DNA of 64,000 bases, taken from contig CAYUIQ010000010.1 in NCBI GenBank assembly GCA_964444795.1, forward strand, positions 8,047 through 72,046. The letters run 5' to 3'. How positions within the stretch are numbered: position 1 is the first letter of the stretch; each line of letters opens with the position of its first letter. The notes below the pieces were generated by a model. That model ran no database searches. It saw only the letters and a program-made list of their open reading frames with translations, and had not been told where the DNA came from. This DNA comes from an uncultured Planctomycetaceae bacterium (GTDB lineage Bacteria > Planctomycetota > Planctomycetia > Pirellulales > Thermoguttaceae). This document shows, one piece after another, positions 1-64,000 of this stretch. The position numbers and the translations under genes are program-made.

Positions 1-241
1 GGGGGAATCCGACGGGGGTGGAAAACGACTACCCGCTCGGTTCGACTGGGGGACAGTGACGTTTAGCGGCCCACCGCTTGGGGAAATGCGGCTGCGATGC
101 GATTGAGAAACAGCGTCTCCCTTTGTGCCCCCCCTTGTGCGGTCGTGGGTCGGAGGGTAGCGTGGTGCGGAGGATAGGGGCTGCGGACTACCCCCGGGGG
201 AGTTCGGCAAGACGGCCTGCCACTTTCAGGAGACCACACGC

Positions 242-970
242 ATGGATCTTACGAACAAAACGGCCCTGGTGACCGGTGGAGGAAGCGGCATCGGGTTGGG
301 AATCGCCCGGGCTCTGGCCGCCGCGGGATGCCGCGTTGCGATTGCCGGACGCAATCTTCAGCGGCTTCAAGAGGCCGCCGAAGACGACAGCCATCCCCCG
401 CTGCTGGTCCACGCGGTCGACGTGGCCGATCGTCAGGACGTCGACGGCTTACTGGCCTGGTCTCGCGAAGAACTCGGGCCGCTGGATATCCTCGTCAACA
501 GCGCGGGGATCAACGTTCCGAATCGGGCAATGGCCGAACTCGATCCCGAACAATGGGACCAGATGATCGCCATCAATCTGACCGGGGCCTACAATTGCAT
601 CCATGCCGTCCTGCCGGATATGCGAAGCCGCAAGTCGGGATGGATCGTCAACATCTCGTCGATCGCCGGCAAACGGGCCATGGCATTGGGTGGGGCGGGC
701 TACTGCGCATCGAAGTTCGGGATGGGCGCCCTGGGAACCACCGTCGGACTGGAAGAAAGGTCCCACGGCATTCACGTGACCAACATCTACCCGGGCGAAG
801 TCGACACGCCGATCCTTGAGAAACGCCCCACGCCCGTGCCCCAGGAGAAGCGAGCCGTGATGCTCAAGCCGGCGGATATCGCCGAAATGGTCGTCGCCGT
901 CGCCCGGCTGCATCCGCGGGCCGTGGTACCCGAACTGGTGATCACGCCGCTGTACCAGGAGTATGCGTAG
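242..970 (+). CDS. SDR family short-chain dehydrogenase/reductase
   Basis: 242-aa ORF with Rossmann motif TGGGSGIGLGIA, NSAG, and the catalytic Y-x3-K (YCASK) of classical SDRs. Confidence 0.9.
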   Translation: MDLTNKTALVTGGGSGIGLGIARALAAAGCRVAIAGRNLQRLQEAAEDDSHPPLLVHAVDVADRQDVDGLLAWSREELGPLDILVNSAGINVPNRAMAELDPEQWDQMIAINLTGAYNCIHAVLPDMRSRKSGWIVNISSIAGKRAMALGGAGYCASKFGMGALGTTVGLEERSHGIHVTNIYPGEVDTPILEKRPTPVPQEKRAVMLKPADIAEMVVAVARLHPRAVVPELVITPLYQEYA

Positions 971-1082
971 TGCCTTGTGGCCCCCAAATAGTACAAGAAC
1001 CGACAATCGCCGGGGAGAGTTCCCGCTACACGGTATCTCTTGCCCGGCGATTTCTTGGCCGCGGAGGATATTTCGCGAGCTC

Positions 1083-2399
1083 TCAGAACCCGTACTTGGC
1101 CATGAACTCCAGCCGGACCGATTCGCCGGGTCGCTTGCTGGAGTAAAGGGTTTTCCAGGACTGGGCCTCGAAGCCGAGTTTGAACTTCGGGGTCACGTCG
1201 TAGATCAGATTGGCGAAGAACATCTGATTGTAGATCCGGCCGCCGCCACTGGTTACGTGCGAATCTTGCGGATCGTCCAAACCGTAACCGAAGTGGCTGT
1301 GCCATTTCGGGTTCCAGTCGTACCACAGCTCGACCCAGCCGCCGCGCGAGTAGATCGTGTCGCGGCGGGTCGCGTCGACTCCTTGGATAATGCCGCCGAG
1401 GAATGTCGTCAGGTTTTCGCCGGCGAAGACCTCACCTTGAATTCCCATGCGCCGGAAAATGGGCCAGCGGAAATCGGCGTTCATCGACCAAGTGGACAGC
1501 GCTCGGTCGTCGACGGCCGGCGCGGCGTCGAAGTCGAAGATCTGCTCGCCCACGTGGCCCGACACGCCCAATTGAATCGGCCGGAAATTTTTTCCCCGCC
1601 GACCCAAGGTCAGTCCGCAACGCCCCTCAAGGACCGGCCAGCCGGCATGGTCCCCGGAAAATTGTGGGTTGGCCGCGGAGTCGGCGACCACGTCGGCGTT
1701 GATCGAACCCTGCAGGTCGACCTTCAGCGCGTCGGAGAAGGTCAAGTACCGTTCGCCGCGGATTTGGGCTCGCCGGTATCCGATGTTGCCGGCACCCCAA
1801 GCGACCGAATACATGATGCTGCCGGGCAGCAACGGCGAAATTACGTCCCAAGTCTGCCCCATCACCAGACGGTAATCGTCGTTCTTCACTTCCCAATACG
1901 CGTGCCGAAGCAGCACGCCCGGCTTGTTCTCCACGGCAAACGCACCGTGGAAATCGATCTCGATCTTACCGCCGCTCTTGGCACATCCGAAATTCCACAG
2001 ACGCGGGCCTTCGACGTTCAATCCCAATCGAGTGGCTCGGGCGTTGACGTGGAAGGCATCTTCACCTTGATCCTCGGCCGAAAACACGTACAGCGTGAAG
2101 TCGCCCGCGTTGCTGCGTTCGGTCTCGTACGCCACGTTGGCCCAAAGGAAGCCGTACGGCACGACCCTGAAATCGCCCTTGGTCCAGGCATACTTCTTCA
2201 TCTCTGCCCGCAACTCGTCCAGCGAATAGTGTGGGTTCTCCGCGGGCGAATCCAGCGCGCTGGTGAAACCGGTCGACTCCACTGTGGGCAAGTCGGCTAG
2301 TCCTTCGGTTCCGACTGCCGGCGCGGCTGGGTCTTGGGACATCGCTACCGCCGGGGTCAACATCGCCAGCGCGCACATCCATCGCAGAATGCTTCTCAT
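1083..2399 (-). CDS. putative outer-membrane beta-barrel (porin-like) protein
   Basis: The C-terminus ...EFMAKYGF has the terminal aromatic typical of OM barrels. The internal ATG at 2399 gives the signal peptide MRSILRWMCALAMLTPAVAMSQ. The body has an alternating hydrophobic strand pattern. The family was not recognised, and the track ORF extends to 2507. Confidence 0.6.
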   Translation of the reverse strand: MRSILRWMCALAMLTPAVAMSQDPAAPAVGTEGLADLPTVESTGFTSALDSPAENPHYSLDELRAEMKKYAWTKGDFRVVPYGFLWANVAYETERSNAGDFTLYVFSAEDQGEDAFHVNARATRLGLNVEGPRLWNFGCAKSGGKIEIDFHGAFAVENKPGVLLRHAYWEVKNDDYRLVMGQTWDVISPLLPGSIMYSVAWGAGNIGYRRAQIRGERYLTFSDALKVDLQGSINADVVADSAANPQFSGDHAGWPVLEGRCGLTLGRRGKNFRPIQLGVSGHVGEQIFDFDAAPAVDDRALSTWSMNADFRWPIFRRMGIQGEVFAGENLTTFLGGIIQGVDATRRDTIYSRGGWVELWYDWNPKWHSHFGYGLDDPQDSHVTSGGGRIYNQMFFANLIYDVTPKFKLGFEAQSWKTLYSSKRPGESVRLEFMAKYGF

Positions 2400-2861
2400 T
2401 TTTCTCGCATCCGTTCGAGGCAGGTCCAGCGGCGCAATGCGCTTCGGTCGGCGGAACCGGTTTCCCGGGCCGCCGATCGCGTCGCTCGTGGACTGAGGGT
2501 GGGCCAATCAATAACGTTATCGTCACCAGAACGCGCACACTTGACATAATACGCATAATACGGGCTTCAGAAAGAATGAGTACTGTCAGGAAAATAAGAT
2601 AAATACATAATTTGGATATTTTGGGAGTTCGGGATGTCACGGGCTCGTTCGAGCGGGTGTTGAATCTCCTTGTCGTGACAGCTTGGGCTGTCTAAAATTC
2701 CTCGCGGTCCATGCGAGTGGATCGCACGAAAACGGCCATGGATAGGGCTATCGTGTCGCGATTTGCCTGCCCGCCGCGTGTCGCCTTGAAAGTGCGGGCG
2801 ATCATACGGGCCTGTTTCTGCTTTTCCCCGGACTGCCTGACCCACTAGAGAGGACTCTCGC

Positions 2862-3149
2862 ATGTTCCATCGCCTTTCAGTCGTGCTGCTCGTCGGCCTG
2901 GCGACCGCGTGGAGCGCTTCGGTGGCCGAAGCGCACCGATCTCGGCGGAACTGCTGCTGTCGAGCGCCTGTTGCGATCGCTCAACTTCCGGCGGTGTCCA
3001 GAGAAGCCGTGCCGCAAAAAACCGTGCTCGAGGAAGCGGTACCTCCCTCGGCCGTCCAGGTTCGGGTGTACAAGCCGGTGATCCGCGTGTCGACACCGGC
3101 GCGATTCAGCTACTCCCAGTGGCACCGGGAATTCCGCGAAAGCCAATAG
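2862..3149 (+). CDS. small secreted hypothetical protein
   Basis: 95-aa ORF with a clear signal peptide (MFHRLSVVLLVGLATAWSASVAEA) and a GAGAGGA-like SD upstream. No homology recognised. Confidence 0.4.
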   Translation: MFHRLSVVLLVGLATAWSASVAEAHRSRRNCCCRAPVAIAQLPAVSREAVPQKTVLEEAVPPSAVQVRVYKPVIRVSTPARFSYSQWHREFRESQ

Positions 3150-3376
3150 CCACCGCGGAAGTCTCCCATCCGAGGCAAGGCCGCCCGCGGAAGGTCACGA
3201 ACCGGCCAATCCGGATTTTCGGAGATATTGTCCTCACCGATACCTCAGCGGCTCGGGTTCGGTGCCTCGCGCCCGGGATCCGGCGGGCAAGATTCCCTCA
3301 CCGACCCATTTCCGCTAGAATGGCGGTTCGATGATGGCTTCGTTCCATGAAAACAGCCGGTGGGTGAGAATAGTCG

Positions 3377-4648
3377 ATGCGAAATCTGGTGACGCTCGTA
3401 CTGGGAGGCGGTCGCGGCACGCGGCTCTATCCGTTGACGAAGTATCGGTCCAAACCGGCCGTGCCGCTAGCCGGCAAGTACCGGCTGATCGATATTCCGC
3501 TGTCCAACTGCATCCATAGCGGGCTGAACCGGATTTACGTGCTCACGCAGTTCAATTCGGTGAGCCTCCATCGCCATATCCGCAGCACCTACAACTTCGA
3601 CCCGTTCGATCGCGGGTTTGTCGAGATCCTCGCGGCCCAACAGACGCTGGCCAGTACCGACTGGTATCAGGGCACGGCCGACGCGGTGCGGCAGAACCTT
3701 CGATATCTTCAGCAGCCGGGCATCGAGTACGTGCTGATTCTCTCCGGCGATCAGCTCTACCGGATGGACTTTCGGCAGATGATTGCCACCCACCGGGAGT
3801 CGAAAGCCGACGTGACGATCGCCGCGGTGCCGGTGGCCCGGGAAGCGGCTTCGGGGCTGGGGATCATGCGGCTGGACGACTCCGGGCGTGTGGACGGGTT
3901 TCTCGAAAAGCCGAAGACCGACAAGGAGCTTTCGCACGTGCGGACCGATCCGGCGTGGATCGACGCCCGGGGGATTGAAAGCCGTGGGCGCGATTGCCTG
4001 GCCAGCATGGGCATCTACCTGTTCAATCGGGATGCGCTGGTCGACGTACTCGACAAGACGCCCTACCAGGACTTCGGCCGGGAGATCTTTCCCGCTTCGA
4101 TCCGCGCGCGACACGTCCAGGTCCACCTCTCCGACGGCTATTGGGAGGACATCGGAACGATCCGGTCGTTTTTCGAAGCGAACCTCGAGATGACGGCGAC
4201 CGAACCGCCCTTTTCGCTGATTTCGGACGACGGGCCGATTTACTCCCGAGCCCGTTTTCTCCCTCCTTCCCGGCTCGACGGCGCCACGGTCCGCGGAAGC
4301 CTGATGGCCGACGGCTGCCTGATCGATCGGGGCGTGACGATCGAGAATAGCGTCATCGGACTGCGTTGCGTCATCGGCCGCGACGTGGTGATCCGCAACT
4401 CGGTGCTGATGGGCAACGACTTCTACGAATCGCCCGACGACCGCAACGGCCACTCGCCGATCGGAATCGGTGCCGGCAGCCACATCGAAGACGCCATCAT
4501 CGACAAGAACTGCCGCATCGGCCTGGGCGCACGGATCGTCAACCGCCAGGGCGTCGACGCCACCGAGGAAACGGCCCACGGCATGATCCAGGACGGCATC
4601 GTCGTGGTCCCCAAAGGGGCGACGATCCCCGACGATTGGTCGCTGTAG
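3377..4648 (+). CDS. glgC: glucose-1-phosphate adenylyltransferase (plant/cyanobacterial-like paralog)
   Basis: GGGRGTRLYPLTKYRSKPAVPLAGKYRLIDIPLSNC nucleotidyltransferase motif plus a C-terminal left-handed beta-helix region. ATG at 3377. Confidence 0.9.
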   Translation: MRNLVTLVLGGGRGTRLYPLTKYRSKPAVPLAGKYRLIDIPLSNCIHSGLNRIYVLTQFNSVSLHRHIRSTYNFDPFDRGFVEILAAQQTLASTDWYQGTADAVRQNLRYLQQPGIEYVLILSGDQLYRMDFRQMIATHRESKADVTIAAVPVAREAASGLGIMRLDDSGRVDGFLEKPKTDKELSHVRTDPAWIDARGIESRGRDCLASMGIYLFNRDALVDVLDKTPYQDFGREIFPASIRARHVQVHLSDGYWEDIGTIRSFFEANLEMTATEPPFSLISDDGPIYSRARFLPPSRLDGATVRGSLMADGCLIDRGVTIENSVIGLRCVIGRDVVIRNSVLMGNDFYESPDDRNGHSPIGIGAGSHIEDAIIDKNCRIGLGARIVNRQGVDATEETAHGMIQDGIVVVPKGATIPDDWSL

Positions 4649-4794
4649 GACGCCGGGCTTCATCCCCGGCCCAACCGGCACGACCGCTGCAATCCCTCTC
4701 CGAGACGCGTCCCATGGGGACACTCCGTAACCTACATTTGCGCTGAGCGGCGGTATGCGCCGTCGTCAACCGTCTTCGGAGATCGTTTGAGACG

Positions 4795-7644
4795 TTGCCC
4801 ATGAACGACCTTGTGCTGGAGAGTGTTCGCGCCATCGTTCTCGCCGGAGCGTGCGCGTTTCTTTGGCGTCAGGGACGCAAGCGGAGCGACCTTTTGCGCC
4901 GGGGGTGGAATTGGATCCTCGGCGGATTCGGCCTGCTGCTGCTGGCCAGCCTGCTGGACGTCACCGACAACTTCGAGTCGCTCAACCGGTTCGTTGTCGT
5001 CGGCGATACACCGGTCCAGGCGTTCCTCGAAAAACTGGTGGGGTATCTGGGAGGGTTTATTGTCCTGTTGGTGGGCCTCGTTCGTTGGATCCCCACCGTT
5101 ACGTCCCACGAAAAAATACTGCAAGGCGAACGGCGATTTCGCGCGATTACCGAGAATACGACCGATCTGACGGTCATCCTCGGCGAGGATGGAACGTATC
5201 GTTATGCCAGCCCCTCGATCGACAAGACCTCCGGGTATTCGGTCGCCGAGGTTGTCGGCGCACGACCCACCGATTTTCTCCACCCCGAAGACGAACAGGC
5301 GGTGATGGAAACCGCCCGTCGGGCCCTTGCACATCCCAACACACCAGTGGAGATCAAGCCCTTCCGCGTCCTTCATCGCCAGGGTCACTATTTCTGGCTG
5401 GACGGCATCGCCGTCGGCATGCCCGACGTGCCGGGAGTCGAGGGCGTGGTGATAAACTGCCAAGACGTCACGGCCCGCCTCCGGGCGGAAGAAGAGTTAC
5501 GCTACCGCGACGATTTCCAACAGATCGTTACGGCAATTTCCTCCGAATTCGTGCGGCTTGTGCCCGAGGAAATCGGCGACGGGATTGACCGAGCACTGGC
5601 GACAATCGGTCGATTCACCGACGTCGATCGGAGCTACGTGTTCCTGCTGCGCGACGACCGCGAAACGCTCGACAATACGCACGAATGGTGCGCCGCGGGA
5701 ATCGAACCGCAAATCGACAGTCTTCAGGGGATCCCGCTGGACGAGGGGTTGCCTTGGTTTGCCAAGAGAATTCGGGCCTGCCGGGACGTGCATATTCCTT
5801 CCGTCGCGGCGCTTCCGCCGGAGGCCGCGGTCGAGAAGGAGCATTTCCAGCGACAGGCTATTCGCTCTCTGGTCGTCGTTCCCCTGATCGGCGGCCATCG
5901 CTTGAAGGGATTTCTCGGGTTCGATTCGGTGCGGGCGGAGAAGGAGTGGCCCGTCGAGATCGTCGCGCTGCTGCGGATCGTGGGGGAAGTCTTCACCAAC
6001 TCGCTGGAGCGAAAGCGAACCGAAGAGGAACTGGCCGAAAGCGAGAAGCGATACCGTCTTCTTGCCGAGAAATCGAGCGACGTGATCTGGACGTCCGACC
6101 TGGAGATGAACTGGAGCTACATCAGCCCGTCGATCGAGCGGTTGTGTGGCTACACGGTGGAAGAAGCGATGGCCCGGCCGATCCACCAGATGCTGACTCC
6201 CGCCTCGGCCATGCGCGCGATGGAAACGCTTCGAGAATTGCTCCAGACCGTTGCCGACGATCCGAGCAAAGTGTCGGAGCCGGTCACCGTGGAGGTCGAA
6301 TTCATCTGCAAGGACGGAGCGACCGTCTGGACGGAAGTCAATGCGTCGCTGGTCTGCGATGAAAACGGTAGTCTGGTCGGTTTGCTGGGAGCCGCACGGA
6401 ATATTGCCCAGCGGAAGCAGGCCGAGACGGAACTGGCCGAGGCCAAGAACGCGGCCGAAAAAGCCAATCTGGCCAAGAGCCAATTCCTGGCCAACATGAG
6501 CCACGAAATCCGCACACCCATGACGGCCATCCTCGGATTCGCCGATTTGCTGCACGAGAACACCGTGAAACCCGAAAACGTCGCCGCGGTGGATACGATT
6601 CGCCGAAACGGAGACTACCTCCTCGAGTTGATCAACAACATCCTCGACCTCTCCAAGATCGAGGCGGGCAAACTGGAAATCCAGCGCGTGCGGTGCTCGC
6701 CCCTTGAGATCCTCTCGGAAGTGGCCTCGTTGATGAAGGTCAGGGCCGACGCAAAAGGCCTCTCGCTGGCGCTCCAATGCCAGGGCTCGATCCCCCGGAC
6801 CATCGAGACCGACCCCGTGCGGCTGAGGCAGATTCTCATCAACCTCGTGGGAAACGCCGTCAAGTTCACCGAAGTGGGAGGCGTTCTGGTCGTCGTCCGC
6901 CTGACCGACGACTCCATTGGCAAGGCAAACCTGCGGATCGAGGTTTCCGATACGGGCATCGGCATGAACGGGGAGCAAACCGAAAAACTCTTCCAGCCGT
7001 TTGTTCAGGCGGATACATCCGCGACGCGAAGATTCGGCGGCACCGGACTGGGATTGACCATCAGCAGACGGCTCGCGCATATCCTCGGCGGCGACATCCG
7101 TGCCCAGAGCGAGCCGGGCATGGGCAGCACCTTCACCGTCGACGTGTCGCCCGGGCCGCTGGTGGGCGTGGCCATGACCGACCGTTTCCCCAAGGCCGAA
7201 TCGACACGCACGCCGGCCGAGACTTTCGATCTCACCGCAGACGTTGTCCTGAACTGCCGGATCCTGCTGGCCGAGGACGGTCCCGACAATCAACGGCTAA
7301 TCTCGTTCTTATTGAGAAAGGCCGGGGCCGACGTCGTCATGGCCGAAAACGGACGCGTCGCGGTCGAGTGCGTCGGGCGGGCGCAAGCCGACGGAAGACC
7401 GTTCGATCTGGTGTTGATGGACATGCAGATGCCCGCGGTCGATGGGTATCAGGCCACCGAGAGACTTCGCGCCGACGGGTGTACGGTTCCGATCATTGCC
7501 CTGACCGCCCACGCCATGGCCGGAGACCGGCAGAAATGTCTCCAAGCCGGCTGCAACGACTATCTGACCAAACCGATCGATCGGAGCGAGTTCCTGCTCA
7601 TGATCGCGCGGTACACCCACACCGCGGACTCGCGATCCACCTGA
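4795..7644 (+). CDS. hybrid sensor histidine kinase/response regulator (TM-PAS-GAF-PAS-HisKA-HATPase-REC)
   Basis: N-terminal TM helices; PAS-like blocks; H-box [14 protein letters not shown]; HATPase [12 protein letters not shown]; C-terminal receiver ([11 protein letters not shown]...[10 protein letters not shown]...LTAHAM). The track start at 4795 is TTG; the first ATG is at 4801. Confidence 0.9.
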
Positions 7645-7759
7645 CAGCAATCGCGAGAGATCGAGCGGGCCTTGCCGCCCGGTTTGAATTTCTCGGCCCG
7701 TTCGGCTAGGCTGGGGGCATCGAAGTCGTCCGACCTTGCCGATCCGGGAGATTCTGGCC

Positions 7760-9712
7760 ATGCGAACTTCAGCCCGAGGGGTTCTGCTCGTCTCGATCGT
7801 TTTGCTATGTGCCGGCGTCGTGTGCATCTGTCCACCGAGCGCTCCGGCGGCTCCGCCGCGCGGGGCTTCCTTGCAGGCGCTGTTTGCCGCGCGGGGGGAA
7901 GATGCCAAGGCGGCGATTTTCATCAAGATGCGCAACTCGCTGGCACCGGTCGATACGCTGACCATCGTACAACGGGAAACGTCGCCCTGGATCGCCGGAA
8001 TGGCGGTCGGTGTCTACCTGAAATCGGCCAAGGTCGACCCCACACAGGCGGCCGTCATCCTCAACACGTTTTCCCAAAGGCCGGGCAGTCTCGCACTGGC
8101 GGCCACGCTGGGCGCCGCCAGTGGCCAAGTCACGCCGATCACCGAGCAACTTCTCCAGTTGCCGCAAGATCGGTCGTCGCGGCCCAAACTGCTGGCCGCG
8201 CTGATGCTGGCCACGTATGTCCGCATGGCAGCCGACGGTGCCCTCAGCCGCACTTCCCAATCGGCCCCGGCCGTAGTTCCCGCCGTGGCGCCTGCCGACG
8301 GCGAGCCGGTCGAGTCGGATTTCGTGGTCCCGGGCGCAGGCGCTGCGCCGGACGACGCGAAGAAGGGGGTCGGGAAAAAGGGCCCGAAGAAAGGCGCGGG
8401 CAAGAAGGGCGGCAACAGCGGCCGCGTGCCCCTGGTCGGTCGAGTCAAACTCGAACCGCTGCTGACGACCCTCTTGGCCGAGAAAGACGCCGATATCCTC
8501 GAAGCGACCGTCCTTGCCGCGGCCTGGATGCGCGCCGCCAGTGTCAAGGACGCAATCCTCGCACTGGACGCGACTCGCGAGCCGGGCGTCCAAGGTGCCC
8601 GGCTGCTCTACATGGCCAAGTTGAAGCTCGACGTACCCGAGACGCTGATCGAGGAAGTGTTCACCTCCCGCCCCCGTCCGGCTCCCGAGTTTTCCCGGCT
8701 GTCGCCCGGCCTGTCGTACTACGACGTGCGCACTTCGGCCCTGGGCTACGGCTGCGAGGCGCTGGGGGAACTGGGTGAGGAGAAATATCTCGACAAGCTG
8801 CACGACGCGCTGTTGGATCGCGATCTCCGCGTCCAGATCGAGGCGGCCAAGGCGCTGGAGAAGATCGGCGCGGCCGAGTCGCTGGAGCCGCTGTTGGAGA
8901 AGGTCCGCTCGTATCGCACTCCGTGGCCCGTGCTCGTCTCGGTTCTCTCGGCCGTCGGTGCGATTCCCGACGAGCGGTCGATTCCCGTGTTGATCGAGCG
9001 GTTGGAAAAGGAGACCGGCCGCTTTCGCCTCGACGTCAACTATGCCCTGGCTTCGATCGCCGGCGATCAGGTGGCCGGCACGCTGGACGATTGGAAGGCC
9101 TGGTGGGAGCAGAACAAGGCCGTCTTCACCGTTGATCCTCAGGCCACGGCCGCGTTTCGCAGGCAGTTCCGCGTGCAAGACATGCGGGTGCCCTCGCTGG
9201 GGTCGTTTTACGACATGGAGATCTACAGCGACCGGTGCGTCTTCGTGCTCGATACGTCGGCCTCGATGAGGGGCGACAAGATCGTTTCGCTCAAAGAGAA
9301 CCTGATCAAGACGTTTACCACGCTGAACGAGATCGTCCGTTTCAACGTGATCGATTTCGGCGGGCCGATCGCGCTGATGAAACCGGGCGGGCTGATCACC
9401 GCCGCGGAGATCCCGCAGGTCGTGCGGCAAGTTGCCTACATGAAACTCACCCTCGGTACCCGATCGTACGACGCCATGGAACTGGGGATGATGCTCCCGG
9501 GGGTCGATACGATCATCTTCCTTTCCGACGGAGCTCCGGTGGCCGGCAAGTTCGACGTCTGGTCGCGGGTGGTTGCCGGTTTTCACATCTACAACCGCTA
9601 CCGCCCGATCGCCATCTGGACCCTCGAATTCGGCGCCGGCGGCTCGAACCTCGCCTGGATGGAAGAACTCTCGGCCAAGAACTTCGGCAAGAGCAGTTCG
9701 CCGGTGCCCTGA
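7760..9712 (+). CDS. secreted HEAT-repeat protein with C-terminal von Willebrand factor A-like domain
   Basis: ATG at 7760 gives the signal peptide [26 protein letters not shown]-like repeats ([24 protein letters not shown]). VWA MIDAS-like [14 protein letters not shown]. The track ORF starts at TTG 7736. Confidence 0.7.
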
Positions 9713-9788
9713 AGTGCCGGCATGTCGTTCAGCGGAGATGCAAACATTTCGCCTCAGAAGGTCAAGCCATCGTACAGGAGAATCCCTT

Positions 9789-11216
9789 ATGCGTCGAGCA
9801 ATCCTACCCATCGCCCTCGCGTTGCTCTTTATCGGTACGACCGCCTGGTGTGCCGAGCCCGCCGGCGACCGGCCCAACATCATCTACATCATGGCCGACG
9901 ACCTGGGGTATGCCGAGGTCGGATGCTACGGACAGAAGAAGATCCGCACGCCGAGCCTCGATCGCATGGCCGCCGAGGGGATCCGCTTCACGCAACATTA
10001 CTGCGGCGCTCCCGTCTGTGCGCCGTCGCGATGCGTGCTGATGACCGGCAAGCACCTCGGACACGCCTTCATCCGCAACAACCGGGAGGTGAAGCCGGAA
10101 GGCCAGTTCCCGATCCCCGACGAAACGATCACCGTGGCCGAGATTCTCAAAACACGCGGTTATGCCACCGGATGCATGGGCAAATGGGGACTGGGCCCTC
10201 AGGGCAGCCCGGGCGACCCCAACCGCCAGGGGTTCGATCATTTCTTCGGATACAACTGCCAACGCCACGCCCACAACTTCTATCCCCGATACCTGTGGCG
10301 CAACGACAAGCGGATACCGATGGAAGGCAACGACCGCGGGCTAACCGGCAAACAATACTCCCACGATCTGTTGACCGACGAGGCGCTTTGGTTCATTCGC
10401 GAGAATAAAGACGGACCGTTTTTCCTTTACGTGCCCTACACGATCCCGCATCTGGCGATCCAGGTGCCCGACGATTCGCTGGCCGAGTACAAGGGCAAAT
10501 GGCCCGACCCGCCGTACACGGGCGGACACGGTTACCTGCCGCATCCGGCTCCCCGGGCGGGTTACGCGGCCATGGTGACCCGGATGGACCGCGACATCGG
10601 CCGCATCCTCGCCCTGGTCAAGGAACTCGGCCTGGACTCCAACACGTTGGTGATGTTTACCTCGGACAACGGCCCCACGTACGATCGGCTGGGCGGCTCC
10701 GATTCCGATTTCTTCGAGAGCGCCGGTCCGTTTCGCGGGCTCAAGGGGAGCGCGTATGAGGGGGGTATTCGCGTGCCGATGATCGCCCGATGGCCGGGCA
10801 AGATCGAACCGGGGGCCGTGACCGACCATCTGTCGGCCTTCTGGGACGTCATGCCGACAGTCGCGGAGGTGGCCGGCGCGCAGGCGCCGGACGACACCGA
10901 CGGGATCAGCTTCCTGCCCACGCTCTTGGGCACCGAAGAGCAGAAGCCGCACGAATTTCTCCTCTGGGAGTTTCACGGCTACGGCGGTCAACAGGCGGTG
11001 CGCATCGACCGCTTCAAGGGCATCCGCACCAAGTGTTATCAGAACCCCGACGGCCCGATGGAACTCTACGACCTGAAAAACGACATCGGCGAGACGACCA
11101 ACGTCGCCGCCGACCACCCCGAGATCGTCGAAAAGATGGACCGTCTATTGCGCGACGAGCACACCGACTCGCCGCTGTGGGATTTCAATCGCGCGAAGCG
11201 ACCGAAGCCGCGGTAG
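9789..11216 (+). CDS. arylsulfatase (type I sulfatase, formylglycine-dependent)
   Basis: Signal peptide [21 protein letters not shown], then [12 protein letters not shown] and the sulfatase signature C-A-P-S-R ([13 protein letters not shown]). The in-frame ATG at 9789 removes an implausible 72-aa leader from the track ORF. Confidence 0.9.
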
Positions 11217-11240
11217 TTGTGGTTTGGGCACTTGTGCCAG

Positions 11241-11849
11241 TCAAAAGGATCGTTGGGCGACAACACGCGACTTCAGGTGATTGCAGCGGAGATCTTTCGT
11301 TACCTCTACGCTGCTATCATCAGCCTGGTAGTTGAGAATATCAGCGTGGTTTTCCGTAACCCTCTGGCAGTTCTCTCTGGCACCTTCTGCAATCTGATTC
11401 GCCGGAAGCCGAGCAAGAATGGCCAATTCACCGAGGATCTGCCATGCGGGGAACACTCGCAAGCGATTCTCGCCTTCCCAGAACCTCGCCAGGATCTTGG
11501 CTATCAGTTCCGAGAGCTGCTCTTGCGAGCCGGTCAAATTGGCGTGTCTCTGATCGACGTCATTGACGCCGGTATCACCATATGCGTCTCCATCAATCCC
11601 AATGCCTGCCTGATCGCAGTCATCTCGCGTGAGACACACCCCAAATAGCTTCTCGGATTTCTTTGGGCAGTTTGTTTGAAAGAAGGCGGCAACACTCCGC
11701 AGTTTCTCGACTTCGCTATCCACGGCGAACACGCTTACCGAAAGGTCACTCTTCTTGACTCCCGCATCGAAGTATTTCAGTAACACCCCGAGTGATGGCT
11801 CGTTTCCGTACCAGCTCCCGGGGTTGCCTGAAAAAATGCGCAGATACAT
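11241..11849 (-). CDS. hypothetical protein (third gene of low-GC three-gene operon)
   Basis: 202-aa ORF with ATG at 11849, 26 nt downstream of the preceding gene. Local GC is clearly lower (28/60 in line 11281-11340). No motif recognised. Confidence 0.6.
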   Translation of the reverse strand: MYLRIFSGNPGSWYGNEPSLGVLLKYFDAGVKKSDLSVSVFAVDSEVEKLRSVAAFFQTNCPKKSEKLFGVCLTRDDCDQAGIGIDGDAYGDTGVNDVDQRHANLTGSQEQLSELIAKILARFWEGENRLRVFPAWQILGELAILARLPANQIAEGARENCQRVTENHADILNYQADDSSVEVTKDLRCNHLKSRVVAQRSF

Positions 11850-11875
11850 AAAGCCACTACCCCGGGTCGAAGATC

Positions 11876-12589
11876 CTACTGCATGTCAAGGAGCCGTTGA
11901 CGGGCTTCTTCGCGAACGTCGTCGTCAGAGTCGTCTGTCAGTGACTCTAGAACAGCTCGCCTGTCGCCAGCGGACAGACCGGCCAAGTTGTCAAGAATCG
12001 CAAGTCGCACGATAGGATCCGGGTGAGTAGCCAACTCACCCAAGGCGGTAGCGCGCGCGGTTGAAGAAACGCCGTCGCAATGCGCGATCAGCCGGACAAA
12101 CAGCTCACACTCCGGTTGTTTCGACGCGGCCAGTTCCTTCAGTACGGGCCAGGCCTCCTCTCCAAAGTCCTCCAATAGCGATGCGGTCAGCAACAGGCAT
12201 CTTTCTTGGCCTGTTGCCTCATATTGGTGAAACCCCACCTTGCAGACGGCTTCTGGCGTCGAATCACGCCTGATTAGATCGAAGAGTGAGTTTCGGACAG
12301 CCACCCCTACGTCAACAAGCGCCGGAAACAGCACCTCGGTGAAGCTGTGCTCTCTCTTGCGTAACGTCACACCAACTTGCTCACCCCCCCAAGGACAAGG
12401 AGCGGTCGAAGACAGAATGGGCTCCCATTCGGCGGCATACATCTCGTTATTGCTGCGCAGAGACTCCTTGTCTTCCAGGGAACTGCCGTACATGACCTGG
12501 TGTGCCGTCTCGCTTGGGCTAGACGACGTGAAGTAGTCGTCCTTAATGAGAGGCCTCTTACCACGCGGGTTGACTTCTCCGACGCTCAT
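11876..12589 (-). CDS. hypothetical protein with C-terminal HEAT/armadillo-like repeats (second gene of operon)
   Basis: 237-aa ORF with ATG at 12589 preceded by a GAGGA SD, 9 nt after the upstream stop. The C-terminus THPDPIVRLAILDNLAGLSAGDRRAVLESLTDDSDDDVREEARQRL resembles HEAT repeats. Confidence 0.6.
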   Translation of the reverse strand: MSVGEVNPRGKRPLIKDDYFTSSSPSETAHQVMYGSSLEDKESLRSNNEMYAAEWEPILSSTAPCPWGGEQVGVTLRKREHSFTEVLFPALVDVGVAVRNSLFDLIRRDSTPEAVCKVGFHQYEATGQERCLLLTASLLEDFGEEAWPVLKELAASKQPECELFVRLIAHCDGVSSTARATALGELATHPDPIVRLAILDNLAGLSAGDRRAVLESLTDDSDDDVREEARQRLLDMQ

Positions 12590-12598
12590 CCTTTATCC

Positions 12599-13330
12599 TC
12601 ACTTCCTTGAAACGTACGCTTTTGCAGCTTCCAGGTCTTTCAGGGCCCCTTCCAGCGCGTCAATCATTCTGCGAAGCTGGGACTCCTCGCACTGGAAGTC
12701 GAAGGACTCATGATGTCCCGAATCACGGCTTACCTTGACTAAGATGACTGGTACGAACGACACGCACTCCGGTTTATAGTCCCCAATCTGGTCGTTCAGC
12801 CCAGCGCCAAATGGTCTCTTGATGACGGCTCGCAAATCGACAAGGGTCGTACACCCCGTATAGCTGGGCAGCAACCTGGAGGCATGAAACTTCTCGAGTC
12901 TTCGTCTGTTATCTTGCTGCACGATTTCCAGAAACTTGGTGAGGAAAACGCTTGCCGATTCCTCGTCCTCTGGCAGCAGCCCAAGTTCCTTCAGGTCTTT
13001 GAGAAAATCACTCGCTGTGTCACTAACCGGATTCCACTGACGATAGATAAACAGGAGGAGCTTAATGACTCTCAAGATGTTTGCCGCATTACCGCCCAGT
13101 TCACTAATACGACTGACGGCTTCGTCGGTAGCCTTCTTCTGCTCTCCAGTCGTCTGCGTCTTGTATATGCCAGGGATATCGGAAAGAAGGGCGGTCCCTT
13201 GCTCTTCGGTCACTTCCTCCCACAGGAGTGGAAAGTCGTCCCGAAACTCCTTCGGAAGATCCGCAAACTGATTGAAAATGGCGGTTCTCATAAACCTATC
13301 CGTGAATCGTCCAAAATAGTACCGAGCCAA
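12599..13330 (-). CDS. hypothetical protein (first gene of low-GC three-gene operon)
   Basis: 243-aa ORF. The start is TTG 13330 or ATG 13291. The N-terminal two-thirds look helical and the C-terminal ~70 aa strand-rich. It contains the string RRRLEKFH (Rx4-6H). No family recognised. Confidence 0.6.
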   Translation of the reverse strand: MARYYFGRFTDRFMRTAIFNQFADLPKEFRDDFPLLWEEVTEEQGTALLSDIPGIYKTQTTGEQKKATDEAVSRISELGGNAANILRVIKLLLFIYRQWNPVSDTASDFLKDLKELGLLPEDEESASVFLTKFLEIVQQDNRRRLEKFHASRLLPSYTGCTTLVDLRAVIKRPFGAGLNDQIGDYKPECVSFVPVILVKVSRDSGHHESFDFQCEESQLRRMIDALEGALKDLEAAKAYVSRK

Positions 13331-13739
13331 TCTTCAAATCGGCCGTGAAACGACGCACAATTGCAGCCAATCACGGAATAATACCCGAAAGGCTGCCATA
13401 CATCCACCTCTCCGCCTCCAGACGCAGGACACAACGAGCATCCGCAACCGGGTAAGCCGGATGGTCTCGACACGAACATCCAACGTCTCTATTCTATCAC
13501 CCCCTCGCTTGTGGGGCAACCGAGAGAGTGGAGCCACTTCTGAAAGAACGATCGTTTCCCGGCTTTACGCTTTGCCGAACAGGCTCGACCCACAATTCAG
13601 AACCCCTCTAATGACGGGCATGAATGGCGAATTCGCCGCCTCGGCGATATATGAAGGGGGGGGTGCCCGTGATGCCCGCCTTATACTCGCGAGATGCCAA
13701 TGCCGCCCAACCTTCTCGCTCCAGCGAGTTCCCCCCGTC

Positions 13740-14762
13740 TCACCGCCGCCGGGCCAAAACGCCGTTGATCACCAAAGCGACCATCAGCACGATGCCGAGA
13801 AGCATTTGTCGGGCGAGGTCGTCGATCCAGTTGATTTTGTAGAGGCCGACCTTGAGCACGGTGAAGGTGAGCACGCCGACGGCCGTCTTGCCCATGCCGC
13901 CTTCGCCGCCGAAGAGACTGGTTCCGCCCAGCACGACACAGGCCACGGAGCTGAGCAGCAGGGCTTTGTTCTGGTCCAGCGTGACGTTGCCCATGCGTCC
14001 CGAGTTGACCAGTCCGCCCAGCCCGGCGGTGACCGCGCAGATGGCCAGGCAGACGGCGATGGTCCAGGCCGTTCGCACACCGGCCAGCCGAGCCGCCTCG
14101 CGATTGCCGCCGGTCATGTAGACGTAGCGTCCGAAACGCGTGTGCTGGAGCACGACATGGCCGACGATGAACACGGCCACCGCCAGCATCGCGCTATAGG
14201 GGAGCGTGAATCGACCGGTCAGTTCCAGTCCCTCGTTGCCGATCGTGCGAAACACTCCGGGGATCTTGACCATCTCGCTCTGGGTCAAGTACTTGGCCAG
14301 ACCCTCGGCGATGAACATCATGGCCAGCGTGATGATGAAGCTGGGCAGCCGCGACCAAACGGTCAACACGCCCGAGAGGAATCCCAAGGCCAGGCAACTG
14401 GCAAGCGCCAAGAAAATGGTCAGGGCGACCATGCCGTCCGAGACCGTGCCGTCGCGTGCGATGGCCCAGTTCTCGAAGAGCCAGCCGCACAGGCAGGCCG
14501 ACCACAAGGCCATCATGCCCACCGACAGATCGATCTCGGCGCAGAGCAACACGTAGGTCAGCCCCGCCGCGACAATAGCCATCGCCGCGCCTTGCTGGAG
14601 AACGAACACCAGCGTGGCGGGGCTCAAGAATCCGGGCGCGGCAATCGTGAAGAACAAAACCAGCACCGCCAGGCTGATCAGCGGCGCGAGGTCGCGGGCT
14701 TCCCAACGAGCCGTCAGACGTTTCGACAGGGAATCGGACCGGTCATTCTTAGATCTATTCAT
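13740..14762 (-). CDS. sugar ABC transporter permease (RbsC/AraH-type)
   Basis: 340 aa with about 10 predicted hydrophobic helices and typical ribose-family permease blocks (LSVGMMALWSA..., GGTSLFGGEGG). Confidence 0.9.
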   Translation of the reverse strand: MNRSKNDRSDSLSKRLTARWEARDLAPLISLAVLVLFFTIAAPGFLSPATLVFVLQQGAAMAIVAAGLTYVLLCAEIDLSVGMMALWSACLCGWLFENWAIARDGTVSDGMVALTIFLALASCLALGFLSGVLTVWSRLPSFIITLAMMFIAEGLAKYLTQSEMVKIPGVFRTIGNEGLELTGRFTLPYSAMLAVAVFIVGHVVLQHTRFGRYVYMTGGNREAARLAGVRTAWTIAVCLAICAVTAGLGGLVNSGRMGNVTLDQNKALLLSSVACVVLGGTSLFGGEGGMGKTAVGVLTFTVLKVGLYKINWIDDLARQMLLGIVLMVALVINGVLARRR

Positions 14763-14768
14763 AAGCGT

Positions 14769-16283
14769 TTACGCATAGCGCATGAGGGTTGCTTTATCGA
14801 CCTGCGTGTCGGCGAATTCCCGAGTCACGCGGCCGCGGCTCATCACCATAATCCGGTCGGCGTACGTTAGCAGCATCTCCGGCTCGGCCGAACAGAGGAC
14901 CACGGCCAGCCCCTGCTCTTTGAGTTCGACGACCAACCGCATCACCTCGTCTTTGGCACCCACGTCCATGCCGCGAGTCGGTTCTTCCAACAGCAGTACG
15001 CGCATCGGCCCCATCAGCCAGCGGGCCATGATCGTCTTCTGCTGGTTGCCACCGGAGAGATTTCCCGCCGCCATGCGCGGGTCGTCGACCCTGCATCCAA
15101 CGCGTTTGAGGATCGCACCAGCCGCGGCGATTTCCTTCTCGGCCCACAGCCAGTGGCCGGTTGCGCGACCCAGGTGTGCCAGGGTAACGTTCTTGTAGAT
15201 CTCGGCCTTGGGGAAGAGGCTCTTCGCGCGATCGGCGGCCATCATGGCGACGCCCCGGCTCACGGCGGAACGCGGACGACCCGGTGCCAGCGGCTTGTCG
15301 TCCAGGAGCACCTCTCCCTCGTCGGCACGGTTAGCTCCGGCCAGCGTGTGGACCAGTTCCTGATGTCCCGCTCCGACGAACCCATAAAGCCCCAGACACT
15401 CGCCCGGCGAAACCTCGAAATCGACGTTGTCGAAAGCGCCGGCCAGCGACAGGCCTTGCACCCGAAAGACGGGCGGACGGTCCGCTGGTGGTTGCAGCGT
15501 GGCGCCCGAGGCGTATCCGTCTTCGGTCTCTTCTATCTCGTGTCCCAGCATGGCCCGGATCACGTCGTGTTTGTCCAGCGTGTTCTTTTCGGCGGTTTCC
15601 AGTCGCCGGCCGTTGCGCAGGATCGTCACCCGATCGCAGATCTCCAACACGTCTTCAATGAAATGGCTGATAAAGACAATGGCCACACGCCGATGGCGCA
15701 GCCGCCGAATCAACTCGAACAGCCGCCGCGTTTCCGGTGGGCTCAGCGCGCTGGTCGGCTCGTCGAGAATGAGCACGCGGGCGCCGCTGTGAATACCTCG
15801 TGCGATCTCGACCATCTGCCGAATCACCAGCGGAAAACTATCCAGGCGGCGGGTGACGTCGACGTCGATCTCCAATTCGGCCAGATGGCTCCGTGCCGCG
15901 GTATGCATGGCCGGCCAGTCGATGCGGCCGAACCGGGCGACCGGCTGCCGGCCGAGAAAGAGGTTCTCGGCCACCGAGAGTTGTCCCACGCCGGAAAGCT
16001 CCTGATAGACCATGGCGATTCCCCGCGCCAACGCGGCCTGTGGAGTGGCCAACCGCGCGACTCGCCCGTCCAGGAGCACGGTTCCCGAGTGGTCGGGCAA
16101 CACGCCGGCGAGGATCTTCATCAGCGTGCTCTTACCCGCCCCGTTGCAGCCCACCAGACCGTGGACTTCGCCGGCTCGCAGCGTGAAGTCGACGTCCTTC
16201 AAAGCCGTTACCGGACCGAATCGCTTGCCGATGCGGCGGCATTCCAACAGCGGGGCGGTGGTATCGGTCGAAGTGGCCGTCAT
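14769..16283 (-). CDS. sugar ABC transporter ATP-binding protein (duplicated ATPase, RbsA/MglA-type)
   Basis: Two NBDs: Walker A GCNGAGKST, signature LSGGNQQK, Walker B LLLEEPTRGMD. ATG at 16283 overlaps the upstream stop (ATGA). The track ORF has a spurious 132-aa N-terminal extension. Confidence 0.9.
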   Translation of the reverse strand: MTATSTDTTAPLLECRRIGKRFGPVTALKDVDFTLRAGEVHGLVGCNGAGKSTLMKILAGVLPDHSGTVLLDGRVARLATPQAALARGIAMVYQELSGVGQLSVAENLFLGRQPVARFGRIDWPAMHTAARSHLAELEIDVDVTRRLDSFPLVIRQMVEIARGIHSGARVLILDEPTSALSPPETRRLFELIRRLRHRRVAIVFISHFIEDVLEICDRVTILRNGRRLETAEKNTLDKHDVIRAMLGHEIEETEDGYASGATLQPPADRPPVFRVQGLSLAGAFDNVDFEVSPGECLGLYGFVGAGHQELVHTLAGANRADEGEVLLDDKPLAPGRPRSAVSRGVAMMAADRAKSLFPKAEIYKNVTLAHLGRATGHWLWAEKEIAAAGAILKRVGCRVDDPRMAAGNLSGGNQQKTIMARWLMGPMRVLLLEEPTRGMDVGAKDEVMRLVVELKEQGLAVVLCSAEPEMLLTYADRIMVMSRGRVTREFADTQVDKATLMRYA

Positions 16284-17350
16284 ATTAGGCAATGCTTGGG
16301 GTTGCTCATGTAGAACATGGCATCCAGGTTGCCGGACTCCGGAGATACCAGCGGGCTGGGCAACACGATTTCCAGCGGCACGTCTTCGACCTTTTCCTCG
16401 TTGCGGGCGATGAAGTGTCCGAGGAAGAGTGAGGTGACGTGTACCAGGCACGCGGGGTTCACGGTGGTCGCCGCCAGCAACCCGTCGCGCACGCCCTCCA
16501 GCCCGTTGGTCTGTCCGTCGACCCCGGTGACCACCATCTTCTCGTGCGGAGTTCCCTTGACGGCGGAAACGCAGGCCAGGGCCATGTCGTCGTTGTGGAA
16601 GAAGGCCCCGGCTATCGGTTCGCTCTGGCCCAGAAAAAGTTCGAACTGATCGCGGGCCTTCTCCAGGTCCCAGTCGCACCAGCGCACACCGTCGGTGGGG
16701 TCCTTGGCGTTGTCGTCGACGCCGGCTACCTTGACGTCCGGGTACTTCTTGACGATGTTCATGAACCCCTGGTTTCGATCGCGGGCGCCGCTATGGGCAC
16801 TCTCGCCGCCGATGTGGATCACCGTGCCGCGGCCGCCGATCTTGTCCATCAGATATTGCGTACTACTCTCGGCCATGGCCACGTGGTCGGGCGTAACCTG
16901 GCACCAAACGCCCGCCTCGCGCAACCGCTCGCGCTCTACCAGCAGCGTGTCCATCGAGATGACCGGGATCCCTCGATCGCGCAGCCGCTTGGTCGGCTCT
17001 TCCAGGGCGTTGGTCTGATTGGCCTGAAAGCAGCAGAAGTCCCACGGCTCGTCGACGATCAGGTCGAGCTTGTCTCGCTGTATCTGCGTATTATACTCGC
17101 CGTCGTACCAGACGACCTCGATGTTGAGCATATTGCCCCACAGCTCGGCGGCGTCTTTACCCAACTTACACCAGGTGCCCTGCAAGCCGCCGTTGGAAAA
17201 GGCGGCCCGAAGCCGGCGTTCGGTTCCCGAGCCCGATTGCCCCGACCCCCGGCAACCGGGCAACAGGGCGCCCAAACCCAATCCGGTTCCCGCGGCAGCC
17301 TGCTTGAGAAATCCCCGCCGCGATGGCTGGCCCGTCTGTCGACGTGTCAT
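16280..17350 (-). CDS. sugar ABC transporter substrate-binding protein (periplasmic binding protein type I) with Tat-like signal
   Basis: N-terminus MTRRQTGQPSRRGFLKQAAAGTGLGLGALLPGC has a twin-arginine motif plus a lipobox Cys. It is the first gene of the SBP-ATPase-permease operon. Confidence 0.85.
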   Translation of the reverse strand: MTRRQTGQPSRRGFLKQAAAGTGLGLGALLPGCRGSGQSGSGTERRLRAAFSNGGLQGTWCKLGKDAAELWGNMLNIEVVWYDGEYNTQIQRDKLDLIVDEPWDFCCFQANQTNALEEPTKRLRDRGIPVISMDTLLVERERLREAGVWCQVTPDHVAMAESSTQYLMDKIGGRGTVIHIGGESAHSGARDRNQGFMNIVKKYPDVKVAGVDDNAKDPTDGVRWCDWDLEKARDQFELFLGQSEPIAGAFFHNDDMALACVSAVKGTPHEKMVVTGVDGQTNGLEGVRDGLLAATTVNPACLVHVTSLFLGHFIARNEEKVEDVPLEIVLPSPLVSPESGNLDAMFYMSNPKHCLI

Positions 17351-17454
17351 GTGAATGCTCCTCGATTCCCGCGTGGTCCATGGCTACCCGTGATGATAGA
17401 CACTGGGCCAAGTCCGTGCAAGCGCCCGGGGACCAACGGGTGCCGCCCCTTGTC

Positions 17455-18446
<992 letters not shown>

Positions 18447-18450
<4 letters not shown>

Positions 18451-19265
18451 GAGGACTCTCCTCCCGGGGTGTGCGGCACGACAACCGGCAGCGGAGCCTG
18501 TGGATGATCGACTAGCACTAGCGACGTGCCGTAGATGCGACGCAGCACCTCGGGCGTCATCAGGGCCTCGGGGGTGTCGGAGAAAACGACCTCTCCCTCG
18601 CGCAGGGCGACGATCCGGTGGCTTTCCAGCGCGGCGATGTTGACGTCGTGGGTCACCGCCAGCACGGCCACGCCCGACTCGGCGTTTACGCGGACCAACA
18701 GATCGCGTATCTCGGCCTGACGGCGGTAATCGAGAAACGTCGTCGGCTCGTCCAGCAGCAGAATGTCGGCTCCCTGGGCCAGCGCGGCCGCAACGTAAAC
18801 CTTCTGCCGCTCGCCCCCGCTGAGTGTGTCCAACTGCCGCTCGGCGAACTGGCGCGTGTCGGTCAACTCCATCGCATGGGCCACGGCCTGACGATCTTCG
18901 CGGCCGATCGACGAGAAGGGACTCAAATGGGGGTAACGGCCCATGAGCACAAACTGTTCGACGGTAAAAGGAAACACCCGGCCGTCGGCCTGGGGGACGT
19001 AGCTGATCAGCCGCGCGAGTTCCTTCTGGCGATAGCTTTCCAGGGGGCGCCCGGCGATTTCGATCCGGCCGGTGCCGCCGATGAGAATCCGATCGATGCA
19101 CTTCAGCAGCGTCGTCTTGCCCGCTCCGTTGGGGCCGACGATTGATACATACTGGCCCCGTGACACGGAAAAGGACACGTCGCGCAGGATCTGCTTCTTC
19201 CCCAGACGGAACGAGAAATCAGAGACGCGGATAATCGTGTCGGGCGTCATGGCGCTGGGAGTCAT
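18447..19265 (-). CDS. ABC transporter ATP-binding protein (FepC/BtuD-type)
   Basis: Walker A GPNGAGKTT, signature LSGGERQK, Walker B ILLLDEPT. ATG at 19265 overlaps the upstream stop (ATGA). Confidence 0.9.
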
Positions 19266-20173
19266 TGCGTTGGGTCGGGGTGCAACAGTGCGGACAGTTT
19301 TTCCAGCAGCAGAATGAAACGCGGACCGGGAACGAGGGCGAAATCGTTGTCGACCACGTAGACGCGCTCGTGGGCCACGGCGCTGGCTTCGCGTATCGCC
19401 TGCCAATCGGAAAGGATCTTGTCCCGGCCGTGCTTCTTCACATGGTCGGGGAAGACCAGATCGATGATTACGTCTGGGTCGATATGCAGAATTCCCTCGG
19501 GCGAAATGACCGGATAGCGGCCCAAGCCCGCGGGACAGGCGTTTGTGCCGCCGGCCAGTTCGATCATCCGGTCGAAGTAGCCGTCGGAACCGGCGACGAA
19601 GACGTCTTCCACCGTGCCGGCGGCCAAAGTGCGGCCTACCGAGATCATCACCCGCTGGCGCGGCAATCCGGCGGTCCGTCGGCGAATCTTCTCCATGCGG
19701 CCGTTGATATCGGCCAGCAGTTGTCCCGCGGTCTCATCCGCGTCGCAGACGCGCCCGATCGTGGAAATCGATTCCAGCACGCCTTCGATGTCCTTATGGC
19801 GCACGACCAGCGTGGCGATACCCAGCGAATTCAACGCCCGCCGTGATTCTTCTTGTTCGACCAGCAGGATCACCAGGTCGGGCCGCAGGGCCACGATCGC
19901 CTCGAAGTTGGGATCGAAATGCCCGCCGACGCGGTCCTTCTCGGCCACCTCGGGCGGATAGGTGCAGTAACGCGTCACGCCGACCACTCGATCACCCAAT
20001 CCCAGGGCGAATAGCGTTTCGGTTACGCTGGGGGCCATGCTGACGATCCGTCGGCAGTCCTCTGGCGCCGGAGGAGCCACCGGGCCGGTCGACCCGTCGA
20101 GCGACTCCTTGGCCAAATGGCTGCCCACGAAAACCAGCACGACGATCGCGACGAGGGCGATTTTGGTTTTCAT
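19262..20173 (-). CDS. periplasmic binding protein (BtuF/FhuD-like, cluster A) of the ABC system
   Basis: ATG at 20173 gives the signal MKTKIALVAIVVLVFVGSHLA. RIVSMAPSVTETLFALGLGDRVVGVT is typical of this SBP family. Confidence 0.85.
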   Translation of the reverse strand: MKTKIALVAIVVLVFVGSHLAKESLDGSTGPVAPPAPEDCRRIVSMAPSVTETLFALGLGDRVVGVTRYCTYPPEVAEKDRVGGHFDPNFEAIVALRPDLVILLVEQEESRRALNSLGIATLVVRHKDIEGVLESISTIGRVCDADETAGQLLADINGRMEKIRRRTAGLPRQRVMISVGRTLAAGTVEDVFVAGSDGYFDRMIELAGGTNACPAGLGRYPVISPEGILHIDPDVIIDLVFPDHVKKHGRDKILSDWQAIREASAVAHERVYVVDNDFALVPGPRFILLLEKLSALLHPDPTQ

Positions 20174-20215
20174 GGGCGTTTTCAACGGCCTAGGAACGCG
20201 TTCTGAGATTTGTAC

Positions 20216-20281
20216 GATGGGCTTCCCAGCCCGTCGATTCAGTTCGGGCACGCCGGAATTCGACGGGCTGGGAAGCCCATC
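20216..20281. repeat. perfect 22-bp-stem palindromic hairpin element in the 5' leader of the BtuF-like operon
   Basis: The arm atgggcttcccagcccgtcga (20217-20237) is the exact reverse complement of 20260-20280, with one further flanking G-C pair and a 22-nt loop. It lies 44 nt upstream of the ATG at 20173. Confidence 0.85.
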
Positions 20282-20451
20282 ATACAAGGCCACCCGTCGA
20301 GCCATGATACCATGCCCCGCGGGCCGGATGTAGGCCCGCGTGTCGATTCCCGGGGGTCGGGCGGTGGTCAGTCGGGGCGGTAAGCGGTATAACGACACAG
20401 AGGCCGATTCCCGATTTCCCGTTGATCCCTTTCCCAACCCCATCCGGCACG

Positions 20452-21225
20452 ATGATCCGACTTGAGCAAAGTTCGCCGCCACGGTGGAAGTATCCCGCGT
20501 ACGAGCCGGGGGAACCGGTGGCCCTGTTCATCCCCTGTTACGTCGACCAGTTTTTCCCCGAGGCGGCTCGAGCCACCGCCGGGTTGCTCGCCCGACGGGA
20601 TGTCCCCACCGTCTTTCCGAAAGAGCAAACCTGTTGTGGCCAGCCGGCGTTCAACTCGGGCTACTGGGAAGACGCGCGAAAGGTCGTTCGCCACTTCTGC
20701 GACACGTTTGCCGACTACCGGTGGATTGTGTGTCCGTCGGGTTCATGCACGGCGATGTGCCGGGTCTTTTTCGGACAGGTCGATCCCGACCCGCGCGTGG
20801 TGGAGATCGGTCGGCGGGTCGTCGAGTTGACCGAGTTTCTCGTCGAAGTGTTGGGCGTGACGGACACCGGTGCCCGATTCCCCCATAAGGTAACCCTGCA
20901 CAACGGCTGCCACACGCGGCGCGAGCTGGGCGTGATCGATCCGCCGGTGAAGTTGCTGGGGGCCGTTCGCGATATCGAGTACGTGGAGATGCCCGACGTG
21001 GAAGATTGTTGCGGCTTCGGGGGCACCTTCAGCGTGAAGATGCCCGGCACCTCGCTGGCCATGGGCCGCACCAAGGTGCAAAATATCGTGGCCAGCGGCG
21101 CGGAGGTCGTGGTGTCGCCCGACTCCAGTTGCCTGATGCACATCGGCGGAATGCTCCGCCACAACCCGGCTACAAGTCACATCCAGACCAAGCACATCGC
21201 CGAAATCTTGGTCGCGGGGGAGTAA
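20452..21225 (+). CDS. lutA: L-lactate utilization protein LutA ((Fe-S)-binding, CCG-domain oxidoreductase)
   Basis: VALFIPCYVDQFFP, CCGQPAFNSGY and CCGFGGTF CCG motifs. It is followed by lutB and lutC. ATG at 20452; the track start is TTG 20422. Confidence 0.85.
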   Translation: MIRLEQSSPPRWKYPAYEPGEPVALFIPCYVDQFFPEAARATAGLLARRDVPTVFPKEQTCCGQPAFNSGYWEDARKVVRHFCDTFADYRWIVCPSGSCTAMCRVFFGQVDPDPRVVEIGRRVVELTEFLVEVLGVTDTGARFPHKVTLHNGCHTRRELGVIDPPVKLLGAVRDIEYVEMPDVEDCCGFGGTFSVKMPGTSLAMGRTKVQNIVASGAEVVVSPDSSCLMHIGGMLRHNPATSHIQTKHIAEILVAGE

Positions 21226-21231
21226 ACCGAT

Positions 21232-22638
21232 ATGTCGACTGAAGAACACGATCTCCAGGGTGCTCCCTTTCTGAAGGAGCAGATCGCCGGGCTGTACGAA
21301 CCGGCCGGATCCAAGGCAACCGGCGAGGCGGCCGAGCGGTCGACCAAACACAACCGGGAAGTGACCGAAGCGATTCCCTACTGGCAGGACTGGCGCGAGG
21401 CGGCCAGCCAGATCAAGCAATACGCGGTGGCCAACCTCGATAAGCTGCTGGTCGAGTTCGAGGAGAAAATCACCGCTCGGGGCGCTACCGTGCTTTGGGC
21501 CGAGGACGCCGAAGAAGCCAACCGCCACGTGCTTGCCATCGCCCGGGAACACGGCGTGAAAACGGTCGTCAAGGGCAAGTCGATGGTCACCGAGGAAATG
21601 GAACTCAACCAAAAGCTGGCGGAGGCCGGTATTCGGGCGGTGGAAACCGATCTGGGCGAATACATCGTGCAACTGGCCGAACAGCGCCCCACGCACATCG
21701 TCACCCCCGCCCTGCACCTTTCGGCCAAGGAGGTAGGAGAACTGTTTGCCGAGAAGCTCGGCGAACCGTTCAGCGCCGAACACGAACACCTCACCAAACT
21801 CGCCCGAAAATACCTCCGGCAGGAATTTCTCAACGCCGACATGGGTACCTCGGGTACCAACTTCGCCATCGCCGACACGGGCACGCTGGCCATCGTCGAA
21901 AACGAAGGCAACGTCGGATTGTCGACCTCGACGCCCCCGATTCACGTCGCCCTGATCGGCGTTGAGAAAGTCTTGCCGCGAATCGACTACTTGCCACTGT
22001 TTCTCAACATGCTGGCACGGGTGGGGACCGGGCAGAAGCTAACCAGTTACACCCACCTGATCCACGGAGCCACGCCGGGACGCAAATTGTACGTGATCCT
22101 GCTGGACAACGGGCGGACGAATGTTCTGCGGGACAAAGCCGCTCGGCGGGCCCTCTGCTGCATTCGTTGCGGGATGTGTCTCAACGTGTGTCCCGTCTAC
22201 CGCCGTGCCGGGGGCTGGGCCTACGGATGGGTCTATCCCGGGCCCATCGGTTCGATCATTTCGCCCCACCTGATCGGGCTGGACAAGGCGGGCTCGCTCC
22301 CCTTCGCTTCCTCGCTTTGCGGTGCTTGTAGTGATGTGTGTCCCGTGAAGATCGACATTCCCCATCAATTGGTCCACCTGCGACATCGGGCGGTCAACGA
22401 ACCGTCCCCCGCGCGCTCGCTGGGCGACCGGATCACCTGGAAACTCTGGGCTTGGGCCATGGGCGGACCGCGACGGTATCGGGCGACGATGGGGCTTGTG
22501 AAGTTGGGTGTTCGCCTGGCCCGATTCTTGCCCTGGCACCCCGGCAAGCTGGGCGCATGGACCCGAGGCCGAGCGTTGCCGCAAGTTCCCCGCGGAAAGG
22601 CGTTTCGCGCCGAGAAGCGTTCCTCTGACAAGACCTAA
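21232..22638 (+). CDS. lutB: L-lactate utilization iron-sulfur protein LutB
   Basis: 468 aa with a DUF162/LUD region and a 4Fe-4S ferredoxin motif (CIRCGMCLNVCPVY ... CGACSDVCPV). Confidence 0.9.
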   Translation: MSTEEHDLQGAPFLKEQIAGLYEPAGSKATGEAAERSTKHNREVTEAIPYWQDWREAASQIKQYAVANLDKLLVEFEEKITARGATVLWAEDAEEANRHVLAIAREHGVKTVVKGKSMVTEEMELNQKLAEAGIRAVETDLGEYIVQLAEQRPTHIVTPALHLSAKEVGELFAEKLGEPFSAEHEHLTKLARKYLRQEFLNADMGTSGTNFAIADTGTLAIVENEGNVGLSTSTPPIHVALIGVEKVLPRIDYLPLFLNMLARVGTGQKLTSYTHLIHGATPGRKLYVILLDNGRTNVLRDKAARRALCCIRCGMCLNVCPVYRRAGGWAYGWVYPGPIGSIISPHLIGLDKAGSLPFASSLCGACSDVCPVKIDIPHQLVHLRHRAVNEPSPARSLGDRITWKLWAWAMGGPRRYRATMGLVKLGVRLARFLPWHPGKLGAWTRGRALPQVPRGKAFRAEKRSSDKT

Positions 22639-22753
22639 CAGCCAGTTGGAAAAGGCGACATTGACGGAAACGCGTGCCACTGCTTGCAAGCAAGCAGTGG
22701 CACACGACCCTTCCAGTCCCCGAAGAGAATCGATAATAGAGTGGCAATATCCC

Positions 22754-23404
22754 ATGAGCAGTCGCGACGCCATCTTGCAGCGAATTCGTAATGCCTTGGC
22801 CGATGCGCCCCGGGTCGAGCCCCCGCCGGTCCCCGAGGTGTGGCCCCGAGAGAATTCGACCGTCGAGCAACGGCTCGATCGGTTCGCCCGGGAACTCGAA
22901 GCGGTCCAAGGCGAGGTGCATCGCTGTCGGGGGATGGCCGAAGCGCGTGAAGTGCTTGCCCGGTTGATGGACGAGTCGGCTTGGAGCACGATGGGGATAG
23001 TCGATCGGCCGGCATGTCGAGAGCTGGTTGCCGATCTGGCCGAGGACTGCCTCCACTTCCCCCAAGACGAGGGGGACGCCAAGGCGTTGGCCGAATTGCC
23101 GGTCAGCCTGGTCGCCGCGCGATGGCTGGTGGCCGACACGGGAACGTGCGTGGTCGAGTGCAATACCCCCCACGAGAGGTTAATGTGCTATTTGCCGCCA
23201 GCGTGTGTTATTATTTCACGGAAGGATCAGTTGGCCGAGCACCTGCCGGCCGTCTGGGATGAGATCGGGCGCGAGACGGCCGATCCCCAGCGGCGCGGCG
23301 AGTTTGTGTTGATTACCGGTCCCAGCCGAACGGCGGACATCGAGAAGATCCTGATTCTGGGCGTCCACGGCCCGAAGCGTCTGGTCGTGTTGCTGATAGA
23401 ATGA
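22754..23404 (+). CDS. lutC: L-lactate utilization protein LutC (LUD domain)
   Basis: Start MSSRDAILQRIRNAL...; C-terminal GPSRTADIEKILILGVHGP is typical of LutC/YkgG. ATG at 22754 is in frame within the longer track ORF. Confidence 0.85.
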   Translation: MSSRDAILQRIRNALADAPRVEPPPVPEVWPRENSTVEQRLDRFARELEAVQGEVHRCRGMAEAREVLARLMDESAWSTMGIVDRPACRELVADLAEDCLHFPQDEGDAKALAELPVSLVAARWLVADTGTCVVECNTPHERLMCYLPPACVIISRKDQLAEHLPAVWDEIGRETADPQRRGEFVLITGPSRTADIEKILILGVHGPKRLVVLLIE

Positions 23405-24927
23405 CGTTGCGAGGAACACCAAACATGGGGACCTTTCATCCCAAAACCGTCCTGGGGACCTGTCTTCTGGCCGCCATGCTGGCCATCGGCGTTTCGGTCG
23501 GCTGTGGCGAGAGCGAACCGTCGCTTGCCGAGGGCGAGTTTGTCGACGGGCAGAAGCACGGCTTGTGGAAGGAGTGGTTTCCCGACGGCACCCAGTACAG
23601 CGAAGGCACGTACAAAGAGGGCAAGGAAGAGGGGACCTGGCGCTGGTGGTATGAAACGGGAAAACTGCAGTCGGTCGTCGAGTATCGCAACGGCGAGCAA
23701 CACGGCGAGGAAATCGTCTACTATCGCAACGGGCAAATGCGAAAGAGGTCCTACTACGCCTTCGGAAAACGCCAAGGGCTCATGTCCGAATGGGACGACA
23801 AAGGTGTGCTGAAAAACGAGGTCGAGTATCAGGCCGGCCTGCCGATCCAATCCTATCCCGGCGGAAAGCCGGAGACCGTCCTGCAACTCATCGTCAATCT
23901 CAAGCTTGCCGAACTGTTGGGCCTCGATCGTGACCGCCTGGTCTCCGAAGTCCAGCGCATGGCGAGCGAGCAGGGATGCGGGTTTGAAGAGCGGCCGATG
24001 CAACTCGCCGTGACCGTGGAGAATCGCGAGCAGGCCCGGGGCATCGAAAACCATGAGTTTGCCGATACCGACGGCGAAATGATCGCGGTGAAGAAGTTCA
24101 GCGAGTTTCAGGAGGTTCGAGTTTCAAAACTCCCCTCGCCGCCAGAGAACGGGGACCGTCCGCGCCGCCCGGAAGATTCTCCGGCGCCGGCCCCCGGCGA
24201 CGGGTCCGAAAACGATCCCTCCGAAGAACCGACGGCCGAAGGGACTCCGGACGGCGACTCCGGAAGTAACGGGGGAAATGGTCTCTGGTCGAGTTCGCAT
24301 CCCGACGGAACGAAAGCCTCCGAAGGCATGCTCAAGGACGGCAAGGAACAAGGCCTCTGGCAAACCTGGCATCCCAACGGCCAACTGCAGTCGGAAAAAA
24401 ACTACTCCGGCGGCGTGCTGCACGGGAAGACGACCACCTGGTACGCCAACGGGAAGATGGAGCGGCAGGTCCATTACGAAAACGGACAGCGCCAAGGCAC
24501 CTCGTTGCTTTGGGATGAGCAAGGCGGACTCCTCATGGAACGAGAGTACCGCAACGGCGAACTCGTGGATGCTTACCGCGGCGGCCGCCCGAAAACGGTC
24601 GTGCAGGTCTCTGTCGAACTGGAATTTGCCGAACTGCTCGGTTTCGATCCGCAACAATTGACCGACGACCTCCGCCGATTCGCCGACGCTCACCCCGGTT
24701 GCTCCTTGCGGGCGGGTGAGAAGGAACTGGTCCTGACCGTGACCGACGGCCGGCAAGTCAAGGGAATCCTGGCACACGAAATCACCAACTCGGCCGGCAA
24801 GGCCTATCCTTTGGGAGAACTTGCCGAATCGGAGGAACGGCCTCTCGATGAAACGGAACCGCCGCCGGAATCTCCTTCGGAACCTCCGCCGGTTTCCGAG
24901 GATCCTGCCGCGGGCGACGGCGGATAA
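23401..24927 (+). CDS. MORN-variant (YwqK-family) repeat lipoprotein, internally duplicated
   Basis: Lipobox LAIGVSVGC. Two homologous halves each carry MORN-variant repeats (GLWKEWFPDGTQYSEGTYKEGKEEGTW / GLWQTWHPNGQLQSEKNYSGGVLHG) followed by a related ~90-aa module. ATG 23401 overlaps the lutC stop (ATGA); an alternative ATG is at 23425. Confidence 0.8.
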   Translation: MTLRGTPNMGTFHPKTVLGTCLLAAMLAIGVSVGCGESEPSLAEGEFVDGQKHGLWKEWFPDGTQYSEGTYKEGKEEGTWRWWYETGKLQSVVEYRNGEQHGEEIVYYRNGQMRKRSYYAFGKRQGLMSEWDDKGVLKNEVEYQAGLPIQSYPGGKPETVLQLIVNLKLAELLGLDRDRLVSEVQRMASEQGCGFEERPMQLAVTVENREQARGIENHEFADTDGEMIAVKKFSEFQEVRVSKLPSPPENGDRPRRPEDSPAPAPGDGSENDPSEEPTAEGTPDGDSGSNGGNGLWSSSHPDGTKASEGMLKDGKEQGLWQTWHPNGQLQSEKNYSGGVLHGKTTTWYANGKMERQVHYENGQRQGTSLLWDEQGGLLMEREYRNGELVDAYRGGRPKTVVQVSVELEFAELLGFDPQQLTDDLRRFADAHPGCSLRAGEKELVLTVTDGRQVKGILAHEITNSAGKAYPLGELAESEERPLDETEPPPESPSEPPPVSEDPAAGDGG

Positions 24928-24955
24928 GTGGATTCCACCACGCCGGGAACAGACC

Positions 24956-25162
24956 ATGGCGATCACCTGCCCCAAATGCGGCGCCGGATTCGACGTGACC
25001 TTGTTCCAGTTCGGTCATCGCATCCGATGCGATTGCGGCGCCGTCGTGGAACTGGAAAAGGGCCACGTGGCGCCCCACACCCCGCCGGCCGATCCCGTAC
25101 CACATGGGCGCGTGACACGCGATTCCACCAACGACTTCCACGGTCTTCCCACAACGCCGTAG
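24956..25162 (+). CDS. small zinc-ribbon protein (hypothetical)
   Basis: MAITCPKCGAGFDVTLFQFGHRIRCDCGAVVELE has a CxxC...CxC zinc-ribbon pattern. The SD is weak and the gene is short. Confidence 0.35.
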   Translation: MAITCPKCGAGFDVTLFQFGHRIRCDCGAVVELEKGHVAPHTPPADPVPHGRVTRDSTNDFHGLPTTP

Positions 25163-25211
25163 TACCGGAGGATTCCGAGATGACTCGATCTTCGACTATC
25201 GCAACGTGCCG

Positions 25212-26618
25212 CTACGAGGTCGATTCGATCATCGCCTCGATCGCCCCGCGGCAGTCGGCCTTGGGGAAGTCGAGCGAAGCGGTTCTCCCGCTCGGTGGGA
25301 GCATTTCACGGCAAGGGATGCTCTGGGGAGTGTGAACGAGCCGGATCGTGCCGTTGGCCGCGTCGTGGTTTTCCCCTTCGTCGGCAGCCCCATCGTCCAG
25401 CCGATCGGTCTTGCTGATGACCGTGATGCCCCGGTCGGTGACGGTCAGCCCCCGGGCACGGTCGCGCTGGGGGTCGAATCCGACCTCGAAACCGGCTGGA
25501 ATACGAATCCCCTTGTCGATAATCGCACGGCGGACCTTGGCGTGCCGCCCGATGTCCACGCCCTCGAAGAGAATGGAGTCCTCGACGTGGGCGAAACTGT
25601 TGACCCGAGTTCCAGGCCCCAGAATGGAACGAATGGCGTACCCGCCGGAGACAATCGAGCCGGCGCAGACAATGCTATCCAAGGCCTGGCCGCGCCGGGC
25701 CAAGGGGCCCTCTTCGGCGAAGACGAATTTCGGCGGCGGGTAGCTGGGCTGATACGTTCGCACCGGCCAGTGGTCGTCGTAGAGGTTCAACTGGGGGTCC
25801 GTCGAAATCAGGTCCATGTTCGATTCGTAGTAAGCGTCCAGCGTGCCCACGTCGCGCCAGTAGGCCTCCCGCTTGCCGTTCTCGTCCATAAACGGATAAG
25901 CAAACACGCGATGCGACGAGATGACCGAGGGGATAATGTCGCGGCCGAAGTCGTGGGCGCTGTCGCGACGGTTGGCATCCAGGCAGAGTTGTTCCAAGAG
26001 AAAGCGGGTGTTGAAGACGTAGATACCCATTGAGGCCAGGGCATGCCGGGGATCGCCGGGCATCGGCCGCGGATGCGAAGGTTTCTCTTGGAATCCGACG
26101 ATTCGGCCCGCCGAGTCGACCTGCATGACTCCGAACTGACCGGCCGCCGCCACGTCGACGCGAAGCGCGCCGACGGTCAAATCGGCCCGACTGGCCACGT
26201 GATGCTCGACGAGCTTCAGGTAGTCCATCTTGTAGACGTGATCGCCGGCCAGGACGACCACATAACTGGGCCGGTCGCTTTCGATCGAGTAGATGTTCTG
26301 GTAGACGGCGTCGGCGGTGCCCTGATACCACTGCTCGCCGACGCGCTGTTGGGGCGGCACCAAATCGACGTATTCTCCCACTTCCCGGCATAGGTACCTG
26401 TGCCACCCCAGGTTGACGTGCCGGTCCAGGCTCATCGCCTTGTACTGGGTGAGCACGAGAATCTTGCGGAGGTGGCTATTGAGACAGTTGGAGAGCGTAA
26501 AATCGATAATTCGATACGCGCCGCCAAAGGGAACCGCCGGTTTCGCCCGATCCACGGTCAGCGGTTCCAGCCGCGAGCCTTTTCCGCCCGCCAGAATCAC
26601 GGCCAGCACGTCGTTCAT
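25212..26618 (-). CDS. glgC: glucose-1-phosphate adenylyltransferase (canonical bacterial-type paralog)
   Basis: MNDVLAVILAGGKGSRLEPLTVDRAKPAVPFGGAYRIIDFTLSNCLNS, QWYQGTADAV, and C-terminal beta-helix repeats. ATG at 26618. Confidence 0.9.
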   Translation of the reverse strand: MNDVLAVILAGGKGSRLEPLTVDRAKPAVPFGGAYRIIDFTLSNCLNSHLRKILVLTQYKAMSLDRHVNLGWHRYLCREVGEYVDLVPPQQRVGEQWYQGTADAVYQNIYSIESDRPSYVVVLAGDHVYKMDYLKLVEHHVASRADLTVGALRVDVAAAGQFGVMQVDSAGRIVGFQEKPSHPRPMPGDPRHALASMGIYVFNTRFLLEQLCLDANRRDSAHDFGRDIIPSVISSHRVFAYPFMDENGKREAYWRDVGTLDAYYESNMDLISTDPQLNLYDDHWPVRTYQPSYPPPKFVFAEEGPLARRGQALDSIVCAGSIVSGGYAIRSILGPGTRVNSFAHVEDSILFEGVDIGRHAKVRRAIIDKGIRIPAGFEVGFDPQRDRARGLTVTDRGITVISKTDRLDDGAADEGENHDAANGTIRLVHTPQSIPCREMLPPSGRTASLDFPKADCRGAIEAMIESTS

Positions 26619-26919
26619 GAGGATTCCTTCCTCGCGCCTACTCCGCACCGCACGACACGGAAGACGTGTCGATACTCCGGTTTGCGGAAAGGCTATCGCT
26701 TGGGTGGGCTGCGTCGTTTGCTTGGGGACATCAGCATGGGGTGGGCTTTTCTTGCTGATTCAAAACCATAGCACATGATCTTGCCCCAGGGCGCGAAACC
26801 CCCGGACCCAGAGGGCTTTTTCGCACAATGGCTTCACCCCGCACCGGGATATTCGTTGCAGAGCGGATAGATTCGCGCATTTTCAACGGGCCGGCGGACG
26901 AAGTCGCCCGGGGTCGACG

Positions 26920-29253
26920 TCAAAACTCCGCCACGACTGGCAGGCTCAGAACGTCGGGCTCCTTGGGGAGAAAGTAGGGGATCGTTACGCCTGTCATGAT
27001 GGCGTCTACCGGATCAAATGCCGGGGGAGTCGTTCCCTCCTCGGGTGCTTCCGCGACGGCCGGCGCCGAGACGGGGAATATACCCCGCCAGAGTTCGGCC
27101 GCGGGTTCGCCGGCGGACCACAGCGCGGCAAGTTCGCAGATCGTACCCGCCGCTGCCGGTTCGACCCGTTCCCGATAGTAGACCCCCAGCGAGAGCGGTT
27201 GATTGTCGGCCACTTCGATCTTGTTGGCCGCCAGAAGCTCGGTCAATCGCTGTGCGACGCGCTGTTTGACCTCACTGCCGGCGAGATCGGCCGGGCCGAT
27301 GACCTCGACCTTCAGGCTGACGCTGTCACCCGGCCGGAGCACCACTTCGGCGTCCGACTCCATAACCTCGATCGCCGCGAGGATCCCTTCCATGGGGACC
27401 TCGGCCGGAGCCAGACATGCACCGTCGGGGGTTGCGTCCCCGACACAGACGGCCATGGGGGCAATGAACCGAGGTGTGCCGCCGATCGCATTGTCGCCGC
27501 TGCGCAGCCAGACGACCCGTTTCGTCTCGCGGTCGACGATTTGCCGGCCGCATACCAGCCAGCCGCTTGCCTCGGGAGTCCATTGGAGTTGCGCTTCCTC
27601 GGAGCCGTCGCCCGGAAGAGGAGTGTCGAAGACCTGATCGAAGACGACCTCCAGGTCCTTTCCCTGCCCGCCCCAGCAGACGATGCGGTGGGTATCCTTG
27701 ACCGGGATCAGGACCGCCAGTTCCTTCCCGTCGGGTGAGTACGCGGCTCCTCGGCAGTTCAAGAAAGGCGCTCGAGAGCGGCCCTCGGGCATCGGCATCG
27801 GTCCCACTTCCTTGCCTTGCCCCAAATCGTAGACCATTACTTGCGTCGAATCGACGGCGGCGAGGTGCTTGCCGTCGGGTGAAATCGCGACCGTGTGGCG
27901 GTCGAATTCCTCGCTCTGAAAACTCTCGTCGAGTTCGCCCGTTTCGATATCCCAGACCGTCACCGTGGGCGCGACCCCCTGCCTCCCGGCGCAGAGCAGC
28001 CGGTCGGAACCGAGGAACCGCATGAAGAACATGCGTAACGGCACCGGGCGTCCCGAGGCGCCCTTGGCGGAGAGTTCCAGTGTTTTGAGCAACTCCCCTT
28101 CTTCGCAGTCGATGATATCCACCAGCGACTCCGTGGATACCGCGCCGCTGACCGCTCTGGTTTTCTTCAGATAGGCCACGGCAAACAGCAATCCGTCGGC
28201 GCTCAACGCGCGGTGCGTGGGCTCGAATTCTCCCTGCCCTTCGATCTTGCCCACCTTCTCGCCGGTGGCCAGATCAAAGACGGCACTGCCCACGGCCACG
28301 AACTCACTCAGGCCGGCAACCGACGTACGGGAACGGGAGGAAGTACCGGGTCGGGTAACGGTGGTTCGCGATCCGCGCCGCGAAGTCCCCGATCCGGGTG
28401 CGTACACGATCGGCACATCGGCGGATGTTAGGGCGATAGGATCGCTCCACTGGGGCAGAGGTGACTCTCCGGGCGTTGGCCCCACCGGTGGCTTCTCGGC
28501 CGGCGTGCCGGAGCCGGGCGTGGCCGGAGTCTCGCCGGGAGTCGTAGCCGGAGTTCCCGGCGTGGTGGTGTCCTCCGGAGGCGTCGTCTCTTCGCCCGGT
28601 TTGGCCGGCTCTCCATTGTCGGTCGGCGGCGTGTTCTCGCCCTCGCTCTCTTTCGGCCCCGGCTCTTCCTCACCTGGGGCAGGCTGCTGGGGATTGGGGG
28701 CAGGCTTTTGTGGCTGCCCCCCCGCAACCGGTGACCGCCGCGTCGGTTTCTTCTCCCCCCCGAAATAGAGAAAGTAGATCGCCGCCACCACGACCAACAG
28801 GCCGACCGTTGGGATCGTGATTTGCGCCCATCGGGGCCACTCCTTCCAGTTCCGCCAAGCGGCGACCTTGTCGGAGGATTCTTCCTCTTCCTCTTCTTCC
28901 TCCTCTTGGGTTTCCTCCTCTTCCTCCTTGAAACCGAAGTCGTCTTCCGGCTCCGGCGCGTAGCGGCTCCTCTTCTTCGGTTTCTCGTCGGGGAGATCGA
29001 CGTCCTCGGTCGTGACGGGAATCGACATCTCGGCCACCGGCCCGTCGTCGTCGGCCATGCCGAACAGGTCGTCGTCCACGGCGGGCGTCGGGCTCGGAGC
29101 CGGTTTCTCGGCGGCCGGTTTCTCGGCGGCCGGTTTCTCGGCGGCGGGGATCGTCAGCGGTTCCTTGCAGACGGGGCATTTGACCTGTTTCCCGGCCAGG
29201 GCATCCTTGGCATTGAACTTCTGGCCACACTTGCAGGTGACGTTGATCGGCAT
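26920..29253 (-). CDS. zinc-ribbon / Pro-Glu-rich / single-TM / beta-propeller-like membrane protein
   Basis: The N-terminus VTCKCGQKFNAKDALAGKQVKCPVCKEPL is a zinc ribbon. It is followed by (AAEKP)x3, an acidic run EEEEETQEEEEEEEES, a TM helix ITIPTVGLLVVVAAIYFLYF, a Pro/Thr-rich linker, and a ~450-aa strand-rich region with WD40/PQQ-like periodicity. Confidence 0.75.
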   Translation of the reverse strand: MPINVTCKCGQKFNAKDALAGKQVKCPVCKEPLTIPAAEKPAAEKPAAEKPAPSPTPAVDDDLFGMADDDGPVAEMSIPVTTEDVDLPDEKPKKRSRYAPEPEDDFGFKEEEEETQEEEEEEEEESSDKVAAWRNWKEWPRWAQITIPTVGLLVVVAAIYFLYFGGEKKPTRRSPVAGGQPQKPAPNPQQPAPGEEEPGPKESEGENTPPTDNGEPAKPGEETTPPEDTTTPGTPATTPGETPATPGSGTPAEKPPVGPTPGESPLPQWSDPIALTSADVPIVYAPGSGTSRRGSRTTVTRPGTSSRSRTSVAGLSEFVAVGSAVFDLATGEKVGKIEGQGEFEPTHRALSADGLLFAVAYLKKTRAVSGAVSTESLVDIIDCEEGELLKTLELSAKGASGRPVPLRMFFMRFLGSDRLLCAGRQGVAPTVTVWDIETGELDESFQSEEFDRHTVAISPDGKHLAAVDSTQVMVYDLGQGKEVGPMPMPEGRSRAPFLNCRGAAYSPDGKELAVLIPVKDTHRIVCWGGQGKDLEVVFDQVFDTPLPGDGSEEAQLQWTPEASGWLVCGRQIVDRETKRVVWLRSGDNAIGGTPRFIAPMAVCVGDATPDGACLAPAEVPMEGILAAIEVMESDAEVVLRPGDSVSLKVEVIGPADLAGSEVKQRVAQRLTELLAANKIEVADNQPLSLGVYYRERVEPAAAGTICELAALWSAGEPAAELWRGIFPVSAPAVAEAPEEGTTPPAFDPVDAIMTGVTIPYFLPKEPDVLSLPVVAEF

Positions 29254-29370
29254 GCCTCGACCTCTTTTTCGGGACAGAACGTCGGAGGATCAGTGCGCCG
29301 ACGCCGCCGGGGGAACGACCGGCGACGGCGTAGCGACTGGATTGGATTTGCAGCGCACGCTATTGTCGAC

Positions 29371-30015
29371 CTAATCCGTTTCTGTGTCAACCTTTTGGGC
29401 CCCCCTCCGGTCGACAACTCGCATCAGGTACACCAGGCCCACGAAATCATAGACCGCATGGGCGGTCACCGGCACCAGCAGATTGCCGCCGGTAGTCATC
29501 CACAGCCAGCCGAGGTAGCCCCCGATCAGCGTGGCCAGAATGCCGTACGTCGGGGTGACGAGGTGGACCAGCCCGAAAATCAGGCTGGCCGCCACCAGAC
29601 CGACCCAGGGACCGGCCGGACCGCCGACCGATCCGGCGGCGACCTCTTGGAGGATCGCGCGAAAGAGCATCTCCTCGCCCACGCCGGCCGCGATGGCAAT
29701 CGCCGCGAGTTCCAGCACCGTGCATCCGCGAAGCAGCGGAACGATCAACTCGCGAACCACCCGCAACAGCCGTCGAAACGGCTTCCAAGGACTATGGACG
29801 CACCCGAAGAAGAGCACCAGCAACGGCAGCGCGGCCAAGGCACCCAATCCAAGGGCCGCAAACGACGGCGGAATCCGGCCCGCCGGGGGAAGTCCAAACG
29901 CCCAACCCAACAGCAGCGCCACGACGCCAAGACTTCCCTCAAACGTAACGGCCCCCAGCGCCACAAGCCGTGGCGTGACCGGCATCGGTGCGTCAGGCGG
30001 CCGGGAATTGTCCAT
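29371..30015 (-). CDS. CPBP-family intramembrane glutamic endopeptidase (CAAX protease-like)
   Basis: Motifs GEEMLFRAIL (EExxxR), FGLVHL and HAVYDF in a polytopic membrane protein. ATG at 30015 avoids overlap with the upstream DoxX gene. Confidence 0.8.
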   Translation of the reverse strand: MDNSRPPDAPMPVTPRLVALGAVTFEGSLGVVALLLGWAFGLPPAGRIPPSFAALGLGALAALPLLVLFFGCVHSPWKPFRRLLRVVRELIVPLLRGCTVLELAAIAIAAGVGEEMLFRAILQEVAAGSVGGPAGPWVGLVAASLIFGLVHLVTPTYGILATLIGGYLGWLWMTTGGNLLVPVTAHAVYDFVGLVYLMRVVDRRGAQKVDTETD

Positions 30016-30023
30016 CGACTTGC

Positions 30024-30455
30024 TCAATACCCGTCGATGGGAGTCCGCCGCAGAAACGGATCGATGCTCAGCGGTCCGGCTCCGTAGGCCACGATCATCA
30101 ACAGCCCGCCCATGATGCTGACATTCCTCATGCAATTGATCGTTTCGACAAACCGCTCGGCGTATTCCGAAACGTTCCAGAAATCATGGAACAGGAACGT
30201 GGCGGCGGCCAGAAAGACGATCAGGCCGATGGCCCCCCAGCGTGCGCGAAAGCCGGTGAGGATCGAAAGTCCGCCACCGAACAAGGCGACCAGTGCCAAC
30301 GCCAGCAGCACGTGGGGAACGGGCAGCCCCTTGCCTTCGATGAGGTCGATGCCGGCCTGCCAGTTCATGACGTGGTGGACCCCGCTGCCAATGAAAAGGG
30401 CGCTGATCAGAATTCGCCCCACGAGTGCAACAATATGTTGAGTCAGGTAACGCAT
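30024..30455 (-). CDS. DoxX-family membrane protein
   Basis: 143 aa starting at ATG 30455, four TM helices. GRILISALFIGSGVHHV...FHDFW is typical of DoxX. Confidence 0.85.
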   Translation of the reverse strand: MRYLTQHIVALVGRILISALFIGSGVHHVMNWQAGIDLIEGKGLPVPHVLLALALVALFGGGLSILTGFRARWGAIGLIVFLAAATFLFHDFWNVSEYAERFVETINCMRNVSIMGGLLMIVAYGAGPLSIDPFLRRTPIDGY

Positions 30456-30841
30456 GGATCGGTTCCTCTCCTCTCGGTTGGAGGCAACAATGAAGTTCGG
30501 TACTAGTCTACCCCAATGGCCAGGGGTTTCCACCACCGGAGGCCCGATCTGCGTGAAGCTGGGATGCGATACCCACCCACCAGGGGCATCCTTGACGGTC
30601 AATCCTCCCCCTGATAAACTGGCGCGTTTCATTTTGGACGAAATGGGCTGTCTCTGTCGAAGGCGTCCCGACAGCGGCGATTCTCGATGAACCCCGCGGT
30701 CCATGGATTCGCCTCGACCGATACTGAGGCTGGCTTTCTCGCCCCCCTATAATGGGGATGCCTCCCGATACACAACGAAACCGATTTCTTACTCTCCCCC
30801 TGTTTTGACCCATCCGTTTGGAGGTCACGAAGGAACAAGCC

Positions 30842-33556
30842 ATGGCTGAAAAGTACGTCTATTTCTTTGGTCCGCAAGGGACCGACGGCAACGCCGCGAT
30901 GAAGAACACCCTGGGCGGCAAGGGCGCCAATCTGGCCGAAATGGCCAAGCTGGGCATGCCCGTCCCCGCCGGGTTCACCATCACCACCGAATACTGTGAT
31001 GTCTACCTCAAGGAAGGCAACCAGTTCACCGATTCGCTCAAGGCCGAGGCGGCCGTGGCGCTGGCCCAGACCGAAGAAGCCATGGGCATGAAGTTTGGCG
31101 ACCCTGAAAATCCGCTGCTGCTCTCCTGCCGCAGTGGTGCCCGGCAGTCGATGCCCGGCATGATGGAAACCGTGCTCAACGTCGGACTCTGCTCGGCCAC
31201 GATTCCGGGTCTGATCAAGAAGTCGGGCAACGAGCGATTCGTCTACGACGCCTACCGCCGCTTGATCACCATGTACAGCGACGTGGTGATGGAGAAATCC
31301 GAAGACATTGAGCCCGAGGAAGGCCAGGGCATCCGCGGTCAGTTGGAGAAACTGATGGACGCGGTCAAGGAAGCCAAGGGCTACAAGTCGGATACCGATC
31401 TGACCGCCGAGGATCTCAAGGCCCTCTGCGAGCAATACAAGGCCAAGGTGCAAGAGGTGCTGGGCAGCCCGTTCCCCGACAACGCCGACGATCAGCTCTG
31501 GGGCGCCACCGGCGCGGTGTTCAAAAGCTGGAACGGCAAGCGTGCCGTGTCCTACCGCCGGATCGAGAATATCCCCGGCGAGTGGGGAACCGCCACCAAC
31601 GTGCAGAGCATGGTCTTCGGTAACATGGGCAAAACCTCGGCGACCGGCGTGGCCTTCACGCGCAACCCGGCCACCGGCGAGAACAAGTTCTACGGCGAAT
31701 GGCTCATCGACGCCCAGGGCGAAGACGTAGTGGCCGGCATTCGCACCCCCAGCCCGTTGAACGAAGAGACCAAGAACGAGCAGAACGAGCACCTGCAATC
31801 GCTGGAGACCGAATGGGCCGACTCCTACAAGGAACTGGTCGACATCCGCAACAAGCTCGAGACGCACTATACCGATATGCAAGATATCGAGTTTACCATT
31901 CAAGAGGGTAAGCTCTATATGTTGCAGTGCCGCAGTGGCAAGCGGACCGGTACCGCGGCCTTGAACATGGCCATGGACATGTTGGACGAAGGGCTGATCG
32001 ACGAGAAGACGGCCGTCATGCGGGTAGGACCCGAGCAGTTGGACGAACTGTTGCACCCGATCGTCGATCCGGCCGCCGAGAAGAAGGCCGAGGCGATCGT
32101 CTCCGGTTTGCCGGCCGGTCCCGGTGGCGCCCGTGGACAGATTGTCTTCACCTCCGACGCGGCCGTCCAGTGGGGCCGCGAGGGCAAGACGATTATCCTG
32201 GTCCGTGAAGAGACCAATCCCGAGGACGTCGAGGGGATGCGAGCCGCCGACGGCATTCTCACCGCCCGCGGTGGCATGACCAGCCACGCGGCCTTGGTCG
32301 CCCGCGGTTGGGGTAAGTGCTGCATCGTCGGCGCCGGCGCCGTGAAGATCGACTTCGCCGCCAAGACGATGACCGTCGGCAACGTGACGCTGGCCGAGGG
32401 CGACACGATTACGCTCAACGGCACCAAGGGTAAGGTTTATCAGGGCGAGATGGCCATGATGGACGCCACGGAGAACCCCCGCTTCAAGACCTTCATGACG
32501 ATGGTCGATAAGTTCCGCGAGATGGGCGTTCGCACCAATGCCGACACGCCGGAAGACGCCAAAGTGGCCCGCGACTTCGGAGCCGAGGGAATCGGCCTGT
32601 TCCGCACCGAGCACATGTTCTACGGTGCCGGCAGCGACGACGCGCTGTTTGCCCTGCGGAAGATCGTCCTTTCCAATACCGAAGAGGAGCGCAACGCGGC
32701 CATCGACGGCCTGTTCCCCTACGTGAAGAAGGACATCAAGGCTACGCTGGAGGCGATGGACGGTTGCCCGGTCACCATCCGGCTGCTCGATCCGCCGCTG
32801 CACGAGTTCATTCCGCAGACGGCCGATGGTCAGGCCGAACTGGCCAAGGCGCTCGGCATCACCGCCGACGAGGTTAAGGCCCGCGGCGAAGCGCTGCACG
32901 AAGTCAACCCGATGATGGGTCACCGCGGCGTGCGTTTGGGGATCACCTACCCGAAGCTCACCGAGATGCAAGTTCGGGCGATCTTCGAGGCGGCCGCCGA
33001 GTTGATCAAGGCCGGCAAAGACGCCAAGCCCGAGATCATGGTCCCGGTCACCTGTGCGGTCAGCGAGTTGGACGTATCCAAGGTGATTTGCGATCGCGTG
33101 TTTGCCGAGGTAAAGAAAGCCACGGGCGTCGACATCCCGTACGTTTACGGCACGATGATCGAGATCCCGCGAGCCTGCCTGTTGGCCGACAAGATGGCCG
33201 TGACGGCCGAGTTCTTCTCCTTCGGCACCAACGACCTGACGCAGATGAGCTACGGGTTCTCGCGCGACGACATCGGCGGGTTCCTGCAAGAGTATCTCGA
33301 CCAGGGCATCCTCGAGGCGGACCCCTTCCAGACGATCGACCAGGAAGGTGTCGGCCAGTTGATTGAGATGTCGGTCGAGCGTGGCCGAAAGACGAAGCCG
33401 AAGCTGAAAGTCGGCATCTGCGGCGAGCAGGGCGGCGATCCGGCCAGCGTCGAGTTCTGCTACAAAAACGGTCTGGACTACGTAAGCTGCTCTCCGTACC
33501 GCATCCCCATCGCCCGACTGGCCGCCGCGCAAGCGTCGATCAAAGCGAAAGGGTAG
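30842..33556 (+). CDS. ppdK: pyruvate, phosphate dikinase
   Basis: MAEKYVYFFG...GGKGANLAEM ATP-grasp N-terminus, phosphohistidine loop GGMTSHAALVARGWGK, and a C-terminal PEP-utilising TIM barrel (FSFGTNDLTQM). ATG at 30842 with a GGAGG SD. Confidence 0.95.
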   Translation: MAEKYVYFFGPQGTDGNAAMKNTLGGKGANLAEMAKLGMPVPAGFTITTEYCDVYLKEGNQFTDSLKAEAAVALAQTEEAMGMKFGDPENPLLLSCRSGARQSMPGMMETVLNVGLCSATIPGLIKKSGNERFVYDAYRRLITMYSDVVMEKSEDIEPEEGQGIRGQLEKLMDAVKEAKGYKSDTDLTAEDLKALCEQYKAKVQEVLGSPFPDNADDQLWGATGAVFKSWNGKRAVSYRRIENIPGEWGTATNVQSMVFGNMGKTSATGVAFTRNPATGENKFYGEWLIDAQGEDVVAGIRTPSPLNEETKNEQNEHLQSLETEWADSYKELVDIRNKLETHYTDMQDIEFTIQEGKLYMLQCRSGKRTGTAALNMAMDMLDEGLIDEKTAVMRVGPEQLDELLHPIVDPAAEKKAEAIVSGLPAGPGGARGQIVFTSDAAVQWGREGKTIILVREETNPEDVEGMRAADGILTARGGMTSHAALVARGWGKCCIVGAGAVKIDFAAKTMTVGNVTLAEGDTITLNGTKGKVYQGEMAMMDATENPRFKTFMTMVDKFREMGVRTNADTPEDAKVARDFGAEGIGLFRTEHMFYGAGSDDALFALRKIVLSNTEEERNAAIDGLFPYVKKDIKATLEAMDGCPVTIRLLDPPLHEFIPQTADGQAELAKALGITADEVKARGEALHEVNPMMGHRGVRLGITYPKLTEMQVRAIFEAAAELIKAGKDAKPEIMVPVTCAVSELDVSKVICDRVFAEVKKATGVDIPYVYGTMIEIPRACLLADKMAVTAEFFSFGTNDLTQMSYGFSRDDIGGFLQEYLDQGILEADPFQTIDQEGVGQLIEMSVERGRKTKPKLKVGICGEQGGDPASVEFCYKNGLDYVSCSPYRIPIARLAAAQASIKAKG

Positions 33557-33676
33557 TGCTGACCGGGACGGTTACCGCGTAATGTAAACGCAACTTCAAG
33601 GGACGGTGGTGAGAACTGCCGTCCCTTTTTTTGCGCGCTGGGCACGTTTTGTTAGCCCCGTCGCCTGCGACGGGAG
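33383..33676 (+). repeat. direct repeat copy A (ppdK 3' end + terminator + left arm of REP element)
   Basis: Read base by base against 35932-36224. Identical over the coding part except two substitutions at the left edge (gacGaaGcc vs gacCaaCcc). There is one T fewer and 2-3 substitutions after the terminator. Confidence 0.9.
33600..33632 (+). terminator. rho-independent terminator of ppdK
   Basis: Stem gggacgg / ccgtccc with an 11-12 nt loop, followed by a T7 run, 44 nt after the ppdK stop. Confidence 0.7.
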
Positions 33677-33778
33677 AATCAGTTAGCCCCGTCAATAGCG
33701 GCAATTAGTGCCCGGTTTCGCAGTCCGGCAATGCCTGCTGGAGATTCTTGGTGCCTTCGTTGGTTATCCTGCAACCCG

Positions 33779-34408
33779 TCAATCCGAATCGAACCCGAGT
33801 TCCTTGGCCTTTGCGGAGTCGGCTTCGGCCTTGGCTTGTTCACCGATGCGTTCGTACGTGATGCCTCGGTTGATGTAGGCTTTGGCGAGGTTCGGATCCA
33901 GACGAATAGCTTCGGTGAAGTCGACGATGGCCTTGTCGAATTTACCTTGCTCAGCGTGAGCGATGCCCCGGTTGATGTAGACTATGACGAGGTTCCGATT
34001 CAGCCGAATAGCTTCGGTGTACTCGACAATGGCCTTGTCGAATTCAGCTTGCTCGGCGTGGGCGAAGCCTCGGTTGTTGTAGGCTTCGGCGTAGTTTGGA
34101 TTCAACTGGATGGCTTCTGTGTAGTCAACGATGGCCTTATCGAATTCACCTTGCTCAACGCGGGCGAAGCCTCGGCTGAGGTAGGCTTCGGCGTTGTTCT
34201 GATTGAGCCGGATGGCATCGGTGTAGTCGACGATGGCCTTGTCGAACTCACCTTGCTCGACGCAGGCGAGGCCCCGGTTAAATGCGTCGATTGCTTGTTG
34301 TTCTTTCGACCCCCCACAACCCGAAAAGACCAACAGCCCGAGCAGCGAAGTCCACAGGCTGAACTGATACCGGCCGAGTCTCGATTTCGCCGGGGCGGAA
34401 TCGGTCAT
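33779..34408 (-). CDS. TPR-repeat lipoprotein
   Basis: Lipobox LLVFSGC. Five consecutive 34-aa TPR units have a nearly identical core (EQGEFDKAIVDYTEAIRLNPN.AEAY.NRG). Confidence 0.85.
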   Translation of the reverse strand: MTDSAPAKSRLGRYQFSLWTSLLGLLVFSGCGGSKEQQAIDAFNRGLACVEQGEFDKAIVDYTDAIRLNQNNAEAYLSRGFARVEQGEFDKAIVDYTEAIQLNPNYAEAYNNRGFAHAEQAEFDKAIVEYTEAIRLNRNLVIVYINRGIAHAEQGKFDKAIVDFTEAIRLDPNLAKAYINRGITYERIGEQAKAEADSAKAKELGFDSD

Positions 34409-34496
34409 GGTCTTTCCCAGAAGGAGTGGAAGTCGCTGTCGGAGAACACCCGTGCCAGAATGTAGAACCTACTGCCGTCCCTTTTTTTGCGCGCCG

Positions 34497-34643
34497 GGCA
34501 CGTCTTGTTAGCCCCGTCGCCTGTGAGGAGCCATGCCAAACATTTGCCTCACTTCTCCCGTCGCGGGCGACAGGGCTAACACGTTTTCGCCTTCGGGCCG
34601 CTCTACAATCCCTTCGGCCCCCCCGACCTCACCTCGGCCCGGG
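34497..34643. repeat. palindromic intergenic repeat element (family gttagccccgtcgcctg), copy 2
   Basis: Arms 34507-34523 and 34564-34580 are inverted repeats with 2 mismatches. The whole element, plus the upstream ctgccgtccc-T-run-gcgcgccgggcacgt segment, is shared with 36164-36358. Confidence 0.7.
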
Positions 34644-35151
34644 AAGAGTCCGTGTGGTGTGAATCCTTTGGGGCTGCTGCCGCCGGAGCCGCCGTGGCTC
34701 TTTCAACGTGACTGCGTAGTCGGGCCATGTTTTCCGGAAAAGTCAGCAGATGGAGAAGCTGGTCATACGCTGCGTTCTGAATAAGTTGTCCGCGTTCCCA
34801 TCTGCCGATCGTCGCCTCGCCCAGTCTGGTGACACGAGCGAATTCGGCCCGAGAGAGACCTCCGCATTGCTGTCGAATGGCCCGTACCTCGGAAGGTGTC
34901 ATGACATGAAGATGACGACATACGGCTTCATGCATCAGGTCCTCTGCTTCGTCGTCGAGGAATTCCTCGCCACATTCCTCACACCTGCGCACTGGAATGC
35001 GGGCAGACAATTCGACAGGAGGATCTTCCTGACCGTAGGGGAAACGATGGTCGATTGTTTCGGTGGTAATACTCTCGCTTCCACAATCGGGACACGAGAG
35101 ATCGGGGTCGCGGAAAGCTGAAACGCTCGAATTGCCATTTCGGTAAGGCAT
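34603..35151 (-). CDS. MqsA-like antitoxin (N-terminal zinc ribbon + XRE-type HTH)
   Basis: CPDCGSE...RRCEECGEEF (CxxC...CxxC) is followed by the HTH TPSEVRAIRQQCGGLSRAEFARVTRLGEATIGRWERGQ. The C-terminal tail runs into the repeat element. Confidence 0.75.
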   Translation of the reverse strand: MPYRNGNSSVSAFRDPDLSCPDCGSESITTETIDHRFPYGQEDPPVELSARIPVRRCEECGEEFLDDEAEDLMHEAVCRHLHVMTPSEVRAIRQQCGGLSRAEFARVTRLGEATIGRWERGQLIQNAAYDQLLHLLTFPENMARLRSHVERATAAPAAAAPKDSHHTDSSRAEVRSGGPKGL

Positions 35152-35231
35152 GGTCGTCAGTGCTTTCTGTAGGCTTGATTAGGTGTCGGGGTTCCCGGGA
35201 AAGAAGGATTCAAACCGGAAAGAGAGAGATG

Positions 35232-35594
35232 TCACATGTCTTGGTTTCCCCTACTGGTGCTGTAGTGAAAACTTCTTCCCTTGATCTTTCCCGCCCCGAG
35301 TTGAAACTTGATATAGATGTCTCCAACAGGATGGGCAACGACCATCTCGAAGGCCTTCTTTCCGGGCGGCTTTCTCAACTCGATAAACCGGACGCTCTGG
35401 TTCTCGTCTTCGAGCTTTTCGGCTATGAATTCCCAGGCACCGTTAGGAGTGAACGCATCACCACTGGCGGGGTCATTGACGGTCTGCGGTCGCCAGTCGG
35501 TTGGAGCCTCTCGGCTGAATTTCACTGACCGAGCCTTCTTCCTCCTCGCCAGGGTAGCCGCCTCCTGGCGGATAGGTTGTGGCACATCTGACAT
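35232..35594 (-). CDS. putative toxin partnered with the MqsA-like antitoxin (MqsR/RelE-like, tentative)
   Basis: 120-aa ORF 80 nt upstream of the antitoxin gene, giving toxin-first order as in mqsRA. The C-terminal GDIYIKFQLGAGKIKGRSFH resembles the MqsR C-terminus (vYlKi...ivSFk). Confidence 0.5.
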   Translation of the reverse strand: MSDVPQPIRQEAATLARRKKARSVKFSREAPTDWRPQTVNDPASGDAFTPNGAWEFIAEKLEDENQSVRFIELRKPPGKKAFEMVVAHPVGDIYIKFQLGAGKIKGRSFHYSTSRGNQDM

Positions 35595-35649
35595 TTCTCA
35601 CCGATGTCCTCGCTCCATCACTCGGCATACAGACCGCGTCTCCCTTCAG

Positions 35650-35708
35650 ATAGATCATATGATACATTTTAGTGCAAGTCAAGAGAAATATCGGCTCATA
35701 TGATCTAT
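35650..35708. promoter_or_regulatory. candidate operator/promoter of the toxin-antitoxin operon
   Basis: Perfect 13-bp inverted repeat atagatcatatga (35650-35662) / tcatatgatctat (35696-35708). Each arm contains the palindrome TCATATGA. It sits in an AT-rich stretch 56-114 nt upstream of the toxin ATG. Confidence 0.4.
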
Positions 35709-35931
35709 TTCGTTGGGAAAGACGGGCTCCATTGTCGAGTGACGGGTTCTATGTATCTTTCAGGCAACCACTTACGTAAATCCTAAAGGAACACGGTCTC
35801 CAACTTCAAGTAAGAAGGGGCATTTTCGCCAACGAAGTCTCCTCGGGGTGACACATAGTTGTCACCGACTCCACTCCGATGGGGGCGCGATCGCTTGGGC
35901 GTGGGAGACCTGGCGGTCGGCCTTTCGGTTC

Positions 35932-36105
35932 GGCCGAAAGACCAACCCGAAGCTGAAAGTCGGCATCTGCGGCGAGCAGGGCGGCGATCCGGCCAGCGTC
36001 GAGTTCTGCTACAAAAACGGTCTGGACTACGTAAGCTGCTCTCCGTACCGCATCCCCATCGCCCGACTGGCCGCCGCGCAAGCGTCGATCAAAGCGAAAG
36101 GGTAG
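35932..36105 (+). pseudogene. orphan 3'-terminal fragment of ppdK (last ~56 codons)
   Basis: The encoded ...[53 protein letters not shown] is identical to the ppdK C-terminus. Nothing upstream of it resembles ppdK. Confidence 0.85.
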
Positions 36106-36148
36106 TGCTGACCGGGACGGTTACCGCGTAATGTAAACGCAACTTCAA

Positions 36149-36180
36149 GGGACGGTGGTGAGAACTGCCGTCCCTTTTTT
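36149..36180 (+). terminator. duplicated rho-independent terminator
   Basis: Same gggacgg/ccgtccc hairpin as at 33600, followed by a T6 run. Confidence 0.6.
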
Positions 36181-36188
36181 GTGCGCCG

Positions 36189-36358
36189 GGTACGTTTTGT
36201 TAGCCCCGTCGCCTGCGAAGGGAGGAGCTATGTCGAACGTTTGCCCCACTTCTCCCGTCGCAGGCGACGGGGCTAACACGTTTTTGCCTTCCGGCCGCTC
36301 GACGGGGCACCGCTTCTCTACAATCCCTTCGGCCCACCCGAACTCACCTCGGCCCGGA
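36189..36358. repeat. palindromic intergenic repeat element (family gttagccccgtcgcctgc), copy 3
   Basis: Perfect 18-bp arms at 36199-36216 and 36260-36277. The tail ...aatcccttcggccc.ccc.a.ctcacctcggcccgg is shared with copy 2, and this copy has a 17-nt insertion relative to copy 2. Confidence 0.7.
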
Positions 36359-36532
36359 GGTCGTGGGCTCTTAACACGAATCTACCCACGGCACGCAACC
36401 CGGGGATGTAACAGGAGATACAACAGATCCATCTCCTCGCGGGGGTGAACCGTCTTTACGTTCCCGGGGTCTGGATATTACACTTTCATATTCCCCCCTG
36501 CCGAAATCTTCTTCCCCGGAGCTGCTCAAGCC

Positions 36533-38143
36533 ATGGAAATGGACCAACTGGTCGCCTTGTGTAAACGTCGTGGATTTCTCTTCCAGTCCAGCGAGATCTA
36601 TGGGGGCTTGAACGGCTTCTGGGATTATGGGCCGATGGGCGTCGAACTGAAACGCAACGTCCGCGAGGCTTGGTGGCAGGATATGGTCACCTCGCGCAAC
36701 GAACTGATCGTGCCCCCGGGAGCGCCCGAGGCTTACGAGATGACCGGCCTGGATTGCACGATCATCATGCACCCCCAGGTTTGGAAGTGCTCCGGCCATT
36801 ACGATCTGTTCCACGACTATATGGTCGATTGCCGCGAGTCGAACCGCCGCTATCGCCACGATCAGGTGCAAGGCCGTTGGGTCGAGGCGAAGGGACAGCG
36901 GATCTTCATCACCACCACCGCCGGCGGCGACGAGGGGCTGGCCGAGACGCAGCAGAAGGCGTTGAAGTTCTTCAACCTGCGCAAGAAACACATCGACCAA
37001 CTCGGGTGGGACGGCCCGCTGGTCTGCCTGACCGAAGTCGACGATCACGAGAAGGTCCTCGGTCCCGATGCCAAGTCGCTGGGTACGCTGACCGAGCCGC
37101 GGGAGTTCAACCTGATGTTCAAGACGACCGTCGGTGCGTTGGGCGGCGCCCAAGACACGGCCTTTCTGCGGCCCGAGACGGCCCAGGGTATTTTTGTCAA
37201 CTTCAAGAACGTGGTCGACAGCACGCGGGTGAAGATCCCCTTCGGCATCGCCCAGGTGGGCAAGAGTTTTCGCAACGAGATCACGCCGCGCAATTTCACC
37301 TTCCGCTCGCGCGAGTTCGAGCAGATGGAGATCGAATTCTTCTGCCGGCCGGACAGCTCGGCCCAGTGGTATCAGTACTGGCGCGACCGGCGATTCCGTT
37401 GGTACACTGAGATGGGACTTTCGGGCGAGCGCTTGCAGTTGCGCGAACACGACACCGATGAGTTGAGCCACTACTCGGTTGGCACGGCCGACATCGAGTA
37501 CGCATTTCCGTTCCTGCCCGAGGGTCAGTTTGGCGAGCTCGAAGGCGTTGCCCATCGGGGCGACTTCGATCTGCGCAGCCACTCGGAAGGCAAATTGGTC
37601 CGCCAGGGTGAGGGGTTGGTCGTCGAAGAGGACGAAAACGGCAAACCGCGTCACCGGGGTAGCGGCAAGGATCTGAGCTACTTCGACGCGGAGCAAAAGG
37701 AGCGGTTCATCCCCCACGTGATCGAACCCTCGGCCGGTGCCGACCGGGCCACACTGGCGTTCCTCTGCGAGGCCTATACCGAGGACGAAGTGCCCAACGA
37801 CAAGGGCAAGCTGACCAAGCGCGTCTACCTCAAGTTTCACCCCCGGCTGGCGCCGATCAAGGCGGCCGTCTTCCCACTGGTCCGCAAGGACGGCATGCCC
37901 GAGGTGGCCCAGCGGATCTACGGCCAATTGAAATCGCAGTTCAACGTCTTCTACGACGAGAAGGGAGCCGTGGGACGTCGTTACCGTCGTCAGGACGAAA
38001 TCGGCACGCCTTTCTGTATTACCGTCGACGGCCAAACGATGACCGACGGCACGGTCACCTTCCGCGACCGCGACACGCTCGATCAATGGCGAGTCAAAGA
38101 AGAAGACTGCCTCGAAGAGGTGCGTCGGCGATTGGCGCCGTAG
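36533..38143 (+). CDS. glyQS: glycine--tRNA ligase (dimeric class II type)
   Basis: MEMDQLVALCKRRGFLFQSSEIYGGLNGFWDYGPMGVELKRNV, class II motifs (FRNEITPRNFTFRSREFEQMEIEFF), and a C-terminal anticodon-binding domain. Confidence 0.95.
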   Translation: MEMDQLVALCKRRGFLFQSSEIYGGLNGFWDYGPMGVELKRNVREAWWQDMVTSRNELIVPPGAPEAYEMTGLDCTIIMHPQVWKCSGHYDLFHDYMVDCRESNRRYRHDQVQGRWVEAKGQRIFITTTAGGDEGLAETQQKALKFFNLRKKHIDQLGWDGPLVCLTEVDDHEKVLGPDAKSLGTLTEPREFNLMFKTTVGALGGAQDTAFLRPETAQGIFVNFKNVVDSTRVKIPFGIAQVGKSFRNEITPRNFTFRSREFEQMEIEFFCRPDSSAQWYQYWRDRRFRWYTEMGLSGERLQLREHDTDELSHYSVGTADIEYAFPFLPEGQFGELEGVAHRGDFDLRSHSEGKLVRQGEGLVVEEDENGKPRHRGSGKDLSYFDAEQKERFIPHVIEPSAGADRATLAFLCEAYTEDEVPNDKGKLTKRVYLKFHPRLAPIKAAVFPLVRKDGMPEVAQRIYGQLKSQFNVFYDEKGAVGRRYRRQDEIGTPFCITVDGQTMTDGTVTFRDRDTLDQWRVKEEDCLEEVRRRLAP

Positions 38144-38305
38144 CGGCCAGCGAATGGAAACCGCCCGTCAATGCAGTTCCATCGGGGGGGTTCCTTTGTG
38201 TCTCTTGGTCAATCATTGCGGAATTCGCTTGCCGCGGGCCGGGAATTCGAGAATACTTCCAGTAGGGCCGGAACCGGGTGGGTTCTCAACTGCGGGAGGA
38301 GTCCG

Positions 38306-39367
38306 ATGAAGTATTGCATCACCGTCGCGGCGATGGCCGTTGCCGTATGGGCGTCGTCGAGTGAATCGCCGGCCGCTCCAGGAAGACCGGGAGCGCCGAC
38401 ACGCATGACGATGCCCGGCCACGGCGGAATGTCGCAAGTCGCCCCCGGCGCCGGGCATTCCAACGGCATCGGCCATGGCGTCCAAGGCAGAGGCCCTGTC
38501 TCCAGGGGCATCGGCCACGGTGTCCATGGGCCGTCGCAATTGCCGGCCCATGGCGGCCACCCCGGCTGGGGCCACGGCGGCACGCGTTACCACGGCCATA
38601 GTCGACATGGCCGATTCTACGGCGGGTATTCCTATCCCTACAGCTACGGTTACAACATCTACGCCTACCCGTCACCCTACGACTCGTACTACGGATTCTC
38701 GTACAGCGCTCCCTTGTACCTGCCGGCCGAGACGCTCTACGGTCCCGGTTCCGTGCAGCGGTTCATGGGCGTGGACGGCGGTGTGTATCGCCGGAGCCCG
38801 GATGTTTTTCGCCCGCCGGCCGATCCCGTGGTGCGCGAGTTTCCCCGGGCGGATCCGGACGCGAAGGCCCCGGTGCGCCGGGCCAACCAGCGGGCGGTCG
38901 ATCGGGCCGTGAAAGTGATGGAGATCGGCGACGATCACTTCAGCCACCAGAAGTACGCCTCGGCCAATATGCGATACCGAGAAGCGGCGCGAACGGCCCC
39001 GGACATGGCCGAGGCCTTCTTCCGACAGGGGTTCGCCAATCTTGCCCAAGGGATGTACGAGTCGGCGGCGCGCGTATTTCGCCGGGGGCTTGAGTTGGAC
39101 CCCGATTGGCCGAACGCCGAGTTCCGCGTCGACGATCTCTACGGCGACAATCGGCTGGCCAAGGCGGCCCATCTCGACGCCCTGGCCGCGGCCGCCACGG
39201 AACGTCCCGACGACGCCGAGTTGATGTTCCTGGTGGGTGTCTTTCTCCATTTCGACGGTCAGCCGAAACGAGCCGCCGCGTTTTTCGAGCGTGCCGTCAA
39301 GTTGGCACCCGACGATATCGAGCACGTCAAGAGTTTTCTCAAGCCCGGCGGCGGCGTGCGGATGTAG
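38306..39367 (+). CDS. secreted protein with His/Gly- and Tyr-rich low-complexity region and C-terminal TPR domain
   Basis: ATG 38306 gives the signal MKYCITVAAMAVAVWASS. GHG repeats (GIGHGVQG.GPVSRGIGHGVHG), the run YGGYSYPYSYGYNIYAYPSPYDSYYGFSY, then TPR-like helices. Confidence 0.65.
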   Translation: MKYCITVAAMAVAVWASSSESPAAPGRPGAPTRMTMPGHGGMSQVAPGAGHSNGIGHGVQGRGPVSRGIGHGVHGPSQLPAHGGHPGWGHGGTRYHGHSRHGRFYGGYSYPYSYGYNIYAYPSPYDSYYGFSYSAPLYLPAETLYGPGSVQRFMGVDGGVYRRSPDVFRPPADPVVREFPRADPDAKAPVRRANQRAVDRAVKVMEIGDDHFSHQKYASANMRYREAARTAPDMAEAFFRQGFANLAQGMYESAARVFRRGLELDPDWPNAEFRVDDLYGDNRLAKAAHLDALAAAATERPDDAELMFLVGVFLHFDGQPKRAAAFFERAVKLAPDDIEHVKSFLKPGGGVRM

Positions 39368-39449
39368 GGCAGGGGTACCGGAACGAGAACAGTGAGAGGG
39401 CAGCCACTTGTGTGGCCACGTTCCCGCCGGGCTAACGGGACCTCGTCAT

Positions 39450-41552
39450 TCACGGTTCATGCACACTCGCGGCCTCACCGCCGTCCGGCGTGATCAGACC
39501 GCGAAGACGTTTGGCATCGATTCTCTTGGGCAGAATGCGGGTGTGTCCATCGAAGAACACCACGGGAAAGCCTACCTCGGGAACTTCGCCGAGCGCGGAA
39601 CCCGGGTCCTCGGGATCAAAGGGCAGATCTTCGGGCTTGGTCCAGGGCACGGCCTTGTCGGGGCCCGCTTCCACCACCATGATCGTGTTGCTTTGGCCGT
39701 CTGATACGTCCTGGGCGCTGACGGCTTTGGTACCGTCGAATGCCGCGCCCTCGCCGGTAAACACCATCATCGAAGTCTTGCCGTCTTCCCGCTGACCTTC
39801 ACCGTGGTACACCTCGGGCATGCTGGCCAGCAACTTGATGTTGTGCGGGCTGTCCCAGGGCTCGTCGAGATGGAACTCTTCGTACAGAACTTGCTGGTCG
39901 AGATAGGGCAGGATCGCCACGCGCCAGCTCAACAGCGGTTTGCCTGCTTCACTCCAAGCGGCCGGCGAAAATTCCCCGTGGTCTATCTCGAACATCATTA
40001 TGGCTCTGCTGATCTGGCTTAGACTTACGCTCTGCTGGATCTGGTGTTCGAGTTGCCGGCGGTAGGGACTGTCCGGGAGAATCGCGGCCAGGGCGCCGTA
40101 GAAGACCGTCTTGTCGCCGGGCGTTTCGCTTCGCGCTAACCGTTCCAGGGCTGGGACGGCCGCTTCGGCGTCCGGTCCGATCGCCGCCAAAGCTAGCGCG
40201 GCCCGGGCGCGAAATTCCTCGTCGGGGTCCTCAAGCGCCTTCCGCAAGGCAGGAACGGCTGCCGGACCCAAACTTCCCAAGGAGGCCATGATTTCATCCG
40301 CAACGGGCCGGTCCTTGGCGGTGTGCAAGGCTTCCATCAAAGTGGGCACCGCGTCGCGGCCGATCTTCCACAAGGCTTCGATGATTGCCGGGGAATACAG
40401 CACGTTCTCATCGTCTGCCTCCTCGTCTTCCATGGCCCGGCGCAACAATACGGCAAGTTCCCCAACGGCCGACTTGGCGTCCGGTCCGATTTCGCCCAAC
40501 GTGTAAACGGCGACCGCGCGGACATCTCGCGACTCGTTTCCCAGCAGCCGGATCAGGTCGGGTACGGTCGACGCGGCCTCCGGCCCCAAGTATGCCAACG
40601 CTTGAGCCGCTCTCACCCGCAGATCCGGCTCGTCGCTGCCCAGTGCCCCGTGCAGCACGGGCAGATGCTTGCTCTCCCAGGGTAGTGCCGTGAGTGCCCA
40701 GTGGCGGACTTTCACGTCTGCTTCTTTGCTGTCGAATGCCGATATCAGCGTGTCGTCGGCTTCCAAGCCCGTGGCCGCCAGAGCCAGCGCGGCAATGGCG
40801 CGATCCTCCGAGCGACCGGACTCTTTCACTTTCTTCAGCGCGGCCTCCGCCGCCGGACCGATTGCCCACAAGGCGTACAAGCTGGCCGATCGGACCTCGG
40901 CCGATTCATCGTTCCTCGCTTTGCCCAGAGCGGAAATCACCGATTCGGTCCGTGTACCCAGGGGGGCGCCCTTGGCGAACAGGCCCAGTCCGTAGGCGGC
41001 GCCCGCCCGCACCCACGGCTCTTCGTCCTCAAGTGTCTTGATCAGAGCCGGCAAGACCAGTTCGGCCCGGACACGGAGCTTTCCCAAGACCATGGCCGCG
41101 AGACGGCGATCCCATGGGTCTTCCCTGTCGAGAATCTCGACCAACTCGGGGATGGCCTCTTTGGCGCCCGGGCCGATTTTTCCCAGGGTTTTGATCGCCG
41201 CAAGCCGGAGATCGGGATAGTGGCCCGATTCGCCGATTATTTTGACGAGATCACCAACGGCGGGCTTCGCGCCGGCACCCATTCTACCGAGTACCCAAGC
41301 CGCCTTGACCGCGCACTCCTCTTGCGGATGATCCAGCCGCCGGGCCCAATAGTCCACCGGTCTTCCCAGGTATTGTGGCGGCCCGGCCGGTGCCGATGGC
41401 TCCGCGGCTGTCGGTTGCGGCCCGGCCGGATTCACCGGATCTAGAGAAGCTGGCGGGGCCGTGCTCGCGTCGCCGTTGTCGGATGAGCACCCGCCGACGC
41501 ATAGAGCGAGCATGACCGCGACGATGGTGCCCCAGATTACGCGAGATGCCAT
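39450..41552 (-). CDS. HEAT-repeat lipoprotein fused to a C-terminal DUF1559 (H-X9-DG-type) domain
   Basis: Lipobox LALCVGGC. More than 10 HEAT repeats (DLRLAAIKTLGKIGPGAKEAIPELVEIL...). The C-terminus LLSWRVAILPYLDQQVLYEEFHLDEPWDSPHN...SDGQSNTIMVVEA is typical of planctomycetal DUF1559. Confidence 0.8.
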   Translation of the reverse strand: MASRVIWGTIVAVMLALCVGGCSSDNGDASTAPPASLDPVNPAGPQPTAAEPSAPAGPPQYLGRPVDYWARRLDHPQEECAVKAAWVLGRMGAGAKPAVGDLVKIIGESGHYPDLRLAAIKTLGKIGPGAKEAIPELVEILDREDPWDRRLAAMVLGKLRVRAELVLPALIKTLEDEEPWVRAGAAYGLGLFAKGAPLGTRTESVISALGKARNDESAEVRSASLYALWAIGPAAEAALKKVKESGRSEDRAIAALALAATGLEADDTLISAFDSKEADVKVRHWALTALPWESKHLPVLHGALGSDEPDLRVRAAQALAYLGPEAASTVPDLIRLLGNESRDVRAVAVYTLGEIGPDAKSAVGELAVLLRRAMEDEEADDENVLYSPAIIEALWKIGRDAVPTLMEALHTAKDRPVADEIMASLGSLGPAAVPALRKALEDPDEEFRARAALALAAIGPDAEAAVPALERLARSETPGDKTVFYGALAAILPDSPYRRQLEHQIQQSVSLSQISRAIMMFEIDHGEFSPAAWSEAGKPLLSWRVAILPYLDQQVLYEEFHLDEPWDSPHNIKLLASMPEVYHGEGQREDGKTSMMVFTGEGAAFDGTKAVSAQDVSDGQSNTIMVVEAGPDKAVPWTKPEDLPFDPEDPGSALGEVPEVGFPVVFFDGHTRILPKRIDAKRLRGLITPDGGEAASVHEP

Positions 41553-41666
41553 GGCGATTCCCTCCTAAACCTTCGGAGAACGGGGAATAGTGGAACCTGC
41601 TGGTATCGACTCCGTGCATGTCGGCTGGCCGTGCCAAACGCTCGAACAAATGTCGGAGTGGTCTTG

Positions 41667-42152
41667 CTAGCGATCCGAAAACGACCGGCTGGGCATCGAG
41701 TCGCTGGGCATCGGCCGGCTACTGCCCCAAGACCCCGAGCCACTGGGCATGGAATCACTCGGCATCGGCCGGCTACTGCCCCAAGACCCGCTGTTGCTGG
41801 GCATCGAATCGCTGGGCATCGGCCGGCTGCTACCCCAGGATCCGCTGCCGCTGGGCATCGAGTCGCTCGGCATCGAATCGCTGGGCATCGGCCGACTCTG
41901 GCCCCAGCCATCCCAACGACTTGGCGAATCGCGGTGCGGTGCGGAGTCTCGGCTGGGGTTCTCAAAGCCGGCCGGTGCGTGATCCGGCTGCCAATCCCGC
42001 CGCGGGCCATCGGCGCGGGGCGGCTTCGCGCCGGACTCCTCCTCGAAGGTCATCCCGCCCATCGGGAAATCGCCGCCCGGGTCGCCGCAGCTTGCACCCA
42101 GCACCAGGAGCAGGCTGCCCAGTGTACCCATTTGCCAAAGCGAACGGTTCAT
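41667..42152 (-). CDS. repeat-containing lipoprotein (Ser/Pro/Met-rich tandem repeats)
   Basis: Signal plus lipobox LLLVLGASC. The C-terminal half is 3-4 copies of GSGSWGSSRPMPSDSMPS. Confidence 0.6.
   Translation of the reverse strand: MNRSLWQMGTLGSLLLVLGASCGDPGGDFPMGGMTFEEESGAKPPRADGPRRDWQPDHAPAGFENPSRDSAPHRDSPSRWDGWGQSRPMPSDSMPSDSMPSGSGSWGSSRPMPSDSMPSNSGSWGSSRPMPSDSMPSGSGSWGSSRPMPSDSMPSRSFSDR
41691..41905. repeat. tandem 54-bp repeat (about 3.9 copies) with nested 15-bp sub-repeat
   Basis: The unit gggcatcga(g/a)tcgctgggcatcggccggct(a/g)ctgccccaagaccc...gct repeats head to tail. It lies inside the CDS 41667-42152. Confidence 0.85.
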
Positions 42153-42371
42153 GGCTCACCTCGCCTCAGGTCCATGGAAAGAGCGGACCAGATCCTTGCC
42201 CTTGCGGGACTGCCCGCGGGCCTCCACATCCTACTGATAGGAATTCTGATCCCCGGCGGCCGGCGATGCAACCCCCCGCCGCCCCTTCTGACCCTTTTTT
42301 GCCGCCGTTTCTTCGCCACCGGATATGCGCCAACTGCTCTACTCAGATTGCCGTTCTCTGAAGAACACACG

Positions 42372-43010
42372 TTATCCCGCCCGGGCCACCACCAGTTCGT
42401 TCATCGCCTTGACGATGTCGTCGGTGATATCGAGACCGGACTGATGGACGATTCCTCGATTGACTTGGCGAAGGACCTCCTGGGGCGTCTTCGCATCCTC
42501 GTCCGCCGGGTTGCCGCGGAGGACCAAGTGAATCTCGTTGGTTCGGGCATACTCCGCCACGACCTGCTCGAGCATGGTGTAAACCTCGGCGTAGAGGTCG
42601 GCCTCGGCCTGCATCATGCGTTTCCGCGTCTGGGCAACAAAGAGTTGGACATCGGCCCTTTTTCGGGCGATGTCGGCTTCGACCTCGTCGTATTCCGGGG
42701 TTCCCCGCTTGAGGTCCTTGAGCTTATTGACCAGATCGGTCCCTTCGGTCTGGCGAACGCGGACTTCTTCCTCCAGTCCGGCCACCTCCCGCTTTAGTTC
42801 CGCTAGCTGATCGTTGAAACGATCGCACTGCTTGAGGACTCGACTCACGTCGAGCACCGCGACGTGCGTCTCGGCCAAGTGCTGCCGGTTGACACCACCG
42901 GCCGTCTTGGCGTCGGGGTCGTCCGCAGTGGCTTCGAGTTGCCCGGCCAGCCGGCCAAACGCAGCGGCCAGGACGACGGCTCCCAGCAAAAATCCGATCT
43001 TCCGGGACAT
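42372..43010 (-). CDS. OmpH/Skp-family periplasmic chaperone
   Basis: ATG 43010 gives the signal MSRKIGFLLGAVVLAAAFG. The coiled-coil body (VAVLDVSRVLKQCDRFNDQLAELKREV...) is typical of OmpH. Confidence 0.75.
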   Translation of the reverse strand: MSRKIGFLLGAVVLAAAFGRLAGQLEATADDPDAKTAGGVNRQHLAETHVAVLDVSRVLKQCDRFNDQLAELKREVAGLEEEVRVRQTEGTDLVNKLKDLKRGTPEYDEVEADIARKRADVQLFVAQTRKRMMQAEADLYAEVYTMLEQVVAEYARTNEIHLVLRGNPADEDAKTPQEVLRQVNRGIVHQSGLDITDDIVKAMNELVVARAG

Positions 43011-43112
43011 TTCGAGTTCCTCCTGAAGGAATGTCATATGGTCCCGACAGCGCGGGAGTGGCCAAACAACCTTGGTATAATCACTCATCCGGCAGGCCGT
43101 GTCAACGCGCAA

Positions 43113-43874
43113 TCACGACTCATCATCGTCCGACCACGGATCGCGCTGGGTCGCTTCGTCGTCTGCCGCGGCCGATTCGCCGCCAATCCAATCCTTCAGG
43201 CCGTCGACGACCAGAAATCCTCCGGCCGCCACGACTCCGGCGAAGTAGCCCGCGACCGCGCCCAACGGGCACAAGACCATCGTCACGGCGATGAACTGGA
43301 ACACAAAGACTGCCGGACGAGGGGACGCGCCGCCGGCGAAATACGCCGAAAAGACCATGTATGCCGCGACCTCCATGGGGAGCACGATAGCCCCGGCCAA
43401 CATCGAGGCGTCTCGCGGCCTGGTTCCGCCAAACAGGACAATCTGCCCCAAGACAACTGCCGTCAGCAGAACGCCGACGCCAATGAACCATACCGGGGGG
43501 ACGTCCAGCGAGCGCATCGTTCCGAACAGCAGCGCGAACGTCACCGACAGCAGCATCAGGGCGCCGACACCAAACCGTCGCGGCACCTGGGCCAGTTCCG
43601 GCGGCGACGGCCGCGACCAAGGTTCGAAGGGGGTTGCGCGATCCGCTGACGTCGGGAATCGGCGCATCTGGGCCCGTTCTTCCGGCGACGCCTCGTAGAG
43701 GACCACCCAGTCGGCAGGTCTCAAATCGACCGCTTCCAACTCGGCCCGTTCCAGCCGAATCGGCGGCAACTGCTGGGGAAGCGGCTGGACATCCTCAGGT
43801 TGGAGATCTTCGGCCGAGAGGTCGATCGGCGGCTCCTCGGCCGGACGACGATCATCGGCGTGGTCATCCTGCAT
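43113..43874 (-). CDS. hypothetical polytopic membrane protein, divergent from lexA
   Basis: Taking ATG 43874 (MQDDHADDRRPAEEPP...) gives an acidic N-terminus followed by about 4 TM helices. No family recognised, and the start is uncertain. Confidence 0.5.
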   Translation of the reverse strand: MQDDHADDRRPAEEPPIDLSAEDLQPEDVQPLPQQLPPIRLERAELEAVDLRPADWVVLYEASPEERAQMRRFPTSADRATPFEPWSRPSPPELAQVPRRFGVGALMLLSVTFALLFGTMRSLDVPPVWFIGVGVLLTAVVLGQIVLFGGTRPRDASMLAGAIVLPMEVAAYMVFSAYFAGGASPRPAVFVFQFIAVTMVLCPLGAVAGYFAGVVAAGGFLVVDGLKDWIGGESAAADDEATQRDPWSDDDES

Positions 43875-44013
43875 CACGTTCCCTCCGGCGGTGACCCCAC
43901 GGCAAACACACCCAAATCCTACCGTGTCGCCCGGCCGCGGGAAAGAACCACCCCCCCCGCATGGAGGAAATTGAGAATTCCCGACGATTTCCGCCGGTGT
44001 GGGACTTGACTGT

Positions 44014-44040
44014 GTACAGCCGTATATTGTACGATTGTTC
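44014..44040. promoter_or_regulatory. candidate LexA operator(s) in the lexA / membrane-protein divergent region
   Basis: GTACA-N9-TGTAC inverted repeat (44014-44032) overlaps GTAC-N4-GTTC (44029-40), which is one mismatch from the Gram-positive GAAC-N4-GTTC box. It lies 64-90 nt upstream of the lexA ATG. The LexA box for this lineage is not known to me. Confidence 0.3.
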
Positions 44041-44103
44041 AGGAATCCACCATGGGTGTGGCACGCCAGCCAGCCCGTTTTCCGATCCCGAGGGTAATAA
44101 GAC

Positions 44104-44712
44104 ATGGATCCCATCGAACAACTGACCGCGCGGCAGAAGAAGGTTTATCTGTTCATCCGCGAGAAGATCCGCTCGCGGGGATACGGGCCGACGGTCCGCG
44201 AGATCGGCACTCAATTCAAGATCCGCTCGCCCAACGGCGTGATGTGCCACCTCAAGGCCCTGGAGCGCAAGGGGATGATCACGCGCGAGCCGAACATGTC
44301 GCGGGCCATCCAGTTGTCCACCGAGCCGGCCCATCTTCGCGGGCTGCCCCTGGCCGGACGCATCGCCGCCGGCGTCTTGCACGAAGCGATCGAACAGGAC
44401 GAGCGGGTCGAACTCGACGCCATGTTCGACCCCGAGAACAAGGACCTGTTCGTGTTGGAGGTCGACGGCGACTCGATGATCGACGACCAGATCGCCGACG
44501 GCGACTACGTGGTGATTCGCAAGCAGCGAACCGCCAGAAAGGGCCAGATCGTGGTCGCCTTGACCGACGAAAATGAAGCCACGCTCAAACGCTGGTTTCC
44601 CGAGAAGAACCGCATCCGCCTCGAGCCGGCCAACTCGCGGATGAAGCCGATCTACGTGAAGAACGCCAAGGTGATGGGCGTCGTGGTCGGCGTGGTGCGG
44701 AAGGTGCAGTGA
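44104..44712 (+). CDS. lexA: LexA repressor (SOS regulator, S24 peptidase)
   Basis: Winged-helix N-terminus LTARQKKVYLFIREKIRSRGYGPTVREIG, Ala-Gly cleavage site (GRIAAGVL), catalytic region GDSMIDDQI...KGQIVVAL. Confidence 0.9.
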   Translation: MDPIEQLTARQKKVYLFIREKIRSRGYGPTVREIGTQFKIRSPNGVMCHLKALERKGMITREPNMSRAIQLSTEPAHLRGLPLAGRIAAGVLHEAIEQDERVELDAMFDPENKDLFVLEVDGDSMIDDQIADGDYVVIRKQRTARKGQIVVALTDENEATLKRWFPEKNRIRLEPANSRMKPIYVKNAKVMGVVVGVVRKVQ

Positions 44713-44893
44713 GTTTTCGCACGGCCCGCCATTCCCCCCAAAAGCATAAACGAGTTGGCGGCCGGCGAAGGCTTGCTCCGAGCCTTTTCACCGTGGTACA
44801 ATACCCCCTGTCGTTGGCGAGGCCAGGACGACGGAGACTCCATAGCCCCGCAGCCACTCCGCTGGTCAGTGTGTTCGTTAGCGCGGTGAGACG

Positions 44894-45376
44894 ATGAAAC
44901 TAAGACTCGCGATCGTTGCGTGCCTCGTGCTGGCAGTCTTTGGCCTCATTCTCCTTGCCGTGTCTCGCAGTCGGCCTTCACCGGGCGTTGCCTATCACAA
45001 CGGCGTTCTCCAGCAGTGTCTGTCAGAGGAGGTGGAGATTCTGATCAAGTGCAAGGACCCCAGCACACGAGAGGCCTTCTCGAAGACCGTTTCGGTAACG
45101 GAGAAGGACAGGACGGTGTGGCTGCTTGACCATCTCAGGATCAATAGACCACCCGCCAAAGAAGGAATGTTTCACCACTGCCGGGGGCATCTCGTCATCG
45201 AAATCAAGACGCCGGAGCATACGCACACGACGCAATACGACCATGGCGAGGGAATATATCCCATCAGTGATGGCACGCACCGCGTAGGGTTTGCCTTGTT
45301 GGAGCAGGCCGCGTGTTCGGAACTCAACGAGTACTTCCGTTCGCTAGGTTTCACTGATGAGGATCTTGGCATATAG
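44894..45376 (+). CDS. hypothetical membrane-anchored protein
   Basis: 160 aa with an N-terminal TM anchor (MKLRLAIVACLVLAVFGLILLAV). No family recognised. It lies in the lower-GC patch. Confidence 0.55.
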   Translation: MKLRLAIVACLVLAVFGLILLAVSRSRPSPGVAYHNGVLQQCLSEEVEILIKCKDPSTREAFSKTVSVTEKDRTVWLLDHLRINRPPAKEGMFHHCRGHLVIEIKTPEHTHTTQYDHGEGIYPISDGTHRVGFALLEQAACSELNEYFRSLGFTDEDLGI

Positions 45377-45468
45377 AGGGCTAACCGGCGGATGCACCAG
45401 TCGCCAAGTGCCAGTGGCACCCAGCGCGCGACGCCGAATGAATGAAAACGGCCGGATGGCCGAACCAC

Positions 45469-45490
45469 GGCTTAACCCCAACCTGGGAAG
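45469..45490 (+). repeat. 22-bp direct repeat, copy 1 (ggcttaaccccaacctgggaag)
   Basis: Exact match to 46594-46615. It is preceded at 45408-45422 by gtgccagtggcaccc, which also ends the right arm of the element at 46547-46593. Confidence 0.85.
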
Positions 45491-45549
45491 CCACCTGCCT
45501 CGCGAATTCTCGGCAGCCGATAAATCAGATAGTCCTGCGAGTAAAGAGT

Positions 45550-46395
45550 ATGGACATGTTTGAACAGCTTGAAGACATCAACACTCGACCTGAACCGTTT
45601 GAGTGCTATACGGCGGCAGATCTGTGGACCGACAATCATACCTCGGGGCAGATGCTCGCCTGCCATCTCAACGCCGATATCGATGTGTCCTCTCGTCGAG
45701 TTGAGTTCATCGACCAATCCGTTGCATGGATCGGCTCGCATTTTGATGTCGGCACTGGTACCCGGATTGCCGATTTCGGCTGCGGCCCCGGACTCTACGC
45801 AAACCGGCTCGCCATGCTCGGTGCCAGCGTAACGGGCATTGATTTCTCAAAACGCTCGATCAAGCACGCACGCACAGTTGCCGCGGAGGAGGGATTGACG
45901 GCCGCATACGTTAACCAGAATTACCTGGAATTCGAAACCGAAGATCGGTTCGACATCATCCTGATGATTATGTGCGACTTCTGTGCCCTCAGCCCCGCGC
46001 AGCGCATGACTATGCTGGAGAAGTTCCGGGCCCTTCTGGCGTCAGGAGGCTCAGTCCTGCTCGACGTCTATTCCGTGAATGCTCTCGAACAACGTGAGGA
46101 GGCCGTCTCCTACGAGGAGAACCTGCTCAATGGATTCTGGTCACCCGAGAAGTACTACGGTTTCCTGAACACCTTTAAGTACGACGACGTCGGCGTGGTC
46201 TTGGACAAGTACACCGTAGTCGAGGCCAAGCGTACACGGACAGTCTATAACTGGCTCCAGCACTTCTCCCCGGGATCCCTGCGGAGCGAGTTCGAGAACG
46301 CGGGATTCGCACAACAAGAGTTCTACGGCAATGTGGCAGGGGCACCGTTTGCTGAGTCTGCTTCAGAATTCGCCATCGTGGGAAAGCGGAAATAA
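45550..46395 (+). CDS. class I SAM-dependent methyltransferase (small-molecule type)
   Basis: Motif I IADFGCGPGLYANRLAMLGASVTGIDFS with an acidic post-I residue. No (D/N)PP(Y/F) DNA-methyltransferase motif. ATG at 45550 (MDMFEQLED). Confidence 0.85.
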   Translation: MDMFEQLEDINTRPEPFECYTAADLWTDNHTSGQMLACHLNADIDVSSRRVEFIDQSVAWIGSHFDVGTGTRIADFGCGPGLYANRLAMLGASVTGIDFSKRSIKHARTVAAEEGLTAAYVNQNYLEFETEDRFDIILMIMCDFCALSPAQRMTMLEKFRALLASGGSVLLDVYSVNALEQREEAVSYEENLLNGFWSPEKYYGFLNTFKYDDVGVVLDKYTVVEAKRTRTVYNWLQHFSPGSLRSEFENAGFAQQEFYGNVAGAPFAESASEFAIVGKRK

Positions 46396-46432
46396 CCGTC
46401 ACAGAACAAGGCAATGAACCTGACAGAGCGCC

Positions 46433-46593
46433 GGGTGCCACTGGCATTCTGCCAGTGCTTTCTGGATTCGTAGCTTGCATATTGCGCGACCGGGAAAGCT
46501 CGACGCGAGAATCGGCCGCGCGGATCGTTGCTTGGTTACTTCCGGGTGCAAGCTACGAATCGTAAGAGCACTGGCAGAATGCCAGTGGCACCC
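46433..46593. repeat. MITE-like element with 47-bp imperfect terminal inverted repeats
   Basis: The left arm 46433-46479 and right arm 46547-46593 are reverse complements except for a 7-nt patch. Each arm carries an internal hairpin CACTGGCA-NNN-TGCCAGTG. It is immediately followed by direct-repeat copy 2. Confidence 0.75.
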
Positions 46594-46615
46594 GGCTTAA
46601 CCCCAACCTGGGAAG
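46594..46615 (+). repeat. 22-bp direct repeat, copy 2
   Basis: Exact match to 45469-45490. Confidence 0.85.
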
Positions 46616-46911
46616 TTACTTACGTCGCGCCTCCTGGGAAGGCGCTTTCGGAGATCATCTGCATGGCGCGCCCGGATATCCCGTCAGCGGTTTCCTGCCG
46701 GGGGGTAGGTAGCGAATTGGCGCGCACTTTCACGCCGAGTTATTCGCTGGGCGCTTTGCCGGTCGAAGGCACGTAAGGCGTTGTGGACTAGTGCTTCTTG
46801 TGGTATCGTCAGCGTTGATCCCTTACCTGAAGTGACTTACCATTACCCCTTACGAAGAGACCATCCAAGGTTCAACAATCAAAGGAACATCCCCTGGCAA
46901 AGGAGATACAG

Positions 46912-47538
46912 ATGGACGCGAAAGCGGAACTGCGTAAGGTGCTAGGATCCCAGACGAACGACAAAGCGGTACACGCTCAGGCAATCCTGAGCATCATCTC
47001 AGAAGTTGAATCTCGGGATGAAAAGATCGAGTTGCTTGACTACACCATCACAGACCTAGGAAAAGTCGAGAAGCATGAGCAAATTCTCTCGAACAAGGGC
47101 ATAGATCCCCAGCGATGGGACGACCTGAATTCCAAATTGCTGGTGATTGTCAACAATTATGTGCGCAACGCTTTCTTCAGCACAAAGAACAGCCAAGAGT
47201 TTGCCGCTGAACTCCTGCGAATTCTTGATTTCTTCGCTGACCCTGACGAGAAGGCCTTCTGCCTTGCTGTCGTTCTCTACACAACCAGTGTGGTTCCTTA
47301 CCACAATCTGCCTGGGGATGCTATCACGCTTACTGAGGATGAGTTCAAACAATTGATCCTCGCGAACAAGGACAAAAGCGAACTAATGCGCTACCTTGTG
47401 GAACTTCCGTTCTTCGACTGGACACAGGCCGCTTCGCAGGTCCTTCAGGTTATTGACGACTGCGGAGACAATAAGAAACTGCGCATCGCACTTCTTACCC
47501 TTTTTATGATGGCGAAGACGAATGCCGAGCGGAAGTAG
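46912..47538 (+). CDS. hypothetical all-helical protein (first gene of low-GC two-gene cassette)
   Basis: 208-aa ORF with an AAGGAG SD 8 nt upstream of the ATG. GC is 26/60 in line 47101-47160. No motif recognised. Confidence 0.65.
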   Translation: MDAKAELRKVLGSQTNDKAVHAQAILSIISEVESRDEKIELLDYTITDLGKVEKHEQILSNKGIDPQRWDDLNSKLLVIVNNYVRNAFFSTKNSQEFAAELLRILDFFADPDEKAFCLAVVLYTTSVVPYHNLPGDAITLTEDEFKQLILANKDKSELMRYLVELPFFDWTQAASQVLQVIDDCGDNKKLRIALLTLFMMAKTNAERK

Positions 47539-47548
47539 GAGGAAGCAG

Positions 47549-48094
47549 ATGCAGATTATGCTGCTGGGAGATATGATGGGAACAAAGTCACTCCTCCTCT
47601 CGGGCGCGTCTGGGCCCCTTGAAGAGAAATACACTGCCGTCACTAAGTGCTTCGCAAACTGCTACCGCATGTACCACCTGAGAAGTAGAAGCATGTTCTG
47701 TCTGACGTTCAGCGATTCTGTTATTGTGGTGTGGGATGACTTCAACGAGGGCCGGAGATTCTGCCATCTCTTCGCACGTGCGCTATATCAACAGTTCTCT
47801 ATCGCCCACATAGACGCCAGAGTGTTCGTCGACCAGGGAGATGTTGTTTCCTCTGTTGACAACAGGTTCGGGCTTTACGCTGGCATTGAATCACGCTTCC
47901 TCTCGTTCTCACCGATCTCGTTCGGGGCTTGGTCAGTATTCGGGGGAGAGGAGGCGCATTTTCTTCCGGGAGTGTATGTAGGGGAGGACCTTAGTCGGCA
48001 CCTCTCAGCACCTGTCGGAATGACGTTCTCGAGAGTGTCGTGCATCGTAGGCAAATTTGCATATCGTCGTATGACTGGAGAAGGGATTTTGTAG
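47549..48094 (+). CDS. stand-alone minimal nucleotidyl-cyclase-like (class III cyclase / GGDEF-type palm) protein, tentative
   Basis: ATG 47549 has a strong AGGAGG SD 6 nt upstream that overlaps the upstream stop. The order of motifs matches the cyclase homology domain: IMLLGDMMGTKSL (cf. F.DI.GFT.L), CLTFSDSVIVVW (cf. IGDA.MAVF), IDARVFVDQGDVV (cf. lRiGih.G.vv). The product call is pattern-based only. Confidence 0.55.
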   Translation: MQIMLLGDMMGTKSLLLSGASGPLEEKYTAVTKCFANCYRMYHLRSRSMFCLTFSDSVIVVWDDFNEGRRFCHLFARALYQQFSIAHIDARVFVDQGDVVSSVDNRFGLYAGIESRFLSFSPISFGAWSVFGGEEAHFLPGVYVGEDLSRHLSAPVGMTFSRVSCIVGKFAYRRMTGEGIL

Positions 48095-48122
48095 CAGGAA
48101 GAAGTCAGGCATTCAGCCAGGT

Positions 48123-48145
48123 AAGTCAGGCACTACGTGCCTGAC
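48123..48145. repeat. perfect hairpin AGTCAGGCAC-TAC-GTGCCTGACT
   Basis: 10-bp stem and 3-nt loop in a convergent intergenic region. The core GTCAGGCAC recurs at 48247-48269, with a half-site at 48103-48110. Confidence 0.8.
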
Positions 48146-48246
48146 TCCCCGGGTCATACATGGTATGCTACGGCCATGACTGACTACCAACGCTATTTCG
48201 TCGCGGCCGAAACGTACTCCTTCGCGCTCGTAACGGAGGAACAGGT

Positions 48247-48269
48247 GGTCAGGCACGGAGTGCCTGACC
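48247..48269. repeat. perfect hairpin GGTCAGGCAC-GGA-GTGCCTGACC
   Basis: Second copy of the same hairpin family, 57 nt downstream of the stop of the response-regulator gene. Confidence 0.8.
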
Positions 48270-48325
48270 TACGGCTGAAATCAACGCGTAGCTTCGCCGC
48301 CCGGTGAACTTGGACGTTACACGCG

Positions 48326-49915
48326 TTACGACGCCTTCTCCATCGCCGCCGCGGCGTGGAGCTTGTTGTAGAGCGTTTTGAGGCTGATGCCCAACTGCTG
48401 GGCCGCCTTGGGCTTGCTGCCTTCGTTATCCTCCAGGGCCAGATGGATGGCCCGGATTTCCATCTCGCGCAAGGTCCCCGTGGGCTCGTCCGCGGCAACT
48501 CCCCGCAGCCGGCGGGTGGCGAATCGCTCGGGCAGATCCTCTGGACCGATCGGCAGCCGCTCGCCGAGAATCATCGCGTGCTCGATCACGTTGGCCAGTT
48601 CGCGGACGTTGCCCGGCCAGCAATGATTTGACAGGGCCCCCAGCGCGGCCGGGGTGAAGACCTCCGTTCGGTCGGCTATCTCGGGACGGAATCGGGCGGC
48701 CAGATGCCGGGCCAGCACGCCGATGTCCTCGGGCCGCTGGCGCAACGGCGGCAACTGGATCTCGAACGTATTGACGCGGAACCAGAGATCCTCGCGAAAC
48801 TCCTCCTGCTGGACCATCTCCTCGAGGTTGCGATGCGTGGCACAAACCACCCGCACGTCGCAACGAAACGACTCGTTATCGCCCACGCGCCGAATCTCGC
48901 CGCTTTCCAAGAATCGCAGCAACTTGGCCTGCACGGCCTTGGGCAGTTCGCCGATTTCGTCCAAAAAGAGCGTGCCGCCACTGGCCACTTCGAACAGGCC
49001 CGTGCGATGTTCGTCGGCGCCGGTGAAACTTCCCTTGCGATGGCCGAACAGTTCGCTTTCGATCAGATTCTCGGGCAGACCGCCGCAATTGACGGCGACC
49101 ATCGGGGCGTCGGCCCTGGGCCCGCGGTCGTGCAGCGCCCGGGCGACCAGTTCCTTGCCGGTGCCCGTCTCGCCCAAGATCAGCACGGTCGAATCGGCGG
49201 GAGCCACCTTGGCGATGAGCCGGTCGACGCGTTGCATAGCCGGGCTGTCGCCGATCAGTTCCGAAGTGCCCTCGGCTCGCTCCAATCGCCCCCGGACCGC
49301 CCGGTACTTGTTGGTCAACTCGCGCCGCTCGGCCACGCGCCGCAGCAAAGCTTCCAACTCGGCCAGCCGGCAGGGCTTGGTCAGATAGTCGAACGCCCCA
49401 TGGCGCAGCGCCGCCACGGCCGTTTTCAGCGACGACTTGCCGGTCAGCACGATGCTGTCGGCCTCGGGAGCCAACTCCTTGGCCTTGGCGATCACCTCGA
49501 TGCCACCCATTCCCGGCATGTCCAGATCGACCAGCAGGCAGTCGTACGTATTGCGTTGCATGGCGGCCACGGCGGTCAGCCCGTCGGGACAGACCGTGAC
49601 TTCGTGTCCCATGCGGGGCAGTTCGAGGCTCATCAACTGTTGCAGCGACGGCTCGTCGTCGGCAAACAGGAGCTTGAGTCGGCTAGGCGGCTTGGTACTG
49701 ATTTCTGCTCTCCCTCGGTTCGATTTCCAAAGGCAGCCGAACCCGGAACGTGGCTCCCTGGCCCGGTCCCGAACTGGACGCCTCGATCTCCCCCCCGTGA
49801 TCGGCAACGATGCGATAGCTAATCGACAGCCCCAACCCGGTACCTTGTCCCGAAGGCTGTCCCGAGCGGCGGCGAGTGAAGAACGGCTCGAACAAGTGCT
49901 CCAGCACGTCGGCAT
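48326..49915 (-). CDS. sigma-54-dependent response regulator (NtrC family: REC-AAA+-Fis HTH)
   Basis: REC LLFADDEPSL...DCLLVDLDMPGMGG; AAA+ VLILGETGTGKELVARALH and GSFTGA; C-terminal AAQQLGISLKTLYNKL. The true start is unresolved (see findings); 49915 is the only canonical start in frame. Confidence 0.85.
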   Translation of the reverse strand: MPTCWSTCSSRSSLAAARDSLRDKVPGWGCRLAIASLPITGGRSRRPVRDRAREPRSGFGCLWKSNRGRAEISTKPPSRLKLLFADDEPSLQQLMSLELPRMGHEVTVCPDGLTAVAAMQRNTYDCLLVDLDMPGMGGIEVIAKAKELAPEADSIVLTGKSSLKTAVAALRHGAFDYLTKPCRLAELEALLRRVAERRELTNKYRAVRGRLERAEGTSELIGDSPAMQRVDRLIAKVAPADSTVLILGETGTGKELVARALHDRGPRADAPMVAVNCGGLPENLIESELFGHRKGSFTGADEHRTGLFEVASGGTLFLDEIGELPKAVQAKLLRFLESGEIRRVGDNESFRCDVRVVCATHRNLEEMVQQEEFREDLWFRVNTFEIQLPPLRQRPEDIGVLARHLAARFRPEIADRTEVFTPAALGALSNHCWPGNVRELANVIEHAMILGERLPIGPEDLPERFATRRLRGVAADEPTGTLREMEIRAIHLALEDNEGSKPKAAQQLGISLKTLYNKLHAAAAMEKAS

Positions 49916-51329
49916 CCATGCCGCACCCGTCGTCGGTAAAGATCAACTGGGCCGCTTCGCCGCGGCGCGCCAGTTCGATCCGTACGGTTCCGCCCGCGTC
50001 GAGACTGTCCAGGGCGTTGGTCAACAGGTTGAGCACGACCTGGCGGATCTCTTGCGGGTTGATCGTCGCGACCAGCGGTTCGCCGTCGGCCAAGTCCACG
50101 TTTTTCTGCTGATAGCGGCCGAGATGGGAGACCATCTCGATCACCTCGACCATCAGCCCGCGCAAGTCGACCCGCTGGCGAGTCACCGGTCCGGTTCGCG
50201 AGAAGTCCAACAGCTTCTCGGTAATCTCCTTGCAGCGAAACGCCTCGCTATGGATCATCGCCAGGTAGTCGGCAATGACGGCGTGTCGCGGATCGTCGCT
50301 GGCGATGAATTTCTCGTCGAGCAATTCGCCGACGCGGCCTTGCAGCGATTCGCTGCACATGGCGATCGAAGCCAGGGGATTGTTGATTTCGTGGGCCACG
50401 CCGGCGGCCAGGAACCCCACGCTGGCAAGTTGCTCGTTGCGGATGACTTGCTTGGTTCGCTGGCGGACCTGCTGGTCGAGATCGTCGCGGATCGCGCGGA
50501 ATCGAGTCGTCATGTCGTTCATCGCTCGGGCGAGTTCGCCCATCTCGTCTTCGGCGTCGACGGTGATGCGGTAATCGAACTGGCCGGCCGCGACCCGCCG
50601 CGACCCGCGGATTAGCGTACGCAACGGCCGCAAGACCCACTGAACGGATAGCCGGATGAAGAGCAGGAAGATCAGCGCCGCGGCGATGCTGGCCACCCAC
50701 GCCCCGACGATCAGGGTGCGATACTGGGTGCGGACCCCGGCGGCAAATCCGCCGATCGTGCGATGCAAGTGGCTGGGCAAGTCGGCCCCCAGCGTCTGAA
50801 GTTCTGCCAGTTGTTCATCGACCCGCCGCAGCGTCGTCGCCTGCCCCATCCCATGGTCGGCGCCGATGGTCCTCTCGACCTCGGCCAACGTCGCTTCGAT
50901 CTTGTGGACCGTTTGCCATTCCGGGCGGTTGTCGGCAATTTGTGAATCGTCCCGGACCTTCTGCGCCAGCTTCTCGCGGTATGCCTGGAACGTTTCCCGC
51001 GTGGCCTCGACTTCATCGGCAAACTGTCCGGCGAGCGCTGCGGCCTGATCGATCTCTTGCATCGGCCGGATCTGTTGCCACTGCCGAATCTGGGCCAGCG
51101 TCACCTGCATGTCGGCGACGCGCCGGTTCATCTGGGCCGCCAGCGGAAGCTCCGAACTGCGCCAACTGAGGCTTTTAACCAGACTCCGGTAGGCGTAGAA
51201 GCCGTAGAGCCCCGCGCCGGTCAAGGTGGCCACCACCGCCAGCAAGAGCCAGAAGCCGAGAATGAGCTTATATCGGATGGGCCATTTCGACAGCACGGCG
51301 ACCTCCATGTCGCTCGGTCGATTTCGCAA
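49683..51329 (-). CDS. sensor histidine kinase (2 TM, HAMP, HisKA, HATPase)
   Basis: HAMP LRPLRTLIRGSRRVAAGQFDYRI...MGELARAMNDM; H-box AAGVAHEINNPLASI; G-box GTGLGLSISYRIVADHGG. An alternative ATG is at 51308. Confidence 0.85.
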   Translation of the reverse strand: MRNRPSDMEVAVLSKWPIRYKLILGFWLLLAVVATLTGAGLYGFYAYRSLVKSLSWRSSELPLAAQMNRRVADMQVTLAQIRQWQQIRPMQEIDQAAALAGQFADEVEATRETFQAYREKLAQKVRDDSQIADNRPEWQTVHKIEATLAEVERTIGADHGMGQATTLRRVDEQLAELQTLGADLPSHLHRTIGGFAAGVRTQYRTLIVGAWVASIAAALIFLLFIRLSVQWVLRPLRTLIRGSRRVAAGQFDYRITVDAEDEMGELARAMNDMTTRFRAIRDDLDQQVRQRTKQVIRNEQLASVGFLAAGVAHEINNPLASIAMCSESLQGRVGELLDEKFIASDDPRHAVIADYLAMIHSEAFRCKEITEKLLDFSRTGPVTRQRVDLRGLMVEVIEMVSHLGRYQQKNVDLADGEPLVATINPQEIRQVVLNLLTNALDSLDAGGTVRIELARRGEAAQLIFTDDGCGMDADVLEHLFEPFFTRRRSGQPSGQGTGLGLSISYRIVADHGGEIEASSSGPGQGATFRVRLPLEIEPRESRNQYQAA

Positions 51330-51593
51330 ACCCCTCGGGCATCATCGAGGACCCCGCCGACGGACCATCCTTGGCCGACGCTTCACGGGGCTCGATTATG
51401 GGGAGGCGAGAGTGTACAACGCCGGCTATCGTGGGGCAATACGAAGCAGCTTCAGGATTGTTAATACAGGATGACGGCGGTGCCTAGGGAAAGTCAAAGA
51501 GGGCCTTCAGAGGGGCACTCCGAGGGGCCTCTGCCCGCAAAATCTACGAAATCGCTACAGTTTACCATCAGCGCAGCCGATTCTAAGATCGTT

Positions 51594-52382
51594 ATGTGGT
51601 GTGCCACCTGCGGACAAGATGTGCCTGGAGTTGCGCTGACCGAGTCGGACGGTTTGGGCTGCGCCCGATGTGGGCGCCGGATTGGCCAGCCGTCTTCCGT
51701 GCCCGACGAGACGGCCGGAGACACCGGGGCAACCGGTGCGGATGCGACCGAGGGATCGGCAGCCGATTCGACCGGCTTGGAGCCTCCGCCACGTTGGCGT
51801 TACGATTCGTGGGAGATGGACGAGCAGTTGCGTCACGTTGCCCGGCGGCTGGGCCGCGGGGAACGGGCCGCGGATGAACTCCCCACCTCAGTCGGATCGT
51901 CCGAATCGGACCATAGGTCACCCCTCGCCTGGCACCTGGGCGATGCGACTCGGCGCGCCGACGATCGCTGGGCGCCACGCTCCGGGCGAAGGAGTTTGCT
52001 GGGGCAAGTATTCCTGGGCCTGGGTGTCATGGGGTCGGTTTGCGGCGGCGTTCTGTTGGCCTGGTCGGTCATCGCCGAGCGTAACGAACTGTGGGACGCC
52101 GGGATGCCGATCGCCCTGGTCGGCCAGGCCGCGCTGTTGCTTGCCTTGATTCTGCATCTGGAACGCTTCTGGCGCGATGGCCGTCACGCCGCGGAAAAGC
52201 TCGATCGATTCGAAGGGCAACTCCGCGATCTGCAAACATCCGCCCTACCGGATATGGGGCACGGATTCCCCCGGAACACGCTTCATCGGCAAACCGACTC
52301 GGGGGACGATCCCCAGATGCTGTTGGCCGACCTCAAAGGCCAACTCGAGCAGCTTGCCGTCCAACTCCAGCAGCGCGTATAG
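51594..52382 (+). CDS. hypothetical zinc-ribbon membrane protein
   Basis: MWCATCGQDVPGV...LGCARCGRRIG (CxxC...CxxC), two TM helices near residue 150-210 and a C-terminal coiled coil. The track ORF starts at 51471. Confidence 0.5.
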   Translation: MWCATCGQDVPGVALTESDGLGCARCGRRIGQPSSVPDETAGDTGATGADATEGSAADSTGLEPPPRWRYDSWEMDEQLRHVARRLGRGERAADELPTSVGSSESDHRSPLAWHLGDATRRADDRWAPRSGRRSLLGQVFLGLGVMGSVCGGVLLAWSVIAERNELWDAGMPIALVGQAALLLALILHLERFWRDGRHAAEKLDRFEGQLRDLQTSALPDMGHGFPRNTLHRQTDSGDDPQMLLADLKGQLEQLAVQLQQRV

Positions 52383-52403
52383 CACTAAACGGAGCATTAC
52401 GAA

Positions 52404-53618
52404 GTGGACAAGCCGTCGATCGAGCGCGCCTTCGTCACGCCCACGGTTCTGCTGGCCGCCATGCTGGTGGCATTGGTCGCCCGGGATACGGACCGCCGCC
52501 AGTGGGATTTCAAGATCTACTACCATGCCGCAACGGTCCACGCGGCCGGCTCCAATCCCTACGACGCACCGGCCGACGTCGTCGATCTGCACTACGTCTA
52601 TCCGCCACTGTCGCTCTACGTCTTTCGCCCCTTTACGTTGCTTCAGCCATCGACCGCCTACCATGTGTTTCTGGCGCTGAAGTGCGCCGCGGCGCTCGTG
52701 CTGCTTGGGATCTGGCAGCGGTATTTCTTGAAGGAAGATCGCGGGCCGATCTTCTGGCTGTTTGCCTTGCTGGCGTTTCATTCGGCGGTGGGTTGCGATC
52801 TGGTGGCGGGCAATATCTCGATCTTCGAGCAATTGGCGCTCTGGACGGCCTTTGCCTGCTTCCTCGACGACCGGCCGTTGCCCTTCTGCGGGCTGATCGT
52901 GGCCGTGGCCCTGTTCAAGATCACGCCGATCGTCTTCTTGGTGTTGTTGCCTCTCTCCACGATCCGCCGGCGCTGGGTCTGGCTCGGCGGTTCGCTGGCT
53001 ATCTTCGCGGCGGTTCTGGCGATCCAGTACGTCGCGACACCCCAATTGCTGGCCGACTTCTGGCGGAATGCCTCGGCGTTGGACGAGCGAGGCGCCATCA
53101 ATCCGGCCACGCTGGCCGCCGTGCGCGACGTGACCGAGCGACTGGCCCTGCCATCGGCAACCGCCTGGGCTGCGTGGACCGCGCTGGTCACGGGCGTGGC
53201 GGCGACTTCGTGGTTGGCCTGGCGTAAATTGAGGACCGAGAAGTTCGCCGATCAACGGCAACTACTGCTCTTTCTGACGTGCCTGAGCCTGGTCCTGGTG
53301 ATGCCGCGAATGAAGAACTACTCGTACATCCTGCTGATCGTTCCGTCGTATTACGTGATCGCCCGAACCGCCTCGATCCGCCTGCAAATTCTGCTCTTCG
53401 TTCTCGTGGCCAATCCGGTGACCAGCTTCCTCGGCCAGAAACTACAAACCGGCTCGCCAGTCGCCCAGCGCGGCCTGATGCCGATCGAGTACTACCCGCT
53501 GCTGGCGGCGTACGTGGTGTGGGGTGTGTGCATTGCGAGGATCCTTCGCGGCGACGCGCGCGGATCAACCGATCAGAACCGCAGCAAGATTTCTTCCAGC
53601 GGTCGCTTGGGTACGTGA
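52404..53618 (+). CDS. polytopic membrane protein, DUF2029/GT87-like glycosyltransferase (tentative)
   Basis: GTG start. About 10 TM helices, and an N-terminal RRQWDFKIYYHAATVHAAGSNPYD block typical of the DUF2029 family. Confidence 0.6.
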   Translation: MDKPSIERAFVTPTVLLAAMLVALVARDTDRRQWDFKIYYHAATVHAAGSNPYDAPADVVDLHYVYPPLSLYVFRPFTLLQPSTAYHVFLALKCAAALVLLGIWQRYFLKEDRGPIFWLFALLAFHSAVGCDLVAGNISIFEQLALWTAFACFLDDRPLPFCGLIVAVALFKITPIVFLVLLPLSTIRRRWVWLGGSLAIFAAVLAIQYVATPQLLADFWRNASALDERGAINPATLAAVRDVTERLALPSATAWAAWTALVTGVAATSWLAWRKLRTEKFADQRQLLLFLTCLSLVLVMPRMKNYSYILLIVPSYYVIARTASIRLQILLFVLVANPVTSFLGQKLQTGSPVAQRGLMPIEYYPLLAAYVVWGVCIARILRGDARGSTDQNRSKISSSGRLGT

Positions 53619-54148
53619 TGCACGCCCCCGGCGTCGCGCCAGTAGGGTACGTCATCGGGGCTGCGGCTGTCGTCGAGCACGACCGTTTCATTCGGCTCGC
53701 CCAAGGCCAGCACCAAGAGGATCTTGAATCGCTCGGGAATGTGCAGCGCCTGGCGCAGCGCGGGGCGGTCGATCGATCCGACCATGCATCCACCCAACCC
53801 CTTGGCCACCGCGCCGAGCATCATCGATTGGGCGACGATGCCCGGGTCGGCGTGATACTGCTCGGCAATTTGCGTATCGCCGAGGATCACGATGTAGCCG
53901 GTCGGTCGCTCCCCCGGTGCCGGTCCGGGCCAATCCTCCAGCGCGGCCGCCCAGCGAAGCGTGTCGAACACGCGGGCGTTTTCTTCCGCTTGCCAGGAGA
54001 TCACGTACTTCAGCGGTTGCCGGTTGGCCGCCGCCGGGCAGAGGCGGGTCAGCCCGACGAGTTCGACCAGCGTCGGCTCGTCGATTGCTCGGTCCTCGCG
54101 AAAGCGACGATAACTGCGACTCTTGCGAAGCAACTGGGCAAGTTTCAT
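53573..54148 (-). CDS. nitroreductase family protein
   Basis: MKLAQLLRKSRSYRRFRED..., AAANRQP, and GGCMVGS blocks. ATG at 54148. Confidence 0.85.
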   Translation of the reverse strand: MKLAQLLRKSRSYRRFREDRAIDEPTLVELVGLTRLCPAAANRQPLKYVISWQAEENARVFDTLRWAAALEDWPGPAPGERPTGYIVILGDTQIAEQYHADPGIVAQSMMLGAVAKGLGGCMVGSIDRPALRQALHIPERFKILLVLALGEPNETVVLDDSRSPDDVPYWRDAGGVHHVPKRPLEEILLRF

Positions 54149-54159
54149 GGGGCCCTCTT

Positions 54160-55713
54160 TCACGCCTCGCGTTTCGGCGGGTCGTTCTCGATCCACAGCA
54201 CGAGCACTTGTTGCCGGCCTTGGCGCTCGATCAGTAGCTTGATCGGACCGGGCACGGTCGTGATCCGCTTGAGGAATTGGCGATCGTCGTCGAAATCGTG
54301 GCCGGCCACCTGGTAGATGCGGTCGCCGGCTTTCAAGCCCGCCTGGGCGGCCGGTGAGCGAGGTACCACGCCGCTGATCACGACACTACCTGGAGCGGCC
54401 TCGTCGACCCGCCAGGAGATGCCGATCCGCATGGGATTGCCGACAAGTCGGACGTTCAACTCCCGCGGGTTCGCTTCGGCTTGCCGTTGGATCCGCACGG
54501 CAACCGGGTTCTCGGCCGTGGCCAAAGCGGCCTTCAGGTCGTCGCTACCGTGGATCGGCTTGCCGCCGACTTGCACGACCTGATCGCCAGACCGAATCGC
54601 CGCACGGGCCGCGGGCGAACCTTCGACGATCGCCGTCACCCGCACTCCGTCGCCGGCCGCTTCGTCGGTATTCCACCGGATCCCCAGCCGGTCGCTTCCG
54701 ATGGGTGCGTCGGCCAGAAACTGCTTCTGGGCTTTGACCGTCTCCTTGCGAACCGCTGCGCGAAAGCCGGGAAGTTGCTCGGCGTTGGCCAGTTCGTGGG
54801 CGGTGAGAAAAGCCAGTCGGGAAACGAGCCGCATACCGGCCGGGTCGATGTACTGGGTGTCGTCGGTCGGCTTGTGGTAATGTTCGTGGAAGCCCGTGTG
54901 AAAGGTGACGGCCGGGATGTCACGCTTGACGAACGAAAAATGGTCGGCGTTGGCGACCACGCCCCAGGGAAACTCCAGCGCCAGGCCGATCCCCGTGTTC
55001 TGCTGGCTCAACAACCGTCGCATCCCATAGGCGCTGCGTCCGCCGAAAAAGATCACCCGCTGATCGCGCAAGTGGCCGATCATATCGAGGTTCACCACAA
55101 AGGGGACTTGTGCCAGCGGGACGGTGGGATGGTCCAGCCAGTGCTTCGAGCCCAACAGGCCTTTCTCTTCGGCGTCCCAACCGACAAACAGAATCGTGCG
55201 TCGCGGCGCCTCCGGGAGCATGCAAAACGCCTGGGCCATTTCCAACAGTCCCGAGGTCCCGCTGGCGTTGTCGTCGGCCCCGTTGTGAATCGATGCGACG
55301 ACCCCCGCTTTGTCTTTCTGGGGTCCAAACCCGACGTGGTCGAAGTGGGCCCCGACGAGGATCGTCTCATGCCGAAGTTCGGGATCGCTTCCCGGCAGCA
55401 CGGCCAGCACGTTGCGGTAATCGGAGCCGAAGCATTGATAGTACCCGCCGTCGGCAGCGCCGCCGCGAAGTCCCATCTCGGCCAATCGGGTCTGCAAGTA
55501 CCCGGCCGCCGCGTGGCCACCGGGAGTTCCCGCCTCGCGGCCTTCCCGGGCGTCGTCGGCCAGATAGTCGACGTGTTGCCGCAGTTCGTCGCCGGTGATC
55601 GACTCCAGGGCGGCGGTCAACGCGGAACTCCGTTCGGCCGCCGGTACGGGGCAGAGAATCGTTGCCGACAGCAAAATAGCCGTGGCAAGGAGCACTGGAC
55701 GCATTGGTTTCAT
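54160..55713 (-). CDS. M28-family aminopeptidase with two C-terminal PDZ domains
   Basis: Signal peptide; VGAHFDHVG and HNGADDNASGTSGLLE metal ligands; two PDZ-like segments (VTAIVEGSPAARAAIRSGDQVVQV and ISGVVPRSPAAQAGLKAGDRIYQV). Confidence 0.85.
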   Translation of the reverse strand: MKPMRPVLLATAILLSATILCPVPAAERSSALTAALESITGDELRQHVDYLADDAREGREAGTPGGHAAAGYLQTRLAEMGLRGGAADGGYYQCFGSDYRNVLAVLPGSDPELRHETILVGAHFDHVGFGPQKDKAGVVASIHNGADDNASGTSGLLEMAQAFCMLPEAPRRTILFVGWDAEEKGLLGSKHWLDHPTVPLAQVPFVVNLDMIGHLRDQRVIFFGGRSAYGMRRLLSQQNTGIGLALEFPWGVVANADHFSFVKRDIPAVTFHTGFHEHYHKPTDDTQYIDPAGMRLVSRLAFLTAHELANAEQLPGFRAAVRKETVKAQKQFLADAPIGSDRLGIRWNTDEAAGDGVRVTAIVEGSPAARAAIRSGDQVVQVGGKPIHGSDDLKAALATAENPVAVRIQRQAEANPRELNVRLVGNPMRIGISWRVDEAAPGSVVISGVVPRSPAAQAGLKAGDRIYQVAGHDFDDDRQFLKRITTVPGPIKLLIERQGRQQVLVLWIENDPPKREA

Positions 55714-56051
55714 GGGTATTACTTAGAGGTGGTGCTGAAGTCCCTACTATAACGTACGCACGGGCGGAACGCACCGGCAGAAAAAGACTGCCGCGCCTGG
55801 CCCAAAGTGGGCCGGCCGGCACATTTCCTTCCCGGCCTGGGTGGCCTATCGACAAGTTCCCCGCAGTGCGATAGGCTAAATGGCCGAATAGACGTCATTA
55901 TTGCGCACCCTGGGAGAAAGAGAACCGGTGCGAGCCGTGCGAAGCACCCTTGGGGCTGTTTTGGCACAGGATACTCGCCCCGGTTTTCATCGCCTCCGTA
56001 CGAGGGGTGCCGTGCCAGCCGATTCGAGGCCTATTGCGAAAGGGAAACTTC

Positions 56052-57407
56052 ATGAGTTCCAAGCGTATTTTCCTCAGCGAAAACGAGATGCCGACCAAGT
56101 GGTACAATCTGCTGGCCGATCTGCCCGAGCAGTTGCCCCCGCCGTTGCACCCGGGTACGGGCCAGCCGATCGGTCCCGACGACCTGGCGCCGATCTTCCC
56201 GATGTCGTTGATCGCCCAGGAAATGAGCCCCGATCGATGGACCGAAATCCCCGATCCGATACGCGAGGCGCTGGCCATTTGGCGGCCGTCGCCGTTGGTT
56301 CGGGCGACCGGTCTGGAGAAGGCGCTGAAAACGCCGGCGAGAATCTACTACAAGGACGAAAGCCACAGCCCCCCGGGCAGCCACAAGCCCAACACGGCGA
56401 TTGCCCAGGCCTTTTACAACAAGGAAGCGGGCGTCAAGCGGCTGATCACCGAAACCGGGGCCGGCCAATGGGGTAGCTCGCTGTCCTTTGCTTGCTCGCT
56501 GTTCGACCTGGAGTGCAAGGTCTACATGGTCAAGGTCAGCTACCAACAGAAACCCTACCGCCGATCGATGATGCACGCGTGGGGCGGTTCGGTCACACCC
56601 AGCCCCTCGGAGGAGACCGAGGCCGGCCGCCAGATCCTGGCCGCCGATCCCGACTGTCCGGGCAGCCTGGGGATCGCGATCAGCGAGGCCGTCGAGGCGG
56701 CCGTCAAGGACGACGAGGCGAAGTACTCGCTGGGCAGTGTGTTGAACCACGTCCTGCTGCACCAGACGATCATCGGCCTGGAAGCCGAAGAGCAGATGAA
56801 GATCGCCGCCGACAGCCCCGACATCGTGATCGGATGCGTCGGCGGCGGCAGCAATTACGCCGGGCTGGCCTTCCCTTTCATCCGACGCAAGATCGCCGGC
56901 CAGGACATCCGCTTCGTCGCATCCGAGCCCTGCTGCTGCCCCACCATGAGCCGTGGCCAGTACCGCTACGACTTCGGCGACACGACCCAATTGACCCCGT
57001 TGATCAAGATGTATACCCTGGGTCACAGCTTCATTCCGCCGGGTATCCACGCCGGCGGGCTTCGCTACCACGGCATGGCGCCGGCGGTGAGCCTGGCAAT
57101 CAAGCTGGGATTGATCGAGCCGGTGGCCTACCACCAACTTGAGTGCTTTGACGCGGCCAAATTGTTCGCCGCCACCGAGGGCACGATCCCCGCTCCGGAG
57201 ACCTCGCACGCCATCCGCGCCGCCATCGTCGAGGCCGAGAAGTGCCGCGAGACGGGCGAGGAAAAGTGTATCCTCTTCAACTTCAGCGGGCACGGAATCT
57301 GCGATTTAGGCGCTTACGATAAGTACTTTGCCGGCGAACTGTCCGATTTCGACTATCCCCAAAAGAAGATCGAAGAAGCCATCGCCGAACTGCCCGAGAT
57401 CGACTGA
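56052..57407 (+). CDS. trpB2: TrpB-like PLP-dependent enzyme (tryptophan synthase beta chain 2)
   Basis: [26 protein letters not shown]..., HKPNTA (PLP lysine), GGGSNYAG. This matches the long TrpB2-type N-terminus. Confidence 0.9.
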
Positions 57408-58900
57408 TGAGCAAGAATCTCCTCGCCCTGGACGTCGGCACGCAAAGTGTGCGCGCCGCCGTGGTGACTTCCGACGGCGAGATTCTCGGCATCGGGCAAA
57501 TACCCCATGATGTCGACAGCCCGCATCCCAACTGGGCCCAGCAGCGGCCCGACGATTGGTGGGACGAAACCTGCCGGGCGATCGGCAAGGTGTTGGCCGA
57601 GACGGGCGTTGCCCCCGACTCGATCGCCGCCGTCTGTAGCTGCGGACAGATGCACGGCATGGTGGGGATCGACGAGCAGGGCGCCGTGACCACCGAGTGG
57701 GCTCAACTCTGGTGCGACAAACGGTGTCAAACCCAATGCGAGGAGATTCGCAAGACCCGCGACGAGGCGCAACTGGCCCAAGTGACCGCCAACCCGGTCG
57801 TCCCCTCCTGGACGGCCCTGAAGATCCTCTGGTTCAAGGAGAATCAGACCGACGCGTACGATCGGGCGCGGTGGTTCCTCGTGCCCAAGGACTTCATCAA
57901 CTACCGGCTCTCGGGTGTCGCGGCGACCGACGCCAGCGAGGCCTCCGGTTCGTACCTTTGGGACTGGAAGACCGATACCTACTCGCCGGAGTTGGCCGAC
58001 GTGGTGGGTGTCGATCTGGGGCGATTCGCGCCGGTACATCCCTCGCACGAAGTGATCGGCGCGGTGACCGATGAGGCGGCCAGGCAGACCGGCATACCGG
58101 CCGGAACGTCCGTGGTGGTCGGCGGCGGCGACTTTCCCGTCTCGATGCTCGGGTTCGGTATCGTCGGCGAGGGGCTTGCCTCCGACGTGACCGGCACCAG
58201 CACGCTCTTTGCCATGCATAGCGCCAAGCCGTTGATCCACCCGGCCGTGTTCAATCTGCGCCACGTGGTCGACGGGTGGATTCCTTTCAAGCTACTCGAC
58301 ACGGGCGGGTTGAGCGTCCGCTGGTGCAAGGACCTGATCAGTTCGGCCCGCGACGAGGAACTTTCCTTCGACGCCATGATCGAGATGGCCGCCGCCGTGC
58401 CCGAGGGAAGCGACGGGCTGGTATTCTATCCCTACATGCTGGGCGAACGCCGGCTGGATAACGCCTCGGCCCGGGGCGCTTTCATGGGCGTGACGTTGAA
58501 CCACAAGGCGGGGCATTTCGCTCGGGCGGCCATGGAAGGCGTGGCCCTGGCCGCGGGCATGGACCTGCGGCTGTTCCGAAGCCTGGGCGTCGAGGTCGAT
58601 CGGGTGCTCTGCGTCGGCGGCGGCACGCGCAACGGGCTTTGGAACCAGATCAAGGCCAACGTGTTCGGCATGCCGTTGGAACTGTCCGACGAGCCGGAAG
58701 CCGGGATCAAAGGGGCCGCCATCCTCGCCGCCGCCGGTGTCGGCCTGATCGACGACCCGGCCGCCACGGCGCAAGAACGTCGCGTCTCGGCCGGCAAAAC
58801 GGTCCCTCCGCAATCGGACGGTGTCCGGCGATATCAAGAGGTGCTCGACGAGTACTCGCGCATCTACGAACATCTGCTGGGTTTTTGGCAGGCGGAGTGA
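57407..58900 (+). CDS. FGGY-family carbohydrate kinase (xylulokinase-like)
   Basis: LALDVGTQSVRAAVV N-terminal ATPase motif and GGGTRNGLWNQIKANVFG C-terminal motif. The start overlaps the trpB2 stop by 1 nt. Confidence 0.85.
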   Translation: MSKNLLALDVGTQSVRAAVVTSDGEILGIGQIPHDVDSPHPNWAQQRPDDWWDETCRAIGKVLAETGVAPDSIAAVCSCGQMHGMVGIDEQGAVTTEWAQLWCDKRCQTQCEEIRKTRDEAQLAQVTANPVVPSWTALKILWFKENQTDAYDRARWFLVPKDFINYRLSGVAATDASEASGSYLWDWKTDTYSPELADVVGVDLGRFAPVHPSHEVIGAVTDEAARQTGIPAGTSVVVGGGDFPVSMLGFGIVGEGLASDVTGTSTLFAMHSAKPLIHPAVFNLRHVVDGWIPFKLLDTGGLSVRWCKDLISSARDEELSFDAMIEMAAAVPEGSDGLVFYPYMLGERRLDNASARGAFMGVTLNHKAGHFARAAMEGVALAAGMDLRLFRSLGVEVDRVLCVGGGTRNGLWNQIKANVFGMPLELSDEPEAGIKGAAILAAAGVGLIDDPAATAQERRVSAGKTVPPQSDGVRRYQEVLDEYSRIYEHLLGFWQAE

Positions 58901-58989
58901 GGCGGATCTTCAAACGCACTCACGCCGGTCTATCGCCGAGGAGTCCCGTCAGTCCCCGGCAGAGCCGGGGGCAGAGGGCGAGGGAAGTG

Positions 58990-61293
58990 TCAATCATCCG
59001 GTTCCGCGGCGATCTTCTTATACTTGCCCGTTTGCCAGTTCTTCAGGTCGGAGCAATACCATCGCGAGAAGCGACGGTCGGAGGGTCCGCCGAGGAGGTT
59101 GCTGAAATAGTCGTCGGTGGCCAGATCGGCGACGAAACGGAAGGACGGCACGAAGGTCGTCTCGCGGCCGCCGCTGCGGTAGATTTGTCCTTGATGGATC
59201 GTCGCCCGGCCACCGATGGCGGTGACCGGACCGCGATCGAACCCGAGGAAACGGGGCAACTTCCCGCCGAGCAGCAGATGGCGCAGCATGTACCGTTGGC
59301 CGTGTCCCCAAGGCCGAGGGTCGATCGACAGGGCCCGCTGCGCGACGCACCGGTACAGTTCCTCGCGCGACCGGTCGCCAAACCAGGCGGATTCCCCGGC
59401 GAGCAATACGCGGTCGAAGTTGAGGTAGAAATCGATGAACACGCCCGTCTCGTCGGCAAGATGTTCGACGACGCTTTCTCCAAACCCGCCGCGGCCGAAC
59501 ACCTCTTGGAAAAGCTCGCGATAGAATTCCTCGAAGAGGAAGGCGCCTTGCGAATCGGCCGTGTAACAGCGGTCCCACCGGCGAAGAATCTCGCCACCGG
59601 GCGTGTCCGGCAGCAGCGGTCCGAGAATCTCCATGAACGTCTCGGCCTGCGGAGAGAAGACGTCGAAGTGCATCCGGAACATATCGTCGGGCGTGAAGCT
59701 CCATTTCTTCTTCAGCAATTCGGCGATTCGGTCGGCCCGATAGGCGCCCATGGGCATGTTGATCGGCTCCGCCTTGCCATGGCTGTTGAGATCCTGGTTG
59801 GCCGTGACGAAGAACCCGTTCTTGGGGTTCAGCGATCGGGGGAGTTCCTCGTGCGGGACGAATCCGGTCCAATCGTTCTCTTTCTCCCAGCCAGGTAGCG
59901 GTACCAGACCGCTGGTGCCCGGGCGGCGCCGCGGCAATAGCCCGGACATCTGATAGCCGATATTCCCGTGGCGGTCGGCGAAGACGAAATTCCACGCCGT
60001 TTCCATTTTTCCCAGCGTGTTCATGCCCTCTTCGACGTTCCGGGCATCCCACATCTTGAGGATCTGGCCGATGGACGTTCCGCCCGAACGCTCCGCCGAC
60101 CAGCGCGTGGCCAGGTAATAACCTTCCTGGCTCGGATCGCCGTCCAACACGCCATGGTCGTTCTCAAAGAAGATCCGCTCGACCGGCTCCTTCTTCTTTC
60201 GCCGGATGACTTCGCGTCTTTGGCGAAAGGGTACCCAGTCGTCCGGTTGGCGAAAGTACTTGCCGTCGCGACAGCGTTCGATCCACGAGTCGACGGCGTC
60301 CATGAAGCTGTACGTGGCACCCCAAGCGACGTCAGGATTGCGGCCCACGATCACCCCCGGGCTGCCGGGCATCGAACCGCCGATGGCGTAACGGCCGGCT
60401 GAATGGAGGGCAGTTTCACACCAGACGTTGGGCAACCGGTTGCCTTCCAGGTGCGGATCGTTGCAGAGCATCGGCTTGCCCGAGGCGGTCTTGGTGCCGG
60501 AAAGGACCCAGTTATTCGAGGCGGTCATCCGCGGCACGCCGGTTTGCCAGAGGATGCCGCGGGGAACCACTCGCTCGCCGAGGGTGACCTTCTTCAGCAG
60601 CTCGACGTCGAGCCCCTCCAACAGCCCGGGAAACAGCGATTCGAGTTTTTCCCCGGCAACCCCCGCTTGGACCATCTCGACGAGCAGCCGTTCGATCTCG
60701 GCCTGCGACTGCTGAAGCGTGACGTATCCGACCATTCGGGAAACGGCGATCGTGTCTTCGACTTGCCACGGCTCCGCGCGGTAACCGAGCAGCTTGAATT
60801 CCCAGGGGTATTTCTTTTGCAGGACCGAGTTGACGCCGTCGCGGTAGGCGGCCAGATACTCCCCGGCGTCGTCGGCCAGTTTGTCGATTTCTTCGGTCGT
60901 CTCGGCGGTCCAATTCATGCGGCGAAAGAACGTATCGATACTCAGCGCATCGTCGCTCGAATCGAGCAACTCGCTCACGCGCCCCTGACAGAGGATCCGC
61001 ATGAGCAACATCTGCATGGCACGATCGGTGGCGTGGACAACGCCCTGTGCCCAATAGAGATCCTCCTTGCACTTCGCTTTGACGTGCGGCACGCCGTGCC
61101 GGTCTCGGCGAATGTCGACGCTGCGGGTTTGCGATTCGGGCACGTCGATCACCTCGGCATCGGTTTCCCAGTTTTCCAGGCCGTTTATGCGATCATTGTA
61201 AGCAACCGGCCAAGAAATCGCGACCAGCAGCAGCCCCGGGGGGCTTGCGATGACGGCGATTTTCGCTATCCTGATGGCATCGAAAGCGAACAT
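58990..61293 (-). CDS. penicillin acylase-family Ntn hydrolase (possible acyl-homoserine-lactone or beta-lactam acylase)
   Basis: 767 aa with an N-terminal TM/signal segment and the autoprocessing site ...MTASNNWVLSG (nucleophile Ser of the beta subunit), plus CNDPHL. Confidence 0.9.
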   Translation of the reverse strand: MFAFDAIRIAKIAVIASPPGLLLVAISWPVAYNDRINGLENWETDAEVIDVPESQTRSVDIRRDRHGVPHVKAKCKEDLYWAQGVVHATDRAMQMLLMRILCQGRVSELLDSSDDALSIDTFFRRMNWTAETTEEIDKLADDAGEYLAAYRDGVNSVLQKKYPWEFKLLGYRAEPWQVEDTIAVSRMVGYVTLQQSQAEIERLLVEMVQAGVAGEKLESLFPGLLEGLDVELLKKVTLGERVVPRGILWQTGVPRMTASNNWVLSGTKTASGKPMLCNDPHLEGNRLPNVWCETALHSAGRYAIGGSMPGSPGVIVGRNPDVAWGATYSFMDAVDSWIERCRDGKYFRQPDDWVPFRQRREVIRRKKKEPVERIFFENDHGVLDGDPSQEGYYLATRWSAERSGGTSIGQILKMWDARNVEEGMNTLGKMETAWNFVFADRHGNIGYQMSGLLPRRRPGTSGLVPLPGWEKENDWTGFVPHEELPRSLNPKNGFFVTANQDLNSHGKAEPINMPMGAYRADRIAELLKKKWSFTPDDMFRMHFDVFSPQAETFMEILGPLLPDTPGGEILRRWDRCYTADSQGAFLFEEFYRELFQEVFGRGGFGESVVEHLADETGVFIDFYLNFDRVLLAGESAWFGDRSREELYRCVAQRALSIDPRPWGHGQRYMLRHLLLGGKLPRFLGFDRGPVTAIGGRATIHQGQIYRSGGRETTFVPSFRFVADLATDDYFSNLLGGPSDRRFSRWYCSDLKNWQTGKYKKIAAEPDD

Positions 61294-61362
61294 TCAGCGG
61301 GGGGGTTCCGTCGAAACCCGGAGAACCGCCTCCTCACGTTCACCCGAGAAGGAGTTCACGAA

Positions 61363-61863
61363 ATGGCCACCCAAGAAAACCTCCAGGCGGCGTTTGCCGG
61401 TGAAAGTCAAGCGAATCGGAAGTATCTGGCCTTTGCCGCCAAGGCCGACGCTGAGGGATTTTCCCAGATTGCCAAGCTATTTCGTGCCGCCGCCGCCGCG
61501 GAGACGGTCCACGCCCATGCCCATCTGGCCGTGCTGAAGGGCGTCGGGGGTACGGCCGAGAATCTCCAGGCGGCGATCGCCGGCGAGGCCTTCGAGTTTC
61601 AGCAAATGTATCCGAAGTTTCTCGACGAAGCGAAAACCGAGGGCAATCAGGCGGCCGTGGCCTCCTTCCGCAACGCCATGCCCGTGGAAGAGATTCACCA
61701 CGGACTCTATCAAGAAGCCCTCGATTCGCTCCAGGGCGGCGGCGATCTGCCGGGGAGTGCCATCCACGTCTGCGAGATCTGCGGCAACACGGTCGTCGGC
61801 GACGCCCCGGACAACTGCTCCGTCTGTGGTGCGCCGAAGGCACGGTTCAGCGAAGTGGCGTAA
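61363..61863 (+). CDS. rubrerythrin
   Basis: MATQENLQAAFAGESQANRKY diiron four-helix-bundle motifs (E..H) and a C-terminal rubredoxin-like CEICGN...CSVCGAP. GAAGGAG SD upstream. The long track ORF upstream is spurious. Confidence 0.9.
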   Translation: MATQENLQAAFAGESQANRKYLAFAAKADAEGFSQIAKLFRAAAAAETVHAHAHLAVLKGVGGTAENLQAAIAGEAFEFQQMYPKFLDEAKTEGNQAAVASFRNAMPVEEIHHGLYQEALDSLQGGGDLPGSAIHVCEICGNTVVGDAPDNCSVCGAPKARFSEVA

Positions 61864-61880
61864 ACCGTTTCGTATGGCGA

Positions 61881-63707
<1,827 letters not shown>

Positions 63708-64000
63708 GGGAACACAGGGCGGGGGTCGTGGGGGAAGGAAAGCCTTGTATTATAGCACGCGGCACCCGCCAGGGGTAAGAGGTTGTCGGGCCAAAGTGTC
63801 GAAACACGGTTTCGAGGAACCCAAAAACTACCCGGCTGAAGATAGACGCCCCAAACGAACCGCCGGCCGTGCCGAATTGCCCTTGCCGCGCGACGCTCCT
63901 AGAATTCCCCGGAACAAAAACCCACATTCCCAATAGAAGGAATTACGACTTATGCTCAACGAAGGTATCATCGTCAACAATTCGGCGGCCCTGGTGAAGT

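Follow-up and report, generated by a model that had tools for sequence, protein, structure and literature searches.

What is encoded by a compact group of three genes whose base composition differs from that of the DNA around it, and what might it do? The question is raised by a 64,000-nucleotide stretch of DNA from an uncultured Planctomycetaceae bacterium, referred to here as the window. The genes lie on the minus strand, with a sulfatase gene on one side and a sugar ABC operon on the other. An earlier reading made from the letters alone, called here the sequence-only reading, had described them as an operon of unknown function, probably acquired horizontally and accessory in role. The locus is best explained as an accessory cassette of three genes that is horizontally mobile and probably driven by its own promoter.

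An Operon of Foreign Composition

The genes are named gA, gB and gC in operon order, and all features located below lie on the minus strand. The open reading frame of gA was listed at 12599-13330, giving 243 amino acids from a TTG codon. Because all gA homologues begin with MRT(A/S)IFN, the start is most likely the ATG at 13291 rather than the TTG at 13330. The corrected gene (12599..13291) codes for a predicted prokaryotic COMMD-like protein of 230 residues. It is followed after 9 nt by gB (11876..12589, 237 aa) and after a further 26 nt by gC (11241..11849, 202 aa). The strand, the spacers and the impression of a compact, co-transcribed unit are as the sequence-only reading gave them; only the length of the first protein changes, from 243 to 230 residues.

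The operon has a GC content of 54.0%, compared with a mean of 62.0% for the whole stretch (standard deviation 2.7% in 2.09-kb segments), and just 1.8% of such segments are as low. Local GC is 50-58% inside the cassette and 60-68% outside. At third codon positions the GC fraction is 0.60-0.63 in the operon, against 0.77-0.87 in the window's long genes. The composition is therefore foreign, and the GC content is lower than the 62-64% of the flanks, as had been claimed. Ratios of dN/dS, calculated against two relatives, are 0.23-0.32 for gA, 0.34-0.65 for gB and 0.30-0.44 for gC. Judged from sequence comparison, all three are real genes under purifying selection.

A COMMD-like First Protein

The AlphaFold2 model of gA is confident (pLDDT 95.8, pTM 0.83) and divides the protein into two parts. 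The HN domain (aa 1-140, 12872..13291) is modelled as seven helices within residues 14-137, and its residues D91 and D99 are near-invariant. The COMM domain (aa 141-230, 12602..12871) has three long beta-strands (144-157, 176-189 and 196-201) and a C-terminal helix (203-229), all with pLDDT above 93. Its signature residues are P142, R154, Y172, P174, F199-Q200 and L213. The model agrees with the order of elements that had been read from the sequence, a helical region and then a strand-rich module of about 70 residues.

When the model was compared with the PDB using Foldseek, the top 15 matches were all COMMD or COMMD-like chains, with E-values down to 3.5e-7. Chains of the human CCC (8f2r) and Commander (8p0w) complexes match with a probability of 1.0. 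Full-length alignments to COMMD chains cover 206-233 columns, and the COMM-only chain 8f2r_F aligns with a target-normalised TM-score of 0.71. Profile searches point the same way. The gA family profile matches PDB entry 9za1, a “COMM domain-containing protein”, at 5.5e-7 in a match that includes the HN region; its matches to human COMMD2 and COMMD8 lie near 3e-3. The Pfam COMM_domain (PF07258) is matched by 34 of 136 family members (best 1.6e-6) and COMM_HN (PF21672) by 6 of them (best 6.9e-4). The window's own gA scores 12.4 bits against a COMM_domain cut-off of 22.4 (E 0.18). Such a score is expected, since the published work could find the prokaryotic branch by structure only.

By its predicted fold and by the family-level profile matches, gA is a member of the prokaryotic COMMD-like family. 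The view that the operon has no recognisable family is thus half true, as this one of its proteins does have one. Grouped at 50% identity, the gA family of metagenomes comprises at least 606 clusters. Members of the COMMD family characteristically form an obligate dimer through the COMM domain, which builds up into a ring of 8 or 10 subunits. Experiments have established homo-oligomeric rings in other prokaryotic COMMD-like proteins (PMC13392464), and by analogy with the published structures of these relatives gA would form a homo-oligomeric ring of 8-10 subunits.

One specific hint of function had been the string RRRLEKFH, which resembles the Rx4-6H motif of HEPN RNases and would make gA an RNase toxin with this string as its active site. 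The string does exist in the window's gA and its closest relatives. Across the family, however, His136 is found in only 15 of 136 members and is elsewhere Tyr, Phe, Ala, Thr or Ser. Nor are the arginines constant: 41 of the same relatives have Arg130 and 57 have Arg131. The confident model matches COMMD folds only, and no HEPN structures are among its Foldseek matches in the PDB. The HEPN candidate was accordingly rejected, and is scarcely credible.

The Second and Third Proteins

The N-terminal part of gB (aa 1 to ~110) is poorly conserved, rich in Ser and Pro, missing from some relatives and probably disordered. The C-terminal part (aa ~111-237, 11879-12259) is a conserved HEAT-like domain, as indicated by HEAT_2 matches and the family alignment. 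The window's gB itself reaches 24.7 bits against HEAT_2 (cut-off 27.7, E 3e-5). Ten of its 11 relatives match that model (best 8.4e-7), and several carry a precomputed PF13646 assignment, so that the HEAT-like C-terminus suggested earlier gains support at the level of the family. A search against PADLOC returned only a generic HEAT-ARM match (E 0.004), and a PDB sequence search returned no match. The coupling to gA is close in other loci too: in L002, L006, L001, L011 and L027 the stop codon of gA overlaps the start codon of gB as ATGA.

The third protein, gC, is an alpha/beta protein with two stretches that are invariant in family alignments, DVDxRHANLxG and WEGxxRLRxFPA. Its AlphaFold2 model has a pLDDT of 78. 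Foldseek found no fold match for it in the PDB (best E 0.8) or among the viral structures of BFVD (best E 0.4), and nothing significant appeared in Pfam, NCBIfam, PADLOC, PHROGs or a PDB sequence profile search. In the loci examined gC always adjoins the gB type. Because gC has no recognisable catalytic fold, calling it a putative effector is a guess from gene position.

A Mobile Block with a Candidate Promoter of Its Own

The same three-gene unit is recognisable elsewhere, between different neighbours. In blastn comparisons with the window, two loci each give one block: 13537-11241 at 77.8% identity for L002, and 13658-11240 at 85.3% for L006. Nothing else in these 16-kb loci matches the window, and their flanks are unrelated. 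Copies with gA proteins that are 82-84% identical occupy three different neighbourhoods. The gB-gC pair is found in a further locus, L008, where the flanks are again different. The linkage of the genes is thus conserved elsewhere; the homologues are not scattered single genes, the composition lies outside the normal range and none of the three proteins falls into a housekeeping family.

The shared block runs from the stop codon of gC to a conserved candidate promoter and a leader of about 190 nt. The promoter-like site (13491..13519), located by a consensus scan, consists of TTGCCC, a 17-nt spacer and a TG-extended TAGAAT, and both hexamers and the TG are kept in the window, L002 and L006. The non-coding leader upstream of gA (13292..13490) contains long invariant blocks in the alignment of the three loci. 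It has a fold z-score of -1.4, and 3 of 59 pairs are compensatory, a count that comes from only three sequences. No Rfam match was found. An upstream open reading frame in the leader (63 aa in the window) was rejected as a candidate gene, since L002 and L006 both carry stop codons within it.

The whole mobile cassette, defined by the GC trough and the block common to L002 and L006, extends over 11240..13658. The alignments argue that this segment of about 2.4 kb moves as one DNA block and carries its own candidate promoter together with the conserved leader. In each of the eight loci whose flanks are long enough for comparison, the cassette has a lower GC content than either flank, the difference being 4-18 points. 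Since insertion sites vary, GC is lower than in adequate flanks and dN/dS is relatively high, an accessory rather than a core role fits, as the sequence-only reading had proposed. Several other traces of mobility were sought. Searches with four family members as queries gave no gA homologue on any plasmid, phage or viral contig, and no empty site or presence/absence polymorphism was seen in the metagenomes that hold the locus. The cassette is not flanked by direct or inverted repeats, and the window lacks tRNA genes. The missing homologues on mobile elements, empty site and repeats count against the proposal of a mobile conflict module discussed below.

Interchangeable Partners

The neighbourhoods of gA-type genes were sampled at 12 distinct loci out of the 606 clusters. 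Retrieval with a narrow alignment yielded one locus from the genome scan and three from the metagenome scan. In every one of the 12 loci the gA-type gene is the first gene of a tight cassette, with spacers of -59 to +43 nt. The genes that follow it are of at least six unrelated types. They come in twos or threes, swapped as co-varying sets of unrelated families. Neither BLASTP nor hhalign found any relatedness between the types, and hidden homology between the partners of types 1 and 2 was discarded on the same grounds.

An example of a different partner set is the pairing of a wHTH-like protein with a 180-aa protein. In this second type the wHTH-like C-terminus of the B protein has a weak match to a PADLOC WH model (1.5e-3), and a PDB sequence search with the C protein gave no match. 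Other partners are membrane proteins with 1-4 TM segments. In L017 a partner is a metallophosphoesterase with intact motifs, whose match to VPS29 falls short of significance (E 0.22). The B proteins have a common architecture, with a variable N-terminus and a small C-terminal domain. A cassette of swappable partners headed by a COMMD-like gene appears to be new.

Possible Functions

The cassette is quite possibly a mobile module of conflict or defence type in which the COMMD-like ring would be the conserved hub; this proposal is tentative. Partner swapping, low cassette GC, near-identical cassettes at different sites and elevated dN/dS are features met more typically in conflict or selfish modules; a defence or toxin function is inferred. 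In this proposal the gA ring would serve as a scaffold or sensor. The middle protein, gB, would be an adaptor whose variable N-terminus engages the ring, much as CCDC22 and CCDC93 engage the HN domains of COMMD proteins, and its HEAT-like domain would hold gC. The latter would be a lineage-specific effector that stays inactive until triggered. Other cassette types may fill these positions with the wHTH-like and 180-aa proteins, with membrane proteins or with the intact metallophosphoesterase.

One locus speaks for this proposal, as it sits among HepT/MNT, HicB and a BsobI-type restriction-modification system. Against it, such a recognisable defence or toxin-antitoxin (TA) island is found at only one of about five long loci, and the cassette in the window stands beside the sulfatase gene and the sugar ABC operon. 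PADLOC-DB v2 has no match for gA or gC, and no significant one for the partners of other cassette types. PHROGs has no significant match for any cassette protein. The absence of defence matches, together with the metabolic genes around most loci, favours an accessory complex that takes no part in conflict. The ring would then act broadly as a scaffold on which lineage-specific clients are assembled or regulated, for instance in envelope or membrane-associated processes, and the cassette a poorly conserved niche-adaptive operon. That several partners are membrane proteins, and that eukaryotic COMMDs are scaffolds and not enzymes (PMC13392464), suits such a complex. It sits poorly with the wholesale swapping of unrelated partner families, with cassette GC systematically below that of the flanks, with the insertion of near-identical cassettes at different sites and with elevated dN/dS, and is judged unlikely.

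Of about the same low probability is a tripartite addiction module resembling toxin-antitoxin-chaperone (TAC) systems, in which SecB-like chaperones serve varied TA pairs. Here gC and the other third genes would encode toxins and gB an antitoxin made of a small folded domain (HEAT, or wHTH in type 2) with a disordered extension, while the COMMD-like ring would be a dedicated chaperone or stabiliser of the antitoxin. A constant gene beside variable, co-varying pairs speaks for such a module. So do the tight gene coupling, the architecture of the B proteins, the wHTH-like C-terminus of the second type and the one locus among TA genes. Pfam, NCBIfam and PADLOC searches recognised no toxin or antitoxin family, however, and a HEAT domain is not a usual antitoxin fold; the gene order, too, is unlike that of described TAC systems. 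A cassette of contact-dependent or type VI-like polymorphic toxins, with gA as chaperone or adaptor, gB as effector and gC as immunity protein, is more improbable still. In its favour, the way B and C co-vary recalls effector-immunity pairs, those C partners that are membrane proteins could provide immunity, and 4 of 11 gB relatives have weak ImpA_N (TssA) matches. These matches are not significant (E 0.03 or weaker), gB has no known delivery domain, and neither the surroundings of the window cassette nor the sampled loci contain VgrG, PAAR, Hcp or other secretion genes.

If the ring is indeed the hub of a conflict module, the significance may be wider. COMMD-like rings could be the conserved hub of an extensive and so far overlooked class of bacterial conflict or immune cassettes, mobile and modular, each made up of hub, adaptor and interchangeable effector; the COMMD ring of the eukaryotic Commander complex would then descend from a bacterial scaffold of this kind. 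This broader idea is doubtful at present. The cassettes bear on the origin of the eukaryotic Commander machinery. Their organisation, with a constant hub, swappable pairs, a mobile AT-rich block and a candidate promoter of its own, points to a role in genetic conflict. They provide the first candidate, genetically linked partners for the bacterial COMMD-like family, and the question of what a bacterial COMMD ring does and binds becomes experimentally tractable.

Relation to Known Systems

A conserved first component with interchangeable effector-like genes, among them TM proteins and a phosphoesterase, is also found in the CBASS, Thoeris and ABC-3C ternary systems. Like these, the cassette is small, AT-rich, patchily distributed and inserted at varied sites. 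Unlike them, it contains no nucleotide cyclase, TIR, ABC ATPase or other known core component, and it matches no PADLOC model. TAC modules likewise link a conserved oligomeric accessory protein to variable two-gene pairs, and the middle proteins of the cassettes carry variable extensions. The differences are a COMMD fold instead of SecB, another gene order and the lack of a detected TA family.

With Commander (CCC plus Retriever), gA has the fold of COMMD1-10 in common. Beyond that the likeness is purely conceptual. It lies in a ring that binds extended segments of its partners through HN domains, and in partners that include a HEAT alpha-solenoid and, in another cassette type, a metallophosphoesterase. 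Commander has ten COMMD paralogues and the cassette one gene. The HEAT-like domain of gB has about 120 residues in roughly three repeats and is not a 960-aa solenoid. The metallophosphoesterase of L017 retains catalytic motifs. Pfam searches with gB, gC and the other partners gave no matches to CCDC22/93, VPS35L, VPS26C or VPS29. An extension of the broader idea above, and a most improbable one, is that partners of the HEAT and metallophosphoesterase types prefigure the way in which the COMMD ring came to be coupled to VPS35L and VPS29 of Retriever.

The closest relatives are the prokaryotic COMMD-like proteins, whose first description dates from 2025-26 (Liu, Collins, Healy et al., Nat Commun 2026; PMC13392464; PDB 9q6a/9q6c, 9za1). 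Their function is unknown, and no partners were predicted in the clades examined (PMC13392464). The neighbourhoods in that study were those of Myxococcota (type VI-like), Chlamydia and Halobacteria only (PMC13392464). In Myxococcota the genes sit in VgrG/PAAR loci (PMC13392464); these are conflict loci too, and were counted in favour of a conflict role. [quoted passage not shown] The published set comprises 250 bacterial and 111 archaeal proteins (PMC13392464), compared with which the gA family is larger in metagenomes, as its clusters show. The published genes are reported as single, whereas gA is the leading gene of a tightly packed mobile operon in which the partner pairs can be swapped.

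A conserved and mobile three-gene block

The minus-strand cassette of the window is a conserved, mobile block of three genes that carries its own putative promoter. As had been read from the sequence, its ORFs lie at 12599-13330 (gA, the first gene), 11876-12589 (gB) and 11241-11849 (gC), with spacers of 9 and 26 nt. The 243 aa first assigned to gA should be shortened. All gA homologues open with MRT(A/S)IFN, which makes the ATG at 13291 the most probable start and yields a protein of 230 aa. The three genes are real and evolve under purifying selection, with dN/dS against two relatives of 0.23-0.32 (gA), 0.34-0.65 (gB) and 0.30-0.44 (gC).

The low GC content noticed earlier is real when computed within the window. 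GC averages 62.0% across the window (sd 2.7%, 2.09-kb windows) but falls to 54.0% in the three-gene span, and just 1.8% of such windows go that low. Likewise, GC3 is 0.60-0.63 in the cassette genes against 0.77-0.87 in the window's long genes.

The triad recurs in L002, with proteins 82% (gA), 65% (gB) and 66% (gC) identical to those of the window, and in L006 (84%, 77% and 72%). The genes flanking it there are wholly unlike those in the window. At the DNA level, each locus has a single block in common with the window: window positions 13537-11241 for L002 (77.8%) and 13658-11240 for L006 (85.3%), with no match outside it. The block runs from the gC stop codon to a point 250-370 nt upstream of gA and so coincides with the GC trough.

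Inside this block, upstream of gA, lie a promoter-like site and a leader (13292-13519). The site is a conserved extended -10 element on the minus strand (TTGCCC, 17 nt, TG-n-TAGAAT; 13519-13491). The leader (13292-13490) is about 190 nt long and conserved, with long invariant blocks across three loci; it may be a regulatory RNA or a protein-binding region. Its fold z-score is -1.4 and compensatory pairs number 3 of 59 (from only three sequences), figures that do not establish an RNA structure, and Rfam gives no match. In the window, the leader holds a uORF of 63 aa, the stop of which forms an ATGA overlap with the start of gA. It was rejected as a conserved ORF, being interrupted by stops in relatives.

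The COMMD-like protein

By profile and model evidence, gA is a prokaryotic COMMD-like protein. [quoted passage not shown] Taken alone, the window's gA matches COMM_domain below the Pfam threshold (E 0.18). Searching 1.84 billion cluster representatives with a profile (E ≤ 1e-3) yields a family of 606 clusters, mostly of about 230 aa among the 150 best matches listed. Scanned singly, 34 of 136 members match COMM_domain (best 1.6e-6) and six match COMM_HN.

An AlphaFold2 model from a 136-member family alignment (pLDDT 95.8, pTM 0.83) shows seven N-terminal helices, three long strands and then a long C-terminal helix. In a Foldseek search of the PDB, the top 15 matches are all COMMD chains, with E-values down to 3.5e-7, among them the human CCC complex (8f2r), human Commander (8p0w) and the bacterial COMMD-like protein 9q6a/9q6c. 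Past the COMMD chains, E-values leap to 0.1 or worse. The sequence profile also matches PDB 9za1, a "COMM domain-containing protein" (5.5e-7), and, less strongly, human COMMD2 and COMMD8 (about 3e-3). Both structural features that define the COMMD-like family are present in gA. Its family signature comprises D91 and D99 in the HN domain and P142, R154, Y172, P174, F199-Q200 and L213 in the COMM domain.

The sequence-only reading had taken the string RRRLEKFH as a hint of a HEPN Rx4-6H motif. This hint does not hold: only 15 of 136 relatives keep the histidine of the string, and its arginines vary. A HEPN toxin is extremely improbable.

Swappable partner genes

Neighbourhoods were sampled from gA-family members at falling similarity. 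In all 12 distinct loci, the COMMD-like gene leads a tight, co-directional gene set, with spacers of -59 to +43 nt and, in five loci, an ATGA overlap between gA and the next gene. The downstream genes are unrelated sets that co-vary, and BLASTP and hhalign find no relationship between partners of different types. Across the family, a constant first gene is joined to swappable partner pairs. Cassette GC is 4-18 points under both flanks in eight of eight loci with adequate two-sided flanks.

Type T1 pairs a HEAT-like protein with gC (window, L002, L006, and L008, where the contig is cut upstream and only a gB-gC pair of about 40-43% identity remains). The N-terminal part of gB, some 110 residues, is Ser/Pro-rich, poorly conserved and absent from some relatives. 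Its C-terminal domain is conserved and, as suspected earlier, HEAT-like: HEAT_2 is matched by 10 of 11 relatives (best 8.4e-7), with the window's gB slightly below the Pfam cut-off. The gC protein has the invariant motifs DVDxRHANLxG and WEGxxRLRxFPA and a predicted alpha/beta structure (pLDDT 78). It matches no HMM library searched, and neither the PDB nor a set of viral structures offers a significant counterpart to its model.

Type T2 (L001, L010, L026, L027) combines a protein with a wHTH-like C-terminus and a well conserved 180-185-aa protein (L001 9327-9884, L010 2365-2922, L026 1492-2034). The latter has the motifs WGPG, FSED, DISRGA(D/N)LELD and PTYPWFR and matches nothing in Pfam, PADLOC or the PDB, though to the eye it looks like a small Rossmann-like nucleotide-processing domain. 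The L001 cassette, with a 52%-identical gA relative, is flanked by defence and toxin-antitoxin genes (3816-5913 and 13182-15544): a nucleotidyltransferase and HepT (HepT/MNT) pair, a HicB-like gene, and a BsobI-type restriction-modification system whose type II methyltransferase and endonuclease match PADLOC at E 5e-140 and 5e-111. The gene directly after this cassette (10155-10838) has a weak AbiEi-like match. In the other long loci, the cassette lies among metabolic genes.

T3 (L011, L028, L014) carries membrane proteins with 1-4 TM segments. T4 (L017) has a 264-aa protein and a metallophosphoesterase of 332 aa (2483-3481; also in L018 and L019) with the catalytic motifs DxH, GD, GNHD and GH intact. 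Among PDB sequences, this enzyme matches only VPS29 proteins, and not significantly (E 0.22). VPS29 is a metallophosphatase-fold subunit tied to the COMMD ring in Commander; the likeness is a curiosity and is not relied on. T5 (L020, L022) has a 162-170-aa and a 106-aa protein. Two tightly linked genes (173 and 118 aa) lie upstream of the COMMD-like gene in L022 (774-1654), and the 173-aa protein shows a D...E-x-Q pattern, PD-(D/E)xK nuclease-like by eye, with no HMM match. T6 (P0056 locus) has three genes of about 100-130 aa adjoining a Y1 transposase.

Other low-GC stretches

A ppdK-like gene (30818-33556, plus strand) has a second low-GC islet (33383-36357) at its 3' end. The two copies of a 249-nt direct repeat, 99% identical (33383-33631 and 35932-36180), bound the islet and duplicate the end of that gene. 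There are also junction repeats, 56, 82 and 42 nt long, which recur at about 34.47-34.64 kb and 36.16-36.36 kb. The islet looks like two tandem cassettes at one insertion site. One holds a TPR lipoprotein-like gene (33779-34408) that contains three tandem repeats of 102 nt, the other a Zn-ribbon and HTH antitoxin-like gene (34603-35151) with a 120-aa gene upstream (35232-35594); all three genes are on the minus strand.

A third stretch (44894-48094, 50-56% GC), immediately 3' of a lexA-like gene (44104-44712, plus strand), may be another acquired module. It encodes a 160-aa protein, a 317-aa methyltransferase-like protein and overlapping 208-aa and 190-aa products.

Possible roles of the cassette

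The favoured model, possible though short of probable, is a conflict or defence-type module. The COMMD-like ring would be its hub, with gB acting as adaptor and gC as effector. The model draws on the modular and AT-rich make-up of the cassette, on partners that resemble effectors (TM proteins, a phosphoesterase), on the varied insertion sites and relatively fast evolution, on a single defence-island context, and on the association of COMMD-like genes with type VI/PAAR loci reported for Myxococcota (PMC13392464).

The defence claim is weakened by the lack of PADLOC or PHROGs matches for the cassette, of plasmid, phage or viral copies and of any empty-site polymorphism, and by the small neighbourhood sample. 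Two rival models are each unlikely: a TA-chaperone-like addiction module, and, with about the same weight, a non-conflict scaffold serving niche-specific clients. An adaptor-effector-immunity cassette of the type VI kind is quite improbable.

Relation to known COMMD proteins

The gA protein adds a new member to a family that was described only very recently, with 250 bacterial and 111 archaeal proteins (Liu et al., Nat Commun 2026, PMC13392464; a preprint appeared in September 2025). These proteins assemble into homo-oligomeric rings of 8 or 10 subunits, and by analogy gA may do so too. According to Liu et al., it is not known what they do in prokaryotes, and prediction gave no interacting partners; the neighbourhoods covered were only those of Myxococcota (type VI-like loci), Chlamydia and Halobacteria. 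Other relevant literature using "COMMD-like" concerns only domain swapping in human COMMD HN domains, and none was found joining COMMD with "anti-phage". The literature searched holds no description of the cassette, with its tight operon, conserved promoter-like site and leader, swappable pairs and systematic compositional foreignness. The cassette provides candidate partners and a testable functional context for the prokaryotic COMMD-like family, and these bear on the origin of the Commander complex.

Follow-up and report, generated by a model that had tools for sequence, protein, structure and literature searches.

We analyzed a 64,000-nucleotide stretch of DNA from an uncultured Planctomycetaceae bacterium (the window), in which two adjacent genes, A and B (Table 1), raise the question of whether a small nucleotidyl-cyclase-like protein and the protein encoded directly upstream of it constitute a signaling or defense pair.

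Layout and base composition of the gene pair

The first-pass annotation had described two closely coupled genes, with the TAG stop codon of the first overlapping an AGGAGG Shine-Dalgarno sequence for the ATG of the second, and the sequence bears this out: the stop codon of A occupies positions 47536-47538 and the AGGAGG positions 47537-47542, with a spacing of 6 nt to the start of B. An alternative ATG for B at 47522 makes a 190-aa reading possible; we favor 47549 because the homologues begin at MQIMLLGD. Across relatives, the gap between A and B ranges from -8 to +14 nt, with 4-nt ATGA overlaps in loci L005, L014, and L017. Both are genuine coding genes under purifying selection, with a dN/dS of ~0.115 for each compared to the closest relative (L025), and the divergence of A and that of B track each other across relatives.

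Table 1 Coordinates of the features discussed, numbered from the first base of the window
Feature	Coordinates	Strand	Description
Gene A	46912..47538	+	ORF, 208 aa; acidic, soluble orphan protein; partner located 5' of B
Gene B	47549..48094	+	ORF, 181 aa; predicted stand-alone minimal class III cyclase-homology-domain fold
A/B junction	47536..47551	+	Stop codon TAG of A, overlapping AGGAGG Shine-Dalgarno sequence, start codon ATG of B
Hairpin	48117..48153	+	23 nt past the stop codon of B; 17-nt arms and 3-nt loop; no T-run

The hairpin downstream of B is possibly the transcript end. Its core is present in a second copy at 48248-48272, as found in a repeat search. A consensus scan did not score the hairpin as an intrinsic terminator, and on the forward strand it gave no convincing candidate for either a sigma-70 promoter or such a terminator. 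No Rfam families were found between 44000 and 49000. The repeats that surround the pair were also considered as parts of an integron cassette, a reading set aside when by-eye inspection found no attC-like features.

The pair had also been reported to sit in a patch of lower GC content than its flanks. This is the case (0.507 for the cassette and 0.622 elsewhere in the window), and the patch is broader than first described. GC content lies at 0.49-0.54 along the pair and at 0.62-0.67 in the flanks; the low-GC patch begins near 44750 and takes in two more genes, one for a SAM methyltransferase and one an orphan ORF of 160 aa. Of 8 independent loci, 7 have a cassette whose GC content is 4-21 points below that of its flanks, a mark of horizontal acquisition. 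Relatives were found neither in phage and plasmid collections by tblastn nor in IMG/VR by pattern scans, and the cassette accordingly bears no sign of phage or plasmid carriage.

Predicted fold and active site of B

We modeled B with AlphaFold using an alignment of 14 sequences. The model (pLDDT 81.1, pTM 0.79) was compared to the PDB with Foldseek, and all of the top 50 matches were class III adenylyl or guanylyl cyclase catalytic domains, with a probability of 1.00, E values from 4e-6 to 8e-5, and TM scores of 0.5-0.66 over the full length. The alignments spanned ~181-210 columns and the best TM score was 0.66. A cyclase-like palm fold had been proposed for B from its motifs, and the exclusive match to class III domains among the top 50 PDB structures supports that proposal. 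Giant-virus cyclase-domain proteins in BFVD were matched as well. The secondary structure of the model runs beta1-alpha1-alpha2-beta2-beta3-alpha3-beta4, followed by alpha4-beta-alpha-beta-beta; alpha4 and the arm region are of low confidence (pLDDT 47-59, residues 101-130). A first AlphaFold run with 6 close sequences had a pLDDT of 53 and meaningless Foldseek matches, and was discarded for the 14-sequence run.

In this model, B folds as an entire catalytic domain of a class III nucleotidyl cyclase. It shares the whole-domain fold of the class III cyclases (CHD, PF00211), in particular of minimal bacterial enzymes such as Mycobacterium avium Ma1120 (4WP3/4WP9) and M. tuberculosis Rv1900c (1YBT), with the same order of secondary-structure elements, a similar size (~165-200 aa), an Asp at the end of beta1, an Asp in the beta2-beta3 hairpin, and an Arg at the start of beta4. 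However, we detected no sequence-profile similarity between the two. B matched nothing in Pfam, NCBIfam, PADLOC, or PHROGs; none of the 23 family members had a match in Pfam, PADLOC, or NCBIfam; PF00211 failed to match any of the 23 at E<=5; and a B profile searched against PDB sequences found no cyclase or any other protein. The 14-sequence structure prediction recovered a fold that these profile methods miss. We conclude that B represents a new, very divergent family with the cyclase fold and that, together with A, it constitutes a new two-gene architecture, which is probably a conflict module.

We next considered the active site. The four motifs that the first-pass annotation had quoted for B, and the two aspartates D8 and D56, are present as it wrote them. 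In the model, D8 closes strand 2-9 and D56 sits between strands 49-54 and 57-62, and both are conserved among homologues, as that reading of B had called for: D8 in 21/21 and D56 in 22/22 of the distinct family members covering each site. The Arg of beta4 is R91 (22/22), and the loop after beta1 carries G11 (22/22), T12 (20/22), and K13 (19/22). The two aspartates are 48 residues apart; in PycC the spacing is 44 (D102/D146) (PMC11224242). We also aligned the B family to 5 cyclase sequences (4 PDB-derived and 1 consensus) with hhalign. D8 and D56 were placed onto the metal-binding aspartates of the cyclases in an alignment that by itself is non-significant (probability 2.7%, P=0.017) and is unreliable past beta4, and we relied on it solely to set D8, D56, and R91 in register. 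B retains the two predicted metal-binding Asp residues, along with the Arg of beta4 and the G-T-K segment of the phosphate loop that follows beta1.

Other features of the class III active site are missing. On helix alpha4, class III cyclases carry an Asn and an Arg for the transition state, canonically N-x-x-x-R. The fourth quoted motif is the one at alpha4; its topological position is right, but the Asn/Arg pair is missing. Columns 122-138 of the B family read P-[VI]-S-x-[AG]-x-W-S-V-F-x-[AG]-E-x-x-H-F and hold no conserved Asn or Arg across 22 sequences, in a region where the exact register is uncertain (model pLDDT 47-70). Four residues ahead of the second Asp, adenylyl cyclases have a base-specifying Lys and guanylyl cyclases a Glu, whereas position 52 of the B family is hydrophobic and variable (L/Y/F/M/A/C). 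In addition, the hairpin motif is F-S-D-S in B and (I/L)-G-D in class III cyclases, the loop after beta1 is G-T-K rather than G-F-T, and the arm region, which is poorly modeled, is unlike theirs. Because the Asn/Arg pair and the base-specifying residue are missing, B may not be a cyclase chemically, or may be inactive.

Distribution, partner protein, and gene neighborhoods

The B family is very sparse: 1.84 billion representative proteins contain ~19 clusters of it, and it occurs in 1 of 185,579 species genomes. That A and B should co-occur outside this genome had been anticipated, and in every locus that we inspected, B is immediately preceded by a homologue of A, down to ~31-35% identity (the window, L003/4, L005, L009/10, L012/13, L014/15, L017-19, L021, L023/24, L025/26, and two JGI contigs). 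The two genes are inherited together as a closely coupled unit. In a single case (L006/L007), an IS cuts B off at its FSDS motif and leaves A untouched. A 98-aa truncated B in L001/L002 proved to be a gene-calling artefact, as its DNA is identical to that of L003/L004 with the intact gene.

Like B, A had no match in Pfam, NCBIfam, PADLOC, or PHROGs, and a profile search against PDB sequences was also without a match. Its homologues comprise 12 close clusters and distant ones upstream of distant B genes. A is acidic, with a pI of ~5 (5.0-5.8 in the family), and B is near neutral. The description of A as a soluble protein without TM or TIR domains stands: no transmembrane segment was found (the top Kyte-Doolittle 19-residue mean is 1.26, and <=1.27 across the family), and the Pfam scan turned up neither TIR nor any other domain. 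The first-pass annotation had also called A all-helical, which is a tentative call at most: a Chou-Fasman estimate, too crude to decide it, puts helix at ~47% and strand at ~29%. Domain scans at the sequence level found no HTH, RHH, or AbrB domain, and family scans no nuclease, CARF/SAVED, or cNMP-binding signature. The invariant residues are mainly Gly, Pro, and hydrophobic, with no catalytic set; Tyr130 and Tyr161 are near-invariant and lie in the conserved loops PY.LPG and Y..(L)PF. One homologue, P0016, gave a weak match (E 5.5e-5) to a CARF-HEPN model, at its HEPN end. HEPN identity was rejected as a trait of the family, as 12 of 13 members were unmatched and there is no conserved Rx4-6H motif.

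The gene neighborhood is what makes A and B candidates for a signaling or defense role. In an anecdotal sample of ~10 loci, the cassette often adjoins genes for restriction-modification, TIR proteins, toxin-antitoxin pairs, or integrases, or an IS. One neighborhood has integrase, XRE, MNT-HEPN, and PIN genes, another an N6_N4 methyltransferase and an Mrr-like nuclease, another DUF4145 and an IS, and another DUF4365-TPR. TIR proteins are found near the cassette at some loci, and an MNT-HEPN pair adjoins it in L014/L015. The neighbors in L017 and L024 are housekeeping genes. A check of the pair against PADLOC, which the first-pass annotation had called for, matched no model, including the Pycsar cyclase models.

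Possible functions and known two-gene systems

We tentatively favor, at somewhat less than even confidence, the reading that the pair is a mobile conflict module made up of the two proteins, of an abortive-infection or toxin-antitoxin-like kind. This reading draws on the cyclase fold, the retained active-site residues, and the pairing of A and B in every inspected locus; on an order and coupling like that of an antitoxin followed by a toxin, with short gaps or overlaps, an acidic A, and a near-neutral B; and on the low-GC foreign origin and conflict-type neighbors. As in toxin-antitoxin systems, the pair is bicistronic, coupled, and co-inherited on mobile or accessory DNA. The single case of an IS-cut B beside an intact A would be tolerated if B were the harmful component. 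In such a module, A would be produced just ahead of B in equal amounts, and would bind B and keep it in check as an antitoxin or sensor. B would bind an NTP with two metal ions and carry out nucleotidyl transfer or cyclization, with family-specific residues (candidates are K13, R45, R47, R70, R116, E134, and H137) replacing the missing Asn and Arg of alpha4. A phage or mobile element that disturbed A would leave B active, and active B could arrest growth via NTP consumption or the build-up of a nucleotide product. Several observations sit against a conflict module. Most type II antitoxins have a DNA-binding domain, whereas A has none that is detectable and is bigger than B; the Asn/Arg and base-specifying residues are missing from B; and two loci have housekeeping flanks. 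A more novel reading is that the pair is a previously overlooked immune or toxin module whose enzyme belongs to a new cyclase-homology-fold branch, which would have different chemistry since it is without the canonical Asn/Arg and base-specifying residues, with A as a new regulator or effector fold or family. We regard this as rather unlikely. B might then produce a non-canonical nucleotide signal, nucleotidylate a target, or depend on A to complete its catalysis in trans.

An immune system of signal and effector has precedents in Pycsar (PMC11224242) and Panoptes (PMC12657218). Here B would make a cyclic nucleotide, either as a signal on infection or as a constitutive decoy or inhibitory molecule, and A would be the receptor or effector that responds to its rise or depletion. 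The cyclase fold with an intact predicted metal site, the two-gene operon in defense-like neighborhoods, and the weak HEPN-end match of P0016 are consistent with such a system. However, that match is confined to 1 of 13 A members and Rx4-6H is not conserved, no signature of a TM, TIR, nuclease, CARF/SAVED, or cNMP-binding protein is seen in A, whose mostly Gly, Pro, and hydrophobic invariant residues include no catalytic set, and the PADLOC Pycsar cyclase models miss B; we consider this alternative unlikely. It is highly improbable, in our estimate, that the two proteins are instead enzyme and substrate, as in the type VII toxin-antitoxin pair MntA-HepT, with B nucleotidylating A (for example at Tyr130 or Tyr161) and so keeping it inactive. 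The tight coupling of the pair, a palm-type two-metal site without cyclase-specific residues, and the near-invariant tyrosines would fit, and the MNT-HEPN pair adjoining the cassette in L014/L015 indicates that the same logic occurs in such islands. Yet we know of no class III cyclase-fold enzyme that modifies proteins, A shows no toxin motif, and an IS knock-out of B beside an intact A exists that, under this model, should be harmful.

Two further alternatives place the pair outside of conflict or B outside of catalysis. B could be a small cAMP- or cGMP-type cyclase with A as its regulatory subunit, serving ordinary accessory cNMP signaling of the host. Its cyclase fold, the housekeeping neighbors at two loci, and the failure of known defense models to match are all compatible with this role, which we nevertheless judge very unlikely given the sparse and patchy family, the foreign GC content, the variable flanks that often carry restriction-modification, toxin-antitoxin, TIR, or integrase genes, and the loss of the purine-specifying residues. 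Finally, B could be a catalytically dead pseudo-cyclase that is only a scaffold or binding partner for A, as the missing alpha4 Asn/Arg pair, the missing Lys/Glu specificity residue, and the failure of cyclase profiles to recognize B might suggest. Dead enzymes, however, usually lose metal-site, phosphate-loop, and Arg residues of the very kind that B has kept: at only ~30% identity, the family still shows little or no variation in the two Asp, the G-T-K loop, and the Arg of beta4. We rate this possibility as low as that of the enzyme-substrate pair.

To our knowledge, the only class III cyclase-fold enzymes in defense are those of Pycsar, with canonical motifs kept and TM or TIR effectors. 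Pycsar and the A/B pair are both two-gene operons in defense-type neighborhoods, each built around a class III-type cyclase that is minimal or stands alone, and in some Pycsar clades the partner gene is 5' of the cyclase (PMC13069673). Pycsar combines a pyrimidine cyclase, PycC, with a TM or TIR effector (PycTM or PycTIR), and PycC enzymes retain the class III catalytic motifs (PMC11224242). By contrast, B is without part of these motifs, A has neither TM nor TIR, and the PADLOC Pycsar models miss B and its 23 relatives; B is far more divergent than the Pycsar cyclases and was missed by every sequence profile tried. Panoptes, which uses decoy or inhibitory signaling, consists of a minimal palm-domain synthase, the minimal CRISPR polymerase mCpol, and a membrane effector (PMC12657218, PMC11974786). 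If the modeled fold reflects activity, B would likewise be a minimal palm-domain nucleotide synthase of ~180 aa with a single partner gene. However, B resembles class III cyclases and not Cas10/GGDEF palms, with F-S-D-S in its hairpin and no GGDD/GGDEF, and A is soluble and not a TM-beta or CARF-TM effector.

The AbiE/MenAT and toxSAS pairs consist of an upstream antitoxin and a downstream nucleotide-utilizing toxin. They share with A and B their gene order, tight coupling, mobility, and location in toxin-antitoxin or defense islands, a likeness of logic only, and by analogy B would be the likely active component, as a nucleotide-binding enzyme with a two-metal site. Their enzymes have a Pol-beta NTase or RelA/SpoT fold, whereas B is predicted to have a class III cyclase palm, and no wHTH or other DNA-binding domain was detected in A. 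Were B active, it would show how the active site of a cyclase functions when the Asn/Arg pair is missing, widen the range of nucleotide-based conflict systems, and provide a function for two protein families that are without one. The cassette itself is found in several uncultured bacterial lineages.

Predicted fold and active site of protein B

Protein B, the candidate cyclase of the cassette, had no match in Pfam, NCBIfam, PADLOC or PHROGs. Its family profile found nothing among all PDB sequences, and 23 family members scanned one by one against the sequence libraries also gave no match. A first AlphaFold model, built from 6 close sequences, was discarded (pLDDT 53, with Foldseek matches that were noise). 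With distant relatives added to the alignment (14 sequences, identity down to 29%), a second model reached pLDDT 81.1 and pTM 0.79, and its top 50 Foldseek matches in the PDB were all catalytic domains of class III adenylyl or guanylyl cyclases (probability 1.00, E 4e-6 to 8e-5, TM up to 0.66), spanning essentially the whole of B. These included Ma1120, Rv1900c, Cya2, CyaC, photoactivated adenylyl cyclases and soluble guanylyl cyclase, and the closest were minimal bacterial class III cyclases. In a viral structure library the best matches include giant-virus proteins, one annotated with a guanylate cyclase domain. The predicted elements (beta1 2-9; helices 12-18 and 21-42; beta2 49-54; beta3 57-62; alpha3 65-85; beta4 90-98; a poorly modelled "arm" 99-123; alpha4 125-132; a strand at 141-145 and two C-terminal strands) follow the order of the cyclase homology domain (CHD). 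The model thus bears out the cyclase-type fold proposed in the first-pass annotation, and we regard this predicted fold assignment as solid. When 1.84 billion representative proteins were searched with the family profile, about 19 true clusters emerged, every member a stand-alone protein of 168-196 aa. Of 185,579 species-representative genomes, only one carries the family, a Candidatus Eisenbacteria MAG.

Both aspartates put forward earlier as candidate metal ligands proved to be conserved among 22 distinct family sequences with identities as low as ~30%: D8 in 21/21 (one sequence is N-terminally truncated) and D56 in 22/22. R91 and G11 are likewise invariant (22/22 each), T12 is present in 20/22 and K13 in 19/22. 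In the model, D8 ends beta1 and D56 lies in the beta2-beta3 hairpin, where class III cyclases have their two metal-binding aspartates. They are 48 residues apart, compared with 44 in PycC (D102/D146; PMC11224242). Profile-profile alignment with a small cyclase set (sequences from PDB alignments plus one consensus) matched D8 to the first Asp, D56 to the Asp of G-D and R91 to the Arg in the R-x-G-I-H-T-G strand, at a probability of 2.7% (P = 0.017) that is not significant alone. The alpha4 segment reads P122-x-S124-x-[AG]-x-W128-S129-V130-F-x-[AG]-E134-x-x-H137-F138 and holds no conserved Asn or Arg among the 22 sequences, in which the residue four before D56 is hydrophobic and variable, neither Lys nor Glu. 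Judged from the model and the conserved residues, B has the class III fold and keeps the half of the predicted active site that would handle metal and phosphate; the canonical Asn/Arg transition-state pair and the residue that specifies the base are missing from its sequence. Their roles may fall to residues that are invariant within this family: R45-S-R47-S ahead of beta2, E67-G-x-R70, R116, E134 and H137. B differs from class III cyclases, PycC included, in sequence profile, Asn/Arg pair and specificity residue, and we file it as a new, very divergent CHD-fold family, not as a member of PF00211, the Pfam class III cyclase family.

Pairing of B with protein A

Both ORFs lie exactly where the first-pass annotation placed them, and the stop codon of A, as described there, overlaps the AGGAGG ahead of the B start. 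We place that start at 47549 and not at the upstream in-frame ATG (47522) because close homologues begin MQIMLLGD. A and B are real genes, and purifying selection acts on both: in comparison with the pair at locus L025 (81-83% identical), dN/dS is 0.115 for A and 0.115 for B.

An A homologue of 207-219 aa lies directly upstream of B at every locus with readable surroundings (the window and loci L003/L004, L005, L009-L011, L012/13, L014-16, L017-19, L021, L023/24 and L025/26), and gene calls without DNA give the same order on two JGI contigs. The two genes are spaced by -8 to +14 nt, and in three lineages they overlap at ATGA. Pairwise BLASTP shows that the distant upstream proteins are true homologues of A (34-39% identity, E 7e-44 to 2e-46), and A/B identities to the window pair drop in step: 83/81, 56/61, 50/35, 37/38, 34/31, 32/35 and 33/34%. 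Co-occurrence, on which the first-pass proposal depended, therefore extends beyond this genome, and on these comparisons we consider an obligate pairing solid. At L006 (1411-2567) and L007 (2549-2854), a DDE-family insertion sequence (DDE_Tnp_1) interrupts B at the FSDS metal-site motif, leaving roughly the first 57 residues; A (P0016) is intact, and the remainder of B was not found downstream. At L001 (2019-2315) and L002 (1823-2119), JGI gene calls recognise just the C-terminal 98 aa of B (P0019). We rejected a pseudogene here since the DNA is 100% identical to that of L003/L004, where a full 192-aa B is called; the short call is an annotation artefact.

The A family is acidic (pI 5.0-5.8), and a family-wide hydropathy check found no transmembrane segment. 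For A, described as all-helical in the first-pass annotation, a crude Chou-Fasman profile gave about 47% helix and 29% strand. Searches of Pfam, NCBIfam, PADLOC, PHROGs and the PDB sequences gave no match to A. Gly, Pro and hydrophobic residues make up most of its invariant positions (G12, P129, P134-G135, P166-F167), with nearly invariant polar or aromatic residues at Q23, W69, R103, Y130, Y161, Q179, D182 and R191; such a pattern speaks more for a role in binding or regulation than for an enzyme. Residues 15-112 of P0016 matched the PADLOC model CARF2--CARF_HEPN (E 5.5e-5, 20 bits) at positions 428-518 of 551, the HEPN end. We do not treat A as a HEPN protein because 12 other family members gave no such match and no Rx4-6H motif is conserved in the family.

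Distribution and possible function

At 7 of 8 independent loci the GC of the cassette is 4-21 points lower than that of its flanks, and the flanks vary between loci. In Candidatus Eisenbacteria MAGs (L014 2576-7404, L015 318-5272) the pair comes right after a tyrosine integrase and is followed by a 93-aa ORF and an XRE HTH regulator, an MNT-HEPN (NTP_transf_2/HepT-like) pair and a PIN-domain pair, so that the cassette here sits in an island with an integrase and many toxin-antitoxin modules. Neighbours elsewhere include an N6_N4 DNA methyltransferase and an Mrr-like nuclease (L025), TIR-methyltransferase, trypsin-endonuclease, S8 protease and lipase genes (L005), a DUF1883-TIR protein (a JGI contig without DNA), DUF4145, IS, NERD and TatD (L006/7), DUF4365-TPR (L008), NrdDG and an N6_N4 methyltransferase (L001), and housekeeping genes (L017, L024). 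No relatives were found in plasmid, phage or IMG/VR collections. The distribution is typical of an accessory module that is rare, moves horizontally and tends to settle in islands of defence or toxin-antitoxin genes; drawn from about ten loci, the island association is suggestive, not statistical.

We tentatively prefer to read the pair as a toxin-antitoxin or abortive-infection-like module. The two-metal site of B would act on an NTP, making B the active, potentially harmful component; A, translated just before it, would bind B and either restrain it or sense. The order and coupling of the two genes, the acidity of A, the setting in islands and the inactivation of B by an IS fit this reading without proving it. 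By logic, the closest systems are Pycsar (PMC11224242; PMC13069673) and Panoptes (PMC12657218), and A could be a new kind of effector in a comparable signal-effector pair. That seems unlikely: Pycsar effectors are TM or TIR proteins and the Panoptes effector is a membrane protein, whereas A is none of these.

A cyclase with a regulatory subunit and no part in conflict is improbable, and we give little weight to B nucleotidylating A in the manner of MntA-HepT. A dead pseudo-cyclase is similarly doubtful, as its metal-site residues would hardly have stayed invariant. In one sub-variant, A might complete the active site of B in trans, because B keeps just those catalytic residues that belong to the C1-like half. 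PADLOC v2 (2023) has no model for A or B and we found no published description of such a pair; we take the two-gene architecture to be new, as suggested earlier. We rate A-B as a putative nucleotide-enzyme-based two-gene conflict module, a kind already known, in which the enzyme family of B and the orphan partner A are new.

The low-GC patch around the cassette

GC is 0.49-0.54 over the pair and 0.62-0.67 on either side (cassette 0.507, remainder of the window 0.622). The lower-GC patch noted at first is thus present over A-B; it is wider than then described, running from ~44750 to 48250.

Features of the low-GC patch and its borders in the window
Feature	Position	Strand	Remarks
lexA	44104-44712		Left border; canonical, LexA_DNA_bind + Peptidase_S24
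Orphan ORF	44894-45376		160 aa, hydrophobic N-terminal segment; inside patch
Repeat copy	45398-45519		
Class I SAM methyltransferase	45442-46395		Inside patch
Repeat copy	46428-46480	-	
Repeat copy	46547-46644		
Gene A	46912-47538	+	208 aa
Stop codon of A	47536-47538	+	TAG
AGGAGG	47537-47542	+	6 nt before B ATG
Gene B	47549-48094	+	181 aa
Hairpin copies	48121-48145; 48248-48272		Just 3' of gene B
NtrC-type sigma-54 activator (response regulator) + sensor histidine kinase	48326-51329	-	Right flank; strand opposite to A-B

The methyltransferase matches Methyltransf_25 (1e-17) and the PADLOC MADS mad2 methyltransferase region (9e-19), and its true start is probably downstream of the annotated one, near 45551 (MDMFEQ...). 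The orphan ORF had no family match, and neither gene was found with A-B at other loci. On the right flank, the mechanical ORFs 48326-49915 and 49683-51329 overlap by >200 nt; since the sigma-54 regulator has a 435-aa gene call in L012, the 529-aa ORF here probably begins too far upstream.

Within the window, the repeat family is confined to the patch. Its 14-nt core has 3 exact occurrences, where ~0.5 matches would be expected by chance (<=2 mismatches). Two copies form an inverted repeat (46430-46479/46547-46596; 50-nt arms, 92% complementary) between the methyltransferase gene and gene A, and one copy overlaps the annotated methyltransferase start. The family may represent a MITE/REP-like element, or it may mark the boundary of a cassette. 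The hairpin beyond gene B, GTCAGGCAC-NNN-GTGCCTGAC, was rejected as a classic intrinsic terminator, having no T-run; its two copies lie at the right edge of the patch.
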